A stretch of 64,000 nt of DNA, from contig CAYXVY010000337.1 of the NCBI GenBank assembly GCA_964468745.1, positions 5,390 to 69,389 of the forward strand. The letters run 5' to 3'. Positions 1 to 64,000 of this stretch are shown here, piece after piece. Positions within the stretch are counted from its first letter, which is position 1; every line of letters begins with the position of its first letter. Under the pieces are notes generated by a model, which saw only the letters and a list, made by a program, of their open reading frames with translations, was not told the origin of the DNA and did not search any database. This DNA is from an uncultured Planctomycetales bacterium (GTDB lineage: Bacteria > Planctomycetota > MHYJ01 > JACPRB01). The translations under genes and the position numbers were made by a program.

Positions 1-306
1 TCGTCGCTGACGTTCGACTGGTTCCCGCGCGAGCAGAACACGGCGGCGGATGCGCTGACGAACCTCGCGTACGCGGAGTACACGGGGGCGAAGGTCAAGG
101 CGCCGACGACGGACGTGATGATGGTCGAGCTGGTCTTCGCGGCGCAGCGGGATGCGGTGGCAGCGGCGCTGAGGAAGGCGAAGATCGAGGCGACGGTGAC
201 AGCGGTGCCGGGAGGGGCGCGGGTGCAGGCGGAGCTGCCGACGAGTGCCGACGCGCTTAAGCCGCTCTTGAAACTGAAAGAGAAGCTTGAGGGATTGGGA
301 GAGTGA
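1..306 (+). CDS. 3' part of an RNase HI-like protein (runs off the window start) with a short C-terminal extension
   Basis: Frame 1 is open from base 1: SSLTFDWFPREQNTAADALTN matches the RNase HI C-terminal 'W.PREQN..AD.L.N' motif. It continues in frame into ORF 115..306. Confidence 0.7.
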   Translation, partial: SSLTFDWFPREQNTAADALTNLAYAEYTGAKVKAPTTDVMMVELVFAAQRDAVAAALRKAKIEATVTAVPGGARVQAELPTSADALKPLLKLKEKLEGLGE

Positions 307-372
307 TGGGTAGTGCGTGATGAGTAGTGCTTCCGTACCCAAAACTCATCACTCACAACTCAAAACTCATTT
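301..372. repeat. Heptamer-period intergenic stutter repeat (ACTCANN) with an inverted copy
   Basis: actcatc-actcaca-actcaaa-actcatt at ~344-371; complementary gagtgatg(a/g)gt at 301-325. Confidence 0.55.
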
Positions 373-423
373 GACTGCGTGATCAGCGAGCATCTCCGTT
401 GTCGAATTGAGCGGAGGTGGACG

Positions 424-897
424 ATGGTTGCAAAGCGCGGATTCACTCTCGTCGAGTTGCTCGTGGTGATCCTCATCATTGGCTTGCTGGCGGCGATGAT
501 CATCCCGGGTCTCACGTGGATGTTGTGTCGCGGGCGCGCGACGGCGACGCTCGCGACAATCATGGAGCTGCACTCGGCGACACAGATGTACACCCTCGAG
601 CAGGGGGTCAATCCCGCGGACGCGCCGGGGTACGGCACGAGCACGCTCGTGACGGCGCTTCAGTCGCAGAGTGCGAAGAAGGTGCCGTACTTCTGGATCG
701 ACGCGGCCCGTCTCGACACCGCGGGGGACATCAAGAACGACGTGCGGTCGGGCGAGATCATCCACTATCGCGACAACGCGAAGAACTGGCCCTCGAACGC
801 CGGTGACGCCACGGCGCACAACAGGGCGACGTACGACCTCTGGGCGATGGGATGTGCGGGGGTGCCCGACAGCGAGAACAACTGGGGCGGGGAGTGA
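424..897 (+). CDS. Type IV pilin / GspG-like pseudopilin with N-methylation motif
   Basis: MVAKRG|FTLVELLVVILIIGLLAAMIIP class III signal (G-F cleavage, E5). The start is probably ATG 424 rather than 379. Confidence 0.9.
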   Translation: MVAKRGFTLVELLVVILIIGLLAAMIIPGLTWMLCRGRATATLATIMELHSATQMYTLEQGVNPADAPGYGTSTLVTALQSQSAKKVPYFWIDAARLDTAGDIKNDVRSGEIIHYRDNAKNWPSNAGDATAHNRATYDLWAMGCAGVPDSENNWGGE

Positions 898-904
898 GGC
901 CGGT

Positions 905-1393
905 TCAATCCCGCGAGTAGAGCGTCACCTCCGCCTCGGCGAATTCGCGGACCGTTCTCCAAGTTCGCCACGCCCCCTTCTCGTACCGCGCGCGGAGTTC
1001 CGCCTCATCCAGCTCCGCTCCGAGGGGGCGGACGCCCGTCGTTGCCGCGCGAGCGTTGAAATACCGGATAAACGCCTGGAAGTCCCATGGTTCTTCGAGT
1101 CCCGTCTTGTCCCATGGAATGCTGACAAAGCCGCTTACCCACTCGTCCCTGTCAAGCCAACAGCGACTCATCTGGAAGCCGCTCACGGTGTCACGAAACC
1201 CAGGCGCTCTTGAAATGCGCCTTACAGCAGACCGAGCCTTCGATCGAGTTGAGTAGATGCCGATGGTTTTAACATCCTCTTCTCCTTGCGGCAGCGCGTG
1301 CACATGGTCGACGCGATAGAGTACAGGAGGCAGAGGCGACTTTCCTTTCGTCACTTTCACTTTCGTATTGCGGCGAGCCCTATGGTGGCGCAT
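905..1393 (-). CDS. Small hypothetical protein
   Basis: IGIYSTRSKA..A..R....PGF...GF......LDRDEW..GF pattern typical of a small conserved family of unknown function; composition looks more A/T-rich than the flanks. Confidence 0.6.
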   Translation of the reverse strand: MRHHRARRNTKVKVTKGKSPLPPVLYRVDHVHALPQGEEDVKTIGIYSTRSKARSAVRRISRAPGFRDTVSGFQMSRCWLDRDEWVSGFVSIPWDKTGLEEPWDFQAFIRYFNARAATTGVRPLGAELDEAELRARYEKGAWRTWRTVREFAEAEVTLYSRD

Positions 1394-1676
1394 GAGGTTC
1401 CCCCGTCTGCAGTACGCTCATTGTAGCCCTTCGCCATTTCTTAGTCAGTCTGCGCCGGAAACCAGAGATGTAATCCAGGGGGCGAACCGAAGTCCTCAGC
1501 CTCCATTTTCCCATCTATGCTGCTTGTAAATCGGAAAACGTTTTCCTTTTTACAAGCTGACAAGAGAGGAATATGCGCGGCCGGATGGAGCAGATCGGAA
1601 ATCGGTGGCGCCGCGACGCTTGGGCCCCGAAGAGAGCGGACCTGTACAAGCGTCCGCTCCCCCAGGAACTCGGCTG

Positions 1677-2372
1677 CTACATCGCAGCCGGCGTCGCCGA
1701 GTCGGACGGCGGAGATTCCTCCGCAGCCTTCTTCGGCTTCCGCCCGCGACGGAAGAAGCTCTCGACCTTCTTCCGGTCGCCCGGATACAGCTTGATCAGA
1801 TCGGCATAGATCGCGTCGTACGTGTCGCGCCAGCGGTCACGTTCGACGAGCTCCGCCGCAAACATCTCGGCGTGAGCCCGCTCCGCCTTCTCCCAGACGG
1901 CGAGCGCTTCCTGCAGCTTCGCGCGCTGGGCGGCCATGAGCGGCATCCAGGCCTTCACGGACGGGACGTCGGTCGAACCGACCATCACCGATTCCAGGTT
2001 CATCACGATCCCGAGCTTTCGCACCGGCGAAAGGCCCTCGTGATCGCTCACCGGAACCGGGAACAGCCGCTTGTAGCCGGCGTTCGTCCGGTCGCCGTTC
2101 GCATCCGAGCGAACCGCGAGCTGGAACTTGAACAGGAGCCTGTCCATCAGGAAATCGGCGTCATCGCGCGAGGCGAGCGCCAGATGGACCGCCCGCTGGG
2201 CCCGCCGCTCGCGATGATTCGCGGCGATGAGCGCCAGCTGGGCCTTCTCGAACGTCGCGAAGAGCCCCGCCGTTTCCGGATGGGCGCTCAGCTTCGCTTC
2301 GAGATAGACCCCGAACGTGTCGATCAGCCTCTCACTCGAGAGGGTCTTGTCCGGTCTGTACATAAAACACAC
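1677..2372 (-). CDS. Hypothetical alpha-helical protein (231 aa)
   Basis: GC-rich codon usage, amphipathic helical sequence, basic/acidic tail; no recognisable domain. Confidence 0.7.
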   Translation of the reverse strand: MCFMYRPDKTLSSERLIDTFGVYLEAKLSAHPETAGLFATFEKAQLALIAANHRERRAQRAVHLALASRDDADFLMDRLLFKFQLAVRSDANGDRTNAGYKRLFPVPVSDHEGLSPVRKLGIVMNLESVMVGSTDVPSVKAWMPLMAAQRAKLQEALAVWEKAERAHAEMFAAELVERDRWRDTYDAIYADLIKLYPGDRKKVESFFRRGRKPKKAAEESPPSDSATPAAM

Positions 2373-2555
2373 TTACCTTTCATTTGAAATCACGTGCCTG
2401 CGACGGCGAAATGCCGCCGAAGGCGTCACCTTTGACCGTCGACCACAACAAGCAGCCGACGGTTACTTCGGACTTCCTGCGGAGCGTCGTCAGCCATCTC
2501 CGGTCCATGTCGCGATTCCGATTAGGCCTGCCGGAATCAGCAGGAGGGCGTCCAG

Positions 2556-2891
2556 GAGTTCCGATATCGCTCCGGAGATTCCTCCGGACTCGTATCGGAA
2601 AGTCGACATGACTCCGGAGAATCCTCCGGACCCAAGTCGGGATTCCGATATGAGGGCAAGGGAGTGCCCTGTAGCCGTATCGGAAAGTCGATGCGACTCC
2701 GGAGATTCCTCCGCACCCATATCGGAATGTCGATACGAGTGCGGAGAATCCTCCGGACCCATGTCGGAGTTCCGATACGACACCGGAGAATCCTCCGCAC
2801 CCGCATCGGAAACTCGATACGACGCCGGAGAATCCTCCGGAGTCATATCGGAATTCCGATACGCCACCGGAGATTCCTCCGCACCCATTTC
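2556..2891. repeat. Tandem array of ~8 imperfect 42-bp units, each with two palindromes
   Basis: (c/g)CGGAG unit starts at 2572, 2614, 2699, 2741, 2783, 2825, 2867 (period 42; one degenerate unit plus 1 nt between 2614 and 2699). Palindromes are CCGGAG-N4-CTCCGG and TATCGGAATTCCGATA. Confidence 0.9.
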
Positions 2892-2980
2892 GGCCTTTGC
2901 GTTCGTGCTCATATCCCATACCTCCGGAAAATGCGCGAAATGGGGGTGCGCAATCGGCGCGCCGGCGCGAAAAAGGTGAA

Positions 2981-3155
2981 AAAGTCGGCGGGTGCCGGCT
3001 TCGACAGCGCGCGTCAGGTTGTCTCGATTCATGTCCATGTCCATGAATGGGAAGAAATCCGGACGATGGCACCGGAAATCGGCGCCAACGTGCCAGAAAC
3101 TTGGAAAAGTCCGGCGTGTGCCGGCTTCGGCGGATCGCGTCAGGTTGTTTCGATT
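2981..3155. repeat. Imperfect ~50-bp direct repeat (2 copies)
   Basis: AAAGTCGGCGGGTGCCGGCTTCG..CGCGTCAGGTTGTCTCGATT (2981-3029) vs AAAGTCCGGCGTGTGCCGGCTTCG..CGCGTCAGGTTGTTTCGATT (3106-3155). Confidence 0.75.
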
Positions 3156-3424
3156 GGTCGTCATGCCACTAACTCGTAAGGAATTCCGAAGATGACCGCC
3201 CAAAAGACGATTCGGGGATGCAGAAAGGTGAAATAGGCCCGGCACCAGGGCGGCGGCCGGAGCGGTGTGGCTCATCCGGCGGGTGCGAGTGGTCCTCATA
3301 ATCCCTAAGGTAAGGTTTCTCGCGTCCTCCTAAAAAAATCGGCCGCGACCGCGCGGAAAGGCCAAAAAGTCCTCCCCCGAGATCAGGATGACAGCGGGCC
3401 GATTTCCTGATAAACTAAGCCACT

Positions 3425-4009
3425 ATGCGGCGGGTCATCGGTTCAATTTTCGTCGTCGGCGCCGGATGGCTCCTCTACAAGTTCGCCTTGTGGGGGGCGT
3501 TCCTCGCGTCGCCCGATGCGTTCCGCGGTCCGTCCACGCCGTTCCGCGTGCTCGGCGGCAATTACCCGATGGACGTGGCCATGTTGTGCGGCGCCGCGTG
3601 GATGGCGGGCATCGGCCTGTACCTGATCCTCTTCTCACCCGGCGAGGCGAGTTCCGCGGTCCCGTCGCATGTCCCCGCCTCGAGCCGCTGGGCGCAGCGG
3701 ATGCAGGCGTCGCAAGACAACGCCCCGTCGCCGATGGCGACGATCTTCTTCCTCAATGCACTGCTGCTGATCACGACGCTTTTCGTCGCGTTCGTCGGCG
3801 TGCGGGCGCCGCAGGACACATCGCGCCTGCTCGCCACGTTCACGCTCGTTGCGGCGGCGCAGGTCGCGGTCGGCCTCTTCCTGCTCATCCTCGCCCTCTT
3901 CGAGAAACCGAAGGGGGTGATCGGACTCATCGTGGGCTTGGCGGTCTACGCGGCCGGCACGGGCGTCGGCGTCATGGTCTTCCTGTGGGGGAAGCCCATC
4001 GCGGGCTAA
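3425..4009 (+). CDS. Hypothetical membrane protein (about 4-5 TM helices)
   Basis: Several hydrophobic stretches; 6 nt from the next gene. Confidence 0.75.
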   Translation: MRRVIGSIFVVGAGWLLYKFALWGAFLASPDAFRGPSTPFRVLGGNYPMDVAMLCGAAWMAGIGLYLILFSPGEASSAVPSHVPASSRWAQRMQASQDNAPSPMATIFFLNALLLITTLFVAFVGVRAPQDTSRLLATFTLVAAAQVAVGLFLLILALFEKPKGVIGLIVGLAVYAAGTGVGVMVFLWGKPIAG

Positions 4010-4015
4010 CGCGCC

Positions 4016-5467
4016 ATGCCCATCCGCCACTGCCAGAAATGCGGCCTGAAGGTTCTCATCGACGAGACCCAGACGACGGCCAATCCGTTCTACTGCCAGC
4101 GCTGCGCCGCCACGGCGAAGGCGCAAGCCGCCGCGCCGGAGGCCAAACGCGCCGACCCGATGCCGATGGTGTCGAAGCGCGACCCCGCGTCGGCGCCGGG
4201 CAGCGCTCCCGTGACCGGGGGGGGCAAGGGCGGACCGGTGAAGGTCCTCTGCCCGTACTGCAAGGCGTCGTTCTCCGGCCGACTCCCGGCGAAGCCGGCC
4301 AAAGGCGCATGCCCGGTCTGCCAAAAGGAACTTGTCCTGCTGCCGGACGGCAAAATCAAGCCGGCGGCCACGTTCGATCTCGCAAAGTGGCAGAAGGAAC
4401 AGGAGCTCGCGAAGTACGGGGGGGACCCCGGCGTTGCCGAGCAGGCGCGCGCCGTTCAGAAGGCGCTGGAGCGGTCGAACCGCGATTTGGAGATCCCGCC
4501 GCCGGAGTCGGAGGGGATCGATCCCGAGGCGACCGCGACCTCGGACGACGGGGGGAGCTACTCGAACGAAAACGAAGCCACGCTCATCACGCCGCGCGCC
4601 TCGGCGGCGGATCCGCTGAGCGGACTTGGCGGCGAGACGATGCTCGACATGGGCCGGCCGATCGACACGGGTGACAACGCCGGTCGCCGCGCCGCACAGG
4701 AAGAGCGCGATCCGCTAGCGGTCCTCGGCGACGATGCACCGCTGGAGGGCGACCCCAACGCCGCGACAATCGTGGACGATCCGCCGCCGGTTCCCCAGGA
4801 GGCCGAGGCGATCGAACAGGAAGTTCCGACGATCAAGCAGGTTCCGGAGTCCGCGCCGGCGCTCAGCCGCCGTCCGGCCCCCGCGGCCTCCCGCTCGCCG
4901 CTGCCGCCGGTGACCGCTCCCGCCGCCGAGCCGGAGGCGAGGACGCCCGCGACGCCCGGCTCGCTGCGCTCGGGTCCGAGCGGCGCGAAGGTCGTGTTCG
5001 CGGCGCTGCTCCTCATCATTCCGGTGGCGCTCGGAGGCGTCGGGATTTTCGTGAAGAACAACGCCGAGCTGAACAAGCTGCTCGGCAAGCTGGGGCCGAT
5101 CGGATCGCAGGGCTTCCGCAAGCTGCGGGAGAAGGTCGACGCCGCAATGACGCCGCCGCCGAAGCCCGCGCCGCCCCCCAAGCCCGTAGCGCCCCCGACG
5201 ACCGCGACGGAAGCGCCGCCGCCCGTCCCCAAGCTGAGCGACGCAGACTTCAAGCGGCAGACTGAGCCGATCATCACCGACATGTGGACGACGATGCGCT
5301 TCGCGCAGCTCGAGATCAAGAAGCTGCAGCGCGACCCGACGGGGTCGCACGGCAAGGCGATCGAGTTCCAGCAGCAGAAGCACGACAGCGCGAAGAAGCG
5401 CTACGACGAGCTGCAGGCGGAGTACAAGGAGCGCTTCGGGGCGGAGTTCAAGGCGGCGGACCAGTAG
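4016..5467 (+). CDS. Zn-ribbon, low-complexity, single-TM membrane protein
   Basis: CQKC/CQRC and CPYC/CPVC pairs, Pro/Ala/acidic linker, TM VVFAALLLIIPVALGGVGIFV, C-terminal coiled coil. Confidence 0.8.
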   Translation: MPIRHCQKCGLKVLIDETQTTANPFYCQRCAATAKAQAAAPEAKRADPMPMVSKRDPASAPGSAPVTGGGKGGPVKVLCPYCKASFSGRLPAKPAKGACPVCQKELVLLPDGKIKPAATFDLAKWQKEQELAKYGGDPGVAEQARAVQKALERSNRDLEIPPPESEGIDPEATATSDDGGSYSNENEATLITPRASAADPLSGLGGETMLDMGRPIDTGDNAGRRAAQEERDPLAVLGDDAPLEGDPNAATIVDDPPPVPQEAEAIEQEVPTIKQVPESAPALSRRPAPAASRSPLPPVTAPAAEPEARTPATPGSLRSGPSGAKVVFAALLLIIPVALGGVGIFVKNNAELNKLLGKLGPIGSQGFRKLREKVDAAMTPPPKPAPPPKPVAPPTTATEAPPPVPKLSDADFKRQTEPIITDMWTTMRFAQLEIKKLQRDPTGSHGKAIEFQQQKHDSAKKRYDELQAEYKERFGAEFKAADQ

Positions 5468-5479
5468 GCCCCGGTTCTA

Positions 5480-5867
5480 AACGCCGAGAGCGCGGAGTTT
5501 GAGGAGAGGTCGCAGGCTATCCCTTGTGGGCGTTCCTCGTGCGTTCCGCATCGGACCCGGCGATCCCATCGCTTCCAGTATCCGGGTGTTTTCGAGGAGA
5601 CACGCGGAGTCTGAATCTCTCCCCCCGATTCAATCGGACGCAACACCGAGCAACCCGAGGCAGCCGAGCGCCCTTGAAGGGGATCGCTCCTCGGTTGCTT
5701 CGGATAACTCGGTGTTGATCCGCTCTCAGGGCGCGGTCGATCGCTCCTGCACGAATTGCGCGACATGTCATAACGCCGGGGGCGCAGATGAGCGTCGGCG
5801 AGCGCGCAGATGCCCCTCTATCGGAATCCTGCGTTCTCTCCGCGTTCAAGTTTGCGGCCTCGGCGTT
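5480..5867 (+). ncRNA. Putative large structured non-coding RNA (unclassified)
   Basis: Nested pairings 5480-5488/5859-5867, 5489-5497/5838-5846 and 5511-5516/5828-5833; central rod 5641-5717; several internal hairpins. G-U pairs favour the + strand. No credible ORF. Confidence 0.5.
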
Positions 5868-5872
5868 ATCCG

Positions 5873-6379
5873 TTACCGCGTGGCATGCATGACCGCTTTG
5901 ATTACTTCGTGCGGCGACGACGCTTCCATAATTTCCGCGCGCGTCGCGTCGTGCGTGAGCATCTCGCCGATCTCCCTGTAGACCTCGAGGTAGAGCTTGT
6001 CCCCGTAGGGAGGGGCGACGACGCCGAAAAAGACGTGGACCAGCGCCCCGTCGGGCGCGTCGAAGTCGATGCCCGCGGTCGATCGCGCAATGCAGATCGT
6101 GAACTCGCGCGCCTGCATCGTACGTACATGCGGGATTGCGACCCCCTGGCCGACGGCGGTGGAGGACTTCTTCTCGCGATTGATGAGATCGGTCCGGAGC
6201 TTCGTGGCGTTTGCGACCTTCTTCGACGCGACGAATAGTTCGATCAGCTCGTCGAGTACCCGCTCCTTCACATGCCAGACGAGGCGATCGTGCGACCACT
6301 CCTCTGGCACGGGGACGGGGGGCGCGGCGTCGAGCTCGAGCTTGATCTGGGCGGGCTTGAGGTAGCGCGTGAGCTGCAT
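5873..6379 (-). CDS. PTS IIA (EIIA-Ntr/fructose-type) protein
   Basis: REK..ST..G.GVAIPHVR phospho-His motif; GIDFDAPDG..VH.FF. Confidence 0.9.
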   Translation of the reverse strand: MQLTRYLKPAQIKLELDAAPPVPVPEEWSHDRLVWHVKERVLDELIELFVASKKVANATKLRTDLINREKKSSTAVGQGVAIPHVRTMQAREFTICIARSTAGIDFDAPDGALVHVFFGVVAPPYGDKLYLEVYREIGEMLTHDATRAEIMEASSPHEVIKAVMHATR

Positions 6380-7017
6380 CAGGCACGCTCGCCTTCCGCG
6401 ATGGCGACGCCGGCGCTGGTGCCGATGCGCGTCGCGCCAGCCGCGACCATGCGCCGCGCGGTTGCGATGTCTCGTATCCCACCGGACGCTTTCACGCCCA
6501 TCGAGTGCGGGACGCTGCGGCGAAGGAGCGCCACGTCCGCTTCGGTGGCGCCGCCGGGCCCGTAGCCGGTGGATGTCTTGACGAAGTGCGCGCCGGCGCG
6601 ATGCGCGAGGGTACAGCCGAGGATCTTCAGGTCGTCGCTGAGTGCCGCGGTTTCGAGGATGACTTTGACGATGCCGTCTCCGGCCGCGCGGACGACGGCT
6701 TCGATCTCGTGCGCCACGGCGGCTTCGTCGTGTGCGGCCAGGGCGGCCGGCGAGAGGACCATGTCAAATTCGATGGCGCCGGCATCGCGCGCCATCCGCG
6801 TTTCGAGTGCTTTCACGTCCGGCAGTGTAGTACCGAACGGGAAGGCGATCACGCTGCCGACGCGCACGCCGCGGTCCGCGCATGTGCGGACCCAGACGGG
6901 ATTCACGCAGACGGTGGCGAAGCGATGGCGGAGCGCCTCGTCGCAGAGTGTTTCGATTTCCGCGCGCGTCGCGTCGGGGCGGAGGAGCGTGTGATCGATG
7001 ATGGACGCGAGCGACAT
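6379..7017 (-). CDS. deoC: Deoxyribose-phosphate aldolase
   Basis: IDHTLL, FVKTSTG, VKASGGIR, RIGTS motifs; 1-nt overlap with the PTS IIA gene. Confidence 0.96.
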   Translation of the reverse strand: MSLASIIDHTLLRPDATRAEIETLCDEALRHRFATVCVNPVWVRTCADRGVRVGSVIAFPFGTTLPDVKALETRMARDAGAIEFDMVLSPAALAAHDEAAVAHEIEAVVRAAGDGIVKVILETAALSDDLKILGCTLAHRAGAHFVKTSTGYGPGGATEADVALLRRSVPHSMGVKASGGIRDIATARRMVAAGATRIGTSAGVAIAEGERA

Positions 7018-7030
7018 CCGCCCCCGGACT

Positions 7031-7345
7031 CTACCAACGTTTGTATTTCTGAAGTTCCATGCGGACGCGGCTGATCGACTCGGCCCAGCGTTCTTCGAAG
7101 AGGGGCTTGTCGACCTGTTCGGGCATCGCGACAGGCTGGATGGGCGGCTGCCCGGGCTGGGAGGTGGGCGGAGGGGGCTTGGTCGTCGCCGCTTCCATGT
7201 CGGCGAGCGCGGCGTCCACGTCGTTGCCGGGGCGCTGCGTCGAGTCGGGCGGAGGATTCGCAGGCTCGTCGCTGGAGCGGGTGCCGCTGGAACCGCCGCA
7301 GCCGGCCACGAGGACCGCGGACGCCAAGGCGATCAGGACTCTCAT
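7031..7345 (-). CDS. Small lipoprotein
   Basis: MRVLIALASAVLVAG-C lipobox, Pro-rich linker. Confidence 0.7.
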   Translation of the reverse strand: MRVLIALASAVLVAGCGGSSGTRSSDEPANPPPDSTQRPGNDVDAALADMEAATTKPPPPTSQPGQPPIQPVAMPEQVDKPLFEERWAESISRVRMELQKYKRW

Positions 7346-7454
7346 GCGAACCTCCGGATGAGATGGACGGATTGACTCTATCCCAAGCCCTCGCGATTTC
7401 GTACAAAAATATGGCGGACGGGTCTAAGATACCCCGCGCAATCCTTCTCTGGAG

Positions 7455-9083
7455 GTGCCCATGCGGCCGTTTCTCGCCATCGCGCTCGTACTTGCGGCGT
7501 TCGCGCCCGGATGCGACATAAAAAAGGGGCCTCCCGGCCGGCCGCCGGTCGTCCCGATGCTTGCCATCCAGGAAGAAGTGCTCCAGGACCGCGTCGCCCA
7601 CGCGAAGCAGCTGCTTGCAGACGCGGGCTACGCCGGAGGGAAGGGCTTCCCGAAGCTCGAGATCCTCTACAACACGGACGAGGGGCACAAGAAGATTGCC
7701 GCCGTCGTCCAGCAGATGTGGCGCAAGAATCTCGGCATCGACGTCGAGCTGCGCAACACCGAGTGGAAGGTGTATCTCGACGACCTGTCGAAGCTGCGCT
7801 ACCAGATCGCGCGCCGCGGGTGGATCGGCGACTACCGAGATCCGAACACGTTCATCGACATGTTCACGTCGCTCAGCGGAAACAACAACACGGGATGGAA
7901 GAACGCACAGTTCGACCAGCTCGTGAAGGACGCGTTCCGCGAGGCGGACAAGGTGAAGCGGCTGGCGATCCTGCGCGACGCCGAGAAGATCCTGATGACC
8001 GAGCTGCCGATCATGCCCATCTACTTCTACGTCTCGTCGAACTGCTGGACCGACAAGGTGAAGGGCGTGTACGCGAACATCCAGGACGTGCATCCGTTGA
8101 ACGAGGCGTACGTCGAGGGGAAGGACACGCTGATCATCAACAACGCCACCGAGATCCAGACGCTCGACGCCGGCCTGGCGCGCGGCGTTCCGGAGGATCG
8201 AATCATCAGCACAATGTTCGAGGGTTTGACGATTCGCGATCCGAAGACGCTCGACCCGAAGCCCGGGATCGCGCAGAGCTGGGAGGTTTCGGCCGATGGG
8301 CGCACCTACACGTTCCACCTGCGCGAGGCGCAGTGGAGCGACGGCAAGCCCGTGACGGCGGGCGATTTCGAGTACGCGTGGAAGCGCGTGCTCGATCCGG
8401 CCACGCCGACCGACTACGCGAGCCAGCTCTACTACGTCAAGGGCGCGGAGGATTACAACACCAAGAAGACGCCCGACGCTTCGAAGGTGGGGGTGCGCGC
8501 GCAGGACGATCGCACGCTGGTCGTCGAGCTCGAGAATCCGTGCGCGTACTGGCTCGATCTCTGCGCGTTCTTCACGCTCTATCCGGTGCGCAAGGATGTG
8601 ATCGACAAGCACGGCACGAACTGGACGCGCGCGGAGAACATCGTCGTCAACGGCCCCTTCAAGCTGAAGGAGCACAAGCCGAACGACTCGCTGACCGTCG
8701 AGAAGAATCCGAAGTACTACAACGCGGGCGTCGTGAAGCAGCCGATGGTCACGTTCCTGCCGATCGAGAACCGGCTGACGGCGTGGGGCCTGTACAGGGA
8801 CGGCAAGTGCGACTGGGTGACGTCGCTGCCTCTGGAGCAGATCGAGGAGATCATCAAGCGGCCGGATTATCGCGGCGACACGTATCTCGGCACGTACTTC
8901 TACTCGTTCAACGTGGAGCACGAGGCGCTGAAGGACAAGCGGGTGCGCAAGGCGCTCACGCTGGCGATCGACCGCGAAATCATCGTGAACAAGATCACCA
9001 AGCAGGGACAGAAGCCCGCGTACTGGTACGTGCCGCCGATCTGGGAGACGTTCAAGAGCCCGCGGTTCGACGTCAAGGATTGA
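7455..9083 (+). CDS. oppA: Oligopeptide ABC substrate-binding lipoprotein (family 5), circularly permuted
   Basis: Lipobox APG-C. OppA C-terminal lobe first (AKQLLADAGY..LYNT..HKKIA..RRGWIGDY), then the N-terminal part (EIQTLD..FEGL..WSDG.PVTA.DF..RVRKAL.LAIDR) from residue ~222. Confidence 0.9.
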   Translation: MPMRPFLAIALVLAAFAPGCDIKKGPPGRPPVVPMLAIQEEVLQDRVAHAKQLLADAGYAGGKGFPKLEILYNTDEGHKKIAAVVQQMWRKNLGIDVELRNTEWKVYLDDLSKLRYQIARRGWIGDYRDPNTFIDMFTSLSGNNNTGWKNAQFDQLVKDAFREADKVKRLAILRDAEKILMTELPIMPIYFYVSSNCWTDKVKGVYANIQDVHPLNEAYVEGKDTLIINNATEIQTLDAGLARGVPEDRIISTMFEGLTIRDPKTLDPKPGIAQSWEVSADGRTYTFHLREAQWSDGKPVTAGDFEYAWKRVLDPATPTDYASQLYYVKGAEDYNTKKTPDASKVGVRAQDDRTLVVELENPCAYWLDLCAFFTLYPVRKDVIDKHGTNWTRAENIVVNGPFKLKEHKPNDSLTVEKNPKYYNAGVVKQPMVTFLPIENRLTAWGLYRDGKCDWVTSLPLEQIEEIIKRPDYRGDTYLGTYFYSFNVEHEALKDKRVRKALTLAIDREIIVNKITKQGQKPAYWYVPPIWETFKSPRFDVKD

Positions 9084-9084
9084 C

Positions 9085-10020
9085 GTGCTGTCGTTCGTCG
9101 TCCGGCGCCTGTTCGGCGGGGTCATCACGCTCTTCGTGATCGCCACGCTCTGCTTCACCATCACGCGGCTTGCGCCGGGGAGCCCGTTCTCCTCGGAGCG
9201 CACGATGCACCCCGAGATCATCAAGAACTTCGAGGTGTTCTACGGCCTCGACAGGCCCATCCTTGTGCAGTACGGACGCACGATGTGGGGCTACCTGAAG
9301 GGCGACTTCGGCCCGTCGATGCACTATCGCGATCGGACGTGCAACGACTACGTGTGGCCGGGATTCAGGACGTCGGTCATCCTCGGCACGCTGGCGGGGC
9401 TGCTGGCGCTCGCCATTGGGCTGCCCCTTGGGCTCGTGGGTGCCGCGTACCAGAATCGCGCGCCGGACTACGCCGCGATGACCTTGTCCGTGATGGGCAT
9501 CTGCGTGCCGAACTTCCTCCTCGGGCCGCTGCTGGTCCTGCTCTTCACGTTCGGGCTCGGCTGGTTGCCGTCGGCACGCTGGCCGGAAGACTGGTCGCTC
9601 TCGGAGCTGCGCAAGCTCATCATGCCTGCGATCACGCTGGTCATGGTGCACGTCGCGTACATCTCACGACTCGGGCGCGCGGGGATGCTCGACGTGATGA
9701 ACAAGGACTACATCCGCACGGCGCGCGCGAAGGGGCTGTCGGAGTGGGTTGTCTTCCTCAAGCACGGGCTCAAGAACGGCGTCACGCCGGTCGTCTCGTA
9801 CGCGGGGCCGATGTGGGCGCTGATCATCACGGGTTCGATCGTCGTCGAGTCGATCTTCGCGCTGCCGGGGCTGGGGACGCACTTCGTGAAGTCCGCCATG
9901 AACCGCGACATGAACCTCATCATGGCGTGCGTGATGGTGTACAGCACGATCGTGATCTGCATGAACTTCCTTGTTGACATCGCGTACGCGTATCTCGATC
10001 CGCGGGTGAGGTTGAGCTGA
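9085..10020 (+). CDS. oppB: Oligopeptide ABC permease
   Basis: DYIRTARAKGLSE EAA loop; GSIVVESIFALPGLG. Confidence 0.95.
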   Translation: MLSFVVRRLFGGVITLFVIATLCFTITRLAPGSPFSSERTMHPEIIKNFEVFYGLDRPILVQYGRTMWGYLKGDFGPSMHYRDRTCNDYVWPGFRTSVILGTLAGLLALAIGLPLGLVGAAYQNRAPDYAAMTLSVMGICVPNFLLGPLLVLLFTFGLGWLPSARWPEDWSLSELRKLIMPAITLVMVHVAYISRLGRAGMLDVMNKDYIRTARAKGLSEWVVFLKHGLKNGVTPVVSYAGPMWALIITGSIVVESIFALPGLGTHFVKSAMNRDMNLIMACVMVYSTIVICMNFLVDIAYAYLDPRVRLS

Positions 10021-10928
10021 TGAGCCCGAGATCCTCTTTCGTGATCGACCCCGACGCCGCGCTGGCCGCGCCCGTCGGCCGCTCTCCGTCCCAGATGGCG
10101 CTGCGGAGGTTCATGAAGAACCGCCGCGCGCTCGTTTGTTTCTTCCTGCTCAGCCTGATCGGCGGGGCGACGCTCCTGGTCCCGTGGGTCACGCCGCACG
10201 ACTACCGCGACCAGGACTGGGACTACACGGGGGGCGAGCCGAACGGCAAGTACTGGATGGGGACGGACACGCTGGGGCGCGATCTGATGTCGCGCGTCTT
10301 CCTCGGCGGGCGGATCTCATTCGCGGTCGGATTCCTCGCGACCGCGGTGAGCGTCGTCATCGGCATCCTCTATGGCTCGCTGAGCGCGTTTCTCGGCGGG
10401 CGCGCGGACAATCTGATGATGCGGTTCGTCGACGTGCTGTACGGGCTGCCGTACATGCTCATCATCATCATCGTCATGGCGTTCCTGAGGACGAAAGACA
10501 TCGTCATCGTGTTCTGCGTGCTGGGCCTGTTCGGCTGGCTGACGATGGCGCGGATCGTGCGCGGGCAGGTGCTCTCGCTGCGCGAGCGCGAGTTCGTCGA
10601 GGCGGCGCGGGCGCTGGGCGCAGGCACATGGCACATCATCTTCAAGCACATGATCCCGAACATCATGGGGCCGGTGATCGTCTACACGACGCTCTCCGTC
10701 CCCGCCATGATCCTCTCGGAGTCGTTCATCTCGTTCCTGGGCCTGGGGATTTCCGAGCCCGAGACATCGTGGGGCATGCTGATCAGCGAGGGGGCGCAGG
10801 CACTCGGCGGCGACAAGAGCTACTGGTGGCTGACGACGTTCCCCGGCGCGTGCCTGGCGATCACGCTGTTCTGTCTCAACTCGATCGGAGACGGCTTGAG
10901 AGACTCCTTTGATGTCCAGCAGCGTTAG
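10020..10928 (+). CDS. oppC: Oligopeptide ABC permease
   Basis: MGTDTLGRD, REFVEAARALGA, ESFISFLGLG motifs. Confidence 0.95.
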   Translation: MSPRSSFVIDPDAALAAPVGRSPSQMALRRFMKNRRALVCFFLLSLIGGATLLVPWVTPHDYRDQDWDYTGGEPNGKYWMGTDTLGRDLMSRVFLGGRISFAVGFLATAVSVVIGILYGSLSAFLGGRADNLMMRFVDVLYGLPYMLIIIIVMAFLRTKDIVIVFCVLGLFGWLTMARIVRGQVLSLREREFVEAARALGAGTWHIIFKHMIPNIMGPVIVYTTLSVPAMILSESFISFLGLGISEPETSWGMLISEGAQALGGDKSYWWLTTFPGACLAITLFCLNSIGDGLRDSFDVQQR

Positions 10929-12492
10929 GTTTGCGCTCGTCCTTCTGCTGCTTGTCGGCTGCGACAAGTCCGGCGCCGGGCTCCCGACGACAAGCGACCC
11001 GAGGATCCTCGAGGCGCGCAAGTTGCTCGCCGACGCGGGATTCCCGGAAGGCAAGGGGTTCCCGAAGCTCGAAGTCCTGCACAACGACGCCGACTGGCAC
11101 AAGAAGATCGCCGCCGCGATCCAGGAGATGTGGCGCAAGCAGCTCGGGATCCAGGTCGAGCTGCGCAGCGAGGAGTGGAAGGTGTTCCTCGCCAATCGCG
11201 GTGCCGGGAAGTTCCAGATCGCGCGCGGCGGATTCACCGGCGAGTATCGCGACCCGCACGCGTTCCTGCGTCTCTTCGCCAGCGACAGCGGATTCAACTC
11301 GACGAAGTGGTCGAGCCCGGAATTCGACCGGCTGCTGCTCGCGGCGAACGACGAGCTCGATCCGGCGAAGCGTTACGCAATGCTGGGGAAAGCGGAGCGG
11401 CTGCTCCTCGACGAGGCGCCGACGTTTCCCGTCTTCCACTATGTAGGCCACAACTGGATGCGTCCGTTCGTAAAGGGGGTGCAGCCGAACTACCGCGACA
11501 TGCATCCGATGCAGCACGTGTGGATGGATGGCGAGGGGACTCCGAAGGACGGCGTCCTCCTCTTCTTCGCCGGCGAGGAGGCCGGGACGCTGGACCCGGG
11601 ACTCTCTCACGACATGCGCGGCCTCAAGACCGCGATGGCGCTCTTCGAGGGACTCGTGCAATACGACCCGAAGGATGCGTCGCCGATGCCCGCTGTTGCC
11701 GAGCGCTGGGAGATTTCTCCCGACGGCCGCACCTACACCTTCCATCTGCGTGACGCGAAGTGGTCGAGCGGCGACGCGGTCACGTCGGAGGATTTCGTCT
11801 GGTCGTGGCGTCGCGTCATCGATCCCGCCACGGCGTCGCAGTACAAGGACCTGATGTACTACGTGAAGAACGGCCGCGCGATCGCGAACAAGGAGAAGCC
11901 GAAGGAGGAGCTCGGCATCCGCGCGCCGGACGCGAAGACGGTCGTCGTCGAGCTGGAGCGTCCGACGCCGTACTTCCTGTCGGTGCTGTGCCTCAACGTC
12001 TTCTTTCCCGTGCATCGAGCGACGGTCGAGAAGCACGGCAAGGACTGGACGCGCGTGGAGAACATCGTCAATAACGGGCCGTTCCGCATTACGGCGTGGA
12101 GGATCAACGACCGGCAGGTGTTCGAGGCGAATCCCGCCTATCGCGCCGCGGGCGACGTGAAGCTGAAGAAGTTCGTGTGGCTCACGGGGAGCAACTTCTC
12201 GACCGCGTGGAACCAGTACATCGCGGGTGAATGTCATTGGACCTATCAGTCGCCGAACGAGCTGCTCGAGGAGGCCGTCAAGCGGCCGGATCACCAGGCG
12301 GCGCCCTACAACGCGAGCTACTTCTACGTGTTCAACGTGACGGTCAAGCCGCTCGACGACGTGCGCGTGCGTCGTGCGCTCTCGCTGGCCGTCGATCGCG
12401 ACGTGATCACGAAGCACGTGGTGAAGGGGGGCGAGACTCCCGCCGATCGCATCACGCCGAAGTCTCTGTATCCCGAGTACGAAGTGAAATGA
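10912..12492 (+). CDS. oppA: Second circularly permuted oligopeptide-binding lipoprotein
   Basis: Lipobox LVG-C, then EARKLLADAGF..RGGFTGEY.. first; EAGTLDP..FEGLV..KWSSG..VRRALSLAVDR after residue ~208. Confidence 0.9.
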   Translation: MSSSVRFALVLLLLVGCDKSGAGLPTTSDPRILEARKLLADAGFPEGKGFPKLEVLHNDADWHKKIAAAIQEMWRKQLGIQVELRSEEWKVFLANRGAGKFQIARGGFTGEYRDPHAFLRLFASDSGFNSTKWSSPEFDRLLLAANDELDPAKRYAMLGKAERLLLDEAPTFPVFHYVGHNWMRPFVKGVQPNYRDMHPMQHVWMDGEGTPKDGVLLFFAGEEAGTLDPGLSHDMRGLKTAMALFEGLVQYDPKDASPMPAVAERWEISPDGRTYTFHLRDAKWSSGDAVTSEDFVWSWRRVIDPATASQYKDLMYYVKNGRAIANKEKPKEELGIRAPDAKTVVVELERPTPYFLSVLCLNVFFPVHRATVEKHGKDWTRVENIVNNGPFRITAWRINDRQVFEANPAYRAAGDVKLKKFVWLTGSNFSTAWNQYIAGECHWTYQSPNELLEEAVKRPDHQAAPYNASYFYVFNVTVKPLDDVRVRRALSLAVDRDVITKHVVKGGETPADRITPKSLYPEYEVK

Positions 12493-12519
12493 GCCGCGGG
12501 CGGAGCGAGGATCGAACCG

Positions 12520-14232
12520 CTACTTCTCGAGTCGCACGTTCTGCAGCAGGATCCGCCCCATGGGATTCAGCGATAGCTTCACGTTGGACTTCGCGACGAT
12601 GAAGTCGCCCCCCGTGTGCAGCGGCACAATCGCGCCCCCTTCGGCGAGGAGCGACGCCTCCGCGCGCGCGAGGAGATTGAGCCGGGCCGCCGCGTTTGAC
12701 TCACGGCCGGCCTCGGCGAGCAGTTTCCCTGCATCGCCGGTCGCGAAGGGCGCCAGGAAGGCGGCGGGATCGAACGTCGGGCCGCTCCAGACGCCGTACG
12801 CGAGATCGTAGTCCGCGGCGTCGAGCGCCTCGCGATACGCCGGCCACTCGCGCAGGTCGAGCCGGATTGCAATGCCGAGGTCCTTCTCCAGCTGCTCTTT
12901 CATCGCGATCACGACACTCTGATGCGATTTCGGGCCGAGAAAATTGAGCCGAGGGAACTTCGTGAGATCGGGCTGCTCGGCGAGGAGATGACGGATCGCA
13001 GCGGTGATGTCCTGGACCGGAGCGGACGCGCCGACGTACCCGGGGCACCCCGGCGGAACGAGGCCGACTGCCGCTTCACATCCCGTACCGGCCTGCTTCA
13101 ATACCCTCGACCGGTCAATCGCGAGGGCGATGGCCGCGCGGATCTTGCTCGACGCGCACGGCCCTTTCGCTGCGTTCAGACTCAGATGCCACATCGTGAA
13201 CGTCGCGAACGGCCGCACGTCCCCCTTGCGGACGAGCTCGGGCACGCTCTCGGGCGGGACGAGATCGCGATCGATCCACTGCACCTGTCCTCGCGCGAAC
13301 GCTTCCAGCGCGCCCGCGATGTGAGCGCCGAGGACCAAGGTCACACGTTCCGGACCCGCCGGTCCCGCGCGCAGGAGCGTCAGCTCGTCTCGTGTCCACT
13401 TCTCAACCCGGTACGCGCCGTTCGTGGCGATGTTCTGCGGATGCGTCCATTGATCGAGCTTGCGCTCGACGATTTGCGCCGGCACCGGAAGAAAGGCGGG
13501 CCCGGCAAGCTCCTCGAGAAGGGTCGGGGACGTCGCCGCGAGCGTCACGCGCAGCGTCCGCGCATCGACCGCTTCCGCGCCGATCGCGCGCTCGTCCAGG
13601 TCGGGTCGCGTCGCAGCTTTCGCGGCCTCGTCGAGTGCGGCGCGGACGGCCGTCTCCCGTTCCGCCTCCGCCAGACCGCGGATGGCATTTGCATGCCGTT
13701 GGGTCGCGCGATCCTTCCAGCGGTTGGCGATCGCGAGACGTTCCGAGGCAGGCTGCGAATCGAACGTGAGCAGCTCCTGGTCGAGGCGCCGGTCTTCCCA
13801 GAACGCCAGGGCGCCGCGCACGGGCGCAAAAGCGAAGACCGTGGCGCTGCCGGTCTCCGGTCGAAGCACGCGACGCCAGGCGTAGACGAAATCGCCCGCC
13901 GTCACCGGCGCGCCGTCGGACCACTTCACGTCGCGCAGATGAAACGTCCACGTGAGGCCGTCCTGGGAAGTTTCCCAGCGCTCGGCCGCGCCCGCGATGA
14001 CGGACGTTCCGTCCGGTCCGAAGGTCGTGAGTCCCGTGAAGAGCGAGAGCGCGAGGCGGGTCGTAACGATACCGGCCCCCGCGTGCGCGGGATCGAGCGA
14101 GCGGGGCGTGCCCCAGGCGACGCGAAGCTCGTTCGACGCCGGGTCCCTGTCCTGAGCGAGCGCAGGCGAGTCGAAGGATTGCAGGAGGACGAGCAGGGCA
14201 AGCGTCGCGAATCTCATGTCTCTTATGGACAA
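12520..14232 (-). CDS. Peptide ABC substrate-binding protein, canonical domain order, with a helical insertion
   Basis: PRSLDP..LFTGLT..WSDGAPVTAGDF..IRAAIALAIDR..DYDLAYGVW; extra ~70-aa segment after the VRGA region. Confidence 0.85.
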   Translation of the reverse strand: MSIRDMRFATLALLVLLQSFDSPALAQDRDPASNELRVAWGTPRSLDPAHAGAGIVTTRLALSLFTGLTTFGPDGTSVIAGAAERWETSQDGLTWTFHLRDVKWSDGAPVTAGDFVYAWRRVLRPETGSATVFAFAPVRGALAFWEDRRLDQELLTFDSQPASERLAIANRWKDRATQRHANAIRGLAEAERETAVRAALDEAAKAATRPDLDERAIGAEAVDARTLRVTLAATSPTLLEELAGPAFLPVPAQIVERKLDQWTHPQNIATNGAYRVEKWTRDELTLLRAGPAGPERVTLVLGAHIAGALEAFARGQVQWIDRDLVPPESVPELVRKGDVRPFATFTMWHLSLNAAKGPCASSKIRAAIALAIDRSRVLKQAGTGCEAAVGLVPPGCPGYVGASAPVQDITAAIRHLLAEQPDLTKFPRLNFLGPKSHQSVVIAMKEQLEKDLGIAIRLDLREWPAYREALDAADYDLAYGVWSGPTFDPAAFLAPFATGDAGKLLAEAGRESNAAARLNLLARAEASLLAEGGAIVPLHTGGDFIVAKSNVKLSLNPMGRILLQNVRLEK

Positions 14233-15725
14233 TCAAGGGTGACTGGAAGTTTTCCGAGGAACGGGATCTCGCCGCAGAGAGAGCGCGCGGCGGCCACCTG
14301 GAGGCACGGAGCCTCGCCGTAGGCGCAGACATAGGCGGCGGCGCCGGGGATCTGGCCGATGACGTACGGATTTCCGAACGACACGACGACGAGCTTCGAG
14401 ATGGGACCCAGCGAGAGGCGCGCATCCTCGATGAGCCGCGTGTCCGCCTCGGTGCGGCCCGAAAATGAGCGGTACTTGGAGAAGATCGCGAGCACACCGA
14501 CGTGCGAATCCCCCTGGAGGCGACCTCGATCGGCGAGCGCCTTCTCGAACAGGGTCAGGTCCCCGCGCGCGCTGTCGTCGCGCATCGCCGCGTAGCGCAC
14601 GCCCTGCGCGAGAGGCAACGTCTTCGAGCGGTCGAACGCGAGCGTGATGGCGGCTTCGGCGATGCGCTTGGCCGCGTCGCGGTGCTCCACGGAGTCGACG
14701 ACACCTTCGGCGGCGGCCACGTCCACCGTCGGCGAAGCGATGACCCCTGCCTTGCATTTCGCGGCCCATATTCGCTCGATCGCCGCATCGAGCGTCTGCT
14801 CCGGGAGCCGGCCGCTCTGGACCGCCTTCGTCACGGCGTCGATCGCCTCCCACGGACCTTCCGGATAGAGCGCGATGTCCGCTCCCGCCTCCAGGGCGCG
14901 GATCACGGGCTCTTGCGGATTCGCGAGATTGCGCACGGCTCCCATCATGAGCGCGTCGGTGACGATGAGTCCGTCGAACTTCATCTCTCGGCGCAAGAGA
15001 TCGGTCGTCACCGCGCGCGACAGCGATGCAGGGCGCTCGCGGTCGAACGCCTCCACGAGGAGATGCGCGGTCATCACGGCGTCTGCTTCGGCGAGGGCCT
15101 CCTGGAAGGGCCGCAGCTCGCGGGCCCGCAGCGTCGCCGCGTCGGCGCTCACGCGAGGCAGCACGAGGTGCGAGTCCTGCGTCACGTCGCCGTGCCCGGG
15201 AAAGTGCTTGAGGCACGAGAGGCCGCCGCCCTCGCGCACGCCTCGGGCGAAGGCCGCGGCGAGGCGACCCGCCAGCGCCGGATCCTCGCCGAACGAGCGC
15301 ACGTTGATGATCGGATTCTTCGGGTTCGACTGGACGTCGGCGACGGGCGCGAGAATCCACGGCACACCGAGAGAGCGCGCTTCGCGTGCGGTGACGCGTC
15401 CCTTGAGGTTCGCCAGATCGGCGGAGGTGGTCGCGCCCACGGCCATGTTCGTCGGGAGCGCGGTCGCTCCGCGCACCTGGTAGCCGACGCCGTGCTCGTG
15501 ATCGGCGCAGATGAGCAGCGGAACGCGCGCGACGTTTTGCAGGGAATTGACGGTCGGGGGGATATCGAAGACCGATCCGCCGAAGAAGCAGACTCCGCCG
15601 ATGCCGGCGCGCGCGAGGCGGCCGAGATCTTCGTAGTCGGGCTTGTCGAACCGGAGGTCGACGAAGAGGACCTGGGCGGCCTTCTCGCGCAGCGAGAGCG
15701 ACGGCGGGCGCGTCGAGGCGATCAC
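14223..15725 (-). CDS. nagZ: GH3 beta-N-acetylhexosaminidase
   Basis: ADHEHG, KHFPGHG, VTDALMMGA motifs plus a C-terminal GH3 domain. Confidence 0.88.
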   Translation of the reverse strand: MIASTRPPSLSLREKAAQVLFVDLRFDKPDYEDLGRLARAGIGGVCFFGGSVFDIPPTVNSLQNVARVPLLICADHEHGVGYQVRGATALPTNMAVGATTSADLANLKGRVTAREARSLGVPWILAPVADVQSNPKNPIINVRSFGEDPALAGRLAAAFARGVREGGGLSCLKHFPGHGDVTQDSHLVLPRVSADAATLRARELRPFQEALAEADAVMTAHLLVEAFDRERPASLSRAVTTDLLRREMKFDGLIVTDALMMGAVRNLANPQEPVIRALEAGADIALYPEGPWEAIDAVTKAVQSGRLPEQTLDAAIERIWAAKCKAGVIASPTVDVAAAEGVVDSVEHRDAAKRIAEAAITLAFDRSKTLPLAQGVRYAAMRDDSARGDLTLFEKALADRGRLQGDSHVGVLAIFSKYRSFSGRTEADTRLIEDARLSLGPISKLVVVSFGNPYVIGQIPGAAAYVCAYGEAPCLQVAAARSLCGEIPFLGKLPVTLDCP

Positions 15726-15816
15726 GGGGACGTTCTAGCACAAACTCGGATATGGAGATGCTGCCATAGGAAATGGGTTGACGAATCCGCGCGGAATTCT
15801 ACTATTCCGTTCAGGG

Positions 15817-16992
15817 ATGGTGGATGCGAAGTCCCTGGTCAACCAGGGTAACGATCACGCCAAGCGTGGAGACGCGGCGGCGGCCATTGCGGCCTACAGC
15901 GAGGCGATCGGTATCGACGGCTCGCTCGCGAGCGCCTGGTACAACCGCGGCGTGACCCGAGCGGCCCGCGGCGAGCACGACGGCGCGATCGGGGACCTCT
16001 CGCAGGCGATCCTGCTCGCGCCGCAGCGTTCCGACGCGTTGCACCATCGCGGAAACTCTCGCACCGCCGCGGGCGACCTTCACGGTGCCATCGAAGACTT
16101 CTCCGAGGTCGTGCGGCTCGATCCGAAGGCGGCCCAGGCGTGGTCGAATCGCGCGCTCGCGAAGATCCGCCTCGGCATCGTAGATGGCGCCATCGAGGAT
16201 CTCAGCGAGGCGATCCGCCTGCGCCCTGACGCGACGTCGCTGACGAACCGCGGGCAGCTGTTCAATCAGAAGGCCGATTTCAAGGCGGCGTATGCCGACT
16301 TCGACGCGGCGGTGAAACTGGACGCGAAGAATTTCAAGGCGTGGTATTACCGCGGCTTCATCCGCATGAAGGCGCATGATCCGGGGGCCCTGGAGGACTT
16401 TGCGCGCGCGATCGCCGGCAATCCGAAGTACTTCGAGGCGTACTGGCATCGCGCACTCACGCGCATGCAGCACGAGGAGTTCGAAGGCGCCGTCGAAGAC
16501 TTTACGCAGGCGCTCTCGCTGCGCCCGAACGAGTACAAGGTGTTCTACCACAGGGCGATTGCGCGCGAGGGACAGGGCGACTTCGACGGTGTCGTTCAGG
16601 ACTACACGTCGTACCTGTATATGGAGCCCGGCAAGCTCGAGGCGCTGCAAGGGCGCGGCCGCGCCCGGCTCGCGAAAGGGGATGTCGACGCCGCGATCGC
16701 GGATTTCACCGAAGCGGTGCGCCGGGCGCCGTACATGCCCGAGACGTACGCCGAACGCGCCGACGCGCGCCTCAAGAAGGGGGACCTCAACGGGGCGCGC
16801 CAGGACTACGACGAGGCGCTGAAGATCAATCCGAACAACGGCGCGTGGCGCGCCGCGCGCGCGAGCGTGCAGTCGGCGAGCGGGAACCGCGCCGCGGTCG
16901 TGGAGGATCTCGACCGCATGTTCGGCTTCTCGATCAAGGATAAGGTCGAACAGGCGATCAAGGAACTCAGGGCGAAGGGGCAAACGCAGTAG
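15817..16992 (+). CDS. TPR-repeat protein (about 10-11 repeats)
   Basis: 34-aa repeats A(W/Y)xNRG....G....AI.D(F/Y)..AI.L.P; start at ATG 15817 or 15778. Confidence 0.9.
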   Translation: MVDAKSLVNQGNDHAKRGDAAAAIAAYSEAIGIDGSLASAWYNRGVTRAARGEHDGAIGDLSQAILLAPQRSDALHHRGNSRTAAGDLHGAIEDFSEVVRLDPKAAQAWSNRALAKIRLGIVDGAIEDLSEAIRLRPDATSLTNRGQLFNQKADFKAAYADFDAAVKLDAKNFKAWYYRGFIRMKAHDPGALEDFARAIAGNPKYFEAYWHRALTRMQHEEFEGAVEDFTQALSLRPNEYKVFYHRAIAREGQGDFDGVVQDYTSYLYMEPGKLEALQGRGRARLAKGDVDAAIADFTEAVRRAPYMPETYAERADARLKKGDLNGARQDYDEALKINPNNGAWRAARASVQSASGNRAAVVEDLDRMFGFSIKDKVEQAIKELRAKGQTQ

Positions 16993-17039
16993 GTCCCGCG
17001 TCGACGGACTGGGCGGCCGAGCCCGATCTGCGAAGCAGC

Positions 17040-18134
17040 CTACCGATTTGCCGGCACGATCTTCCCCGCGACGACCGCGCGTCGCGCTCCCGTCGCCCAC
17101 GGCGCCGTGTTCGGCCGGCCGCGCACGGCCTGCGCCGCGAGGAGCGCGAACGCCGCCGCCTCTTTTGCCATCGGGTCGATTCCGTACACGGAGAGCGGCC
17201 GCACCGGCGCCGGAAAGGTCAGCCAGTCGAGGTGCTTGACGAGCGCGGGATTGAGCGCGCCGCCGCCGGAAATCACCACCTCATCGATCGGCACGGTGAC
17301 GAATCGCGCGTACGCGTCGGCGATCGTGCGCGCCGTGAAGAACGTGAGCGTCGCGATGGCGTCGGCGGGTCGGCGCGCCAGCACGCGTCCGGCGCGCTTC
17401 ACGAGGAAGTCGCGCGAGAAGAGCTCCCGTCCCGTCGACTTGGGCGGCCGTTTCGCGAAGTACGGGTGATCGAGCAGGCGTTTCAGCAGGCTTTCGTCGA
17501 GCTGTCCCGAAAGTGCGATCTTTCCGCCGCGATCGTACTGCTGCCGTCCGTGCGTGACGATGTGAACCGCGTCGTCGATAAGCGCGTTGCCGGGGCCCGT
17601 GTCGAACGCGACGGGCTTCGCGCCGCCGCCCACGACCGTGACGTTCGCGATGCCGCCGATGTTCTGGAGCGCGCGCACATGCGGCGAGGCGCCGAAGAGA
17701 AAGTCGTCGAAGAACGGGACGAGGGGGGCGCCCTGGCCTCCGGCGGCGATGTCGCGCGGCCGGAAGTCCGCGACGACGGTGACGCCCGTCCGTTCCGCGA
17801 TGATCGACGGCTCGCCGAGCTGGAGCGTGTGTCTCCCCGGCTCGTGCCAGACCGTCTGACCGTGGGATCCGATGACGTGGACACGATGGCCCTTCGCCAC
17901 AAGCAAGGCCGCCCGTGCGAACCGCTCGCCGATCCACGCGTTCGCGGCGCTGAGCTCGGCTGTCGTCGCGTGTGCGAGCGCCAGCATGCGACGGCGATCC
18001 GGCGGCGAATAGGGAAACGTCCGATGCGCAAGGACGCGCATAAAGCGCCCGGGACCCACGTGCGTCAAGGCCGCCGTCACGCCGTCCGCCGATGTGCCCG
18101 ACATCAGGCCGAGAGCGACGATCGAATCGTTCAC
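17040..18134 (-). CDS. anmK: Anhydro-N-acetylmuramic acid kinase
   Basis: GLMSGTSADG, DFRPRDIAAGGQGAPLVP, NIGGIAN, DTGPGN. Confidence 0.96.
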   Translation of the reverse strand: MNDSIVALGLMSGTSADGVTAALTHVGPGRFMRVLAHRTFPYSPPDRRRMLALAHATTAELSAANAWIGERFARAALLVAKGHRVHVIGSHGQTVWHEPGRHTLQLGEPSIIAERTGVTVVADFRPRDIAAGGQGAPLVPFFDDFLFGASPHVRALQNIGGIANVTVVGGGAKPVAFDTGPGNALIDDAVHIVTHGRQQYDRGGKIALSGQLDESLLKRLLDHPYFAKRPPKSTGRELFSRDFLVKRAGRVLARRPADAIATLTFFTARTIADAYARFVTVPIDEVVISGGGALNPALVKHLDWLTFPAPVRPLSVYGIDPMAKEAAAFALLAAQAVRGRPNTAPWATGARRAVVAGKIVPANR

Positions 18135-18147
18135 CAGGGCGGGGATT

Positions 18148-18795
18148 CTACTCTATGCCGAGCTTTTCTTTCACGTCGTCGGGAAGCTTGCACTGTGCCT
18201 TGTTGAATTCGCTGAACTCGATGACGACGGATCCGCTCTTTCCAACCGCTTCGAATTTCTGTTCGGCGCGATAAAAGAGGTCGTCGCGACCGACGGCGAA
18301 CTGCATCGCGTTCTTCGCTTTCGTCCAATCGATGAGGCTCGCGAGCAGGGGAATGCCTCCCCCTTCGGCGGCCTTTTTCGCTTCGTCGGCGCCCGGCAGT
18401 CCGACGTAGATGTCCACGGTCGTCTGCCCGATCTTGTCGGACTTTTCACGCTTCACCAGGCCGCAGCTGTCGCTCATCTTCTTCGCCCACTCGTGCGGCA
18501 TCGTCATGTCGTCGTTGTCCTTGTCGCGCTTCTTGGGCGGCTCCTTCCATTCGTCGCCGCTCTTGAGCAGCTTTTTGTCCCCCTTGCGGGCGACTTCGAG
18601 CTTGTCCATTCGGATGTGTACGGCGTCGCTGGCGAGCATCTCGCCGTCCATCGAGAGTTTCGTTTCGCCGGCGAAGTCGATCTTGAGCGTGAAGTGGTAC
18701 GTCTTCAGCTTCGCCATGTTCTCGTTCACCGGCTTCAGGTCCTTCTTCTGATCCTGAAGAACGAGCAGGGCGAGGGCAGCGATCACGAGTCTCAT
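18148..18795 (-). CDS. Secreted hypothetical protein (possibly LolA/LppX-like beta fold)
   Basis: Signal MRLVIAALALLVL-QD; Lys-rich beta-strand pattern. Confidence 0.7.
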   Translation of the reverse strand: MRLVIAALALLVLQDQKKDLKPVNENMAKLKTYHFTLKIDFAGETKLSMDGEMLASDAVHIRMDKLEVARKGDKKLLKSGDEWKEPPKKRDKDNDDMTMPHEWAKKMSDSCGLVKREKSDKIGQTTVDIYVGLPGADEAKKAAEGGGIPLLASLIDWTKAKNAMQFAVGRDDLFYRAEQKFEAVGKSGSVVIEFSEFNKAQCKLPDDVKEKLGIE

Positions 18796-18842
18796 TCCAG
18801 TATCGCCTTAAGAAAACCGACTAACTATACTACCGCACTTCG

Positions 18843-19808
18843 ATGAATCCGGTTTTGTGCGAGGTCTGGCGCGGAGGCGTCTTGGAGTCCGTCCATCGCG
18901 GGCGGTACGCGGTCGTGAAGGACAAGCGGGTGGTCGCGAAGGCCGGGGACGTGGATGCCGTCACGTTCATGCGCTCCAGCGCCAAGCCGTTCCAAGCGAT
19001 CGCGGTCCTCGAAAGCGGCGCGCGTGAAGAGTTCGGCCTCGAGGAGGACGAAATCGCGCTCATCTGCGGTTCGCACTATGGTGAGGATATTCACGTCAAG
19101 GCGGCGCACTCGATCCTGAAAAAGGCGGGGCTCAAGCCGTCGCACCTCCAGTGCGGCGTACACCCTCCCAGTTCCGTGTCTGCCCAGAAAGCACTCCAGC
19201 GCGCAGGCAAGGAGCCGACGGTCCTGCACAACAATTGCTCGGGGAAACACGCGGGCATGGTCGCCGCTGCGAAGGCGATGGGCGCACCTCTGGACACGTA
19301 TCTATCGCCGTCGCATCCGCTTCAGCGGGCTAATCTGAAGACTGTCTCGCGGTTCGCCGGCGTCTCCCCGGGCTCGATCAAGGTCGCGACCGACGGATGC
19401 AGCGCGCCGACCTTCGGCCTGCCGTTGACGGCGATCGCGCGCGCTTTCGCCAAGCTGGCAGACCCGTGGGGCGAGGACCACGAATTCGACGTGCCCAAGG
19501 CCATGATGTGGCATCCTGAAATGGTGGGACACCCGTGCGAGGAGTTGATGCGCGCGCTGCCGCTCGAGGTCGTCGGCAAGGTCGGCGCCGAGGGGGTCTA
19601 CGGCGTCGCCATCATGGGGCAGGGAATCGGACTGGCCGTCAAGGTCGACGACGGGAATTCGCGCGCATTGCCGGCCATCGTCGTCGCACTTCTGAAGAAG
19701 CTCGGATTGTTCGACTCCAAGAAGTGCGCGGCGCTGGACGCGATCGTGAAGAGCGATCTCAAGAATCACGCCGGCAAGGTCGTCGGCACGACTCGCGCGA
19801 CGGTCTAG
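18843..19808 (+). CDS. L-asparaginase II (Rhizobium AnsA-type)
   Basis: RSSAKPFQ, NNCSGKH, DGCSAP, GKVGAEGV motifs. Confidence 0.9.
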   Translation: MNPVLCEVWRGGVLESVHRGRYAVVKDKRVVAKAGDVDAVTFMRSSAKPFQAIAVLESGAREEFGLEEDEIALICGSHYGEDIHVKAAHSILKKAGLKPSHLQCGVHPPSSVSAQKALQRAGKEPTVLHNNCSGKHAGMVAAAKAMGAPLDTYLSPSHPLQRANLKTVSRFAGVSPGSIKVATDGCSAPTFGLPLTAIARAFAKLADPWGEDHEFDVPKAMMWHPEMVGHPCEELMRALPLEVVGKVGAEGVYGVAIMGQGIGLAVKVDDGNSRALPAIVVALLKKLGLFDSKKCAALDAIVKSDLKNHAGKVVGTTRATV

Positions 19809-20707
19809 CGTCGATCGAGCGCCCCGCGCAGGAGCCCGCCGTGCTTCGCGAGCTGCTCTTCCGCTTCCTTGCGCGAGCAGCCGCGCCGGAGCATGACCAC
19901 CGCGACTTTGGTCCTGCTCCCGGAATCCGTGAGCGCCCTGTCCGCCGTGCGATCATCGACGCCGGTCAGCGTTCGCAGGATTCGTCGCGCGCGCGCGCGC
20001 AGCTTCTCGGACTTCGGCTGGAGATCGACCATCAAGTTTTCGTAAACCTTTCCGAGCCGCACCATGCTCGCGACGGTGAGCATGTTGAGGACGAGCTTCG
20101 TCGCCGTGCCCGCCTTCAATCGTGTCGAGCCGGTGATCACCTCGGGACCCGGCGAGATGCCTATGACGACATCGGCGCAGCCGGGCGGGATGTGATCGCG
20201 ATTGCACGTTACCAGGATCGTGCCGGCTTTTCGGCGCCGCGCCTGCGCGAGCGCGGATTGAACGAACGGCGTGACGCCGCTGGCGGCGATCCCGACGACG
20301 ACGTCCCTTGATTTGACGGCGCGGGTCGCGCGCGCGCCCGCCTTACGATCGTCTTCGGCCCCCTCGATGCTCCCGAAGACAGCTTTCGCCCCGCCCGCAA
20401 TGACCGCGCTCACGAGGCCGGGCGGCGTGTCGAACGTCGGCGGGCATTCCGCCGCCTCGATGACGCCGAGCCTCCCGCTCGTGCCGGCGCCCACGAAGAG
20501 GACGCGACCGTCCTGTTTGAGACGATCGACCATGAGATCGACGGCCTCAACGATGGAGGAGGACTCCGCCGCGACGGCGTGCGGGACGAGCGCGTCCTCC
20601 TGCGCCAGGAGGGACACGATTCCGCGCGTGGGAAGCCGGTCGAGATCCCATGAGCGCACGTTGCGCTGCTCGGTGGCGAGGGTGTCGAACCGGCGCGAAG
20701 TCGCCAT
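19805..20707 (-). CDS. murQ: N-acetylmuramic acid 6-phosphate etherase
   Basis: TEQRN, GAGTSGRLGV, GPEVITGSTRLKAGTATK. Confidence 0.96.
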   Translation of the reverse strand: MATSRRFDTLATEQRNVRSWDLDRLPTRGIVSLLAQEDALVPHAVAAESSSIVEAVDLMVDRLKQDGRVLFVGAGTSGRLGVIEAAECPPTFDTPPGLVSAVIAGGAKAVFGSIEGAEDDRKAGARATRAVKSRDVVVGIAASGVTPFVQSALAQARRRKAGTILVTCNRDHIPPGCADVVIGISPGPEVITGSTRLKAGTATKLVLNMLTVASMVRLGKVYENLMVDLQPKSEKLRARARRILRTLTGVDDRTADRALTDSGSRTKVAVVMLRRGCSRKEAEEQLAKHGGLLRGALDRR

Positions 20708-20720
20708 TGCGCGATTGTAA

Positions 20721-21899
20721 CTATCTGAGACTTTGAACGCGCATCTTCGCGAGGCGCTCCCCGGCCGCGCGGAGCGTCTCGGGCTTCTTACAGAAGGCGA
20801 AGCGCACCTGGCCGTAACCGTCGCGCGGATTGCGATAGAACGAACTGCCGGGGACGGCGGCGACGCCGATCGACTCGCACATCCAGCGCGCGAACTCGGT
20901 GTCGGTCTTGTAGCCGAACGGCGCGATGTCGGTCATCACGTAATACGCCCCCTCGGGCGCGCCCCCCACCGGCGCAAGCCCCGCGTTGTCGAGGCACTTC
21001 ATGAACACCGCGCGGCGCTCGCCGTACTCTTTCGCGAGCGAACGATACGAGCGGTCGCCCTGCTCCAGGAGGCTCGCGGCCGCCTCCTGCAGCGGATGAG
21101 GCGCGCCGACCGTGAGAAAGTCGTGCACCTTTCGAATCGCGCCTGCGATTCGCGGCGGGGCGATTGCGAACCCGAGCCGCCAACCGGTGACGCAGAACGT
21201 CTTGGAGAGCGCGCTCACCGTCACGGTGCGTTCGGACATGCCGTCGAGCGTGGCGATCGATACGTGGCGCCCCTCGTAGACGATGTGCTCGTAGACCTCG
21301 TCGGTGATGGCGAGCACGTCGTGCTTGCGGCAGAGCGCGGCGATGCGCGAGAGTTCGTCGCGCGTGAACACCTTGCCGGTCGGATTGTTCGGCGTGTTGA
21401 CGATGATTGCGCGCGTTCGCTTGCCGAACGCACGTGCGAGTTCGCGATCGTCGAACGTCCAGTCGGGCGGGCGGAGGCGCACGAATCGCGGCTTCGCGCC
21501 GGAGAGGATCGCGTCGGGGCCGTAGTTTTCGTAGAACGGCTCGAAGATGATAACCTCGTCGCCTGGGTCGATCGTCGCGAGGAGGGACGCGATCATGGCC
21601 TCGGTCGCGCCGCATGTGACGGTCACCATCGTTTCGGGATCGACCGTCATGCGGTTGAACGCCGCGTACTTTTTCGCCAGGGCCGCGCGCAGACGCTTCG
21701 TCCCCCACGTGATCGCGTACTGGTTGACGTCGTTCTGGATGGCCACGCAGGCCGCGCGCTTCAGTTCCTCGGGGGCGGGAAAGTCGGGGAATCCCTGCGC
21801 GAGGTTGATGGCGCCGTGCTGGTTCGCGAGCCGCGTCATCTCGCGGATGACGCTCTCGGTGAACAGGGCGGCCTTCTTCGAGACGAAGCTTCGCGGCAC
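20721..21899 (-). CDS. PLP-dependent class I/II aminotransferase
   Basis: INLAQGFPDF, NTPNNPTG, DEVY, SKTFCVTGWRLG. Confidence 0.93.
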   Translation of the reverse strand: MPRSFVSKKAALFTESVIREMTRLANQHGAINLAQGFPDFPAPEELKRAACVAIQNDVNQYAITWGTKRLRAALAKKYAAFNRMTVDPETMVTVTCGATEAMIASLLATIDPGDEVIIFEPFYENYGPDAILSGAKPRFVRLRPPDWTFDDRELARAFGKRTRAIIVNTPNNPTGKVFTRDELSRIAALCRKHDVLAITDEVYEHIVYEGRHVSIATLDGMSERTVTVSALSKTFCVTGWRLGFAIAPPRIAGAIRKVHDFLTVGAPHPLQEAAASLLEQGDRSYRSLAKEYGERRAVFMKCLDNAGLAPVGGAPEGAYYVMTDIAPFGYKTDTEFARWMCESIGVAAVPGSSFYRNPRDGYGQVRFAFCKKPETLRAAGERLAKMRVQSLR

Positions 21900-22003
21900 A
21901 GCGGTAGCTTAGAACGCACCGGGGGCGCCGCGAAGAAAGAACCGCACGCGCCAGCGCCGCGGGGCGTCCAATACCGGAACGGGACCTGGCCGCGCGGCGC
22001 GGG

Positions 22004-22009
22004 TATAAT
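22004..22009 (+). promoter_or_regulatory. Candidate -10 box for the WXG100 operon
   Basis: Perfect TATAAT 26 nt upstream of ATG 22035, which has a GGGAGG RBS; no good -35 seen. Confidence 0.35.
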
Positions 22010-22034
22010 CGATTGTCCACGGGAGGGCGAACCC

Positions 22035-22307
22035 ATGCCGAAAGCCATCGTCGACCCCGGCGAGCTGCGCCAGTTCACCGCCGAGCTCAAACGATTCAAC
22101 AACGATCTCAAGGAGCGGGCGTCCGGAATCCACCAGCGATTCATGAAGCTGGGGGAGACGTGGCAGGACCAGGAGCACGCGAAGTTCGCCGAAGTGTTCG
22201 AGCACATGGTCCGGGCGCTCACGCAGTTTGCAGACGCCGCGGACAAGCACATCCCGTTCCTGCTGCGCAAGGCGGAGAAGATCCAGGAGTACCTCGACCA
22301 GAGGTGA
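22035..22307 (+). CDS. WXG100/ESAT-6-like protein (90 aa)
   Basis: MPKAIVDPGELRQF..ETWQDQEHAKF..IQEYLDQR: helix-turn-helix with a central W-x-D; RBS GGGAGG. Hidden at the 3' end of track ORF 20733..22307. Confidence 0.88.
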   Translation: MPKAIVDPGELRQFTAELKRFNNDLKERASGIHQRFMKLGETWQDQEHAKFAEVFEHMVRALTQFADAADKHIPFLLRKAEKIQEYLDQR

Positions 22308-22313
22308 TCGCCC

Positions 22314-22814
22314 ATGTCAGGCAAGCCCGCGCGGATCGATTCCCCCGAAGTCATCAAGGAACTTCGCGTGCAGTTCGCGAAGTTCGACGAGGCCTGCCGG
22401 CAGGCGCTCTCCGGGTGCGATTCGGAAGTCAAGGCGACCGACTCGTGGCTGCGCAGCGACCAGCGGATCTTCCTGAAGATGCAGGTGCGCAAGTGCGACG
22501 AGGCGGTGAATGTGGCGCAGTCCGAATACAACGCGGCGCGCTGGGGGGCGGCGGATTTGAGCCGCTCCACCGGGATGGAGGAGAAGCGCGCGCTCGATCG
22601 GGCGAAGCGCCGCAAGGAGGAGGCGGATGGCCGCGTCGCCGCCCTCGAACGGTGGAGCGTGCGGCTGGAGGACTCCGTCGACAAGCTGAGGAAGCCCTGC
22701 ATCGTCCTGTCGAATCTGCTTAATCACAACACGCCGAGGGCGATGGCAAGCATCGACCGGATGCTCGACAGTCTCGAGGAGTACTTCAGGCCTTCGCCTC
22801 CGGAGGGCGCATGA
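22314..22814 (+). CDS. Extended WXG100-like helical protein (166 aa)
   Basis: All-helical, central W, coiled coil; directly follows the WXG100 gene. Confidence 0.75.
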   Translation: MSGKPARIDSPEVIKELRVQFAKFDEACRQALSGCDSEVKATDSWLRSDQRIFLKMQVRKCDEAVNVAQSEYNAARWGAADLSRSTGMEEKRALDRAKRRKEEADGRVAALERWSVRLEDSVDKLRKPCIVLSNLLNHNTPRAMASIDRMLDSLEEYFRPSPPEGA

Positions 22815-23032
22815 GCAGTCATACCGCCGGAGGGTACGGTCCGGCGCTGGCCGGCGCGCTCAAGGACCTCAATGCGTACTGGGAGCGCACGGCGTTCGCA
22901 TGGAACGACGCGGCGCGCGATAAGTTCGAAAAGGAGCACCTGCGGGATTTTGCGGAAGCCATCCGCTCGGCGGCCAACGCGCTCGATCAGATCGAGGCGC
23001 TCGTGCGGCAGGTGCGGAAGGAGTGCGGCTAG
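22811..23032 (+). CDS. Short WXG100-like protein (73 aa)
   Basis: W..T...WND.AR..FE motif; 4-nt overlap (ATGA) with the previous gene. Confidence 0.75.
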   Translation: MSSHTAGGYGPALAGALKDLNAYWERTAFAWNDAARDKFEKEHLRDFAEAIRSAANALDQIEALVRQVRKECG

Positions 23033-23039
23033 ACCTGCG

Positions 23040-26000
23040 ATGACCATCCACAACGTTGACGTTCTGCGCGCGCGCGTCGGCGGGCTCCAGTCGCAGCTGC
23101 AGGAGGTCCTTGCAGCGCGCGATTCCGAAAAGAACGCGTCGGCCGGCGTGCGGACGGAGGCCGAGGAGGTGCTCAACGAGGCGATCCTGAAGGCGAAGGC
23201 CGAATTCGACGAAGCCTGCGGGCGGCTCGAGGAACAGGCTTCGCGTCAGCGGGCGGAGATCGAGGCGCAGCATGCGCAGAATCTCGAGCGCGTCGAACGC
23301 GCGTTCGGTCGCACTGCCGCGCAGGCCGAGGAGAGTGCGACGCAGGAGCGCACCAGGATCGATGACGAGAGGCGTCGGGTGCGCGCGGATGCCCTGGGCT
23401 GGCCCGCCAGCGCGCGCGAGCTTTCAGACGCCCTCGAGGAGGTTGCCGGGCTCCTCGAGCGCGCCCGCAGCCTGCGCGAGGAGATCGCGGTCTTCGCGGC
23501 GACGGTGCGAATCCGGGTCCACGATTCGTCCGATGCGCGGCTTCCCGAGGGCATGCGTCCGGCGCGGATCTGCGGGACGGCGCGGACACGCCTCGACGAG
23601 ACGGAGAAGCTCTTCGCGGAACGGCGGCGCGAGTCGTGGGTGTCGCTCGTCCGGTCGAGCCGGCTCGTCACGCTCGGGTGCATCGTTCTGATGCTGCACG
23701 CGGGGATCTACTTCGCCCTGCAGAAGTTCAAGGCCGATCAGATGCAGACGATCCAGTTGATCGTCCCCATCAGCTGCTTCGGCTTCCTGCTGGTGACCGT
23801 CCTTTTCGTGCACACCATGAAGCAGCGGGCGTGGGGTGCGATCGAGCCCCTGTATAAGGACGTCGCGGAGGTGGAAGCGCTCCTTCGGCACCGCCAATCG
23901 TGGTTGAAGGACGAGGACCAGCGGAAGCGCGGGGAGCTCGAGTGGGGGAAGCAGCGCGCGCTGACTGAAGCCGAAGAGAGGCTGTCCGCGCGCGATCGCG
24001 ACGTGAGGCGCACGAGCGCGACGACCGTGGAAGCCATCGACACGCAGAAGGCCGAGGCGGTGGAACGCAGCGTCCACCATCGCGATCGCCAGTTCGCCCA
24101 GCATGCGAAGGACCAGGAGCTGGCGGTGGCCGCCACGCGCGAGCAGCACGAACGCGCCCTCGGGGAAGCGCGGGGGGCTCATGCGAACAGGCTCAAGCAG
24201 ATCGACGAGAAGGTGCTGCAGGCGACGGACGAACTGGCGCGGCGGTGGACGCAGGTGATTGAGGAATTCCAGCGCGCGTCGTCGAAGGATTGCGGGGAGA
24301 GCCGGGCCGCGCACGCGCCGTGGAGCGACCCGCGCTGGCGCGATCTGAAGATGGGCGGCTCGTTTCCGGAGGGCGTCCGTCTCGGAGAAGTGAGGTTCGA
24401 CGTCAATACGCTCGCCCCCCCGCCGGGCGACGACCCCCGCTTCGCGTGCCCGGGAGACGGCGCCGTGTCGCTGCCGCTCGATGTGGCCTTCCCCGGACTC
24501 GGAAGCCTCGTGCTCAATGCGGACGGCGCAACGCGCGACCGCGCGCTGGGCGCCCTATTCAACACGGTCCTGCGGATCCTCTGCTCCTTCCCGCCGGGCA
24601 AGGCGAAGTTCACGCTCTTCGATCCGGTGGGGCTTGGGCAGAGCTTCTCGGCGCTCATGCATCTGGCGGATCACGATGAGACGCTCGTGGGCGGGCGTAT
24701 CTGGACGGAGCCGGCGCACATCGAAAAGCGGCTCGCCGAACTGACGGAGCACATCGAGAAGGTCATCCAGAAGTACCTGCGCAACAAGTATCTCACGATC
24801 GACGAGTACAACCGCGAAGTCGGGCCGATGGCCGAGGCGTACCGCTTCCTCGTCATCGCGGACTTCCCGTCGGGATTCAGCGAACTGGCCCTGGAGAGGC
24901 TCGCAAGCATCGCGCGCAGCGGCGCGCGTTGCGGCGTGATATTGCTGATCCTGCGCGACAGGCGGCAAAAGCTGCCGGCGGCGGCGGACCGTGCGACGCT
25001 GGAAACCGGTAGCCTCCCGATCGACGCGATTGAGGGCGGATTCCTCGCCGGAGACAAGACGGTCCGGCAGGGAACCCTGACCGTCGAGGCTCCGCCTCCG
25101 CCCGAGGCGCTGAATGCGCTGCTTCGCGCCGTCGGCAAGCAGAGCGCCGATGCACGGCGCGTAGAGATTCCGTTCGAGATCATCGCGCCGAAGCAGGACG
25201 CGGCGTGGAGCCTCAGCACCGAGTCAGGGATCCGCATCCCGCTCGGTCGTGCCGGGGCGGACCGCCTGCAGCACCTCGATCTCGGCCGCGGCACCGCGCA
25301 ACACGCGCTTATCGCGGGCAAGACGGGGTCGGGCAAGTCGACGCTCTTCCACGTCGCGATCACGAACGCGGCGCTCTGGTACGCGCCGCACGAGCTGGAA
25401 CTGTATCTGATCGACTTCAAGAAGGGCGTCGAGTTCAAGACCTACGCGGTGAACGCGCTGCCGCACGCGCGGGTGATCGCGATCGAGAGCGATCGGGAGT
25501 TCGGCGTCAGCGTGCTGCGGCGCGTCTACAACGAGCTCGGCCTGCGCGCGGAGCGATTCCGCGCGAGGGAAGTGCAGGAATTCGCGGGATACCGTCTCGC
25601 ATGCCCGACGGAGCTGCTGCCGCGGACGCTCCTGATGATCGACGAATTCCAGGAGTTCTTCACGGAGGAGGACGCGATCGCGCAGGAGGCGGCGCTGCTG
25701 CTCGACCGGATCGTCCGCCAGGGCCGTGCGTTCGGTGTACACGTCGTGCTCGGGTCGCAGACGCTCGGCGGCTCGTACACGCTCGCCAAGAGCACGCTCG
25801 GACAGATGGCGGTCCGCATTGCGCTCCCCTGCAGCGAGGCGGACTCGTATCTCATCCTGAGCGACGACAACGCGGCGGCGCGGCTGCTCTCTCGGCCCGG
25901 CGAGGCGATCTACAACGACAAGGCGGGTACCATCGAGGGGAACGACCCGTTCCAGATCGCGTGGCTCCCTGACTCCGTGCGCGACGCGAAGCTCGACTGG

Positions 26001-26954
26001 GTGCGGGAGCGCGCCGCGCGGGACGGCGTGCGCGGACTGGAGCCGGTGACCGTGTTCGAGGGTAACGTCCCCGCGGATATCCGCAAGAATCCGTTGCTGA
26101 AGGAGCGCCTGGAGAAGCGCGGCGCGATCGCGGGCGAGCCGTGCGCCTGGATCGGCGAGGCGAACGCAATCAAGGGGCCGACGGAGGTGCGCTTCAAGAA
26201 TCAGCGGGGCGGCAACCTGCTGATCGTAGGTCAGCAGCGGGAGTCGGCCTTGTCGGTCGCGTGCTCGTCGATCGTGAGCCTCGCGGCCGCGCACGCCCCG
26301 TCGGCGGCGCGGTTCATCGTGCTCGACGGCAGCCCTCCCGAGCTCGGGCACGGGCAGCACTTCGCGGAGCTGGCGCAGTCGGTTCCGCACGGCGTGGAGG
26401 TGGTCGATTACGCGAACATCCCGCAGCTGATGGAGGAGCTCGACGCCGAAGTGACGGGTCGGCTCGACGGCACGAAGCCGACGGACCGGCGCATTTTTCT
26501 GTTCATCCACGACATCCAGCGATTCCGGAAACTGCGGCAGGGGGACGAGCTGGATTTCTCCTCGAGCGAGGAGAAGAAGCGAACGCCCGATAAGTGCTTC
26601 GCGAACGTGCTGGGCGAGGGGCCGGCGCTGCGCGTGCACACGATCGTGTGGTGCGACTCCCTGAGCAACCTACAGCGCATGTTGACGCGCAAGCTTACGA
26701 AGGAATTCGACATTCGCGTGCTGTTCCAGATGAGCGCGACGGATTCGTCCGAGCTGATCGACTCGCCGCAGGCGGGCAAGCTCGGGCTGTACCGCGGCCT
26801 GCTCTTCGTGGAGGAAGCGGGGACGGTCGAGAAATTCCGTCCGTACGCGATGCCGGATGCGGAGACGGTACGCGGGTTCGGGCAGGCGATGCGGGGCGGT
26901 GACGCGGCGAGTCCTCCCCGCATACCTCCGTCGGGCGAAGTCGTGAAGGGATAA
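23040..26954 (+). CDS. FtsK/SpoIIIE-family membrane ATPase, EssC/EccC-like (about 1304 aa)
   Basis: N-terminal coiled coil, 2 TMs, three tandem RecA-like domains. Intact Walker A GKTGSGKS (25317-25340) and Walker B LMIDEFQE in the middle domain; the other two look degenerate. Confidence 0.9.
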   Translation: MTIHNVDVLRARVGGLQSQLQEVLAARDSEKNASAGVRTEAEEVLNEAILKAKAEFDEACGRLEEQASRQRAEIEAQHAQNLERVERAFGRTAAQAEESATQERTRIDDERRRVRADALGWPASARELSDALEEVAGLLERARSLREEIAVFAATVRIRVHDSSDARLPEGMRPARICGTARTRLDETEKLFAERRRESWVSLVRSSRLVTLGCIVLMLHAGIYFALQKFKADQMQTIQLIVPISCFGFLLVTVLFVHTMKQRAWGAIEPLYKDVAEVEALLRHRQSWLKDEDQRKRGELEWGKQRALTEAEERLSARDRDVRRTSATTVEAIDTQKAEAVERSVHHRDRQFAQHAKDQELAVAATREQHERALGEARGAHANRLKQIDEKVLQATDELARRWTQVIEEFQRASSKDCGESRAAHAPWSDPRWRDLKMGGSFPEGVRLGEVRFDVNTLAPPPGDDPRFACPGDGAVSLPLDVAFPGLGSLVLNADGATRDRALGALFNTVLRILCSFPPGKAKFTLFDPVGLGQSFSALMHLADHDETLVGGRIWTEPAHIEKRLAELTEHIEKVIQKYLRNKYLTIDEYNREVGPMAEAYRFLVIADFPSGFSELALERLASIARSGARCGVILLILRDRRQKLPAAADRATLETGSLPIDAIEGGFLAGDKTVRQGTLTVEAPPPPEALNALLRAVGKQSADARRVEIPFEIIAPKQDAAWSLSTESGIRIPLGRAGADRLQHLDLGRGTAQHALIAGKTGSGKSTLFHVAITNAALWYAPHELELYLIDFKKGVEFKTYAVNALPHARVIAIESDREFGVSVLRRVYNELGLRAERFRAREVQEFAGYRLACPTELLPRTLLMIDEFQEFFTEEDAIAQEAALLLDRIVRQGRAFGVHVVLGSQTLGGSYTLAKSTLGQMAVRIALPCSEADSYLILSDDNAAARLLSRPGEAIYNDKAGTIEGNDPFQIAWLPDSVRDAKLDWVRERAARDGVRGLEPVTVFEGNVPADIRKNPLLKERLEKRGAIAGEPCAWIGEANAIKGPTEVRFKNQRGGNLLIVGQQRESALSVACSSIVSLAAAHAPSAARFIVLDGSPPELGHGQHFAELAQSVPHGVEVVDYANIPQLMEELDAEVTGRLDGTKPTDRRIFLFIHDIQRFRKLRQGDELDFSSSEEKKRTPDKCFANVLGEGPALRVHTIVWCDSLSNLQRMLTRKLTKEFDIRVLFQMSATDSSELIDSPQAGKLGLYRGLLFVEEAGTVEKFRPYAMPDAETVRGFGQAMRGGDAASPPRIPPSGEVVKG

Positions 26955-26962
26955 CGAGCGTC

Positions 26963-27011
26963 ATGAGTGTTGAGTGACGAGTTCTGAGTACGGACGCGCG
27001 ACTCAAGACTC
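26963..27011. repeat. Heptamer stutter repeat/hairpin between convergent genes
   Basis: tgagtgt-tgagtga-cgagttc-tgagtac followed by the inverted actcaagactc; same ACTCA family as 301-372. Confidence 0.5.
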
Positions 27012-27052
27012 TTCGCCCGCATTCCGTCCGTGTTGCATGACGCGAGCGCCGG

Positions 27053-28411
27053 CTATCCCTGCGACTTCGGGACCGTGAGCGGTTCGAAGCGCGCGTAGTC
27101 GGCGATGAAGGCGAGCTGGAATTCCCCCGTCGGCCCCGTGCGGTTCTTGGCGACAAGGACGTCGGCGATCCCTTTGCGCGTCGAGTTGGGGTCGGCCATG
27201 TCTTCGCGGAAGAGGAGCATGACGACGTCGGCGTCCTGTTCCAGCGAACCCGACTCGCGCAGGTCCGAGAGGCGCGGCTTGCGGTCGTCGCGCCCTTCTG
27301 GATTGCGGTTGAGCTGCGCGAGGACGAGCACCGGCACCTCAAGATCCTTCGAAAGCGACTTGAGTTGGTTCGAAACCATGGCGACCTCACGCTCGCGGCT
27401 GTCCGCCTTCGCGTGGACGAACTGCAGGTAGTCCACGACGATGAGCTGGATGTCGTGCTCGGCCTTCATGCGGCGCGCCCGTGCGCGCAGCTCCAGGATG
27501 CCGAGGTTCGAGCTGTCATCGATGAACAGCGGCGCTTCCGCCATGCGCCCGGCCGTGATGACGAGCCGCTGGTACTGGTCTTCCGGCACCATGCCGCGGC
27601 GCAGGTTGTGCGAGTTCACGCGTGCGCGCGAGCAGAGCATCTGCTGCGCGAGCATCTCGGCGGACATTTCGAGGCTGAAGAAGAGGACGGGCTTGTTCTG
27701 GTCCACCGCGATGCGTTCGGCGATCCCCATCGCGAGCGACGATTTTCCGACCGATGGGCGCGCGGCAATGATGTAGAGCTGGCTCTTCTGCAAGCCGCTC
27801 GTGATCTCGTCGAGCTCGTAGAATCCAGTCGGCACGCCGAGGCAGCGGTCCTTCCGGTCGCGAAACTCGCCGATTTTTCCGATGAGGTCCTTGAGGATGT
27901 CGTTGATGCCCTGGATCTTTCCGGCGCCGCGCTTTGAAACCGCTTCGAAGATGAGCTGCTGAGCCTTGTCGAGGATCGAGTCGGGGTCTTCGCGAACCTG
28001 CGTGACCTCGCGGCGGATGATGCTGCACGCGTTGAGAAGCTGGCGCAGCACCGCCTTGTCGCGCACGATCTGCGCATACGCCGCCGCGTTCGTCGACACG
28101 GGGAACTGCTCGACGAGCGACATCAGGTATTCCGCGCCGCCAACCTCGTCGAGTTTGCCGAGACGCAGGAGTTCGTCCTTTACGATGACGGCGTCGACCT
28201 GTCGCTTGCCGACGAAGAGGTGCTGGATGACGTCGAAGATGACCTGGTGGCGCCCGTCGTAGAACTCCTGCGGCTGGACATTCTCCATGACCTCGCCGAT
28301 GATCCCGGAGTCGTAGATCATCGCGCCGAGGACGGCCATCTCCGCCTCGTCGCTGTGGGGCGGGACATGATCCGACAGGATGTCGGCCACCGGGACCGGA
28401 TTGGCGGGCAT
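27053..28411 (-). CDS. dnaB: Replicative DNA helicase
   Basis: PPHS.EAE.AVLG, AARPSVGKS, IVVDYLQ, LRESGSLEQDAD; no intein. Confidence 0.98.
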   Translation of the reverse strand: MPANPVPVADILSDHVPPHSDEAEMAVLGAMIYDSGIIGEVMENVQPQEFYDGRHQVIFDVIQHLFVGKRQVDAVIVKDELLRLGKLDEVGGAEYLMSLVEQFPVSTNAAAYAQIVRDKAVLRQLLNACSIIRREVTQVREDPDSILDKAQQLIFEAVSKRGAGKIQGINDILKDLIGKIGEFRDRKDRCLGVPTGFYELDEITSGLQKSQLYIIAARPSVGKSSLAMGIAERIAVDQNKPVLFFSLEMSAEMLAQQMLCSRARVNSHNLRRGMVPEDQYQRLVITAGRMAEAPLFIDDSSNLGILELRARARRMKAEHDIQLIVVDYLQFVHAKADSREREVAMVSNQLKSLSKDLEVPVLVLAQLNRNPEGRDDRKPRLSDLRESGSLEQDADVVMLLFREDMADPNSTRKGIADVLVAKNRTGPTGEFQLAFIADYARFEPLTVPKSQG

Positions 28412-28493
28412 AACCCCTCTCTTCCCCGGATCCCGATCCCAGTCTCGATCCCGATCTAAGGACGGGGAGGGGATCCGTGCTGCTCGACTACGA

Positions 28494-28982
28494 CTACGAC
28501 TTCGGCTCTTCCTTCTTCGTTTCCGCGGACAGCGGCTTGGTCGACAGGACCCACACTTTGAGCTTCGGCTTCACGTCGCGGTGCAGGTTGATTTCGACCT
28601 CGTACGTCCCCGTCTGCTTGATGGCCTCGCTGATCTCGACGGCCTTCGCCTCGACCTTGAGGCCCTTGTCGCGCAGTGCCTCCGTGATCATGCTCGGCGT
28701 GACGGATCCGTAGAGCTGCCCGCTCTCGTTCGTATTGACCTCGATCGAGATGCTGGCGACCTCGACGAGCTTTTCGGCGACGGCCTTGGCATCGATGATG
28801 AGCTTGGCGTCGGCCTTGGACTGGCGCCGCTTCTCGATCTCGAATTCGCGCTTGGCGCCCTCGGTCTGAAGCGAAGCAAGCTTGCGCGGCAGCAGGAAGT
28901 TGCGCGCGTATCCGTCGCGGACATCGACGACCTCGCCGCGCTTACCGAGCTTATCCATGTCCTTCCACAGCATGACTTTCAT
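28494..28982 (-). CDS. rplI: 50S ribosomal protein L9
   Basis: MKVML..LGKRGEVV.V.DGYARNFLLP; LYGSVT. Confidence 0.97.
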   Translation of the reverse strand: MKVMLWKDMDKLGKRGEVVDVRDGYARNFLLPRKLASLQTEGAKREFEIEKRRQSKADAKLIIDAKAVAEKLVEVASISIEVNTNESGQLYGSVTPSMITEALRDKGLKVEAKAVEISEAIKQTGTYEVEINLHRDVKPKLKVWVLSTKPLSAETKKEEPKS

Positions 28983-29046
28983 AACCATCCTCAATTCTAG
29001 CCCAGTCTTCGATCCCCGGTCGGAATTCCCGCCGGGGGGGGACGTA

Positions 29047-29319
29047 TTAGAGCGAACCCGTGCCGACGTAGGGGATGAGCGCCATGAAACGCGCGCGACG
29101 GATGGCGCACGTGGCCCTGCGCTGGTGGAAGGCGCAGTTGCCGGAGCGCTTGCGCGAGTAGAGCTTGCCCTGTCCCGTGCAGAGCTTGAGCAGCGTCATG
29201 ACTTCCTTGTAGTCGACGTTGTCGATTTTGTCGCGGCAGAAGCGGCAGCGGTTGTCCTTGCGGAACTTGGTGTACTTCTTCTTACGATCGCGGTCGTCGT
29301 CTCTCTGCGGTTGTCTCAC
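29047..29319 (-). CDS. rpsR: 30S ribosomal protein S18 (Zn-binding type)
   Basis: CRFC..DYK..GK...R..GNC..HQR..IRRAR..ALIPY. Confidence 0.97.
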   Translation of the reverse strand: MRQPQRDDDRDRKKKYTKFRKDNRCRFCRDKIDNVDYKEVMTLLKLCTGQGKLYSRKRSGNCAFHQRRATCAIRRARFMALIPYVGTGSL

Positions 29320-29341
29320 GATATCTCCTTACGATTTCGTC

Positions 29342-29791
29342 CTAGAAAGGGATGTTCTCAGCCGGCGGATCTTCCATTGCATCGGGCGGCGGCTCCTCGG
29401 CCGGCGGCGGCGCCGACTCCTGGCCTCCGCGACCGCCCGGCGCGCCTCCCCCGCCCGCGGCGGATCCGAGGAATTGTACGCGCTCGGCGGTGACGCTCAT
29501 CTTGCTGCGCTTCTGGCCGGACTTCTGGTCCTCCCACCGGTCCTGCTTGAGCCGGCCTTCGACGAAGACGGGCCGTCCCTTCTTCAGGTACTCCGCGCAG
29601 ATTTCGGCCTGTCTCGCCCACGCGGTGATGTCTACGAAGGTGACCTCCTCGCGCTTCTCTCCCGACTTCGTCGTGTAGTTGTTGTTCACGGCGATGGCGA
29701 ACTCGCATACCGCGGCGCCCGACGGCGTGTAACGCAGTTCGGGGTCGCGCACGAGATTTCCCATCAACAGGACTTTGTTGTAACTCGCCAC
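29342..29791 (-). CDS. ssb: Single-stranded DNA-binding protein (primary)
   Basis: NKVLLMGNL.RDPELRYT; acidic tail ending ENIPF; located in rpsF-ssb-rpsR. Confidence 0.97.
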   Translation of the reverse strand: MASYNKVLLMGNLVRDPELRYTPSGAAVCEFAIAVNNNYTTKSGEKREEVTFVDITAWARQAEICAEYLKKGRPVFVEGRLKQDRWEDQKSGQKRSKMSVTAERVQFLGSAAGGGGAPGGRGGQESAPPPAEEPPPDAMEDPPAENIPF

Positions 29792-29800
29792 GTCGTTCTC

Positions 29801-30214
29801 CTAGAACCTGGGCCCCGACGGACGGAATCCGCCGCCCTCGCCGCCCGTGTCGACGACCGGCATTTCGCGGCGGACCGGAACGAGTCCCGCGGTCTCGAAG
29901 TCCTTGGGAGGGTCCTTGCGCATGAGGCCGCCGTCGTGACGGACAATGATCGAGCGGAAGACGAGCTCCGAGAGGGCGAAATCGCCCCGGATCTTTGCGA
30001 CCGACTTCTCCGGCGCCTTGAAGTACGTGACCACGTAGGTGCCGCGATTGCTCTTCTTCACCGGGTACGCGAGCTTGCGCTCGCCCCACTTGTTGAGCAG
30101 CACGACTTCACCGCCGTTTCGTTTCACGATACGGTCGATCTCGTCTGTGATCTTCGTCCATTCGCGCGCCGCCACGGTCGGATCCACGAGGAACAGGGCT
30201 TCGTACGTTTTCAC
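29801..30214 (-). CDS. rpsF: 30S ribosomal protein S6
   Basis: GTG start with GGAGG RBS; KTYEALFL..WGERKLAYPVKK..G.Y. Confidence 0.96.
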   Translation of the reverse strand: MKTYEALFLVDPTVAAREWTKITDEIDRIVKRNGGEVVLLNKWGERKLAYPVKKSNRGTYVVTYFKAPEKSVAKIRGDFALSELVFRSIIVRHDGGLMRKDPPKDFETAGLVPVRREMPVVDTGGEGGGFRPSGPRF

Positions 30215-30807
30215 TTCTTTTCGCCTCCGTCTATTTTCTCTTCTTCCGTTTTGATCACTCGATTGAATTTCGTCATGGTCTTTTCGATTCCCTCCACCGC
30301 CCAGAACTGCAGCGCCTGGACGGCGTGGCCGACGGTTTCGTCGACCAACTTCCATTCGGCCTTCGGGAACTGTCCCAGCACGTAATCGGGGTTGGGCTTG
30401 CCGCCCCCCACGCCGATGCGCAGCCGCGGGTAGTTCTCGTGCCCGAGCGTCTCGTTGATCGACTTCAGTCCGTTGTGCCCGCCGCTGGATCCGCCCTTGC
30501 GGATCCGCACGCTGCCGGTCGGCAGCGCGACGTCGTCGCACACCACCATGAAGTCATCGCCGAGGTCGCCCCAGCGCGACGTGAGCTCCGCGAGGACGCG
30601 GCCGGTCTGGTTGACGTACGTCCATGTCTTCACCAGCACCGCCTCGCCGCGTCCGAGCCGCCCTTCGGCGGCCCAGAACTCGAAGCCGGACTTCTTGAAC
30701 TTCCGGTCCATTTTTCCAGAGAGCGCGTCGAGAACCATCCACCCGACGTTGTGCCGGGTTTTCTCGTATTTCTCGTCGGGATTCCCGATCCCGAGGATCA
30801 CTTTCAT
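30211..30807 (-). CDS. pth: Peptidyl-tRNA hydrolase
   Basis: GIGNP..Y..TRHNVG, GGHNGLKS, RLRIGVG. Confidence 0.97.
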   Translation of the reverse strand: MKVILGIGNPDEKYEKTRHNVGWMVLDALSGKMDRKFKKSGFEFWAAEGRLGRGEAVLVKTWTYVNQTGRVLAELTSRWGDLGDDFMVVCDDVALPTGSVRIRKGGSSGGHNGLKSINETLGHENYPRLRIGVGGGKPNPDYVLGQFPKAEWKLVDETVGHAVQALQFWAVEGIEKTMTKFNRVIKTEEEKIDGGEKK

Positions 30808-30852
30808 GAACAGCTACTTGTAGTGAGCGAGGGCCGCAAGGCCCGAGTCGAA

Positions 30853-31569
30853 CTACTTCTTGTCTTCCTTCTTGCCGCCTTGAGCCGCGTCCTTCTTCGG
30901 GGCGGCTGCGCCTTCCTTCTTCTCGCCCTCGGCGCCGGGTTCCACCGCGCGCTCCGGCTTGATGATTTCGGGTTCCACCGCGCCCGGCACGACCGCCGCC
31001 GCGGGGACGACCTCTTCGAGCTTGTGCTCCACGACCGCCGCCAGCACGAGACCCTGATCTTGCAGGAGCTTCACGCCCGCTGGGACCTTGACGTCCTTCA
31101 GCGTGAGGCGCTCATCCTTCTTGAGGTAGACCACGTCGATCTCGATCCTGTCGGGAATCGCCGTCGCGAGGCACTCGATTTTGAGAATCTTGACGTACTG
31201 GTCCAGCACCGCGCCCTCTTCAACGACGCCGATCGGCTTGCCCTTGAGGATGAGCTCGACCTCGAGCTGGATCTTCTCGTCGAGGGCGATCTTCACGAAA
31301 TCCACGTGATAGACACGTTCGCCGAGATGGTCCCACTGGACCTCTTTGATGAAGACTCGGTCCTTTCCGGCGGGATGCGTGAGTTCGACGACGCGCGCAT
31401 GCTTCTTCAGCACCTTTTCGAAGTCGCGCTCGTTGACCTGCAGGTTCACGGGCTTTTCCTTCTTGTGCATCAGCACGCACGGGACGCTGCCCGCCTTGCG
31501 CAGGCGGATCGAGACGCGCGTCCCGAGCAGGTCGCGCTTGTCCGCCTTGAGGGTGATCGTTTCGGCCAT
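30853..31569 (-). CDS. rplY: 50S ribosomal protein L25 / general stress protein Ctc
   Basis: LRKAGSVPCV, IKEVQWD, HVDF; long Ctc form. Confidence 0.95.
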   Translation of the reverse strand: MAETITLKADKRDLLGTRVSIRLRKAGSVPCVLMHKKEKPVNLQVNERDFEKVLKKHARVVELTHPAGKDRVFIKEVQWDHLGERVYHVDFVKIALDEKIQLEVELILKGKPIGVVEEGAVLDQYVKILKIECLATAIPDRIEIDVVYLKKDERLTLKDVKVPAGVKLLQDQGLVLAAVVEHKLEEVVPAAAVVPGAVEPEIIKPERAVEPGAEGEKKEGAAAPKKDAAQGGKKEDKK

Positions 31570-31578
31570 GGCGTACCT

Positions 31579-32517
31579 CTATAGGAAAAGTGAGCTGACG
31601 GATTCGGACTTGTGGATGCGGCGGATCGCCTCGCCGAGCAGATTCGCCACGGAGAGCGCCTTGAGGTTGGCGGGCACGTCGCGACCCTCGAGCGGGATCG
31701 AGTCCGTTACGACGACCTCCTTGAGGGACGCCTTGCGCAGTTTCTCGACGGCGTTGCCCGCGAGCACGGGGTGCGTGGCGCAGATGTAGACGTCCTTCCC
31801 ACCCTTGGACTTGCACGCGCGAGCCGCTTCGCTGATCGACGTGCCCGTCGAGATCAGATCGTCCACGAGCACGATGTTCTTGCCTTCAACGTCGCCGATG
31901 ATGTGCATCACCTCGGTCTCGGTCGGGCCGCTGCGGCGCTTGTCGACGATCGCGAGCCCGGCGTTGAGGCGCTTGGCGTACGCGCGCGCCATCTTGATAC
32001 CGCCGACGTCGGGGGACACGATGACGAGATCCTGGATTTCGAGCTTGCGCAGATAGTCGACGAGCACCGGCGCGGCGTAAAGGTGATCCATCGGGATGTC
32101 AAAGAAGCCCTGGATCTGGTGCGCGTGGAGATCCATCGCGAGCGCGCGCTGGGCGCCCGCGGTCGTGATCATGTTCGCGCAGAGCTTTGCGGTGATCGGG
32201 ACGCGGCCCTCCGCCTTGCGGTCCTGGCGCGCGTAGCCGAAGTACGGCATCACCGCGGTGATGCGCTCGGCGCTGGCGCGGCGCAGGCAGTCGATGAGGA
32301 TGAGGAGCTCCATCAGGTTCTCGTTCACGGGCGGGCATGTCGGCTGGATGACGTACACATCCGATCCGCGCACGTCCTCGAGAACCTTCACGTCAATCTC
32401 GCCGTCGGGGAACTTCGAGATGTCGCAATTGCCGAGCGGCAGGTTGAGGTAGTCCGCCACGCGCTTGGCGAGCGGCTTGTTCGCGTTGCCCGAAAAGATG
32501 AGGAGAAGGTTTTTCAC
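31579..32517 (-). CDS. prs: Ribose-phosphate pyrophosphokinase
   Basis: FPDGE, YFGYARQDRK, VSPDVGG, VDDLISTGTS. Confidence 0.98.
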   Translation of the reverse strand: MKNLLLIFSGNANKPLAKRVADYLNLPLGNCDISKFPDGEIDVKVLEDVRGSDVYVIQPTCPPVNENLMELLILIDCLRRASAERITAVMPYFGYARQDRKAEGRVPITAKLCANMITTAGAQRALAMDLHAHQIQGFFDIPMDHLYAAPVLVDYLRKLEIQDLVIVSPDVGGIKMARAYAKRLNAGLAIVDKRRSGPTETEVMHIIGDVEGKNIVLVDDLISTGTSISEAARACKSKGGKDVYICATHPVLAGNAVEKLRKASLKEVVVTDSIPLEGRDVPANLKALSVANLLGEAIRRIHKSESVSSLFL

Positions 32518-33779
32518 TTCTTCCCTCCGCGTGCGCCGATGGCGCGCGCCGGGACGCCGACGACCGTGGCGCCTGCGGGAACGTCCTTCAGCACCACCGC
32601 GCCCGCGCCCGTCTTCGCGCCCTTGCCGAGCCGCACCGGCGCGACGAGCACCGTGTTCGAGCCCGTCGATGCATCGTCCTCGATCACGCTTGCATGCTTG
32701 TCACGGCCGTCGTAATTCGCGGTGATCGTCCCGGCGCCGATGTTCACGCGATCGCCGAGCGTCGCGTCGCCGAGATATGTGAGGTGCTTCGCCTTCGAAT
32801 GCTTGCCGATGCGCGACTTCTTCACCTCGACGTAGTTGCCGACTTCCGCGCCGTCGTCGAGCACAGTGCCGGGGCGCAGGTGCGAGAACGGCCCGACGTC
32901 GCAGTTTTTGCCGATGACGACGTCATGCTCGATGACGCAGAACGGCCGGATGATCGTGTCGCTACCGATGACGACGTCGTCCTCGATATAGGTCGTGGAC
33001 GGGTCGAGGATGCCGACGCCGTTGTCGAGATGCGCCTGGAGTACGCGCCAGCGGATGAGGTTGGTGGCGGCGACGAGATCGCGGCGTGTGTTGATGCCGT
33101 AGACCTCGGTGTTGTCTTCCGAGCGATAGGTGCCGACGCGTTTTCCGCCGGCCACAAGGAGCGAAATGACGTCGGTCAGGTAGTACTCGCCCTTGACGTT
33201 GTTCGGCTTGACGGCCCGCAGCGCGTCGAAGAGGTCGCGGGCGTTGAAGACGTAATGGCCCGAGTTGACCTCCTGGATCGCGCGCTCCGTCTCGTTCGCG
33301 TCGGATTCCTCGACGATCTTGAGAAAGTTCCCCTTGTCGTCGCGGACGACGCGCCCGTAGCCGTGGGCGTCGTCGAGGCACGCCGTGAGGACGGTGCACG
33401 CGGCGCCGACCTTGCGGTGGGTCTCGACCATGGTGACGATGGACTGGAGGCTGATGAGGGGGGCGTCCCCCGCGAGCACGAGGACGGGGCCGTCGTATTT
33501 CGCGAAGGCGTCGGCGCTCTGGAGAACGGCATGGCCGGTCCCCTTCTGCTCGGTCTGTCGCACGAATTCGACGCCGGTGCCGGCGGCGCGGCGGACCTCG
33601 TGCTCCTGGTGGCCGACGACGATTGTGATGTCGGCGATGCCGGCGGCGCGCACGGCCTTGAGGACATAGTGAAGCACCGGCCTGCCGAGGATCTCGTGCA
33701 GGACCTTGGCACGCTCCGATTTCATACGCACGCCTCTGCCCGCGGCCAGGACGATGGCGCGAACGCTGTCGTTAGACAC
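32514..33779 (-). CDS. glmU: Bifunctional GlcNAc-1-P uridyl/acetyltransferase
   Basis: LAAGRG.RMKS..KVLH, QKGTGHA, hexapeptide repeats, HLTYLGD; GTG start at 33779. Confidence 0.96.
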   Translation of the reverse strand: MSNDSVRAIVLAAGRGVRMKSERAKVLHEILGRPVLHYVLKAVRAAGIADITIVVGHQEHEVRRAAGTGVEFVRQTEQKGTGHAVLQSADAFAKYDGPVLVLAGDAPLISLQSIVTMVETHRKVGAACTVLTACLDDAHGYGRVVRDDKGNFLKIVEESDANETERAIQEVNSGHYVFNARDLFDALRAVKPNNVKGEYYLTDVISLLVAGGKRVGTYRSEDNTEVYGINTRRDLVAATNLIRWRVLQAHLDNGVGILDPSTTYIEDDVVIGSDTIIRPFCVIEHDVVIGKNCDVGPFSHLRPGTVLDDGAEVGNYVEVKKSRIGKHSKAKHLTYLGDATLGDRVNIGAGTITANYDGRDKHASVIEDDASTGSNTVLVAPVRLGKGAKTGAGAVVLKDVPAGATVVGVPARAIGARGGKK

Positions 33780-33890
33780 TGTCTCTATATCGCTGGGATG
33801 AGTCGTTCGAGGGGTGTCCTTCGCGGATCCGCTACCACACGGCCACCGTGAGGAGGTCACACCTTACTGCGCCACCGGAGGCGGAGCGGA

Positions 33891-33919
33891 ATGATAGGGA
33901 AGTCGGGGAGGGGAGTCAA
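33891..33919 (-). promoter_or_regulatory. Sigma70-type promoter for glmU-prs-rplY-pth
   Basis: Minus strand TTGACT-N17-TATCAT. Confidence 0.7.
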
Positions 33920-33945
33920 GCCTCGAGAGGCGACCTGAAACGAAG

Positions 33946-33969
33946 CGGGGCGGCTCGAAGGCCACCCCG
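33946..33969 (-). terminator. Hairpin downstream of the tRNA-like gene
   Basis: CGGGGTGGC-cttcga-GCCGCCCCG followed by cttcgtttc on the minus strand. Confidence 0.5.
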
Positions 33970-34073
33970 ACCCGTAGCTCATTCTCCAATCCTTTTCACT
34001 CGGATTGAAGCCTGTCTCGCGAACTGGCGTCATGCTAGTGTGCGACGATACGTGGGTCAAGGCCGTGAGCAGG

Positions 34074-34146
34074 AGCGCCCGGCGGGACTCGAACCCGCAT
34101 CTACCCGTTCGCGAAACAGGTGCTCTATTCGTTGAGCTACGGGCGC
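34074..34146 (-). tRNA. Atypical tRNA with CGC (Ala) anticodon; identity ambiguous
   Basis: GCGCCCG TA GCTC AACGAATA GAGC A CCTGT TT-CGC-GA ACGGG TAGAT GCGGG TTCGAGT CCCGC CGGGCGC T: complete 73-nt cloverleaf, followed by CCT rather than CCA. Confidence 0.8.
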
Positions 34147-34227
34147 CCTGCCTTTCAAGTGTCGGGGCGGCACAGACGATCCCGTCGAGCATGCGACGTC
34201 ATCGCGCTGCGCGCCCCTGTCGTTTCC

Positions 34228-34650
34228 CTATTCGTCGCGACTGCTGTCCTCCGGGGCCTGCTCCGCTTCCTGTCCTTCTTGTCCGTTCGGCACCGACACC
34301 GGCACTGGCACCTCGATCTTGCGGTCAAGGAACTGGATCCGGTCCGCCGTCACCTCGATCTTCGAGCGATTCTGTCCCTCCTTGTCCGACCAGCGGCTCT
34401 GACGCAGCTGCCCGACGACCATGCACGTGCTTCCCTTCTTGAGGAACTGGCAGGCGATCTCCGCTTGGTGGCGCCACACCGTGATCTCGATGAAGCTCAC
34501 GGTTTTCTTCAAGGTTCCGTCCTGCTGCGGCACCTCTTTGTTCACGGCGAGCGCGAATTTTGCGTACGGCAGCGCGCCGTTCGCGCCGTACTTGAGCTCC
34601 GGGTCGCGCGTCAGGCGCCCCACGAGAATCACGAGACTGTAGTCACGCAT
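34228..34650 (-). CDS. Second SSB paralogue lacking the aromatic C-terminal tail
   Basis: VILVGRLTRDPEL.Y, G.LRQSRW.DK.GQ.RSK..V.A; AGGAGG RBS; ends DSSRDE. Confidence 0.9.
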   Translation of the reverse strand: MRDYSLVILVGRLTRDPELKYGANGALPYAKFALAVNKEVPQQDGTLKKTVSFIEITVWRHQAEIACQFLKKGSTCMVVGQLRQSRWSDKEGQNRSKIEVTADRIQFLDRKIEVPVPVSVPNGQEGQEAEQAPEDSSRDE

Positions 34651-34963
34651 GGCCGCGCCTCCTTTTGCACACGTCGTCACCGCTCTTCGCGCGTCTCATC
34701 GCCGCGCACACAACGGGTTCCCTGCAAGCGGCATGCCACGAGGCCATGCGCAAGGCGCTGCGCGGCAACAGCCAAGCGCGTGTCGCGATAGGGCACAGAT
34801 GAAAGTGTTTCCGGGGGAAACGCGGCGTTTCCGGGAGAAACGCGGTCGCGCTCGAGCCCTCGCGCGTCGAAAGCACGCGTCGGGATGAGCCGGAGTGCTC
34901 GCCGGCGACCGTAAAGGACGAAAAGCGCGCCAAATGTATTTTTTCAGCGCGTCAAGTTTCTCG

Positions 34964-34991
34964 TTGCAGCGTTACATGCCCTGAATATAAT
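34964..34991 (+). promoter_or_regulatory. Candidate sigma70 promoter facing the 3' end of mgtE
   Basis: TTGCAG-N16-TATAAT in an A/T-rich patch; hairpin gccgaaaaacg...cgttttcggc at 35030-35073. Confidence 0.4.
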
Positions 34992-35143
34992 TCTCGTGTC
35001 GTCGTTCTTCATCGCATCCAGCGTTCACAAGCCGAAAAACGTCCCGGCCCTGGAGAGAGGGTCATTCGTTTTCGGCACTGGCGGGACCGGAATAATAAAT
35101 AGGACAGCCACCCGCACTGTCCCTGTCCGCGCATGCTTCCTGC

Positions 35144-36109
35144 TCAAAGCAGGAGCAGGTGAGCGAGGCCGAGGAAGCTGAGAAACCCGATCACATCCGT
35201 GAACGTCGTCATGATGATGGACGACGATTGCGCAGGGTCGCGGCCCAACGCCTTCATGAGGATCGGAATCCCTGCTCCGGCCACGCCCGCCGTGACCATG
35301 TTGATCACCATCGCGGCCGCCATGACCGCCGCAAGCCCCCACTGGCGATACCACGCGAAGACGGCCGCCGCGGCGACGAGAGCCACCGCGATCCCGTTCA
35401 CAAGGCCCAGCACGGCTTCCTTCATCATCACGCGCCACGCCTGTCCGCGCTTGAGCTCGTTCACTGCCAGGCCACGGATGACGACCGCGAGCGCCTGCGC
35501 CCCCGCGTTTCCGCCCTGCCCTGCGACAATCGACTGCAGAACAGCGAGCGCCGTGATGCGGCTGATCGTCGCTTCGAAGATCGCGACGACCGCCGCCGCC
35601 AGAAACGCGGTCGCCAGGTTTACCTGCAGCCATCCGAGTCGCGCGCGAATCGAAAACGTCACCGGCGAGAGCGCGCGCTCGTCGCCGCCGGCGCCGAACA
35701 TCCGCTGCATGTCCGCGCCGGCTTCCGCCTCGGCGATCTTGATCAGGTCCGAAGGGCGGATCGCGCCGACGAGTCTCCCCTCCGTGTCGACCACGGGAAA
35801 GGCGACGTACTTTTTTTCCGCCGCGAGCCTGAGCACTTCGTCGCGCGGCGTGTCGCTTTGCACTGCCACGACCTCCCGCGACATGATCGCTCCGAGGGTT
35901 TCCTGCGAGCCTGCGAGCAGGAGGTGACGCATCGACAGCACGCCCACGAGCTTGCCCTCGGCGTCGGTGACATAGAGGTAGTAGAGCGACTCGGGCGGCG
36001 CGCCGCGCAGCAAGCCGACCGCCTTGTGGATCGTCCAGTCCGATCTCAGTGCGACCACTGCCGGATCCATGATGCGGATGACGGTATCGCCCGCAGGTAG
36101 CGTGCCCAT
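35144..36109 (-). CDS. mgtE: MgtE-family Mg2+ transporter (CBS pair + TM domain, no N-domain)
   Basis: YYLYVTD..GKL.GV CBS pair; ARLGWL, GNAGAQ, P..SS..MTT.TD. Confidence 0.9.
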   Translation of the reverse strand: MGTLPAGDTVIRIMDPAVVALRSDWTIHKAVGLLRGAPPESLYYLYVTDAEGKLVGVLSMRHLLLAGSQETLGAIMSREVVAVQSDTPRDEVLRLAAEKKYVAFPVVDTEGRLVGAIRPSDLIKIAEAEAGADMQRMFGAGGDERALSPVTFSIRARLGWLQVNLATAFLAAAVVAIFEATISRITALAVLQSIVAGQGGNAGAQALAVVIRGLAVNELKRGQAWRVMMKEAVLGLVNGIAVALVAAAAVFAWYRQWGLAAVMAAAMVINMVTAGVAGAGIPILMKALGRDPAQSSSIIMTTFTDVIGFLSFLGLAHLLLL

Positions 36110-36342
36110 CGTTCCTCCCGTTTGGAGCAACGATGAGCCTACCTCATTCGAATCGTTTCGTCTCGCAACGCCACTGCGGTTTCGCCCCCTCGACCGGCCC
36201 GTCGCTTCCTCGACACAGCGACGTTCGTCGCCTTGCCGTGCGTACCGACCGGAGGCCCGTCAAGCACGTATAATCTCACGACTCATCCTCCTTCGCGGTC
36301 CGTCAGACCGAACGGAGGGGTTGGAAACGCTACGGAGGACAG

Positions 36343-38178
36343 GTGCACGCGCTTACCGCCGCAATGCTGGCTCTCGTTCTCGCGCAGGACGATCTCTCCC
36401 GCAAGTGCGGGAGCGAAATCGAGTGGATGACGGACGAGGGCGATGCGGCGGCCGCCGCGCAGAAGAAGGGCTGTCCGATCCTCTGGTACGTTTTCACCGT
36501 CGCGAACTCGCCGATGGACCGCAAGGACGTGGTCGACGACTACATGAAGTGCGGACCGTGGATGATGCGCGACGTGGTCGATCTCGTGAAGCGGCGCTTC
36601 GTCGCGTTGCGCAAGGGGGGCAGCGGCGACCTCGCGAAGAAGTGCGGGGTGGCGCGACTCGAATTCGTCGAGCCCGGGATCGTGTTCCTGACGCCCGACC
36701 TGAAGCCGATTCATCGCATTGATCGCCTCTCGACGTTCCAGGAGGATTGGCTCGTCGATCTGCTTCGTGCGGTCCTCAAGAAGGCGGGCAGGGCCGAACC
36801 GTCCTTCGAGCAGCAGCTCAAGGAGGCAAAGTCTCCGATCGATCGCGCGCGTCTCCATCGTCGCATGCGCAAGCCGGACGACGCGTGGAAGGAGCTGGAT
36901 GGAGCGGGCGATTCCGCGGAGGCGAACATCGAGCGCGGCTGGCTCGCGCTGCGTCAGGGCGACGCGGGGAAGGCGGTCGAACACTTGAAGCTCGTCGACC
37001 GTGCCGAGGCCCAGTATCTGCAAGGCGCGGCGCTCTTCATGCTCAACAAGGATGATGAGGGCATGGATCTCTGGCGAAAGTGCGCGACGGATGCGATGAG
37101 CCCGTGGGCGTGGAAGGCAGCGGCGGAGCTGTCGGGAAGGGGTCCGTTCTATCGCTGCTTCGAAGAGATGGCGTGGGTGCCTGATGCGACGGAACTCGCC
37201 ACGTCCAGCACGCGCCCCCGCACGGCGAAGGAGATCGAGCTTGTCACGAAGCGCAGCGTTGCGTTGCTGCTCCGCACCCAGCGCGCGAATGGATCGTGGA
37301 ACGACTCGAATTATGAGTTCGGCGGCAAGGACAGCCTGCCGAACGTGTACATGGCCGGTACCGCGCTCGCAGTCGCGGCGCTTCATGCGTGGCGCGACAT
37401 CGACGCGACTGGCATCGACGGCGCCATCGATCGCGCATGGGGATTCATGGTCGATGAGAAGAACATGGCGACGAATGACGAGGACGAGGTGATCTGGGGC
37501 TACGCGTATCGCCTCACGGCGTTCGCACGGCTCGCGGCCGACGCGAAGCGCAAGGATGACTGCGTCAAGAAGATGAACGAAATCGTCGGGCTGATCGAGA
37601 AACTGCAGAAGCGCACGGGCATCTGGCGGCACGAGTACGAGGCGCCATTCACGACGGCCACCGTGCTACACAGTCTCTGGGAGGCGAAGCAGGCGGGCGC
37701 GACCGTGGCGGACGCGATGATGAAAAAGGGCGCCGACGCGCTCGCGAGCTGCCGCAACAAGAAAGGCGTGATCAGTTACGAGTATCCGGCGCAGGGTCAC
37801 GTCGTCGAGCAGTCGGCGGGGCGGATGCCCATCTGCGAACTCGCGCTGCGCCTGTGCGGACAGTCCGACGAAGTGCGACTGCGAATGGCCGTGGAAAAGT
37901 CGTTCGAGCTGCACGGCCTCCTCGAACGCGTGCGGAAATACGACGACCACGCGGACCAGTACCAGAACGGGGGCTTCTTCTTCTGGTACGACATGGTCGG
38001 GCGCACCGAGGCCATCCGACGTCTGAAAGGGGAGCGTCCGAAGCTCCTGGAGAAGCAGAGGGATCTCGCACTCTCGATCACGGAGATTGACGGCTGCTTT
38101 GTAGATTCGCACGAGCTCGGCAAGACGTACGGCACGGCGATGGGGCTGCTGACGCTCAAGCTGTGCGGCAAAGACTAA
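36343..38178 (+). CDS. Secreted protein: thioredoxin-like N-domain + TPR + prenyltransferase/squalene-cyclase-like barrel
   Basis: Signal peptide; DVVDLVKRRFVALR..PGIVFLTPD (Trx-like without CxxC); QRANGSW QW-type repeats. Confidence 0.7.
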   Translation: MHALTAAMLALVLAQDDLSRKCGSEIEWMTDEGDAAAAAQKKGCPILWYVFTVANSPMDRKDVVDDYMKCGPWMMRDVVDLVKRRFVALRKGGSGDLAKKCGVARLEFVEPGIVFLTPDLKPIHRIDRLSTFQEDWLVDLLRAVLKKAGRAEPSFEQQLKEAKSPIDRARLHRRMRKPDDAWKELDGAGDSAEANIERGWLALRQGDAGKAVEHLKLVDRAEAQYLQGAALFMLNKDDEGMDLWRKCATDAMSPWAWKAAAELSGRGPFYRCFEEMAWVPDATELATSSTRPRTAKEIELVTKRSVALLLRTQRANGSWNDSNYEFGGKDSLPNVYMAGTALAVAALHAWRDIDATGIDGAIDRAWGFMVDEKNMATNDEDEVIWGYAYRLTAFARLAADAKRKDDCVKKMNEIVGLIEKLQKRTGIWRHEYEAPFTTATVLHSLWEAKQAGATVADAMMKKGADALASCRNKKGVISYEYPAQGHVVEQSAGRMPICELALRLCGQSDEVRLRMAVEKSFELHGLLERVRKYDDHADQYQNGGFFFWYDMVGRTEAIRRLKGERPKLLEKQRDLALSITEIDGCFVDSHELGKTYGTAMGLLTLKLCGKD

Positions 38179-38223
38179 TGAACTGCCGACCCGCGCCTTT
38201 ATAGAGGGACGAGGACTGAGCTT

Positions 38224-39078
38224 ATGAAGACCGTGCTTGTTGCGTTCTCGCTGATTGCCGCGTTTGCCGTTCCCGCGTACGGGCAGTGATGCCCGCCGAG
38301 TGACGGCGGGATCCCCGGCGGGGGTCCCGGTCTGATCGCGACGGGGAATTCGAATGAGTGGCTTCCCGGCGCGGGCGACAAGCAGACCAACAAGGTCGTC
38401 AACACAATCAAGATGCGGTACTACACCGCCGGCGACGTGGTCCCCACTACGCTGAAGGAGATGCTCAGGAAACTCCGTGGGGTCGAGAGCATCAAGAACG
38501 CGTCGGCCGAGCGGGCGATCCTGCTCGGATGGTCCAGGGAGTGCTCCGGACTCGCCGACCTCGAGAAGGCCGCCGGCGTGCAGGCCGTCATCATCAACCA
38601 CGCGCACGTCGACGTGCGGTTCAAGGCGACCAAGGACACCAACCTCAGGAAGCTCCAGGAGGAGATGGCAAGAGTCCCCGGCGTATTCGGCATCAAGTGG
38701 TGGGAAGGGGGGGCGTACCTCCACTCGAATCTCGACGGCCTGTCTGTGGACGCGATCTACGCGATCGCGAAGGAATGTAATTTCACGGCTACGGTTCACA
38801 ATCTCCACGAGACGACGGTCACGATCCCGCTCGACGACGATAAGACGCAGATGATCGCGGAGAACGCCCCGTTCGTCGCGGAACAGCTGCTCGAAGTGTG
38901 GTCTCGCGAAAAGGCGTGGAAGTTCAAGAACGTTCTCGAACGCCGCAAGACGGTGCTCGTGGCTCGTATCCGCGAGGGGAAAATCTCGATCCTCTCGCGA
39001 GAGCTGCTGACGACGAGCGACGTCGAGAAGGATGCCAAGGCCGCCGGCGTGACGATCGGAGAAGTCACGAAGCCCTGA
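38224..39078 (+). CDS. Candidate secreted selenoprotein (in-frame UGA at codon 22, U-C) with HMA/ferredoxin-like repeats
   Basis: GAGGA RBS, signal MKTVLVAFSLIAAFAVPAYG-Q, TGA 38287-38289, then TGC; the frame continues uninterrupted into ORF 38413..39078; downstream hairpins. Confidence 0.7.
38308..38328 (+). promoter_or_regulatory. SECIS-like hairpin
   Basis: GGGAUCCCC-GGC-GGGGGUCCC, loop G at +28 from the UGA; a competing hairpin CCCGCCG-AGUGA-CGGCGGG lies at 38292-38310. Confidence 0.45.
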
Positions 39079-39189
39079 CCGCTACTTGCCGCTACAGGAC
39101 AGCATCTCGAGCTTCTCCCTGGGCGTCGAGGTGGCGCGCGATGGTCAACGCTTTGTCGTCCGGCGGTCCGGTTGCTACGATCTGACCGA

Positions 39190-40797
39190 ATGGACACCCT
39201 GCGGAGTCGCGTCAGTGCGTCGTCCCCGGAATTTCAGGCGTCAGCGGCGCATCATCGCAAGCTTGCGGAAATGCTCCGGGAGCGCGTCGGGAAGGCGCGC
39301 GCGGGAGGTCCGGCATCGGCCGTGGAGACGCAGCGGAAGCGCGGGAAGCTCCTCGTGCGCGAGCGAATCGAGCGTTTGCTCGATCCCGAGACGCCGTTCC
39401 TCGAGCTTTCGGCGCTCGCGGCCTGGGGACGTCATGACGGAGAGGCGCCCGGAGCGGGCGTGGTCACGGGGATCGGTCGCGTTTCGGGCCGCGAAGTGCT
39501 GATCGTCGCGAACGATCCGACCGTGAAGGGGGGCACGTACTTCCCCGAGACAATCAAGAAGCACATCCGCGCGCAGGAAGTGGCGATGGATAACCGTCTG
39601 CCGTGCGTCTATCTCGTCGACAGCGGTGGCGTGTTCCTGCCGCTCCAAGCAGAGGTGTTTCCGGACAAGGAGCACTTCGGCCGCATCTTCTACAACCAGG
39701 CGGTGATGAGCGCCGCGCGCATTCCGCAGGTGTCGGTCGTGCTCGGCATGTGCACCGCCGGCGGAGCCTACGTGCCGGCGATGTCGGACGAGAACGTCAT
39801 CGTGAAGGGCGCGGGGACGATCTATCTCGGCGGGCCGCCGCTTGTGAAGGCCGCGACCGGCGAGGAAGTCACGGCCGAGGAACTTGGCGGCGGCGAGATG
39901 CACTCGCGCGTCTCCGGCGTCACGGATCATCTGGCCGAGAGCGAGGAGCACGCGCTGCGGATCGCGCGCGATATCGTGGCGAACCTCAACATCGTCAAGC
40001 GCATCGATCTAGAGCTCGTGCCGCCGGAGGAACCCGCGTACCCCGGCGAGGAACTCTATGGCGTGCTTCCGACGGAGACTCGGCACCCCTACGACGTACG
40101 CGAAGTGATCGCCAGGCTTGTCGACGGCAGCCGATTTCACGAGTTCAAGGCGAACTACGGTACCACGCTGGTCACCGGGTTTGCGCGCTGGTGGGGATAC
40201 CCGGTCGGCATCGTCGCCAACAACGGTGTCCTCTTCAGCCAGAGTGCGCAAAAGGGGGCTCATTTCGTCTCCCTGTGCTCGCAACGCCGCACGCCGCTGA
40301 TCTTTCTCCAGAACATCACCGGATTCATGGTCGGCAAGCGGTACGAAGAGGGCGGGATCACGAAGGATGGAGCGAAGATGGTGCAGGCGGTCGCAACCGC
40401 CGCGGTGCCGCGCATCACGGTCATCATCGGCGCGTCGCACGGAGCGGGGAACTACGCGATGTGCGGTCGCGGGTATCGCCCGCGATTTCTCTTCACGTGG
40501 CCGAACGCGCGCATCAGTGTCATGGGCGCGGAACAGGCGGCGAGCGTGCTCGTCCAGATAAAGCGCGAACAGCTCGCCCGCGAGGGAAAGCAACTTTCGG
40601 CCGAGGAGGCGAAGAAGATCGCGGATCCCGTGCTTGAGAAATACGAGCGCGAAGGCGATCCGTACTTCGGGTCGGGCCAGCTGTGGGACGACGGCATCAT
40701 CGATCCGGCGGAGACGCGGAAGATCGTGGCGCTCGCCCTGTCGGCGAGCCTCAACGCGCCCGTGGAGAATTCGATGGCCCCTGTTTACCGGATGTGA
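39190..40797 (+). CDS. liuB: Methylcrotonyl-CoA carboxylase beta (carboxyltransferase) subunit
   Basis: [32 protein letters not shown]. Confidence 0.92.
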
Positions 40798-40798
40798 C

Positions 40799-41569
40799 AT
40801 GGAGACGATCAAGGTCGAAACGAGCGGACCCGTCGCGCGCGTCACGCTGAACCGTCCCGACGTGAAGAATGCGTTCAACGAGGTCGTCATAAAGGAACTG
40901 CGCGACACGTTCGTTGGAATGCCGGAGGCGGTGCGCGTCGTCGTGCTCACGGGGGCAGGCGATGTCTTCTGCGCGGGCGCCGACATCAACTGGATGAAGA
41001 AGTCGAAGTCGTACACCGAGGACCAGAACGCGGCGGACGCGGCGGCGATGAGCGGCATGTTCCGCGCGATCGACGAGAGTCCTCGCGCGGTGATCGGCCG
41101 CATCAACGGTGTCGCGCTCGGCGGGGGAACCGGATTGACGGCGGTCTGCGACATGGCCGTCGCGGTGGAAGGGGCGCAATTCGGATTCACCGAGGCACGG
41201 CTCGGGATCGTCCCCGCCGTGATTTCGGCGTACGTGCTGCCGAAGGTCGATGAATCCGCGGCGCGACGCTATTTCCTGACGGGTGAGCGTTTCGGTGCAG
41301 ACGAGGCGAAGCGCATCGGACTCGTGCACGAGGTGGTGAAGCCTGAAGCGCTCGATGCAAAGGTGGACGAACTTGTGAAGGCCGTGCTCTCGTGCGGACC
41401 GAAGGCGGTCGGCATCGCGAAGCGGCTCATTCATGACGAGCGGCACATGTCGCGTGACGAGGCCGTCGCTTACACCGTGAAGACGATCTCGCGTGTCCGC
41501 GTGACGCCAGAGGCGCAGGAGGGGCTGGGCGCGTTCCTCGACAAGCGGAAACCCACTTGGGCTCAATGA
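40799..41569 (+). CDS. liuC: Methylglutaconyl-CoA hydratase (crotonase family)
   Basis: LNRPDVKNAF, FCAGAD, GGG.GL..VCD, TEARLG..P; operon context. Confidence 0.88.
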   Translation: METIKVETSGPVARVTLNRPDVKNAFNEVVIKELRDTFVGMPEAVRVVVLTGAGDVFCAGADINWMKKSKSYTEDQNAADAAAMSGMFRAIDESPRAVIGRINGVALGGGTGLTAVCDMAVAVEGAQFGFTEARLGIVPAVISAYVLPKVDESAARRYFLTGERFGADEAKRIGLVHEVVKPEALDAKVDELVKAVLSCGPKAVGIAKRLIHDERHMSRDEAVAYTVKTISRVRVTPEAQEGLGAFLDKRKPTWAQ

Positions 41570-42990
41570 AGGTACTGGTCGCGAACCGGGGCGAGATCGC
41601 ATGCCGCATCCTGCGCACGCTCCGCGAGATGGAAATCCCCTCCGTCGCCGTGTACAGCGACGTCGACAAGGACGCGCCGCACGTGGAGCTCGCCGATGAT
41701 GCTGTCGGACTCGGTGCGACAGACGGCTATCTCAAGCACGAACTTGTCATCGACGCAGCTAGAAGGACTCATTCGACGGCGATTCACCCGGGCTACGGAT
41801 TCCTATCGCAGAGCGCGCCGTTCGCACGTGCTTGCCGCGATGCCGGGCTCATGTTCATCGGGCCGTCGCCCGAGTCCATGATTGCGCTCGGCGACAAGCG
41901 GGGCTCGCGAAAGACCGCGGAGGATCTTGGCGTGCCCGTCGTGCCGGGCGTGCGCGAATGCGACACGCTGGAATTGTGCAGGGCGGCCGGCGATACGATT
42001 GGGTACCCGATCCTCATCAAGGCGGCCGGCGGCGGAGGAGGGAAGGGGATGCGGCTCGTGAATTCGGCCGCCGAGTTGACGGACGCGTTCGAGGGCGCGA
42101 AGCGGGAGGCGCAAGCGTCGTTCGCGGATGACCGGCTCATCGTCGAGAAATATGTGGCGCCGGCGCGTCATGTCGAAGTGCAGATCATCGGCGACGGGAC
42201 AGATGCAGTCGCGCTTGGCGACCGCGAGTGCAGCCTGCAGCGCCGCTACCAAAAGGTCATCGAGGAGGGTCCGTCGAGCGGAATCACCGAGAAGACGCGG
42301 CAGGGACTATTCCAGTCCGCGGTGAAGCTCGCGCGCGCGACGAAGTACGCAAATGCCGGGACCGTCGAGTTTCTCGTCGGTCCGGACGGTTCGCACTACT
42401 TCCTGGAGGTCAACACGCGCCTTCAGGTCGAGCATCCCGTGACGGAGATGTTGACGGGGCTCGATATCGTGCGCGCGCAGATCGAAATCGCGCGAGGCGG
42501 AAAGCTCCCTGCGTACGTGCCGCCGCGGGGTCACGCGATCGAGGCGCGGCTCAACGCGGAGGATCCGTACAACAGGTTCCTGCCTCAGTCCGGAAACGTG
42601 CTCGCGCTCGAGTGGCCGCAGATGCCGGGGGTGCGCGTGGACGCGGGAATCGTCCCGGGGTTCGAGGTGCGCCCGTTCTACGATCCGCTGCTCGCGAAGA
42701 TCATCGCGCTGGCGTCGACGCGCGAGGGGGCCCGGCGACGTCTCATCGAGGCCCTTAGGGGGACGACGCTGCTGGGCGTCACGACCAATCAGCCCTTCCT
42801 GATCCAGCTCCTCGAGAGCGAGTTCTTCAGGAAGGGCGAGACGTTCACATCGACGCTTGAGTCCGTCGAGTGGATGGAGCCTCCGGTACCCGAGCACGTT
42901 GTTGCAGCGGCGCGAAGGGTGCTGGCCACGCGCGTCGACGTGAAGAGCGGGGGCGCGGGCGATCGATGGTCGCCCTGGAGCACACGATGA
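41566..42990 (+). CDS. Biotin carboxylase subunit (MccA/LiuD N-terminal part)
   Basis: VANRGEIA, HPGYGFLS, GGGGKGMR, ECSLQRRYQK, EVNTRLQVEH. Confidence 0.93.
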   Translation: MKVLVANRGEIACRILRTLREMEIPSVAVYSDVDKDAPHVELADDAVGLGATDGYLKHELVIDAARRTHSTAIHPGYGFLSQSAPFARACRDAGLMFIGPSPESMIALGDKRGSRKTAEDLGVPVVPGVRECDTLELCRAAGDTIGYPILIKAAGGGGGKGMRLVNSAAELTDAFEGAKREAQASFADDRLIVEKYVAPARHVEVQIIGDGTDAVALGDRECSLQRRYQKVIEEGPSSGITEKTRQGLFQSAVKLARATKYANAGTVEFLVGPDGSHYFLEVNTRLQVEHPVTEMLTGLDIVRAQIEIARGGKLPAYVPPRGHAIEARLNAEDPYNRFLPQSGNVLALEWPQMPGVRVDAGIVPGFEVRPFYDPLLAKIIALASTREGARRRLIEALRGTTLLGVTTNQPFLIQLLESEFFRKGETFTSTLESVEWMEPPVPEHVVAAARRVLATRVDVKSGGAGDRWSPWSTR

Positions 42991-43316
42991 AACTCAGGAT
43001 CGTCCGGACGGCGACCGGCGTCTGGGTCGGTTGGTCGGGTCGCGCGAAATTCTTCGGTGCGGAGCGAACCGTGGCCGCTGCATCCGCCGCAGGTCATGAC
43101 GAGGTGCGCGCGCCCATGACGGGCAAGGTCGTGAAGCTCAACGTCGCCGTCGGCGCGAAGGTGAAGGCGAACGACGTGGTCGCCATCATGGAAGCGATGA
43201 AGATGGAGTATCGTCTCGCCGCACCGCACTCGGGTACGGTCGACGGCGTGACCTGCAAGGAAGGCGAGCTGGTCGATCTCGGGAAGCCGCTCGTTTCGAT
43301 CAAGCCCGACGGCTAG
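42987..43316 (+). CDS. Biotin carboxyl carrier protein (separate gene)
   Basis: APMTG.V..EAMKME biotin-Lys motif; ATGA overlap with the previous gene. Confidence 0.92.
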   Translation: MKLRIVRTATGVWVGWSGRAKFFGAERTVAAASAAGHDEVRAPMTGKVVKLNVAVGAKVKANDVVAIMEAMKMEYRLAAPHSGTVDGVTCKEGELVDLGKPLVSIKPDG

Positions 43317-43756
43317 ACCATCCGGCGAAGCTCGACGAGAGCGCCGGCCACGCGTTTCACGTACCAGTCGGCGCCGAGAAAGCGGACGACGCCGCCGGGT
43401 GCGAGATCGGACCGTTCGCGGCTGAGTTGCACGAGGAAGGTGTCCTTGGAGACGGCGCGCTGAGCGACGATGTCCGCGGCGGCCAAGTCATCCTTCACAG
43501 GACGGCCCGCGGCAAGTTCGTACATCCGCCGGAAGCCGCTGTCGGTGAATCCGCGGTGGGTGCGCTTGAGTTCGGGCAGCGCCTGATCGGCAGCGATTCC
43601 GTCGTCGTGCATCTTCCTCGCCGTCGCGATGACCTTCTTCATCAGCTCCTTCGTGTAGCTGATGCCGACCATCGTCATGCTCTCGCGCGGCATGCGGAGT
43701 TCGCGAGTATCGCCGAGTTTCTGCGTGCGGCGCGTCTCGTCAGCCATCGCCGACAT
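43313..43756 (-). CDS. Hypothetical protein
   Basis: Good GC3 bias; translationally coupled to rpiB. Confidence 0.65.
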   Translation of the reverse strand: MSAMADETRRTQKLGDTRELRMPRESMTMVGISYTKELMKKVIATARKMHDDGIAADQALPELKRTHRGFTDSGFRRMYELAAGRPVKDDLAAADIVAQRAVSKDTFLVQLSRERSDLAPGGVVRFLGADWYVKRVAGALVELRRMV

Positions 43757-44208
43757 TAAGGCACGGCCGTTGGCGGAAGTCCACCATCGACCATGCGGAT
43801 GCGCCGCTCGTGACGCCCGCCCTCAAATGGAGTCGCGAGCCAGATGCGCACGATCTCGAGCGCCGTGTTGATCGACATCATGCGCTGCCCAAGCGAAAGG
43901 ACGTTTGCGTCGTTGTGCGCGCGTGCGAGCCGCGCCGATTCCGCATTCCAGCAAAGCGCGCATCTCACGCCCTTCACGCGATTGGCGACGATCGCCTCGC
44001 CGTTCCCGGATCCGCCCAGGACAATGCCTCGCTCGTGGTCGCCGCGCGCGACGGATTCCGCGACAGGGCGGATGAAGAGCGGGTAGTCCACGGGCTCGGC
44101 GGAGCTTGTCCCGAAATCGCGAACGTCGTGCCCCTCACGCGCGAGAAACTCGATAAGGCGCTGTTTGTAATCGTATCCGGCGTGATCGGAACCGATGGCG
44201 AGCTTCAC
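43756..44208 (-). CDS. rpiB: Ribose-5-phosphate isomerase B
   Basis: IGSDHAG, DYP, GGSGNG, HNDANVL, FEGGRH.RR; GTG start at 44208. Confidence 0.96.
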   Translation of the reverse strand: MKLAIGSDHAGYDYKQRLIEFLAREGHDVRDFGTSSAEPVDYPLFIRPVAESVARGDHERGIVLGGSGNGEAIVANRVKGVRCALCWNAESARLARAHNDANVLSLGQRMMSINTALEIVRIWLATPFEGGRHERRIRMVDGGLPPTAVP

Positions 44209-44270
44209 CCGCGGATTGTAGCGCGCGATTCGCTTGCGCACAGCACGGCCTCGATTCCACAATCTGCCGC

Positions 44271-45119
44271 ATGATCCGGATCGTCGAAGTGGGCCCTCGC
44301 GACGGACTGCAGAACGAGCAGACGACGATTCCGACCGACGCGAAGGTGGCGTACATCGACGCGCTCTCGTCCTCGGGAGTCTCGGAGATCGAGGCGAGCG
44401 CATTCGTGTCGCCGAAGTGGATCCCGCAGCTGTCCGACGCTTCCGAAGTGTTCAAGCGGATCGTCCGCAACCCGAAGGTGGTCTACTCGGCACTCGTACC
44501 CAACATGCAGGGGCTGGACCGTGCCGTTGAGGCGAAGGTGGACAAGGTCTCGGTGTTCACGGCCGCGAGCGAGACGTTCAATCGGAAGAACATCAATGCG
44601 TCGATCGCGGAGTCGATCGAGCGGTTCGCGCCCGTCCTTCAGCGCTCGAAGCAGCTCAAGTTGCCGGTGCGGGGCTACGTTTCGACGTGCTTCTGGTGCC
44701 CCTACGAAGGGAAGATCGAGGCGCAGAAGGCGATCGACGTCGTCATGAAGCTGATCGATCTGGGCGTCGACGAGGTGTCGATCGGCGACACCATCGGCAA
44801 GGCGGACGCGAACGAAGTGCGCGATTTCGTGCAGCTGCTCGTGCCGCGGGTGCCGGTCGGAAAAGTCGCGATGCACTTCCATGACACCTACAAACACGCG
44901 CACGAGAACGCACTGCTCTCGTGGCGCTTCGGCATCACGACTTTCGACTCGAGCGCGGGGGGGATCGGCGGATGCCCGTATGCGCCCGGCGCTTCGGGCA
45001 ACGTGGCGACCGAGTCGCTCGTCTGGACGCTGCGGGAGGCCGGCGCGGCGGTGGGCGTGAATCTCGAAGCGATCGCGAAGGCCCGCGCGATCATTGCCCC
45101 GGCCCTCGGGCGAATCTAA
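44271..45119 (+). CDS. liuE: Hydroxymethylglutaryl-CoA lyase
   Basis: EVGPRDGLQNE, HFHDT, GGCPYAPGASGN. Confidence 0.95.
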   Translation: MIRIVEVGPRDGLQNEQTTIPTDAKVAYIDALSSSGVSEIEASAFVSPKWIPQLSDASEVFKRIVRNPKVVYSALVPNMQGLDRAVEAKVDKVSVFTAASETFNRKNINASIAESIERFAPVLQRSKQLKLPVRGYVSTCFWCPYEGKIEAQKAIDVVMKLIDLGVDEVSIGDTIGKADANEVRDFVQLLVPRVPVGKVAMHFHDTYKHAHENALLSWRFGITTFDSSAGGIGGCPYAPGASGNVATESLVWTLREAGAAVGVNLEAIAKARAIIAPALGRI

Positions 45120-45128
45120 CATCGCGGC

Positions 45129-46826
45129 ATGTCGCTGCCGCTGCTGGCGATCATCGTTCTCTCGGCGCTCGCGCTGGGCTACACGTTTTACGGGCGCTTT
45201 ATCGCGCGGCAGTACGCGCTCGACGACGGGGCGAAGACGCCTGCGGAACAGGTGAACGACGGCGTCGACTTCGTGCCGACGAAGCCGTTCTACCTGCTGG
45301 GCCAGCACTTCAGCGCGATCGCCGCGGCGGGTCCCATCGTCGGGCCGATCGTGGCCTGCCAGCAGTTTGGCTGGTTGCCGTGCATCCTGTGGATCGGACT
45401 GGGGGTGATCTTCGTCGGAGCGGTGCACGACTTCAGCGCGCTGGTCGCGAGCGTGCGCCACAAGGCGCGGACGATCGCCGAAATCGTGAAGGAGAATCTC
45501 GGTCGGCGTGCGTGGATCGCGATTCTCGCGTTCATCTGGATCGCGCTCGTGTATGTGATCGTCGCGTTCGCGGACGTGACAGCGTCGACATTCATGGGCA
45601 AGACTGAGGAGCTGGAGGGGAAATTGCCCTTCAATGCGGGCGGCGCGGTCGCCGCCGCCTCGATAATCTACCTGATCCTGGCGGTGGTGATGGGGTTGGT
45701 CCAGAAGCGCTTCAAGCCGCCGCTCGGCGCCATGACGGCGATCTTCGTGCCTGCCACGCTCGCGGCGGTGTGGCTCGGTACGAAAATCTCGACGCTGCTC
45801 GTCTTCTCGCACATGACGTGGGCTGTCGCGATCATGGTCTACTGCTTCGTCGCGTCGCTTATCCCGGTCTGGACCCTCCTGCAGCCGCGGGGGTATCTCG
45901 GTGGATTCGTTCTTTACATGGCGCTGGCGGTGGGCCTGATCGGCATCTTCTTCGGTGGGTTCGAGATCCTGCAGCCGGCGACGACGTCGGTGCCGCTGCT
46001 GGGATTTGAGAAGTCGCTCTTCCCGTTCCTCTTCGTGACGATCGCCTGCGGCGCGTGCAGCGGCTTCCACGGCCTGGTGTGCAGTGGAACCACGTCGAAG
46101 CAGATCGCGCGCGAGTCCGATTGCAAGCCGGTGGGATACGGCGGAATGCTGCTCGAGGGGTTTGTCGCGCTGATCGCCCTGGCCACGATCATGATCGTTG
46201 CGGTGCCGGCGAACGGAAAGTATGCGGGGCCGGGCAGGATCTACGGAGACGGCATCGCGCAGTTCCTGTGCGTGATCTTGGGGAAGGGGGCGCTCACATT
46301 CGCCATGACATTCGGCGCGATGGCATTTTCCACGTTCGTCTTCGACACGCTCGACGTTGCTACGCGGCTGGGGCGCTACATTCTGCAGGAGCTTTTCGGG
46401 TCGCACGGGACAGTCGGCGCGATCGTGGGCACGGCCGCGACTGCGGGCGTGCCGCTTCTCGTCCTGATCGGCGCGGGCGAAGGCGGGTACAAGACGTTTT
46501 GGGTACTGTTCGGAACGTCGAATCAGCTCTTGGCCGCTCTCACGCTGCTGGCCATTTCGGTTTGGCTGAAGCGGTCGGGCAGGCGCTGCTGGTTCACCGT
46601 GCTGCCCATGCTCTTCGTGATGACCATCACGCTCTGGTCGCTTGCCGGCCAGGCCCGAGGCTTCTTTCGGTCCATGAAGAACGCCGAAGGCGCGATCCAG
46701 GCCACGCCGCTCGCGAACGGAGTCGTTGCGGTGGTTCTGATTGCGCTCACGACTCTGCTGATTCTGGACGCCGTTCTCGCCTTGCGCCGTCCGCCTACCG
46801 CCCCGCCCGCGACCGTTCCAACTTAG
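45129..46826 (+). CDS. cstA: Carbon starvation protein A family transporter
   Basis: DGVDFVP, GQHFSAIAAAGPIVGP, IACGACSGFH, FG.SNQLLA. Confidence 0.93.
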   Translation: MSLPLLAIIVLSALALGYTFYGRFIARQYALDDGAKTPAEQVNDGVDFVPTKPFYLLGQHFSAIAAAGPIVGPIVACQQFGWLPCILWIGLGVIFVGAVHDFSALVASVRHKARTIAEIVKENLGRRAWIAILAFIWIALVYVIVAFADVTASTFMGKTEELEGKLPFNAGGAVAAASIIYLILAVVMGLVQKRFKPPLGAMTAIFVPATLAAVWLGTKISTLLVFSHMTWAVAIMVYCFVASLIPVWTLLQPRGYLGGFVLYMALAVGLIGIFFGGFEILQPATTSVPLLGFEKSLFPFLFVTIACGACSGFHGLVCSGTTSKQIARESDCKPVGYGGMLLEGFVALIALATIMIVAVPANGKYAGPGRIYGDGIAQFLCVILGKGALTFAMTFGAMAFSTFVFDTLDVATRLGRYILQELFGSHGTVGAIVGTAATAGVPLLVLIGAGEGGYKTFWVLFGTSNQLLAALTLLAISVWLKRSGRRCWFTVLPMLFVMTITLWSLAGQARGFFRSMKNAEGAIQATPLANGVVAVVLIALTTLLILDAVLALRRPPTAPPATVPT

Positions 46827-47823
46827 CTCGCGCGTCGCGCACCCACGATGAAAATTCGGCGTGCCTGTCGTGCGGCGGCTGAGAGAAGGCCAGGACCGTG
46901 ACCTCTGCATCGCCGAGGGCCGCGGCAATCGATGCGTGCGTCGCGCTGTCCGCGGGCGCCGTCGCGATCGTGGCGCGCAGCCGCTCGAGCGTACGGTCCC
47001 GTGCGCGCGCAATCGCAGCCGCGTGGTCCGGGAGCGCGGACAGTCGGGCGATGCCCGCGTTGCAGCGCGCTTCGACGTCGAACCCGGCGAGATACCCGCC
47101 CGTCACGAGTGCGCCGCGGACATCTTCCGCCCTCGGATGCCCGCCGATCTCCTTGAGCAGCATCTCCGCCTCTGCGATGAACGCGTCGCGATCCGTCGGA
47201 GAGAACCCCCTGCCGTCCTTGACGCGCGTCGTGCACGCACGCACGCGCGCCACGACGCCGAGCTCAGAATCATCCGCGACGCCGAGCGCCGTCTCGCGCA
47301 GCTGGCGATGCCTGCAGAGCCCTTCCATGCGGTCGGCCCACACGTCGAATTGGGCTGCCGAGCGGCACGACCGCCAGCGGCGCTCGAATTCCTCGATGCT
47401 CACGCGTTCGCCCAGTCCCTGCCGGATGCGCTGCACCAGCAGCTCAGGAAAACGTTCGACGTACTCCTGCGCACAGGGGCCTGTTGCGGTGTCCGCCCAG
47501 AACTGGTCGATTGTTTCTCCCTGCGCGTCGCGGACCACGATCCACAGCAGGTCGTCCACGACGTCGAATCTGCGGCGGAGTTCACCGGCTTCGGCGCGCC
47601 GCACGGCCGCCACCGGCACACGCGCGCACAGCTCCGCGACGTCGGGGGAGCGAAGCAGGACCGCCTCGCCGCACGGGATCAGGTCTCAGTGGACAGGGGC
47701 GTCGATCCCGATCAGCAGCACGCGCGCCAAGGCCGTGTCTCCGCTCCAGCGCGGCGCAGGCGGCACATCGACGGCCACAACGGCTCCGCCCAGCACGAGG
47801 GCCGCGATCAGTCGCGCGTGCAT
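46795..47823 (-). CDS. Candidate exported thioredoxin-like selenoprotein (in-frame UGA at codon 46)
   Basis: MHARLIAALVLGGAVVA signal, then ..DAPVH-[TGA 47686-47688]-DLIPC-GEAVLLRSPDVAELC..LRRRFDV..WIVVRDAQGE (Trx-like); in frame with ORF 46795..47619; SECIS-like hairpin. Confidence 0.72.
47650..47669 (-). promoter_or_regulatory. SECIS-like hairpin
   Basis: GCGAGGCG-GUCC-UGCUUCGC with apical G25-U26 downstream of the UGA. Confidence 0.6.
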
Positions 47824-47852
47824 CGCACCACTATACACGCAGCGGGGGCCGG

Positions 47853-48465
47853 CTATTCCAGCGCGACCTCGTGCCGAACCGCGCGGTCGCCGGCGGCGTC
47901 GTTCACGAGCGTGAGAATGGGTGCGATACGGCCCCACGCGGAGGCTCGCGGCGCCCGCAGGACGATCGTGATCGCGTGCGCGTGGATTGTTGCGAGCAAC
48001 TCGACAACGGCGGTGCGCAAGCCGTCGTCGGGATTGGAGTCGCGCGCAATTCGCACGGTCAGTTCGCACCGTGACGGTCGCGCCACCAGGTGCACGTCGC
48101 CCGAGGATCGTTCGACATCCCTCGGTGGCGGGCGGGTGTCCGGGCCGGGCATGGATCCGCGATCGGGGCGCGGCGCAAACCGCAGCGCGACGCGCGTCGT
48201 GCCGTGCGAGAGATCGAGCGCCCGCACGTCCGATCGAGCGGCCTGCTCCGCCAGCGCGCTGATTGCGGCCATCGAGACGTCGGCATCGACCGCGACCGCG
48301 ACGGCGCCCGAACGTCCCCGATCACGAAGCACGCGCGTTGCGTCGGGCAGATCGACGCTGCCCACGCGAACCATGCCGTCGCGCTCGACGCGCAGCATCC
48401 CTGCAGGCAGGGGTTCAGACTCCTGCCCGCACGCGGAGAGCAGGAGGAGCGCGATTACACTCCGG
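47853..48465 (-). CDS. Lipoprotein-like protein with ExbD/TolR-like periplasmic segments; start codon unclear
   Basis: IALLLLSA-C lipobox-like; V.V..D..V....I..L pattern; no in-frame start near the signal. Confidence 0.45.
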
Positions 48466-48961
48466 AGCGCACCAGGACGTGCGTGTCCCCCATCGACGGC
48501 GCGGAAATCTTGCGCGCTTCGATGCGGTACTTTTTCGCCTTCGCGTCGAACGTCAGCAGCAACGCCATGCGCGAGGTGCAATGCGGGCACTGGACGCGAT
48601 GGTTGTAGAGCTTCCGGGTGATCCGGAGTGGATTGCCGCAGGTGCACAGCAGCATCATATCCTCCGGCGGCTCCGGAAGGCCGGGCTGCTTGGGCTCATC
48701 GACGTAGCTGTCCACGAACATCGGCACGGCGATGGCGGCGCCCGACGCCGTATGCTGTGTGAAGACCGTGAACTTGCGGGTGCAGCCGTGGCATTCCCAC
48801 ACACGGTCGCCACCTGTGCGCGTCGCGAATACGATTTCCCCGCACAGACACGCGATCTCGACGAGCGCGTCGAGAGGATGTCCGCACGATGTGTCTCTCT
48901 CGGAATCGTACATCTCGCCTCCTACCACCTGTGCATTATCGTACCCATATGCGTCGGCCAT
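48455..48961 (-). CDS. Double Zn-ribbon protein
   Basis: CLCG..CHGC, CTCG..CPHC. Confidence 0.75.
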   Translation of the reverse strand: MADAYGYDNAQVVGGEMYDSERDTSCGHPLDALVEIACLCGEIVFATRTGGDRVWECHGCTRKFTVFTQHTASGAAIAVPMFVDSYVDEPKQPGLPEPPEDMMLLCTCGNPLRITRKLYNHRVQCPHCTSRMALLLTFDAKAKKYRIEARKISAPSMGDTHVLVRSGV

Positions 48962-48971
48962 GCAAGACGAA

Positions 48972-49415
48972 TCAGGCCATATCGGCCCGCCGTGGCCAGA
49001 GCCCGTACGTCCGCGTTTCCGGCACGTATCGCAACTGCAGGAGCAGCGGCGTTGCGCAGTCGGGGCACGGACGCGTGGTGTCGTACATCGCTCGTGAAGC
49101 GACGAGCTCCGCGTGGCACGGGGGGCAGACGAAGTGCATCACGTCCGGCACGCTCTCGCGCGGCTCCTCGCGATGGACTCCGTCTTCGACGAACAACGGG
49201 AGCACCGACTCCTCGCCTGTGGCGCGATGGGTTTGGAAGACGACCAGGAACTTGCGTTCGCAGCGCCGGCACGCCACGGGCTCGTCCGCCGCGCCGCGAT
49301 CGACCTCGACGACGAGCCCGCACAGGCACGAGACGTGCAGCGCCGATTCAATGGGTGCGTGCACCGGAACGGGCGCGCGCCGGAGCGGGGCGCGAGCGAC
49401 CTTGCGCGGCGACAT
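48972..49415 (-). CDS. Double Zn-ribbon protein (tandem paralogue)
   Basis: CLCG..CRRC, CPPC..CPDC; colinear with 48455..48961. Confidence 0.7.
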   Translation of the reverse strand: MSPRKVARAPLRRAPVPVHAPIESALHVSCLCGLVVEVDRGAADEPVACRRCERKFLVVFQTHRATGEESVLPLFVEDGVHREEPRESVPDVMHFVCPPCHAELVASRAMYDTTRPCPDCATPLLLQLRYVPETRTYGLWPRRADMA

Positions 49416-49473
49416 CCCTGCTTAGACACCACGCATCAAGCGCCCATATGGGGAATCAAGGACCCATCGCGAT

Positions 49474-50904
49474 TTACGATCCGCGTTCGGCGCTCGGGGG
49501 GGCCTTCTTCAGCTTCTGCCCCTCTTTCGTGTCCTCGACGTGCCAACCCTTCGCCTTGATCGCGTCGCGGAGTTGATCGGACTCCTTGAAGTTCTTCGCC
49601 TTTCGCGCCGCCGCCCGCTGATCCGCGAGCGCGACCACCTCGGGCGGAGCCTGGTCATCGGAGGTGTCGAGAAAGCCGAAGACCGAATTGAATCTCTCCA
49701 GGGTCTCGAGCGCGCCGGGCACCGCGGCGCCGCGGTCGAGCGAGCGGTTGACGTCCGTGACGAACTCGTGCACCGCGCCCAGGGCGCCGGCGACGTTAAG
49801 GTCGTCGTCCATCGCAGACGTGAAGGCGGCCTTCGCCTTCGTCGCCGCCTCGGCGTCCGCGCCGGGAGTCGGTACGAGGCGGGTACGGAAATCCCGGAAG
49901 CGCTGGACGGCGGCTGCCGCGTCCTCGAAGCTCTTGAGCGTGTAGTTCACCTGCATCCGGTACTGCGTGCTCGTCAGCGCGTACCGGATGGCGTGGGGCG
50001 ACCACTGCTTGAGCAGGTCCGCGACGGTGAAGAACGTCCCGTCGGACTTGGACATCTTCTTTCCATTCCAGAGCAGGTGCCGCGCGTGCATCCAGTACCG
50101 CACGAACGGCTTGCCGTTGGCGGACTCGCTCTGCGCAATCTCGCACTCGTGGTGCGGGAAAATGTTGTCCTCGCCGCCGGTGTGGATGTCGAAGGTCTCG
50201 CCGAGATACTTCTTCGACATCGCCGAGCACTCGATGTGCCAGCCCGGGAAGCCGCGTCCCCACGGCGAGTCGAATTGCATGAGGTGCCCGGGGTCGGTCT
50301 TCCAGAGCGCGAAATCGGCCGGGTGGCGCTTCTCCGGATTCACGTCGACGCGCGCGCCCGCCTTCATCTGGTCCAGCGTGTTGTTGGACAACCGCCCGTA
50401 GGACGCAAACTTCGTCACTTCAAAGTAGATGTTGCCGCCGACGCGATACGCGAGACCCTTCCCGAGCAGCACCCCGATCATCTCGATCATCTCGGGGACG
50501 TGCGCGGTGGCCTTCGGGTAGACGTGCGCGTCGAGGAATCCGAGCGTGCGCCGCGCGTCCATGTACTCCTTCGTGAAGTGCTCCGCGACTTGGTAGGGGT
50601 CGTTGACGTTGACACCCTTCTCGCGCAGCCGGCGCAGTCCCTCTTCCATCTTGTCGACGCCCGCCTCGACATCGTCGCGGGTGAGATGCCCGACGTCGGT
50701 GATGTTCATCACCTGCGTGACGGCGTGGCCGGTGTACTCGAGATACCGCCGCAGCGTGTCGGCGAAGAGAAACGTGCGGAAGTTCCCGACGTGCGGAGAG
50801 TCGTACACCGTGGGCCCGCAGTTGTAGACCCGGACCTTGCCCGCGTCGAGGGGCTGGAAGTCCTCGAGCTTGCGCGTGAGCGAATTGAAGAACCGCAGGG
50901 GCAT
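49474..50904 (-). CDS. cysS: Cysteinyl-tRNA synthetase
   Basis: CGPTVYD..HVGN, GFPGWHIECS, HHECEIAQS, KMSKS. Confidence 0.98.
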   Translation of the reverse strand: MPLRFFNSLTRKLEDFQPLDAGKVRVYNCGPTVYDSPHVGNFRTFLFADTLRRYLEYTGHAVTQVMNITDVGHLTRDDVEAGVDKMEEGLRRLREKGVNVNDPYQVAEHFTKEYMDARRTLGFLDAHVYPKATAHVPEMIEMIGVLLGKGLAYRVGGNIYFEVTKFASYGRLSNNTLDQMKAGARVDVNPEKRHPADFALWKTDPGHLMQFDSPWGRGFPGWHIECSAMSKKYLGETFDIHTGGEDNIFPHHECEIAQSESANGKPFVRYWMHARHLLWNGKKMSKSDGTFFTVADLLKQWSPHAIRYALTSTQYRMQVNYTLKSFEDAAAAVQRFRDFRTRLVPTPGADAEAATKAKAAFTSAMDDDLNVAGALGAVHEFVTDVNRSLDRGAAVPGALETLERFNSVFGFLDTSDDQAPPEVVALADQRAAARKAKNFKESDQLRDAIKAKGWHVEDTKEGQKLKKAPPSAERGS

Positions 50905-50907
50905 GAC

Positions 50908-51387
50908 CTAGGCCCCGCCTACCCGTTTCAGCAGGGCGACGGCGAGGCAGGCGATGGCTTCGCTGTGCCCGACGGGTCCGAGGCCTTCGGCGGTTTTGGC
51001 CTTGACGTTGACGGCGCCTTCCGCGAGATGCGCGAGCCGCGCGATGCTGCGCGCGATTTCCTTCTTTCGTTCGCCAAGTTTCGGTTCCTCCGCCACGATG
51101 GTGACGTCGATGTTCTCAATCGTCCAACGCCCGCGAAGTTCGTCGAGCGCGCCATTCAGGAACTGCTCGCTGGCCGCCCCCTTCCAGCGCGGATCGGTGT
51201 CCGGAAAGCGATCCCCGATGTCGCCCGCCCCGGCCGCCCCCAGGAGCGCGTCCACGACGGCATGCAGCACGACGTCGCCGTCGGAATGCCCCTCGAGTCC
51301 GCGCGGGTGATCGATGGCGACGCCGCCGAGAAGGAGGCGCCGACCGGAGACCAGCTTGTGGATGTCGAACCCGAGTCCGACCGACAT
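50908..51387 (-). CDS. ispF: 2-C-methyl-D-erythritol 2,4-cyclodiphosphate synthase
   Basis: G.GFDIH, GHSDGDV..HA..DALLGA, GDIG..FP, VKAKTAE. Confidence 0.96.
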   Translation of the reverse strand: MSVGLGFDIHKLVSGRRLLLGGVAIDHPRGLEGHSDGDVVLHAVVDALLGAAGAGDIGDRFPDTDPRWKGAASEQFLNGALDELRGRWTIENIDVTIVAEEPKLGERKKEIARSIARLAHLAEGAVNVKAKTAEGLGPVGHSEAIACLAVALLKRVGGA

Positions 51388-51405
51388 GTGAGCGGCGATT
51401 ATACT

Positions 51406-52713
51406 ATGGTCATGTCGCTCCTTCTCCTCTGTTCGCTCGCGCTGCAGGGCTCTGCCGAGCTGGACGAAACAATTGCGATCGAGCGGCGCAAGATGGCGAT
51501 TACGCTCGAGGAGATGAGGGCGTGGGGCTGGGCGCGACTGGAATACCGCAAGCTTCTGCGGCTGGCACCCAAGGACGAGGTCGCTCAGCGGAAGCTCGTC
51601 GGCACCGAGGCGATCGCGCTGACGAACGAGAAAACCACGCCGGAACTTGTCAGCAAGTATGTGTCGATGCTCGCGGAGATCGCCCGCATCGCGGCGGACG
51701 GTCACGCGGCCTTGGCAAAATCGGGCGACGATGCGGAGCGCCATTGGCGGCTTGCGCTTCTCTACGCGCCCGCGCGAGAAGACGCCCTTGCGGCGCTCAA
51801 ATTCGCCGGCGGCAGCGATCCGATCTGGAAGGACGTCCGCTGGAAAGACCTGCTCGCGAAGGCGGATTCCGGCACGCCCGTTGACGAGAAGAGCGACCTC
51901 GAGACGAAGTGGTCGATCAAGACGACGAAGCGCGACGCGCCAAGCCTCGCATGGGAGGGTGTCGACGTCGAGCAGGACCACCTGCGCCGGCTCGCGCGCC
52001 AGGCGGAGGCGTCCGCGTCGCTGCTGCGGATTGCGCTCGGCGATGCGGAACTCAAGCCGTGCGTCAAGCGGATCGTCGTCATGACCGGCAAAGCCCCCTA
52101 TTCCCGCTACATCGACGACTTCGTCGTTGCGGACGATGCGGTGAAGAAGCTGCTCAAGAAAACCGGAGGGCTGCAGAACATCCAGCGCGACGAGTTCGTC
52201 GAGTTCGCGTTCGACAAGGGCTCCGACTGGCACGACCACAACATCGCGCACGCCGTGGGTGAGTTCGTACTCGCCTCCGCGCTCGGCAAACGCGACTACG
52301 ACGACATGCCCGCGTGGCTCAAGGAAGGGGTCGGTTGCCTCTGCGACATCCTCTTCCGCGGGAGCGTGAAGGCGTCCTGTGTCGAGGTTCCGACCGGCAC
52401 GGGCGCGGGTGACGTGCCGTGGACGGACTCGACACGCTGGGATGAGAATCTGAAGGGGCTCGTCGCGAAGGGGCGCGACCCGGAGCTGACAGACGTCTTC
52501 GCGGTGACGCTCAACGCGATGAAGGGGGACCACCGCGCGAAGGCGGCGAGCGTCGTCAGGATGCTCATCTTGCGCTGGCCGGCGGGTTTTCGGGCGATCG
52601 TTGCCGGGGTGCGGAAGGAGGGGGCGATGTCTCGCGGCGCCTTCGAAGCGGCGCTCGGCATCACCATCGAAGAGCTCGACGAGTTCTGGCGACGCTGGCT
52701 GCGGGGCGCGTGA
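51406..52713 (+). CDS. Secreted hypothetical protein, possibly with a zincin-like C-terminal domain
   Basis: Signal MSLLLLCSLAL-Q; HAVGE and P.WL.EG-like segments seen in MA-clan peptidase-like domains. Confidence 0.65.
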   Translation: MVMSLLLLCSLALQGSAELDETIAIERRKMAITLEEMRAWGWARLEYRKLLRLAPKDEVAQRKLVGTEAIALTNEKTTPELVSKYVSMLAEIARIAADGHAALAKSGDDAERHWRLALLYAPAREDALAALKFAGGSDPIWKDVRWKDLLAKADSGTPVDEKSDLETKWSIKTTKRDAPSLAWEGVDVEQDHLRRLARQAEASASLLRIALGDAELKPCVKRIVVMTGKAPYSRYIDDFVVADDAVKKLLKKTGGLQNIQRDEFVEFAFDKGSDWHDHNIAHAVGEFVLASALGKRDYDDMPAWLKEGVGCLCDILFRGSVKASCVEVPTGTGAGDVPWTDSTRWDENLKGLVAKGRDPELTDVFAVTLNAMKGDHRAKAASVVRMLILRWPAGFRAIVAGVRKEGAMSRGAFEAALGITIEELDEFWRRWLRGA

Positions 52714-53090
52714 TGCTGATCGCTCTACTCGTCGCTGCAGCGTTCGGCGCGGCGCTGTCGATCTACACGTTGCGCGTGATGGCCTGCGGGGGCGACGCGT
52801 GCGATTTCGTGATGTCGAGTCGATTCGCGCGCGTCTTCGGATTCCCGAACGCGGCGCTCGCGCTGGCATACAACGTCGCGCTGATGGCGTTCGCGTCGCT
52901 GCGCCTGGCGCACATCGCTGTGCCGCTCTGGCCTGCGCTTGCGGCGTGTGCGGCAAGCCTCGTCATGACGGCCTATCTCGCGTTCGCGCTGCTCGTTCGC
53001 GTGAAGCGGACCTGACGGCTCTGAATCGCGGGCTACGCGATCAACGCGGCGGTCGCCGCGATCCTCGGCGCGCTCTGGTTCTACAGCTGA
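52713..53090 (+). CDS. Vitamin K epoxide reductase (VKOR)-family protein with U-x-x-U active site (candidate diseleno-protein)
   Basis: Loop CGGDAC.FVMSS..ARVFGFPNA.L...Y; TM; then KRT-TGA(53013)-R-L-TGA(53022)-IAGYAIN and a final TM to the TGA at 53088. Confidence 0.85.
53025..53060 (+). promoter_or_regulatory. Two tandem SECIS-like hairpins
   Basis: AUCGCG-GGCUA-CGCGAU (53025-53041) and CGCGGC-GGUC-GCCGCG (53045-53060). Confidence 0.6.
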
Positions 53091-54127
53091 AGCAGGGGCA
53101 GCAGCCTGTTGGGCGACTGCAGCATCAGGAGCGAGAGCGACGTCGCATACGCACGGCAGCAGAGGCAGTACTCGATCGTCCACGAGCCGTCGGCGTTCTG
53201 GATCTTGACGAGCTGGCCGCGCAGCTTCGGAAACCACTCCTTCCACGCCGGGCCGTTCTCGTGGAGCAGCGCCATGACGGCGTAGAATCCGCCGCAGTAG
53301 TCCCATTCCGAGATCTTGCCGCCGTAGTCGTCGCCGAGCTTCTTGCCCACGAGGACCTTCACGCCCGCCGTGACTTCCTTCATGTCGCCGCGGCCCATGC
53401 CGTACAGGATGCGCAGGCCCGCGGAGGTCGGATAGAACATCTGGCCGCCCCCGCCGCGCACCGACGGGTGCTGATCGAATCCGCCGGAGGGGTGCGCGCA
53501 GCTTTTTACGAACTTCTCGACCTTCGAGATGCTCGCGTTCTCAACGACGGCCCCCGAGTTGTGCGCCGCCCGAAGCGCCAGCCAGACATTGCACGTGATC
53601 GCCAGGTCGGAATTTCCCCCCGACCCCTGTGCGTCCCACCCGCCGTCCTTGTTCTGCTTCCTATAGAGGTAGGCGAGCGCCTTGCGAAGGGCGGCCGCGA
53701 GCGGCTCGGAATCCTCCTGCGGGTCCTGCATTCCGTAGAACTCCGCGAGCGCGAGGGTGGCGCAGGAGTGATCGTAGAAGATGCCCATTCCGGTCGAGTC
53801 GTGCTGCGTGATCTCGCCGGAATTCTTCTGGATCGCGATCATCTTCGCGATGGCGCGCGTGATGGCTTCCTTGTGCGGCCCGCGCGACGGCGTACTCCCC
53901 TCGGCGGCGAGCGCAAGCGCGGACAGGGCCGTGATGGCCGTTGAAGGCGCGCCCGAGCGTTCGCATCCCCACAGGCCGTCGGGATTCTGGTTCTTGAGAA
54001 GCCAGTCGATCCCCTTCTTGATGGACGCCTCGGCGTCGAGCGGCTTTTCGGGGACGGATTTGTCGTCCTGCGGCCACACCGATGCGGCACCCGTCACCAT
54101 CAGCAGGAGCGCCAGTCGTAGGGCCAT
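53081..54127 (-). CDS. Secreted prenyltransferase/squalene-oxidase-repeat protein
   Basis: KGIDWLLKNQNPDG.W, QNKDGGW, QNADGSW QW repeats; signal peptide. Confidence 0.85.
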   Translation of the reverse strand: MALRLALLLMVTGAASVWPQDDKSVPEKPLDAEASIKKGIDWLLKNQNPDGLWGCERSGAPSTAITALSALALAAEGSTPSRGPHKEAITRAIAKMIAIQKNSGEITQHDSTGMGIFYDHSCATLALAEFYGMQDPQEDSEPLAAALRKALAYLYRKQNKDGGWDAQGSGGNSDLAITCNVWLALRAAHNSGAVVENASISKVEKFVKSCAHPSGGFDQHPSVRGGGGQMFYPTSAGLRILYGMGRGDMKEVTAGVKVLVGKKLGDDYGGKISEWDYCGGFYAVMALLHENGPAWKEWFPKLRGQLVKIQNADGSWTIEYCLCCRAYATSLSLLMLQSPNRLLPLLQL

Positions 54128-54256
54128 ACCCTTTGGACGCCGCGGACCTCGAAAACTTCGTCGGGAACCGCGGGATTCTTCTCGACGACGCGTTGATTTT
54201 TCATGTCCCGTCGGGGTCTAATCACGGGGCAGCCGCAACCAAGAGCACAAAAGGGG

Positions 54257-57200
54257 ATGGCCTACACACTGCTTCGGGTCGTCGGTCCGGATGGGACCGA
54301 AGAGATCAATCTCAACCGCGAGCGCATCACCATCGGGCGATCGTCGGAGAGCGACCTCGTCCTGAACGAGAAGAAGGCCTCGCGCAAGCACTGCGTCATC
54401 GAAATCACCGGCGCGGGCTGGAAGGTCACCGATCTCGAGAGCGGAAACGGGACTGAGGTCAACGGCGTCGACGTCCCCAGCCAGATCCTGAAGCACGACG
54501 ACATCATCCGCATCGGCGAGCACACGCTCCGGCTGATCATCGTGACGGACGCGCTCTCGACCGCTCCGTCGCCGCCGCCGACGACGCCGGTCACGCCTCC
54601 CGCGCCCGCCGCGCAGAAGATGCGCGAGTCGCAGGACGAGACCGAACGAATCCAGGTCAAGCGACGCCGGCGGATTAACGTGAGTGCGGCCGCCGGGGGT
54701 GGCATCGCCGCGGCCATCGCGGGAGCCATCGGACTGGTCGTGCTCGCGATCATGGCGTCGGGCGGGGGCTCGAACGACGACTCGACCGCGAGGAAGAAAG
54801 ACGACGGCGTGATTTACATGCCGTACGCCGGCACGACGCCGCCTTCGGAACCGAGCTCGAAGCGAGTTGAACCGAAGAGGCGTGATCCGGTCAAGGAGAC
54901 GAACCCGAGCGACTTCAACATCCCGCGGTACGACGCCCCGCCTCCGCTCGAGAGTTCCGACTTCGCGCCGCCGCCGCGCGAATCCGGCAAGCCCGACGAA
55001 GATTTCAAGATCCCGTCGCCCGCCGCCGGCCCTCGCGAAGGTCCGAAGACGACACTCGGCCGCCTCACCGCCCTGGTGATCGAGGCCGTCGAGAAAAAGA
55101 CGATTCAGTCGCCCTACGTCCCTGTCGGCAAGGAGCAGTGGCAGATCTGCGGCGGCACGATCGAGACTGTCAAACTCGCGCGCTGGGGCAAGATCGATGA
55201 AGTCCGCTGGGATTCCATGCCGCCGGATGGACTGTACAAGGCATTCAAGGCGCTCGGCACGAAACCGGACGTGCGCCTCCTTCGCGCGGAGTACGCGCTT
55301 GAGAAAGGGCTGGTCGAAGAGGCGTTCGACGAGCTCGCGGCGCTGGCGAAAGAGAAGTCGGATGCCAAGCCGCAGATCGACGAGATGCTTGCGCGCGCGT
55401 TCGGCGAGAGCGTCCCCCCCGGCGGGTACACGTACGTGTCCGGCGACTGGATGAGCGAAGCCGACCGCCGCGCGTTCGAGGCGAAGGCGAAGGTGGCGTC
55501 GTTGCTCGCGCAGATCACGTCGCTGCCGCAGTTCGACGAGGCGCGCCGCACTGTGAAGAAGGACCTGCGCGTCCTCCAGCGAAAGGCCGTGCTGCTGATC
55601 CAGAGCGAGCAGGACTACCCGGAGCACGGCGAGGGGAAGGCGGAAGGACAGCGCAAGGTCGACGAGCTCGTCGAGCAGATCCGCGAGATCTGGCTGCGCG
55701 CGTACGAGTACGTGAAGCGCAAGCACCCCGACTGGAACGCCGGATTCCGCCAGGTGCTCGACCAGCTGATCGCGAAGGCTGTCGGGGCGGATGCTCCGGT
55801 CGATCCCGCCGATCTTGAAGTGCGCATCGCGAAGGCGTTCGACCTGCGCGAATGGCCGCTGGATGGCCAGGACAAGTCGATCATCGAGCACAACAGGAAG
55901 ATTGCCGACTACCACCGGCGGCTGTGGACGGTGGCGAATGCGGACGAGATGGAGCTGCTTGCGCGGATCAACGAGTACCGCTGGCAGCTGGGGCTTCATG
56001 CGGGCGTCATGGACGAGATGCTGATGCTGGCGGGCCGGCACCACTCGAACGAGATGGCCCGGCTCGGCTACTTCTCGCACACGTCGCCCGTGAACAAGCG
56101 GTCCGGCCCCGGCGAGCGCGCGGGGGAGGAGGGGACCTCCGGCGGCAGCGAGAACATCTCGCGAGGCGGCAGCGTCCCGAGCGCCTTCGATGGCTGGTAC
56201 GGCAGCCCGCCGCACCATCGCAACATGATCGGGGGAGGGGTGCTCGGCCAGGGCGGATGTGACGGGTACGCGACGCTTCAAGTGCGCGGCAGCCCGGGCG
56301 AGATGCCGCCGTCGCAGAAGGAAATGCTGCGGCCGGCGTGGCTGCTCGACATGAGGCTCTACCCGGTCGGCCACGAGTCGGCGGGGAAGGGCGCGTCGGC
56401 GCGACGTCAATATGTGCGCGCGCGGCTCGACGTGATTCGCTGGCTGCGGACGGGCGAGGATCTCGATGCGGTGCGCCGGTTCCGCGCAAGCGCCGAGACG
56501 TGGCTTCCGTTCATCCTGGCGGATCTCAAGGCGGCTCAAGGCGTGTGGGCGGCGGTGCTGCTCGATATCGTCGGCGCGCTCAAGGCGCGCGATGGGATCA
56601 GCGCGGCGCTTGCGTCGCTCGACAATGTCGATCCTTGGGTGAGATTCGTCGCCGCCGAGACGTGCGGCAAATTCGCGGGGATCACCGAGGCGCCGACGGC
56701 GACGGTGCGGGCGGGCGAGACGGTGGCGGAGGGGGCGGCGCTTGCAGAGCCGGCCGCCAAGCGGATCGCGCGCCGGCTGGTCGAGCAACTGACCCGCGAG
56801 GGGCACGAGGCGGTCAATGCGGCGGTCATGGCGGCGCTTGCCGAAATCGGATGGCCGGAGGGACTCGCGGCGCTCCGCCAGATTCGCGCAAGCGCGGGAA
56901 GCTGGCGATATCGGTACTGGGCGACGAAGGCGTGGACGAAGTCGAAGAGCGGCAAGGGGGAGATCGCGCTGTCGCTCAACGACGAACGCCGGGCCGTGCG
57001 CGAGATTGCCGCGTCGCTTCTCGGGTTCGATCAGAATCCCGACTTCGACAAACTCGTTCAGGAGTCGTCGGGCAAGCGGGGCGAGTACCTGCTGGTCTAT
57101 TACGCGCGCGAGCCGCAGTGGCTCGTCGTTGCGAACGCACTCGTCGGAAACCAGAACGCCGAGGTGCGCATGCATGCTGCGTGCGGGCTCGGCCGAATGC

Positions 57201-57388
57201 CGCGCAAGGAAGTCTGGCAGGTGCTGATCAAGGCGGCGACGGAGAGCAGCCCATTCGAGACGAAGCTCTTCTCGTGGCGCTCGGCGATGGATGTCGATGC
57301 GGGCCAGACGCGTCCACTTCTCGAGCAGGCGGCGGCTGCGACGGGGGACAAGGAGAAGCGGGCCAGGCTCGAAGAGCTGATCCGCTGA
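54257..57388 (+). CDS. FHA + TM + CAP(SCP) + HEAT-repeat protein
   Basis: IGRS..SRKH..DL.S.NGT (FHA); TM; IN.YR..HS..M...YFSH..ENI..W..SP.H..NM (CAP); C-terminal HEAT-like repeats. Confidence 0.85.
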   Translation: MAYTLLRVVGPDGTEEINLNRERITIGRSSESDLVLNEKKASRKHCVIEITGAGWKVTDLESGNGTEVNGVDVPSQILKHDDIIRIGEHTLRLIIVTDALSTAPSPPPTTPVTPPAPAAQKMRESQDETERIQVKRRRRINVSAAAGGGIAAAIAGAIGLVVLAIMASGGGSNDDSTARKKDDGVIYMPYAGTTPPSEPSSKRVEPKRRDPVKETNPSDFNIPRYDAPPPLESSDFAPPPRESGKPDEDFKIPSPAAGPREGPKTTLGRLTALVIEAVEKKTIQSPYVPVGKEQWQICGGTIETVKLARWGKIDEVRWDSMPPDGLYKAFKALGTKPDVRLLRAEYALEKGLVEEAFDELAALAKEKSDAKPQIDEMLARAFGESVPPGGYTYVSGDWMSEADRRAFEAKAKVASLLAQITSLPQFDEARRTVKKDLRVLQRKAVLLIQSEQDYPEHGEGKAEGQRKVDELVEQIREIWLRAYEYVKRKHPDWNAGFRQVLDQLIAKAVGADAPVDPADLEVRIAKAFDLREWPLDGQDKSIIEHNRKIADYHRRLWTVANADEMELLARINEYRWQLGLHAGVMDEMLMLAGRHHSNEMARLGYFSHTSPVNKRSGPGERAGEEGTSGGSENISRGGSVPSAFDGWYGSPPHHRNMIGGGVLGQGGCDGYATLQVRGSPGEMPPSQKEMLRPAWLLDMRLYPVGHESAGKGASARRQYVRARLDVIRWLRTGEDLDAVRRFRASAETWLPFILADLKAAQGVWAAVLLDIVGALKARDGISAALASLDNVDPWVRFVAAETCGKFAGITEAPTATVRAGETVAEGAALAEPAAKRIARRLVEQLTREGHEAVNAAVMAALAEIGWPEGLAALRQIRASAGSWRYRYWATKAWTKSKSGKGEIALSLNDERRAVREIAASLLGFDQNPDFDKLVQESSGKRGEYLLVYYAREPQWLVVANALVGNQNAEVRMHAACGLGRMPRKEVWQVLIKAATESSPFETKLFSWRSAMDVDAGQTRPLLEQAAAATGDKEKRARLEELIR

Positions 57389-57570
57389 TGCATTGAGCCG
57401 TTGAAGAGGGCCGACAGACTTCCGTAAATCGGCCCTGAACAGCCGGTGAAATCCCGCGTCCACCGGGGGTTTTCCTGCACTCGGGCTCGTTCCACACGCG
57501 CCCGGAGAGTGCACCGGACTGGCACGACGATTGCCGCAGTTATGTCAGTCCCAGCGCGGGAAGGTGCCCC

Positions 57571-58782
57571 ATGCATCGCGGCGCGCTTTTCATGCTGTTC
57601 ATTGCCGGCCTTTGCGGCTGCGGCGGCAGCGGCGGTGGGGGCGCTCCGTCCCCGAACCCCTACTGGATGCGCAACGAGGTCGCTGCGGCGGTGCAGCAGA
57701 CGACGGACGGTGGATGGGTTCTGACGGGACATGTCGTGCCCACGGAGGCGCCGGACTTCGCCGACATGTTCGCGATGAAAGTCGACGCCACCGGCGTCGT
57801 CACGTGGGCGAGGAAATTCGGCGGTGCGGGGGACGATCGCGGGCGGTCGGTCCAGCAGACGGCGGACGGCGGGTACGTCGCCGTCGGATACAGCGATTCG
57901 TTCGGCGACGGTTCGGACGACGCCTACATCGTCAAGCTGGACGCGGCCGGCGATCTCGAGTGGCAGTGGACGAGTGGCCGCGCGGGCGATGATCGCGCGC
58001 ATTCCGTGGTTCAGATCGCGGCGATCGCGCCGTCTCAGCCGTATGTGACGAGCACGATGGTCGCGGGGATCGCGAAGACGGGCGACGGGGCGGATGCGAT
58101 CTACATTCTCCGCGTGGACCCCGCTGGAACCGTGACGTCGGAGGGGATCCTGGATCCTGGGGTGCACCTGAGTTGGCGGTCGTGGACGTGGGCGAACGAG
58201 ATCGTGCAGACGTCCGACGGCGGATTCGCGATCGCCGGCGAGTGGACGAACAACGTCGGCTACCATCTCTGGCTGCTGGCGCGGCTGGACACGGGGGGTG
58301 TGCCGGTTTGGTGGAAGACGGACACGGCGGCCGGCGGCGAGGGTGCGTGGGGCCTGCGCCAGCTCGGGGACGGCGGATTCATTCTGGTGGAGACGACGAA
58401 GCTGGTCCGCACGAATGCGGTCGGCGACGTCGTCTGGAAGTACCCGTATGCGCCGACAGGAGGGTCCTACCAGTTCCGCTCGATCGATCGAGCGCCAGGA
58501 GGCGGCTTCGTCGTGTGCGGCGAGGCGTTTCCGTCGGGGGACGCGACCCTGCTGAAAACGGACGACAATGGCGCGCTGCAATGGGCGGCCCAGTATGGCG
58601 TAGTGCCGCAATCCGGCGACTTCGCCCTCGATGTGCAAGCGTGTGTTGGCGGCGGCTATATCCTCGCAGGATGGGGCGGTCTGTTCGATCACCCGTCGGC
58701 GGACATCCTCCTCATCCGGACGGATGCCTCCGGGGGCAGCGCTACGTGGTACGCGGTTTCGGACGCCATCCCGTTGGACTGA
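57571..58782 (+). CDS. Lipoprotein with ~50-aa beta-propeller-like repeats
   Basis: LCG-C lipobox; repeated Q(Q)T.DGG(Y/F)..G...D.Y..K.D..G...W units. Confidence 0.8.
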   Translation: MHRGALFMLFIAGLCGCGGSGGGGAPSPNPYWMRNEVAAAVQQTTDGGWVLTGHVVPTEAPDFADMFAMKVDATGVVTWARKFGGAGDDRGRSVQQTADGGYVAVGYSDSFGDGSDDAYIVKLDAAGDLEWQWTSGRAGDDRAHSVVQIAAIAPSQPYVTSTMVAGIAKTGDGADAIYILRVDPAGTVTSEGILDPGVHLSWRSWTWANEIVQTSDGGFAIAGEWTNNVGYHLWLLARLDTGGVPVWWKTDTAAGGEGAWGLRQLGDGGFILVETTKLVRTNAVGDVVWKYPYAPTGGSYQFRSIDRAPGGGFVVCGEAFPSGDATLLKTDDNGALQWAAQYGVVPQSGDFALDVQACVGGGYILAGWGGLFDHPSADILLIRTDASGGSATWYAVSDAIPLD

Positions 58783-59201
58783 CGACGCAGACGCGCGAAC
58801 GGCATCGTACGCAAGGTCGAGGGATGGTCCATGGGCCTTCTCCTGGCCCGAATTGTCGCGGGACTCCAGCTCGCGGTCGACGTGCTTGCGCTGCTGCAGT
58901 CGACTGAACTCCAAACTTCGCAGGGTGGGCGTAAGCGCACCATGATCGCCGCTATCGGCCCCGGGTCCGTTCGAATGCCGTTCCTGGCCCCGTTGAGTCC
59001 TCGCACGGGCCGATCCCATGCGCCCGCACAGGTCATCGCCCGAGGCTGAGCCTGTCACCCCTACGATCTCACGCCTGTTCAAATGGCTCCCCTTGTCCGG
59101 GCGCGCACCTCTGGATCCTGCTTGCGCGGCGTGATGCCGCCAGGCATGTCGACCGCGCCACCGTACCCCCGTCGCCGGGCCCGATGTAGACTGGCTGCCC
59201 G

Positions 59202-62200
59202 ATGGACCCGGCCGACTCCTCCACCTGCGTCCAGTGCGGCGGCAGCCTCGTGGGATCCATCGCGAAGAACTACTTCGACGGTCGCTGCATGGCCTGCATC
59301 CAGAAGGCGACCCCCGCCACCGCGGACGCCACCGCCGTCACGCCGGGCCGCCTCCACGACCCCGATCCGCCCCCGCCCCTCCTCGGCGCGTACGAAGTCC
59401 TCGAACCCATCGGCCGCGGCGGTATGGGCACTGTCTACCGCGCCCGACAGCGCGGACTCAACCGCATCGTCGCCATCAAGATGTTGCCGCGTTCCGTCGA
59501 ACAGCACGAGATCGACCGCTTTTTCGCCGAAGCCCGCGCCGCCGCGAAACTCCACCACCCGAACATCGTCCCCATCCACGACGTGTGCAGTCACGACGGC
59601 CGCACGTTTTACGCGATGGACCTCGTCGAGGGCGAGACGCTCGAGAAGGCCGTCAAGTCCGGCCGCCTCACGCTTGCGCAGCGACTGCAGATCGTCGCGC
59701 GCGCCGCCCGCGCCGTCCACTACGCGAACGAGAACGGCGTCGTTCACCGCGACCTGAAGCCGTCGAACATCCTCGTCAACGCAAGCGGCGATCCGATCGT
59801 CATGGACTTCGGCCTCGCCAAGGACATCTCGACGCAGGCCGGCCTCACGCAGAGCGGCCAGATCCTCGGCACCCCGAGCTACATGGCGCCCGAGCAGGCC
59901 GAGGCGCGCAAGCAGGACATCGATGCCCGCACCGACGTCTACGGCCTCGGCGCCACCCTCTACTTCTGCCTGGCGGCGCGCGCGCCGCACGAAGGGGCCG
60001 ACCCCTACAAGGTCATCTGGAGCGTCGTCAACTCCGAGCCCAAGGCGTTGCCGGAGGTTGCGCGCGACGTCGAGACGATCTGCCTGAAGGCGCTCCGCAA
60101 GGATCGCGCCTCGCGCTACGCGACCGCGGCCGCCATGGCGGACGACCTAGACCATTATCTGCGCGGCGAACCGATCCAGGCGCGACCGTCGGGAGTGCTC
60201 GAACGCTTGGCGATGCGCGCGCGACGCCATCGCATCGCCATAGCCGCGGCGGCGCTCGTTGCCGCCCTCACCGCCATCGCGGTCCTGACCTATGTTCGCA
60301 CGCGCCCCGGCCTCCTCGAGATCGACGCGCCGGCGGGCACGGCCGTCCTCGTCAACGGCGACAAGCTCGACGGACGCAGCCGCCATGTCTGGCCCGGCGC
60401 GGTGGAGATTCGCGCGGAGCGCCCCGGCCATCACGCGCTGGTGAAGGTCATCGAGGTGGGGCCGGGCTCGACGCAGTCGATCCGACTCGAGCTGCAGCCG
60501 CGGACGGGACGCGTCTCGATCCAGTCGCATCCGGTGAACGTGACGGCCACGCTTCGGCACGAGTCGGGCGTCACGACGAGCGTCACCTGCCCGGTGCGGG
60601 ACGCGGAACTGATGGTGGGGCGCTACACCGTCGTGGGGCGGCTCGAAGGGTGCGTCGACGCGCACGACGAAATCATGGTCTCGGAAGGGAGCCAGTCCCT
60701 CTACGTCTGCGCGCAGCCCCGGCTCCTGAAGTCGGGCAAGGTCAGCGAGCCCGTGCGACGGCTGCTCGCCGCGCCGCACGTCGCCGGTCTCTACGTGATC
60801 GGCGACAAGCAGTGTTGGTGCAGCTGCCCGTACACGGCCGAGTTCGACCCCACGCCGCGCGCGCTGCCGGGCGACGTGGCCGCGTTCCTACCGGACGTGT
60901 TCGACGGCGACGTCGTGGCGATCTGCCGGACCGGCGAGGATGCGGTCGAGGCGCTCGGTGCGTACTACGCCATGTTCAGGAGAAGAGTGTGGCGGTTCGC
61001 GCCCGGCACGGGACGGGTGGAGTCCCCGTTTCTGCTCGGCAACCGGGTGGCGGTGGTGAGTTCGGCCGGCCGCGGGGCCGCGCTCCGGGCAACGGTGCAC
61101 CTGCTGACCTCGAGTGACGGTACGCCGCTGTGGTCCGCCGACACCGGAGCCGACCGCAACACCGTCGGACCCGCGCTCGACATGGACGACGACGCCACGC
61201 CCGATGTCCTCGCGTGGGGCACGGGGGTGGTCGTCCTGTCGGGACAGTCCGGAGCGACGATCAAGCAGATCGACGCGCCGCAGTGCGTGCTCGCCTGCAC
61301 GCCGGCGCCGAATATGGTCGTCATCGTTACGCGTCGCGGTGCGGCCGTTCACGACATCCGCGCCGGGAGCGTGCTGGGCACCTGGAGCGGCTCGGGCGAA
61401 GTGAGCGGCGCGGCCCCTTGCGACGGCGGGATTCTCGTCGCTGATGCCGGCGGCGTGCACCTCATCGATGCGGCCACGGCGCGCGTTGTCTGGACGCGGC
61501 CGGTCACGCTGCAGCGCCCAACGCCGATGCTCGCCACGGATGTGGACGGGGACGGCATCCGCGACGCCATCGTGCCCGGAGAGGGCGCGCTCATGTGCCT
61601 CTCCGGCAAGGACGGCGCGACGACGTGGGCGTATGCGCTCGATCGCGGGCAGAACCTGACGGCGATCCTGGCGTACGAGGAGGCGGGGCGATGCATCCGT
61701 ATCGCGGCTGGATTCGAGTCGGGAGCCGTGATCGTTCTGCGTGCGGAGCCGTTCCTTGAGTCGCGTGTCCTTCCGACGCGCGACGACGGGCGGCGCCCGG
61801 CGCAGGCCATCCCCGCGGGGCGAGCCGACGCGACGTGGCCCGACGTCATTCACCTGGACGCGACGTCCGTGAAGCGCGTCGCGCTGCAGAGCGGCGTCAC
61901 GCTGTGGGAGACGCCCATGCCGGGCGGCTGGACGTACTTCGAGTGGCCGCCGGCTGGAATGTGGGCCGGCGAGCGCCTCGTCGTACGCACCGCGAAGACG
62001 CTGACGGCGGTCGATGCGATGGACGGGAGGTTGCTGTGGAGCAAGCCGACCGCGGACGGTTCGGGCGGGGAACTGGCCGATATCGGCGACGGGCTGGTCT
62101 TCATCTCCGGCGCGGGAGGGGGACGGTGCGTCGATCTGCGCACCGGCGTGGAGCGATGGACGGTGCGCGCGCCGCGGATCGCGGGGGTCGCGCGGCTGGA

Positions 62201-63782
62201 CGGCGACGCGTGCGCGATGGCGCTCTGCGACGCGGAGGCGGACCCGACGTACCCCGACCTCAACGGGCGCATTGTCGTTCTGGGGCTCGAGGACGGTCGC
62301 GAACGGCGCTCGACGCGCGCCCATGTGGCGCGAATCAAACCCTGGGGGGAGACGGCCGCATTGCAGGTGGCACGGCTGACCGAGGACGACACTCCGGATT
62401 ATGTGCTCAAGGCGGAAATGCTCACTCAGGCGATCGACGGTGCGACAGGTCGCGTGCTGTGGGTGCGCATCGATGCACTGTCCCGCGGTCCGAGCGTGCT
62501 GTTCGATTGCGACAGCGATGGCCGTTCCGAGCTGCTCATGAACGGCATTCGCGCGACGTGCCTGGACACGCGATCAGGCAAGACGCGGTGGGTCTGCCCG
62601 CCATTGCAGTCCTCGACCTCGTCCGCCGGGCCGCTGGTGGTGCCGATGGAAGACGTGTCGTGGGCCACGCTCGTGCGCGAAGTTGCGCCCGAAACCGGCG
62701 GCACGCTGCGGCACGTCGCGTGGGGACACGCGCGTTCGCAAGGACTGGAAAGTCGTCATTCGATCCGCCTCGGCACGACACCTCTGGGGGTGTTCCTCGA
62801 GAACGGGCAGGTCATTGCCCAGCGGCTAGCGATGCACGACCCCGGGCCGGTGGAGATGCGCTGGATCGACGCGCGAAGTACGAGCGTCGTGCGGTGGCCT
62901 GCGGCATCGCCGGAGAGGGCATGGATCGCGACGACTCCGGAGCTGGCCATGGAATACTTCTCGGAAGTGGTGCGGACGTCGGGAACGCGGGAGTTGTCGG
63001 ACGTGGCGGTGGTCGAGGCGTCGGACGACTGGCCGGGTCCCGCGTGGCGGGCAGTCCTCTCGCCGGAGGCGAAGGCGGGCCTGGGTTTGTGGATGCGCCT
63101 GTGCGTGCCGACGTATTCGCTGTCGCGCCCGCGTGTGCGCATTGAGACGGCCGGCAGCGACGCGCGGGCGACGCTCGCGGAGCCGTTCCTCGGGCTTCGG
63201 GAGTATCGCCTGCGACTGGTCGACGGCGTGTGGAAGGTGGTGCTGCCGCTGACGCGCGCGTTCATGAAGAGCGCCATCGAAGGAGACGCGCTGCCCGCGA
63301 ACGACGCGGCGGCGCTGCGGGCGTTGATGTCGATCGCGACCGCGCAAGCGGACTTCAGGCATAACGATCGCGATCGGGACCGGATCGCCGCCTACTGGAC
63401 AGGGGACGTGGCGGGCCTGTATGCGCTGGACGACATCCGGTTGATCGATCCGGAGGTTTCGGCGGCAGACGCGGCGCCGCTGCCGGCTCACGATCGGAAC
63501 GCAGGGAAGGGGCCGGTTGCGAGGAGCGGCTATCTCTTCCGGACGATGACGGACGATGCGGCCGGCGCGCCGTACCAGCAGGACCTGAACAAGGATGGGG
63601 CGGCGACGGAGAACCGGACGTCGTACGGCGTGTGCACGTGGCCTGTGGAGTATCCGAAGAGCGGGCGCTACACGTTCATCGTGAACCAGGACAATGTGAT
63701 CTGGAAGAGGGACACGGGGGGGCAGGTCGTGCTGCAGTTCCCGAAAGACCCGAAGGCGGAGGGGTGGACGAAGGGGGAATAG
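59202..63782 (+). CDS. Membrane Ser/Thr kinase with Zn ribbon, PEGA-like, PQQ/FG-GAP propeller and C-terminal DUF2950/pilin-like domain
   Basis: IGRGGMGTVY, VAIK, HRDLKPSN, DFGLA, GTPSYMAPEQ; TM; D.DGDG..D repeats; GY.F..WP.EY..SGR.TFIVNQ. Confidence 0.92.
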   Translation: MDPADSSTCVQCGGSLVGSIAKNYFDGRCMACIQKATPATADATAVTPGRLHDPDPPPPLLGAYEVLEPIGRGGMGTVYRARQRGLNRIVAIKMLPRSVEQHEIDRFFAEARAAAKLHHPNIVPIHDVCSHDGRTFYAMDLVEGETLEKAVKSGRLTLAQRLQIVARAARAVHYANENGVVHRDLKPSNILVNASGDPIVMDFGLAKDISTQAGLTQSGQILGTPSYMAPEQAEARKQDIDARTDVYGLGATLYFCLAARAPHEGADPYKVIWSVVNSEPKALPEVARDVETICLKALRKDRASRYATAAAMADDLDHYLRGEPIQARPSGVLERLAMRARRHRIAIAAAALVAALTAIAVLTYVRTRPGLLEIDAPAGTAVLVNGDKLDGRSRHVWPGAVEIRAERPGHHALVKVIEVGPGSTQSIRLELQPRTGRVSIQSHPVNVTATLRHESGVTTSVTCPVRDAELMVGRYTVVGRLEGCVDAHDEIMVSEGSQSLYVCAQPRLLKSGKVSEPVRRLLAAPHVAGLYVIGDKQCWCSCPYTAEFDPTPRALPGDVAAFLPDVFDGDVVAICRTGEDAVEALGAYYAMFRRRVWRFAPGTGRVESPFLLGNRVAVVSSAGRGAALRATVHLLTSSDGTPLWSADTGADRNTVGPALDMDDDATPDVLAWGTGVVVLSGQSGATIKQIDAPQCVLACTPAPNMVVIVTRRGAAVHDIRAGSVLGTWSGSGEVSGAAPCDGGILVADAGGVHLIDAATARVVWTRPVTLQRPTPMLATDVDGDGIRDAIVPGEGALMCLSGKDGATTWAYALDRGQNLTAILAYEEAGRCIRIAAGFESGAVIVLRAEPFLESRVLPTRDDGRRPAQAIPAGRADATWPDVIHLDATSVKRVALQSGVTLWETPMPGGWTYFEWPPAGMWAGERLVVRTAKTLTAVDAMDGRLLWSKPTADGSGGELADIGDGLVFISGAGGGRCVDLRTGVERWTVRAPRIAGVARLDGDACAMALCDAEADPTYPDLNGRIVVLGLEDGRERRSTRAHVARIKPWGETAALQVARLTEDDTPDYVLKAEMLTQAIDGATGRVLWVRIDALSRGPSVLFDCDSDGRSELLMNGIRATCLDTRSGKTRWVCPPLQSSTSSAGPLVVPMEDVSWATLVREVAPETGGTLRHVAWGHARSQGLESRHSIRLGTTPLGVFLENGQVIAQRLAMHDPGPVEMRWIDARSTSVVRWPAASPERAWIATTPELAMEYFSEVVRTSGTRELSDVAVVEASDDWPGPAWRAVLSPEAKAGLGLWMRLCVPTYSLSRPRVRIETAGSDARATLAEPFLGLREYRLRLVDGVWKVVLPLTRAFMKSAIEGDALPANDAAALRALMSIATAQADFRHNDRDRDRIAAYWTGDVAGLYALDDIRLIDPEVSAADAAPLPAHDRNAGKGPVARSGYLFRTMTDDAAGAPYQQDLNKDGAATENRTSYGVCTWPVEYPKSGRYTFIVNQDNVIWKRDTGGQVVLQFPKDPKAEGWTKGE

Positions 63783-63863
63783 GAGAACCGTCGCATCTGT
63801 GCGACCGGTTGTCCCGATTGCAGGGCGCTTGCTGTCATCGCCGCCACTGACAGGAGGCACGCG

Positions 63864-64000
63864 ATGCGCACTTCATTCGCACTCTTCACAACGCTGGCCC
63901 TCGCCGCCGGTTGCGCCCACGAGGGGCCCGCGCCCGACCTCAACATCACCGAGCGCAAGATGATGCACCTGCACGACGTAGAGGCGTTCGACGCGCCCGC
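63864..64000 (+). CDS. Lipoprotein, 5' fragment (truncated by the window end)
   Basis: AGGAGG RBS; MRTSFALFTTLALAAG-C lipobox. Confidence 0.7.
   Translation, partial: MRTSFALFTTLALAAGCAHEGPAPDLNITERKMMHLHDVEAFDAP

Follow-up and report, generated by a model that had tools for sequence, protein, structure and literature searches.

In-frame TGA codons in the window

The window, by which we mean the whole 64-kb stretch of DNA that was analysed, derives from an uncultured Planctomycetota genome with a GC content of roughly 65%. A codon-usage scan finds in it exactly three genes with an in-frame TGA, four such codons in total: a gene of the VKOR family with two, and two further genes, here candidates A and B, with one each, all three lying where an earlier sequence-only reading had placed them (Table 1). 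Upstream and downstream of each TGA the codon-usage log-odds are positive in the frame of the gene, while all other frames score negative or lower, and a scan of the entire window for coding-TGA-coding junctions returns as sites the TGAs of these three genes only. The same-frame junctions at 22305, 22812 and 39076 proved to be adjacent genes separated by gaps of negative score. As the same reading had anticipated of standard gene callers, all three genes are cut short in databases (P0001, P0003, P0004), and the extracytoplasmic or membrane location that it assigned to the products is borne out by prediction (signal peptides in candidates A and B, and the outer end of TM4 in VKOR).

Table 1. 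Genes, recoded codons and hairpins of the locus (window coordinates).
Feature	Position	Strand	Description
Candidate A (= candidate 1), orphan exported protein	38224..39078	+	284 codons; signal peptide then Q-U-C-P-P
Putative Sec codon of candidate A (UGA, codon 22)	38287..38289	+	adjoins Cys codon; directly after signal peptide
Putative SECIS of candidate A	38307..38329	+	10-bp stem, GGC loop 27 nt after UGA
Candidate B (= candidate 2), exported/membrane-anchored protein	46795..47823	-	342 codons; predicted signal peptide; family not assigned
Putative SECIS of candidate B	47649..47670	-	9-bp stem, GUCC loop 24 nt after UGA
Very probable Sec codon of candidate B (UGA, codon 46)	47686..47688	-	same alignment column in window, L001, L002 and L003
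Upstream exported protein, 435 aa, function not assigned	51406..52713	+	overlapping ATGA, translationally coupled to VKOR
VKOR-family gene, U-R-L-U active site	52713..53090	+	125 codons; PF07884
Very probable Sec codon 1 of VKOR (UGA), CxxC position 1	53013..53015	+	Cys in P0002 and 130 other VKORs
Very probable Sec codon 2 of VKOR (UGA), CxxC position 2	53022..53024	+	Cys in P0002 and 130 other VKORs; quinone-proximal by homology
Additional lineage-specific hairpin AUCGCG-GGCUA-CGCGAU	53025..53041	+	directly 3' of UGA2
Putative bSECIS CGCGGC-GGUC-GCCGCG of VKOR	53045..53060	+	apical loop 35 nt after UGA1, 26 nt after UGA2

Elsewhere in the window TGA is an ordinary stop codon, terminating 13 of the 39 long coding ORFs, which upholds the earlier reading and rules out a global reassignment of UGA. 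Of the examples that had been offered, only oppB has TGA as its stop codon, that of rpsR being TAA and that of the two ssb genes TAG. The description of the interrupted codons as Cys-type positions can be verified for VKOR only, candidates A and B being without Cys-containing homologues. No selA, selB, selD or tRNA-Sec gene lies within the 64-kb window; the use of Sec is on record for some Planctomycetes (PMC4807772).

A VKOR with UGA at both active-site positions

The start codon of the VKOR gene overlaps the stop codon of the gene upstream, and its 3' end overlaps by 10 nt a convergent gene at 53081-54127; the 435-aa upstream protein is missing from this position in the related loci L002, L003 and L006. 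With U entered as C, residues 2-117 of the product match positions 3-131 of the 134 in the Pfam profile PF07884 with a score of 50.9 bits, the cut-off being 27.5, so that both TGAs fall inside the match, and phmmer relates it to Synechococcus VKOR at E = 1.3e-5. The two TGAs, in the context KRT-U-RL-U-IAGY, align column for column with Cys130 and Cys133 of the Synechococcus enzyme (4nv6/3kp9), while C26 and C31, which are invariant across our alignment A1, align with the loop pair C50/C56 of 4nv6. The closest full-length relative, P0002, has CSYC at the active site and is 57% identical when compared in alignment A1 and 58% identical by BLASTP. The VKOR TGAs are very probably Sec codons, and U-R-L-U, judged from the alignment, would be a chemical analogue of CxxC, not cysteine.

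Independent assemblies in NCBI, JGI, ENA and Logan yielded another ten Sec-VKOR genes, giving a total of 11. Eight, including that of the window, are of the UxxU type (the others being L002, L003, L087, L088, L090, L094 and L095), and three (L091, L093, L096) are of a CxxU type with TGA at CxxC position 2 only. Among the 150 nearest cluster representatives at 50% identity, about 19 are gene calls that stop precisely at the CxxC. A genome scan of GTDB with the VKOR alignment as query gave no relative; with Prs as query, such a scan placed the window nearest to a groundwater Planctomycetota MAG, JACPRB01, at 85% identity. The window VKOR appears from these sequences to be a member of a wider, uncatalogued set of UxxU and CxxU Sec-VKORs distributed across many metagenomes.

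These observations bear on the simplest alternative, namely that the TGAs are ordinary stops, left by pseudogene formation, recent nonsense mutation or faulty assembly, and that the products are truncated and inactive. Such an explanation would agree with the database gene calls, which end at the TGAs, and with a window in which no Sec machinery is seen. It is, however, difficult to reconcile with VKOR genes from 11 independent assemblies in which TGA recurs precisely where the catalytic Cys residues align, with a VKOR frame that is intact and retains both coding signal and a conserved TM4 downstream of the TGAs, with the maintenance of the candidate B TGA at about 37-41% protein identity, and with the conserved hairpins at fixed distance described below; we regard it as very unlikely.

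Hairpins downstream of the UGA codons

The published bSECIS model demands a stem of 4-16 bp and a loop of 3-9 nt with G in one of its first two positions, located 16-37 nt after the UGA, with an energy of at most -7.5 kcal/mol (PMC13188914). Hairpins were judged by a scan with this model against an empirical background of TGAs, in place of whole-segment RNAfold z-scores; in this GC-rich DNA the whole-segment energies do not differ significantly from those of shuffles. All four in-frame UGAs of the window satisfy the model, as opposed to a rate of 11.9% among the 1466 TGA trinucleotides that the window contains, so that the search for SECIS elements suggested by the sequence-only reading finds a bSECIS-type hairpin behind every one of them. 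Orthologues also pass, whereas the Cys-form VKOR fails. A search of Rfam gave no SECIS match, and an ALIL pseudoknot overlapping the hairpins of VKOR, which reached 28 bits where the gathering score is 50 and had no slippery site, was dismissed as a chance match.

The GGUC hairpin of VKOR is present at fixed spacing in 10 of the 11 Sec-VKOR genes (90.9% of cells paired), including CxxU genes that fall on other branches of a rough tree, and it carries compensatory changes (C-G/G-C and G-C/A-U). It was not found in the Cys-form VKOR L006, and the peptide that it encodes, AAVA[A/V], occurs in none of 130 Cys-form VKORs. Covariation over the 11 genes is modest, the observed score being reached by 11 of 500 shuffles. 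The second hairpin, immediately behind UGA2, is kept in L002 and L003 with a compensatory exchange (A-U/G-C), but is only 69.7% paired over all 11 genes. The GGUC helix sits in a conserved peptide, and its conservation could partly be exerted at the protein level.

One might also suppose that the UGAs are decoded by a suppressor or otherwise unusual tRNA that inserts one of the standard amino acids Cys, Trp and Gly instead of Sec, a supposition compatible both with the lack of Sec machinery in the window and with the tolerance that these positions would have for Cys. Yet UGA terminates a third of the genes, the in-frame UGAs are confined to redox-type positions, and beside each there is a hairpin with a G-rich loop at bSECIS spacing that is missing from the Cys forms. 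Since a conserved hairpin so placed and so distributed is the signature of SelB-dependent recoding, read-through of this kind carries only a very small probability.

Candidates B and A

Candidate B, with the context LLIGIDAPVH-U-DLIPCGEAV, consists of an N-terminal alpha/beta domain holding U46 and a conserved C66, followed by a C-terminal helical repeat. Its orthologues share 84-86% (L001, depending on the segment), 39-41% (L002) and 37-38% (L003) identity, and have matching hairpins 23-24 nt after the UGA; the hairpin of the window gene, at -12.2 kcal/mol, is equalled or bettered by only 2.3% of the window's TGAs. No Cys-form homologue was found, and the second Cys (U-x4-C) is not kept in the orthologues. 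Candidate B is very probably a selenoprotein, specific to the lineage of the window.

Its earlier description as thioredoxin-like found no statistical support. The sequence matches nothing in Pfam, NCBIfam or PDB, and hhalign against E. coli TrxA gives a probability of 2.9%. An AF2 model of the post-UGA fragment, from which strand 1 and Sec are left out, has a thioredoxin-like order of elements, the one feature that fits, at a pLDDT of 34-48 in this domain, while Foldseek with the same model returns nothing at E <= 0.001 (best E = 0.11), its matches being generic helical repeats only. A resemblance between FWADTATGPC in candidate B and FWAEWCGPC of thioredoxin was set aside as coincidence, the segment being followed by helices only and not kept in L002 or L003.

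Candidate A, in which the TGA has the context MKTVLVAFSLIAAFAVPAYGQ-U-CPPSDGG, is plausibly a selenoprotein. No homologues were found, and a single-sequence AF2 model (mean pLDDT 47.5) is too low in confidence for use. The gene could instead comprise a 21-codon uORF ending at the TGA and, from the ATG at 38413, a separate cytoplasmic protein of 221 aa, the form in which it was called in the database (P0003); without homologues there is neither a Sec/Cys pair nor a test of conservation to set against this. The upstream ORF is nevertheless a textbook signal peptide preceded by a Shine-Dalgarno-like GAGGA 5' of its ATG, the 41 codons that separate the TGA from the ATG at 38413 contain no start codon and have a coding score of +21.5, and the hairpin (-18.8 kcal/mol) is matched or beaten by a mere 0.14% of the window's TGAs. 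Two separate reading frames therefore seem a possible but rather unlikely arrangement, and candidate A is retained as a probable selenoprotein.

A selenium-based relay?

The sequence-only reading went further and joined the UxxU VKOR to candidate B, as a Sec-containing thioredoxin-fold partner, in a Dsb-type relay, to which candidate A might be added as part of one periplasmic selenium system. Each of the three products has a predicted extracytoplasmic location; Sec is encoded in both VKOR and candidate B, whose genes stay within about 5 kb of each other in the window, L002 and L003; a thioredoxin fold would accommodate the order of elements predicted for candidate B (beta-U-alpha-beta-alpha-beta-beta-alpha); and VKOR, having no fused thioredoxin domain, needs a separate partner. 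Against this, no sequence, profile or structure method backs the thioredoxin fold of candidate B, and the five genes that intervene include the housekeeping genes ispF and cysS. The arrangement recurs in two related loci only, and because these are syntenic with the window over their whole length, the proximity may merely reflect relatedness. The comparison of neighbourhoods covered the eight other Sec-VKOR loci, three of which are on contigs too short to display neighbours: none contains a homologue of candidate A or B, and the genes around the five whose flanks can be read are unrelated (e.g. trpA, an ABC transporter, a radical SAM protein, a thiolase). As to the co-occurrence of the families, which the earlier reading had proposed to follow across related genomes, VKOR and candidate B are linked in the window, L002 and L003, and not linked at those five loci. 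Candidate A, without orthologues, lies 14 kb from VKOR beyond a leucine-catabolism cluster.

Nothing shows that VKOR and candidates A and B act together, and a common relay is improbable. It is similarly doubtful that Sec-VKOR constitutes the entry to selenium-based oxidative folding in certain Planctomycetota, anaerobic or from groundwater, and in further uncultured bacteria, with candidate B as a dedicated substrate or partner. Were it so, a UxxU diselenide/selenol pair would couple the oxidation of protein thiols to a low-potential quinone, and the Dsb relay would have selenium in both its quinone-reducing pair and its partner, the loop pair C26/C31 of VKOR still being cysteine.

Interpretation and significance

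Disulfides in the cell envelope are generated by VKOR or DsbB, which pass the electrons on to quinones, VKOR being a functional substitute for DsbB. We consider it likely, with a probability of roughly 0.78, that the locus carries three selenoprotein genes cut short by gene callers, VKOR being the firmest, candidate B the second and candidate A a probable third, and that a wider uncatalogued set of Sec-VKORs exists. The window VKOR would then be a four-helix, DsbB-like, quinone-dependent thiol oxidase in which UGA encodes both active-site residues at the periplasmic end of TM4, and the hairpin with the GGUC loop would recruit SelB and Sec-tRNASec for both UGAs. By homology, C26 and C31 would be reduced by a substrate or partner in the periplasm and hand the electrons to the U-x-x-U pair, which would in turn reduce the quinone; Sec at position 2 may serve as the nucleophile attacking the quinone, and Sec at position 1 may speed exchange with the loop cysteines.

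A UxxU or CxxU VKOR would constitute a natural experiment on Sec at a quinone-reactive site in the membrane, where greater nucleophilicity, a lower redox potential and the use of low-potential menaquinone are possible effects, with the enzyme's own CxxC relatives available for comparison. It would also provide a clean case of one putative SECIS for two UGAs 9 nt apart, and one in which a putative SECIS dictates the AAVAA motif of a transmembrane helix. In practical terms, dozens of VKOR database entries end early at the active site and are due for re-annotation.

Comparison with known systems

With Synechococcus VKOR (PDB 3KP9/4NV2/4NV6; PF07884) the window protein shares the four-TM core, the loop Cys pair, the redox pair at the N-terminus of TM4 and the Ser-rich segment SSRFARVFGFPNA. 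It differs in having UGA (Sec) and not Cys at both active-site residues, in lacking the fused thioredoxin domain, and in the AAVAA motif of TM4, which the intragenic SECIS hairpin would impose and which the Cys forms do not have. The E. coli fdhF SECIS also has a GGUC apical loop, and the two elements have in common a short GC stem with this cap, situated inside the coding sequence 3' of the UGA; the VKOR hairpin stands at a longer spacing (26 and 35 nt to the loop), has no identified bulged U, and as a single element would serve two UGAs.

We found no selenium form of VKOR or DsbB in the searchable literature, and neither protein is among the 119 prokaryotic selenoprotein families catalogued in May 2026 (PMC13188914). 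The Sec-containing periplasmic thiol-disulfide oxidoreductases of this catalogue are DsbA-like, DsbG-like and TlpA-like proteins and a thiol:disulfide interchange protein (Table 1 of PMC13188914). These proteins resemble Sec-VKOR in the use of Sec for a redox Cys, in extracytoplasmic disulfide handling and in a downstream bSECIS, but they are soluble proteins of the thioredoxin fold with UxxC or UGC motifs, whereas Sec-VKOR would be a polytopic quinone-coupled oxidase heading the pathway. UxxU motifs are recorded in a Prx-like thiol:disulfide oxidoreductase, an FmdB-family regulator and a putative mercuric-reductase-like metal-binding protein (PMC13188914). All of these share with the UxxU VKOR two Sec residues three positions apart, capable of forming a diselenide and encoded by UGAs 9 nt apart, presumably with one SECIS for both. 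The same holds for SelL of eukaryotes, reportedly also a UxxU selenoprotein. These proteins are nonetheless soluble and of other folds, while the pair of the UxxU VKOR would lie in a membrane helix beside the quinone site.

Probable selenocysteine at the VKOR active site

On the sequence evidence, the VKOR gene of the window very probably belongs to a familiar enzyme family but carries selenium at its active site, through the known bacterial mechanism of recoding. Translated with cysteine for U, it scores 50.9 bits against Pfam VKOR (cut-off 27.5) in a match that spans both TGAs, and in an alignment with the crystallised Synechococcus VKOR the two TGAs coincide with the active-site CxxC, and C26 and C31 with the loop cysteine pair. 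The sole full-length close relative among 5.8 billion proteins, P0002, has CSYC at the TGA positions and is 58% identical by BLASTP (57% in our VKOR protein alignment, A1). Both TGAs are kept in orthologous loci of other assemblies, as U-RL-U in L002 (an NCBI metagenome) and as U-KL-U in L003 and L004 (JGI).

Relatives of P0002 were gathered by exhaustive HMMER search, and 19 of its 150 nearest cluster representatives, most of the very nearest among them, are gene calls ending precisely at CxxC, 13 stopping just before position 1 and 6 after 'C-x-L'. All eight of these whose DNA was examined stop at a TGA, beyond which the frame stays open across a normal TM4 until a further stop codon, the site reading UxxU in five loci (L087, L088, L090, L094, L095) and CxxU in three (L091, L093, L096). 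The CxxU genes constitute a type of Sec-VKOR with UGA at the second, quinone-proximal position only. Sec forms occupy at least three positions among the Cys forms in a rough neighbour-joining tree.

In-frame TGA codons in the window

The three genes in which the sequence-only reading had placed in-frame UGA codons were all recovered by translation and by a scan with a codon-usage log-odds model trained on confident genes. The reading frame scores as coding before as well as after every TGA, the alternative frames do not, and throughout the window (GC ~65%) coding-TGA-coding junctions occur at the sites in candidates A and B and VKOR only, the few other same-frame junctions being neighbouring genes, in which a start codon immediately follows the stop and the gap score is negative. 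As had also been proposed, the code is not reassigned, since TGA terminates 13 of the 39 long coding ORFs of the window. These 13 uphold the normal-stop argument despite its partly mistaken examples: the stop is indeed TGA in oppB, but it is TAA in rpsR and TAG in both ssb genes.

Coordinates of the features discussed, with hairpin properties of the candidate UGA codons (window positions unless a locus is named)
Feature	Position	Strand	Description	Energy (kcal/mol)	Loop; distance after UGA	Window TGAs as good
Candidate A	38224-39078	+	signal peptide, TGA at codon 22, Cys next: '...PAYGQ-U-CPPSDGG'	-18.8	GGC; 27 nt	0.14%
Candidate A 'G-Q-U-C'	38287-38292	+
Candidate B	46795-47823	-	TGA at codon 46: 'LLIGIDAPVH-U-DLIPCGEAV'	-12.2	GUCC; 24 nt	2.3%
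VKOR	52713-53090	+	TGA at codons 101 and 104: 'VKRT-U-RL-U-IAGYAINAAVAAILGALWFYS'	-10.8	GGUC; 35 and 26 nt	5%
ALIL match	52970-53058	+	rejected
CxxU Sec-VKOR, L091	6001-6351 and following
CxxU Sec-VKOR, L093	134-523 and following
CxxU Sec-VKOR, L096	8001-8369 and following
rpsR	29047-29319	-	stop-codon check
ssb	29342-29791	-	stop-codon check
ssb	34228-34680	-	stop-codon check
oppB	9085-10020	+	stop-codon check
Toroid protein 1	36343-38178	+	exported, prenyltransferase/squalene-cyclase-like (alpha-alpha toroid)
Leucine-catabolism cluster	39172-45119
Lipoprotein-like ORF	47853-48647	-	lipobox-like 'LLLSAC'
Zinc-ribbon-like gene 1	48455-48961	-	small paralogue, many CxxC pairs, no Pfam match
Zinc-ribbon-like gene 2	48972-49415	-	small paralogue, many CxxC pairs, no Pfam match
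435-aa protein gene	51406-52713	+	exported, no family match; translationally coupled to VKOR (ATGA overlap)
Toroid protein 2	53081-54127	-	as toroid protein 1; convergent with extended VKOR, 10-nt overlap at VKOR 3' end

A conserved hairpin downstream of the VKOR UGA codons

The bacterial SECIS model describes a stem of 4-16 bp, a loop of 3-9 nt situated 16-37 nt after UGA with G within its first two positions, and an energy <= -7.5 kcal/mol (PMC13188914). Run here for uninterrupted stems of 5 bp or more, it is passed by all four candidate UGAs, the background being 11.9% of the window's 1466 TGA trinucleotides. The hairpin CGCGGC-GGUC-GCCGCG is found in identical register in 10 of the 11 Sec-VKOR genes, including CxxU genes on other tree branches; the CxxU gene of L096 has neither this hairpin nor the AAVA motif. 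In the Sec-VKOR alignment 90.9% of the helix cells are paired. Compensatory substitutions affect two pairs, C-G/G-C and G-C/A-U, of which G-C/A-U involves synonymous Ala codons; covariation of the whole structure is modest (11 of 500 shuffles equally high). The peptide encoded by the helix, AAVA[A/V], occurs within 16 residues of CxxC in none of 130 Cys-form VKORs, and the model finds no qualifying hairpin in the Cys orthologue L006. The fixed register, the compensatory changes and the absence of peptide and hairpin from Cys forms give good reason to regard the hairpin as a SECIS, which would serve both UGAs and constrain the protein sequence.

A second VKOR hairpin lies directly 3' of UGA2 and is conserved in the closest relatives alone. 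In Rfam, the ALIL frameshifting pseudoknot (RF01497) gives a sub-threshold match, at 28 bits versus a 50-bit gathering score, that covers the VKOR UGAs and hairpins; the match lacks a slippery sequence and was judged a chance match to two GC hairpins.

By analogy with the VKOR family, the active site would face the periplasm and electrons would pass from a substrate or partner through C26/C31 and U101/U104 to quinone. Selenolate is superior both as a nucleophile and as a leaving group, and the potentials of diselenides and selenenylsulfides are lower; on this chemistry a Sec pair would promote the passage of electrons to quinone, perhaps menaquinone at low oxygen. In the CxxU genes of L091 and L093, with Sec at quinone-proximal position 2, the same GGUC hairpin lies 26 nt downstream of the UGA, and this register common to CxxU and UxxU suggests the evolutionary order CxxC to CxxU to UxxU. 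The second Cys-to-Sec conversion would then make use of the SECIS already in place, within the spacing that it tolerates.

The two exported candidates

Candidate B has three database relatives, each called without its N-terminus (identity 84-86% to L001, 39-41% to L002 and 37-38% to L003). In all three loci the frame extends upstream across a TGA that occupies the same alignment column, and a hairpin lies 23-24 nt downstream; a similar signal or anchor peptide precedes the TGA in L002 and L003, L001 starting at a contig end. U46 and C66 are invariant in the alignment, the Cys of 'U-DLIP-C' varies, and no Cys-form homologue was found. The earlier assignment of this protein as thioredoxin-like was not borne out: there is no sequence match in Pfam, NCBIfam or PDB, and the hhalign probability for E. 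coli thioredoxin is 2.9%. The structure model, built from the post-UGA fragment only and hence lacking strand 1, has a confident helical repeat in the C-terminal 200 residues and an N-terminal domain with pLDDT < 50, whose low-confidence order, alpha-beta-alpha-beta-beta-alpha, is that of the thioredoxin fold given the missing strand; Foldseek returned nothing at E <= 0.001 (best E = 0.11). A thioredoxin-like fold is therefore possible but unproven.

Candidate A, for which no homologue was found besides its own truncated gene call, is probably a selenoprotein, as judged from its reading frame and hairpin. Its canonical signal peptide, preceded by an SD-like GAGGA, would otherwise run into a stop, the 41 in-frame codons after the TGA have a coding score and no start codon among them, and the hairpin is the strongest of the set. 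The AF2 model is unusable. The spacing of 'G-Q-U-C' equals that of the 'GxUC' motif of the CopZ-like (2Fe-2S)-binding selenoprotein family (PMC13188914), a likeness of motif spacing alone.

Gene neighbourhood and the proposed relay

The order VKOR / ispF-cysS-two zinc-ribbon proteins-lipoprotein-like ORF-candidate B / cstA is common to the window, L002 and L003, which are syntenic in other genes as well (FHA-HEAT protein, cstA), so that the proximity of VKOR and candidate B may reflect relatedness only. The sequence-only reading had suggested checking the co-occurrence of the three families: VKOR and candidate B lie together in these three related loci, and homologues of candidates A and B were found at none of the eight other Sec-VKOR loci. 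Flanks were readable at five of the eight, three contigs being too short to show neighbours, and the genes there are unrelated: trpA; a kinase and an ECF sigma factor; an ABC transporter and an MBOAT protein; a radical SAM protein; thiolase and recA. Candidate A lies 14 kb off, past the leucine-catabolism cluster, and the window encodes no DsbA-type protein. For these reasons the Dsb-type Sec relay once envisaged between VKOR and candidate B is possible but improbable, and is not demonstrated by the sequences.

The leucine-catabolism cluster, between candidates A and B, comprises methylcrotonyl-CoA carboxylase beta, enoyl-CoA hydratase, biotin carboxylase, BCCP and HMG-CoA lyase, interrupted by rpiB and a hypothetical gene, and the two toroid proteins flank the region. 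In L002 and L003 too, the zinc-ribbon-like pair stands between cysS and candidate B. The lipoprotein-like ORF, between this pair and candidate B, has orthologues in both loci (37-39% identity), its only start codons lying far upstream and overlapping zinc-ribbon-like gene 1. L002, L003 and L006 lack the 435-aa protein gene between ispF and VKOR, so it is an insertion specific to the window's genome.

Selenocysteine machinery and comparison with known selenoproteins

ARAGORN and Rfam found only tRNA-Ala in the window and no tRNA-Sec, and Pfam annotation of essentially all window genes revealed no SelA, SelB or SelD. The closest genomes are groundwater Planctomycetota MAGs, Prs being 85% identical to JACPRB01; GCA_040960215.1 and GCA_040960765.1 are further relatives. 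Complete Sec-insertion gene sets are present in some Planctomycetes (PMC4807772).

Full-text literature searches found nothing relevant on VKOR or DsbB as a selenoprotein, and NCBIfam has no matching selenoprotein model. VKOR and DsbB are likewise missing from the 119 prokaryotic selenoprotein families of a May 2026 review, among which are several UxxU proteins and the Sec forms of DsbA-like, DsbG-like and TlpA-like proteins (PMC13188914).

Follow-up and report, generated by a model that had tools for sequence, protein, structure and literature searches.

Bacterial homologues of VKOR, including the VKOR of Mycobacterium tuberculosis, are DsbB-like quinone reductases that generate disulfides. 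The active-site cysteines of VKOR have been described as invariant or as absolutely conserved (PMC7895805, PMC4555120). In the human enzyme, it is C135, the second cysteine of the catalytic CxxC motif, that attacks the substrate, and C132 undergoes exchange with the loop cysteine C51 (PMC7895805).

In the gene described here, both cysteine codons of this motif are replaced by TGA, which would result in a UxxU motif if both were read as selenocysteine (Sec, U). The initial annotation of the locus regarded UxxU as rare and as known from selenoprotein L (SelL). The SECIS element of SelL sits in the 3' UTR. The motif is indeed rare, but it is also known from several bacterial families, namely Prx-like (GOS) proteins, NF041115 metal-binding proteins, the FmdB family, and the large subunit of Group 4 [NiFeSe] hydrogenases (PMC13188914, PMC13582414). 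SelL itself occurs in aquatic eukaryotes and carries UxxU in a Prx-like/thioredoxin fold (Shchedrina et al. 2007, cited in PMC2398784). Sec use has been documented in Acidobacteria (PMC1794560) and in Planctomycetes, some of which have Sec machinery (PMC4807772); both phyla carry the Sec-type VKOR genes reported below.

The window, i.e. the whole stretch of 64,000 nucleotides that was analyzed, contains the following features at the VKOR locus.

52713..53090, + strand: VKOR-family recoded ORF, 125 codons plus stop (translation, Pfam PF07884, profile alignment to 4NV6/3KP9/6WV9)
52785..52802, + strand: loop Cys pair C25/C30 (CGGDAC), the VKOR shuttle cysteines (human C43/C51; C..GGCDLVLSS in the aligned Synechococcus loop)
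52815..52820, + strand: S35-S36 in VMSS; conserved Ser/Thr that follows the loop cysteines (DLVLSS in the 4NV6 alignment)
53013..53015, + strand: UGA1, codon 101, in place of the first catalytic CxxC cysteine (C132 in human)
53022..53024, + strand: UGA2, codon 104, in place of the second CxxC cysteine (C135 in human, which attacks quinone/epoxide)
53088..53090, + strand: true stop TGA of the recoded ORF, with a 10-nt overlap with the 3' end of a convergent gene

The frame starts with an ATG at 52713 and consists of 100 codons, the series TGA CGG CTC TGA, 21 sense codons, and a final TGA. Codon 104 is followed by ATC GCG GGC TAC GCG ATC AAC and 14 more sense codons before the TGA at 53088-53090, exactly as the initial annotation had read it. 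The read-through product, M1...T100-U101-R-L-U104-IAGYAINAAVAAILGALWFYS, has a length of 125 aa. The motifs that had been assigned to its N-terminal half (CGGDAC, VMSS, and FG.P) can all be read, as C25-GGDA-C30, VMSS, and FGFPN.

Family membership was analyzed using profiles and a structural model. With U written as C, the read-through product scored 50.9 bits against the Pfam family VKOR (PF07884, cut-off 27.5) and covered profile positions 4-131 of 134. On its own, the 100-residue truncated product scored 40.2 bits, such that the gain from read-through was 10.7 bits. In the family-profile alignment, both UGA positions aligned with the CxxC of Synechococcus VKOR (LRQFCMYC; 4NV6, 3KP9) and with that of the Takifugu VKOR-like protein (LKDLCVICVTTYALN; 6WV9). 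At this redox site, at the outer end of TM4, both codons in the window are TGA and neither is TGY. The loop pair C25/C30 and the following Ser aligned with the TM1-TM2 loop of Synechococcus VKOR, and this family feature is thus present. The fold was examined using a Cys-form relative, P0002, as a stand-in, which is about 57-58% identical to the window protein and has the IspF neighbour in common with it. The AF2 model of P0002 (pLDDT 94.5) contained helices at residues 2-26, 47-66, 74-98, and 103-126, and its CxxC was located where TM4 begins. In a Foldseek comparison of this model with the PDB, the best 14 matches were all VKORs (TMq 0.66-0.81), and 3KP9 was matched with a TMq of 0.81 and an rmsd of 2.6. 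The product of 52713-53090 is a VKOR homologue with a predicted four-helix bundle, and, on the alignments, its two TGAs occupy precisely the positions that the catalytic CxxC has in solved VKOR structures, as the initial annotation had proposed on both counts.

The codons at the two positions were compared among relatives, which were found via protein similarity and in GTDB genomes. A GTDB scan with a 3-sequence protein alignment yielded no matches; a DNA pattern (UGA2, Gly-Tyr/His, and the hairpin) yielded 78 sites, 20 of which were VKOR genes. TGA-x-x-TGA was present in nine lineages found via protein similarity (the window, L001, L007, L012, L018, L019, L098, L099, and L100) and also in three GTDB genomes (L020, L053, and L069). 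TGY-x-x-TGA (CxxU) was found in L015, in L101, and in 17 GTDB genomes, i.e. in about 19 lineages. The second position was TGA in every Sec-type relative, UxxU and CxxU alike, and TGC in L006, L102, L103, and L011. In these last four and in 113 further representatives, cysteines were aligned to both UGAs. The L006 locus, which is syntenic (IspF-VKOR, IspF 71% identical), reads TGC-x-x-TGC. The interchange that had been suggested as a check was found between TGA and TGC at both positions, and the first position was TGC or TGT in the CxxU and CxxC relatives. The loop cysteines are absent from some UxxU relatives (L012, L019).

An exhaustive search with the Cys form as query covered the 152 nearest representatives of 50%-identity clusters. 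Fourteen of them ended just before Cys1 and six just before Cys2, such that 20 of the 152 end precisely at one of the two UGA positions. Nine of the 14 Cys1-truncated representatives were inspected at the DNA level, and all nine were UxxU (none was UxxC). In all UGA-bearing relatives, the frame 3' of the UGAs was open and conserved (xxG[YH]AxNAAVAA...). On this comparison, the window gene belongs to a group of relatives that is widespread among soil bacteria and whose entries in public databases have been cut short.

All public gene calls stop at one of the two TGAs, and the products are named hypothetical or uncharacterized membrane protein. Furthermore, selA, selB, selD, and tRNA-Sec were not found within the 64-kb window (Pfam on about 40 probable genes, ARAGORN, and Rfam). 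Both observations would agree with a pseudogene, or with a truncated three-helix protein of 100 residues, the TGAs being real stops that arose by mutation or sequencing error. However, TGA recurs at the same two codons across many independent assemblies and lineages whose proteins are 35-60% identical. The downstream frame is open and conserved at the protein level, and the nucleotides of the hairpin described below are conserved down to synonymous sites. A truncated VKOR product would be devoid of the entire active site, and decay would not place the ends of 20 out of 152 representatives at exactly two positions. This explanation is already contradicted by the comparative data, and we consider it highly improbable. 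A chance origin of TGA-x-x-TGA is excluded by the sequence comparison among lineages, not by folding energy.

The distribution of the three forms suggests a stepwise order of change, from CxxC to CxxU and from there to UxxU. The appearance of Sec first at the second position agrees with the roles of the human residues, C135 attacking the substrate and C132 exchanging with loop C51 (PMC7895805).

Two SECIS-like hairpins had been proposed for the gene. Both exist, but only the second one, with the GGUC loop, was found to be conserved across the family.

53025..53041, + strand: hairpin 1, AUCGCG-GGCUA-CGCGAU, directly 3' of UGA2 and 9 nt 3' of UGA1, -8.0 kcal/mol, z = -3.3
53045..53060, + strand: hairpin 2, likely SECIS, CGCGGC-GGUC-GCCGCG, with a 6-bp stem and a GGUC loop, -10.8 kcal/mol

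The loop of hairpin 2 is 26 nt away from UGA2 and 35 nt away from UGA1, and the base of its 6-bp stem is at distances of 20 nt and 29 nt, respectively. In the E. coli fdhF gene, the spacing to the SECIS base is about 11 nt and thus shorter. The offsets that had originally been given for the hairpins (+16, +36, and +27) are right if the count starts at the A of the respective UGA. The criteria described for bSECIS elements are a loop of 3-9 nt with a G within its first two positions, a stem of 4-16 bp, a distance of 16-37 nt from the UGA, and an MFE of -7.5 kcal/mol or lower (PMC13188914). A check by hand placed hairpin 2 within these limits in loop, stem, spacing, and energy for both UGAs. Rfam contained no family matching either hairpin; a sub-threshold match to ALIL (28 bits versus 50) was regarded as chance.

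Of 11 Sec-type genes, 10 had a GGUC hairpin in the same register, as opposed to none of four Cys-type genes, a count limited to genes found via protein similarity because the GTDB DNA pattern fixes part of the hairpin. It was preserved as GCG GCG GTC GCC GCC even in the AT-rich gene of L100. An alignment of 27 relatives, 20 of which came from the pattern that fixes part of the hairpin, was used for structure prediction, and the RNAalifold consensus contained hairpin 2 only. Covariation was seen at pair 36-51 (C-G in 21, G-C in two, and U-A in one) and at pair 39-48 (G-C in 25 and A-U in one, via two synonymous changes). In a shuffle test, the covariation was not significant, since most stem positions are invariant (the observed scores were reached in 79-130 of 500 shuffles). 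The folding energy of the whole 63-nt region, in a context of about 65% GC, was also not exceptional compared with shuffles (z = -0.18). The register relative to the second UGA was unchanged in both Sec types, CxxU and UxxU. Hairpin 2 is the SECIS-like hairpin that, as judged from the compared sequences, is conserved across the Sec-type VKOR genes.

If both UGAs encode Sec, each could have a SECIS of its own, hairpin 1 (GGCUA) for UGA1 and hairpin 2 (GGUC) for UGA2. Hairpin 1 is stable in the window and has a G at the first two loop positions, and it begins 9 nt past UGA1, near the geometry of E. coli fdhF. It is retained in syntenic relatives, with a compensatory change from A-U to G-C in L001 and with a shorter, bulged stem in L007. 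The local stability 3' of UGA2 also pointed in this direction (mean of -6.2 kcal/mol for UxxU versus -3.9 kcal/mol for CxxU, one-sided p = 0.059). However, hairpin 1 was weak or absent in the UxxU genes L012, L018, L019, L020, L069, and L098, and it did occur in L035, a CxxU gene without a UGA1. Across the 27 relatives, only 62% of the cells were paired, and hairpin 1 was missing from the consensus fold. Its stem is formed by the codons xxC-GCG...YAC-GCG, which pair with one another whenever Ala is encoded by GCG, and its loop is 15 nt past UGA1, slightly below the 16 nt of the model. Because hairpin 1 is not conserved across relatives and is present in L035, two SECIS elements are unsupported as a family feature, and we regard separate elements for the two codons as unlikely. 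Hairpin 1 is strong solely in the window's own clade, where it may assist recoding, but it is not family-wide.

A single SECIS, i.e. hairpin 2, probably serves both UGAs, because the distances of 26 nt and 35 nt are both inside the model range of 16-37 nt. We know of no experiment in which a single bacterial SECIS has been demonstrated to serve two UGAs that are 9 nt apart.

The gene neighbourhood of the VKOR gene was compared with that of its relatives.

49474-50904, - strand: CysS, syntenic neighbour, beside IspF
50908..51387, - strand: IspF (YgbB), syntenic neighbour (ORF and synteny comparison)
51406..52713, + strand: upstream ORF, 435 aa, no Pfam family; its TGA stop at 52711-52713 overlaps the VKOR ATG (GTGATG)

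The order CysS-IspF-VKOR is retained in L001 and L007, and IspF-VKOR is retained in L006. The upstream 435-aa ORF has no homologue at the syntenic loci L001 and L007 and, on this comparison, is context and not a conserved partner of VKOR. No thioredoxin or DsbA partner was found with Pfam among the about 40 probable genes of the window.

UGA could also have been reassigned to Trp, Gly, or Cys, or be read through unspecifically, leaving the SECIS without a role. Reassignment of UGA occurs in certain bacterial lineages (for example PMC13462651). In the window, however, TGA serves as an ordinary stop in 16 of 44 probable genes, including the VKOR gene and its upstream ORF. Known UGA-reassigned lineages mostly have small, low-GC genomes, whereas the GC content of this genome is about 65%. 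The in-frame TGAs match Cys in homologues and neither Trp nor Gly, and they are accompanied by a hairpin at a fixed position. Reassignment is thus already contradicted by the window stops, the Cys alignment, and the hairpin, and we give it next to no credence. The window contains five other junctions between ORFs in the same frame, two with TGA (22814 and 39078) and the rest with TAA, TAA, and TAG. The two TGA junctions were considered as further Sec codons and rejected, as both resemble normal gene ends.

A further alternative retains the SelB- and SECIS-dependent mechanism but changes the amino acid. One or both UGAs could be read as Cys by a tRNA-Sec-like, Cys-charged tRNA (tRNA-ReC/SelC*), and the mature enzyme would contain CxxC, CxxU, UxxC, or a selenium-dependent mixture. 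Genes for tRNA-ReC-like tRNAs are present in about 56% of the genomes with UxxU hydrogenases versus about 2.3% of other Sec-type genomes, and the same doubt about Cys decoding of closely spaced UGAs has been voiced there (PMC13582414). The conserved SECIS is equally consistent with this kind of decoding. No tRNA-ReC-like tRNA was found in the window, although 64 kb say little in this respect. It would be less parsimonious than Sec insertion to maintain costly UGAs and a SECIS just to make Cys, and the Cys-using close orthologue L006 employs plain TGC. Taken together, decoding as Cys appears quite unlikely. An 88-nt 'tRNA-Ile' predicted by ARAGORN near the Rokubacteria VKOR gene L052 was rejected, as Rfam gave no confirmation.

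We are fairly confident that the gene encodes a four-TM VKOR thiol:quinone oxidoreductase of 125 residues with UGA codons, most likely read as Sec, for both CxxC residues (U101-R-L-U104). Hairpin 2 (53045-53060), inside the coding region, would recruit SelB and Sec-tRNA-Sec. By homology to the VKORs of human and Synechococcus, a thioredoxin-like or DsbA-like partner in the periplasm would donate electrons, which would flow via C25/C30 to U101 and on to U104. U104 would attack the bound quinone, U101 and U104 would end up as a diselenide, and the loop cysteines would re-reduce it. If this is true, the members without loop cysteines have just two Sec as redox residues and, consequently, a cycle unlike the canonical four-cysteine VKOR relay. 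The evidence seems about evenly balanced for the fuller proposal that both UGAs are Sec by virtue of one intragenic SECIS, that they form a diselenide/diselenol site in a VKOR/DsbB-type membrane quinone reductase, and that the family has been missed by the catalogues.

Neither NCBIfam nor the main text of the BSepDB paper has an entry for a VKOR selenoprotein, and none is included among the 119 families covered by a 2026 review. That review contains no mention of DsbB, and none of the family names examined in its table corresponds to a VKOR/DsbB-type membrane quinone reductase. VKOR may nevertheless have been listed earlier, in the BSepDB supplement or in the groundwater-MAG selenoprotein survey. 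If the proposal is true, Sec-VKOR is common in Rokubacteria/Methylomirabilota, Acidobacteriota, and Planctomycetota, yet uncatalogued. Confirmation would mean that, in a sizeable set of environmental bacteria, Sec has taken the place of one or both of the 'invariant' VKOR cysteines, that a membrane-embedded, quinone-reducing enzyme joins the list of selenoprotein families, and that hundreds of entries with a length of about 100-130 residues, named 'hypothetical' or 'uncharacterized membrane protein', are VKOR genes that have been wrongly truncated. A natural series of CxxC, CxxU, and UxxU in one orthologous group would then be available to test the role of selenium for each redox residue, i.e. 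at the residue attacking the quinone and at the residue exchanging with the loop cysteines. With UGAs 9 nt apart and a hairpin of 16 nt, the gene would also be a compact case for the question of whether one SECIS can serve two codons.

The known UxxU proteins are similar to the window VKOR in motif but not in fold. SelL has a UxxU redox motif that is able to form a diselenide, but it is a soluble, eukaryotic thioredoxin-fold protein of unrelated sequence and fold. In the bacterial UxxU families, the UGAs are likewise three codons apart and replace CxxC, the SECIS is located past the second UGA, forms with CxxU and with UxxU are found within one family, and a single SECIS has been suggested for both codons (PMC13188914, PMC13582414). 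They differ in fold and function, being soluble redox proteins or, in the hydrogenase, metal ligands, and none is a VKOR or quinone reductase. E. coli DsbB is a functional analogue, a four-helix membrane protein with a CxxC beside the quinone and a second periplasmic Cys pair (PMC4555120). It belongs to another Pfam family, has another helix order, and no sequence match to the window VKOR was seen.

Human VKORC1 and Takifugu VKOR-like (PDB 6WV3-6WVI) share the fold and all four redox positions with the window VKOR, and G-Y-A after UxxU parallels T-Y-A after the vertebrate CxxC. The identity is about 20%, and Sec stands in place of Cys. The second redox residue attacks the substrate in the human enzyme (PMC7895805), and by homology it would do likewise in the window VKOR. 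The substrate of the window VKOR is probably a respiratory quinone and not vitamin K epoxide. The bacterial VKOR of Synechococcus (PDB 3KP9/4NV2/4NV5/4NV6) has PF07884, the four-helix bundle, the loop Cys pair with the Ser, and the redox pair at the start of TM4 (L-[RK]-x-x-C/U-x-x-C/U) in common with it. In contrast to the Synechococcus enzyme, the window VKOR is a minimal core of 125 aa with neither a fifth helix nor a fused thioredoxin domain, its active-site pair is encoded by UGA, and an RNA hairpin places a constraint on part of its TM4 (NAAVAA).

The start codon (ATG) of the ORF at 52713-53090 (+) shares a base with the TGA that ends the upstream ORF (GTGATG). The ORF consists of 100 sense codons, a TGA (53013-53015), CGG, CTC, a second TGA (53022-53024), and 21 further sense codons (IAGYAINAAVAAILGALWFYS), and is terminated by the TGA at 53088-53090. 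The mechanical ORF list ends the gene at 53015; the initial annotation had read the frame through to 53088, and this is indeed how the sequence reads. The loop cysteine pair C25-GGDA-C30, VMSS, and FGFPN, given there as CGGDAC and VMSS..VFG.P in the N-terminal half, were all found. Because 16 of the 44 probable genes of the window have a TGA stop codon, UGA is not reassigned there.

The two neighboring genes overlap the recoded ORF. The upstream ORF (51406-52713, +) encodes 435 aa with a hydrophobic, signal peptide-like N-terminus and has no Pfam family; the syntenic loci L001 and L007 lack it and have the VKOR gene directly after ispF. At 53081-53090, the recoded ORF overlaps by 10 nt the 3'-end of a convergent gene (53081-54127, -) for a 348-aa squalene-hopene-cyclase/prenyltransferase-repeat protein.

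When each U was replaced by C, the product of 125 residues matched the Pfam VKOR profile (PF07884) with 50.9 bits over profile positions 4-131 of 134, in agreement with its original assignment as a VKOR homologue. The truncated product of 100 residues reached 40.2 bits and ended at profile position 113. NCBIfam release 20 contains no dedicated model for this type, and only a 14-bit match to its generic VKOR model was obtained. A structure model was generated for P0002, a relative that is about 57-58% identical to the window VKOR and has cysteines at both positions. The model (pLDDT 94.5) contains helices at residues 2-26, 47-66, 74-98, and 103-126 as well as a short loop helix (33-36), and the CxxC is situated at the start of helix 4. 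Its 14 best PDB matches were all VKOR structures (TMq 0.66-0.81; rmsd 2.6 for 3KP9). When the family profile was compared with PDB sequences, the segment '...LRraCklCvagyalna' aligned with 'LRQFCMYCTTAIILVA' of Synechococcus VKOR (4NV6, 4NV2, 3KP9) and with 'LKDLCVICVTTYALN' of a Takifugu VKOR-like protein (6WV9), while the loop 'C..agsCdlvlS' aligned with 'C..GGCDLVLSS'. On the basis of these alignments, both UGAs fall exactly on the catalytic CxxC, as had been claimed, and C25 and C30 on the shuttle cysteines.

A word-indexed search yielded two first relatives. P0003, 61% identical, is present on five contigs and was called as a protein of 100 residues; its DNA (L001) reads RRF-TGA-AAG-CTC-TGA-VAGYATTAAVAALLTVMALR-stop. 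P0002 (127 residues) is encoded as RRW-TGC-AGC-TAC-TGC-VAGYAST.... The gene order CysS-IspF-VKOR-...-FHA protein is common to the window, L001, and L007, which is another UxxU gene from a metagenome scan, and IspF-VKOR is found in L006, which has TGC-x-x-TGC. The neighbors in the syntenic loci are 74% and 57% (CysS) and about 71% (IspF) identical. These VKOR loci are orthologous, and UxxU and CxxC therefore interchange within one syntenic gene.

An exhaustive HMMER search with the Cys form over 1.84 billion cluster representatives gave 152 relatives, of which 14 stop right in front of the first cysteine position; another six stop after C-x-L, right in front of the second. Ten of these 20 representatives were seen on DNA, namely P0001 (the window), P0003, and eight that were fetched further; P0004 matches L007. 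Every one of them runs on in frame, and conservation does not break off at the first TGA. The exchange of TGA and cysteine codons, for which the initial annotation had suggested a search, was observed, with TGA-x-x-TGA in P0003, TGC-x-x-TGC in P0002, and CxxU in L015 and L101.

Readings of the further loci on DNA
L012, UxxU: LRAG-TGA-PW-TGA-VTGYALTAAVAA...; gene context different
L018, UxxU: LRQT-TGA-RQ-TGA-LIGYGLNAAVAA...
L019, UxxU: LRRF-TGA-KL-TGA-VSGYALVAAVAV...
L098, UxxU: LKET-TGA-TV-TGA-VLGYAVNAAVAA...
L099, UxxU: LKAP-TGA-RL-TGA-LAANGINVAVAA...
L100, UxxU: LKIW-TGA-LL-TGA-LVAQAINAAVAA...; AT-rich gene
L015, CxxU: KQPCPL-TGA-MMGHSLNAAVAA...
L101, CxxU: RVWCGL-TGA-MLSHVVNVAILI...

One genome for each GTDB species was scanned with a DNA pattern, which resulted in 78 matches; 20 of these were VKOR genes with an in-frame TGA. 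UxxU was found in MAGs of Acidobacteria (one, L020) and Planctomycetia (two, L053 and L069), and CxxU in Rokuibacteriota (8), Methylomirabilota (2), Acidobacteriota/Vicinamibacteria (4), and Planctomycetota (3). The nearest of these carriers to the window VKOR is L053 (51.5% identity over 99 residues). A protein search with a Rokubacteria-type sequence retrieved 313 clusters at E <= 1e-10, one of which was found on 92 contigs. Essentially all of the best 120 (P0153-P0272) span exactly 83% of the query, and these entries therefore end at the TGA. The recoded VKOR belongs to a widespread CxxU/UxxU clade that is cut short by public annotation.

Among the 120 listed of the 313 clusters, the names 'uncharacterized membrane protein' and 'hypothetical protein' represent a systematic mis-annotation. 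P0170 (149 aa, on an ENA contig of 906 bp) is of the Rokubacteria type and reads LRQPCPL-R-IAGHVLHAAVAA, so that the Sec-TGA of its relatives is taken by a codon for Arg; the AAVAA segment and the remainder of the frame are intact. Either a sequencing variant or a true replacement of Sec by Arg could account for this.

Two SECIS-like hairpins had been proposed, and both are real in the window, with offsets that agree when counting starts at the A of each UGA:

53025-53041, +: hairpin 1, AUCGCG-GGCUA-CGCGAU, -8.0 kcal/mol, z = -3.3
53045-53060, +: hairpin 2, CGCGGC-GGUC-GCCGCG, -10.8 kcal/mol folded alone

From the first UGA, 27 Sec-type genes could be aligned without gaps, and RNAalifold predicted a single consensus element, a 6-bp stem with a GGUC loop that matches 53045-53060.

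Base pairs of hairpin 2 in the alignment (columns)
36-51: C-G 21, G-C 2, U-A 1, mismatch 2
37-50: G-C 24, G-U 2
39-48: G-C 25, A-U 1 (L015: GCA...GCT, two synonymous changes)

Covariation shuffle controls were not significant for this alignment, because the search pattern fixed part of the hairpin and most positions are invariant. A cleaner test was restricted to genes found by protein similarity (11 Sec-type, 4 Cys-type). Hairpin 2 was present in 10 of the 11 Sec-type genes, with 5-6 of 6 pairs, the GGUC loop, and exactly the same register, and even the AT-rich L100 has it as GCG GCG GTC GCC GCC. All four Cys-type genes (L006, L102, L103, L011) had 3-4 chance pairs and loops other than GGUC. 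The chance that all 10 hairpin genes among the 15 fall into the Sec group, calculated by hand, is 11/3003 = 0.004, which is indicative only because the compared sequences are related. The peptide AAVAA is Sec-specific, and variable residues take its place in the Cys forms. Hairpin 2 agrees with the bacterial SECIS consensus, i.e., a loop of 3-9 nt that has a G within its first two positions, a stem of 4-16 bp, a distance of 16-37 nt from the UGA, and -7.5 kcal/mol or lower (PMC13188914). Its loop is 26 nt away from UGA2 and 35 nt from UGA1. The SECIS of E. coli fdhF also has a GGUC apical tetraloop.

The CxxU gene of L101 (532-810) lacks the GGUC hairpin; another hairpin of 7 bp, GCCACGU-CGUGA-ACGUGGC, begins 7 nt behind the UGA of this gene. 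This suggests that the family has a second type of SECIS. A sub-threshold match to the Rfam ALIL frameshifting pseudoknot (RF01497; 52970-53058, +; 28 bits vs a gathering score of 50) extends from the last part of TM3 over the two UGAs and the two hairpins, and was taken as chance in GC-rich structured sequence.

Hairpin 1 did not behave in the same way. It is kept in the syntenic relatives, with a compensatory A-U to G-C change in L001 and a shorter, bulged stem in L007. Two SECIS elements are not supported as a family feature, because across the family only 62% of the hairpin 1 cells are paired, it is not in the consensus fold of the 27 genes, six further UxxU genes form it only weakly, and L035, which is of the CxxU type and lacks the first UGA, has it in equal strength. 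The mean local stability after UGA2 was -6.2 kcal/mol for UxxU vs -3.9 kcal/mol for CxxU genes (one-sided p = 0.059, uncorrected for relatedness). Hairpin 1 might yet be a clade-specific helper for UGA1.

In the 64-kb window, ARAGORN and Rfam detected tRNA-Ala only and no tRNA-Sec, and Pfam scans of its approximately 40 probable genes revealed no SelA, SelB, SelD, or thioredoxin-like partner. Sec machinery has been reported from some Planctomycetes (PMC4807772), and selenoproteins from Acidobacteria (PMC1794560). Among the proteins encoded in the window are N-methylation-motif proteins, an FHA/CAP/HEAT protein, and a Ser/Thr kinase that contains PQQ repeats. This gene content and the nearest GTDB carrier, L053 from the Planctomycetia, both hint at Planctomycetota. 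At 7428-14232, genes for three family-5 solute-binding proteins stand together with those for two ABC permeases of the Opp/Dpp type; adjoining a GH3 glycosidase and AnmK, they form an ordinary peptide or muropeptide uptake/recycling context. In L052, a Rokubacteria MAG locus, ARAGORN called an 88-nt 'tRNA-Ile (gat)' (6406-6493) about 670 nt upstream of the CxxU VKOR gene; the call is probably false, because an Rfam scan at the gathering threshold found no tRNA at this site. Even so, tRNA-like genes of unusual length may be worth a look in genomes of this kind.

Altogether, the sequence comparisons strongly support a VKOR homologue with its catalytic CxxC encoded as UGA-x-x-UGA and with a SECIS element. 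In human VKOR, it is C135, the second cysteine, that attacks the substrate, to which it becomes covalently linked in an intermediate; the first (C132) resolves this intermediate and exchanges with the loop cysteine C51 (PMC7895805). By homology, Sec would occupy the attacking position in CxxU forms, with a further Sec at the resolving position in UxxU forms. The path CxxC to CxxU to UxxU with reuse of one SECIS would fit, because the distance between the SECIS and the second UGA is constant in both types and all nine first-position-truncated representatives seen on DNA, out of 14, are UxxU and none UxxC. Electrons may pass from partner thiols via C25/C30, U101, and U104 to quinone, with a diselenide as the oxidized state of the U101/U104 pair. 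At the quinone-reactive site, selenium would be expected to be a better nucleophile and leaving group; a lower redox potential, which would favor the reduction of low-potential quinones, and a poorer oxidant towards thiols would also be expected.

In several UxxU relatives, L012 (233-619), L019 (192-564), and P0015, the loop between TM1 and TM2 is free of cysteine (e.g., ...RLQPRAAEGSIFRTPYARVFG...). Their two Sec would be the only redox residues, and the canonical four-cysteine relay is therefore impossible in them.

VKOR is not mentioned in a 2026 review of 119 prokaryotic selenoprotein families (PMC13188914), in the main text of the BSepDB paper (111 families), or in the deep-Sep paper, the 2008 GOS study, and a 2022 selenoprotein review. 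In freely accessible full texts, combining VKOR with selenocysteine, with selenoprotein, or with SECIS led only to unrelated papers. A 2015 VKOR phylogeny called the CxxC invariant and did not mention Sec (PMC4555120). A Sec-type VKOR would be of interest to selenoprotein and VKOR/DsbB specialists; the replacement of Cys by Sec in a redox CxxC is an already established theme. UxxU had initially been regarded as rare and known from SelL. The eukaryotic SelL case stands, but UxxU also occurs in several bacterial families, i.e., one that is Prx-like, the metal-binding protein NF041115, and an FmdB-family protein (PMC13188914), and, as recently described, Group 4 [NiFeSe] hydrogenases (PMC13582414). 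The authors of the hydrogenase study note that tRNA-ReC, which reads UGA as Cys, is enriched in UxxU genomes, and they likewise propose a single SECIS for the two UGAs (PMC13582414).
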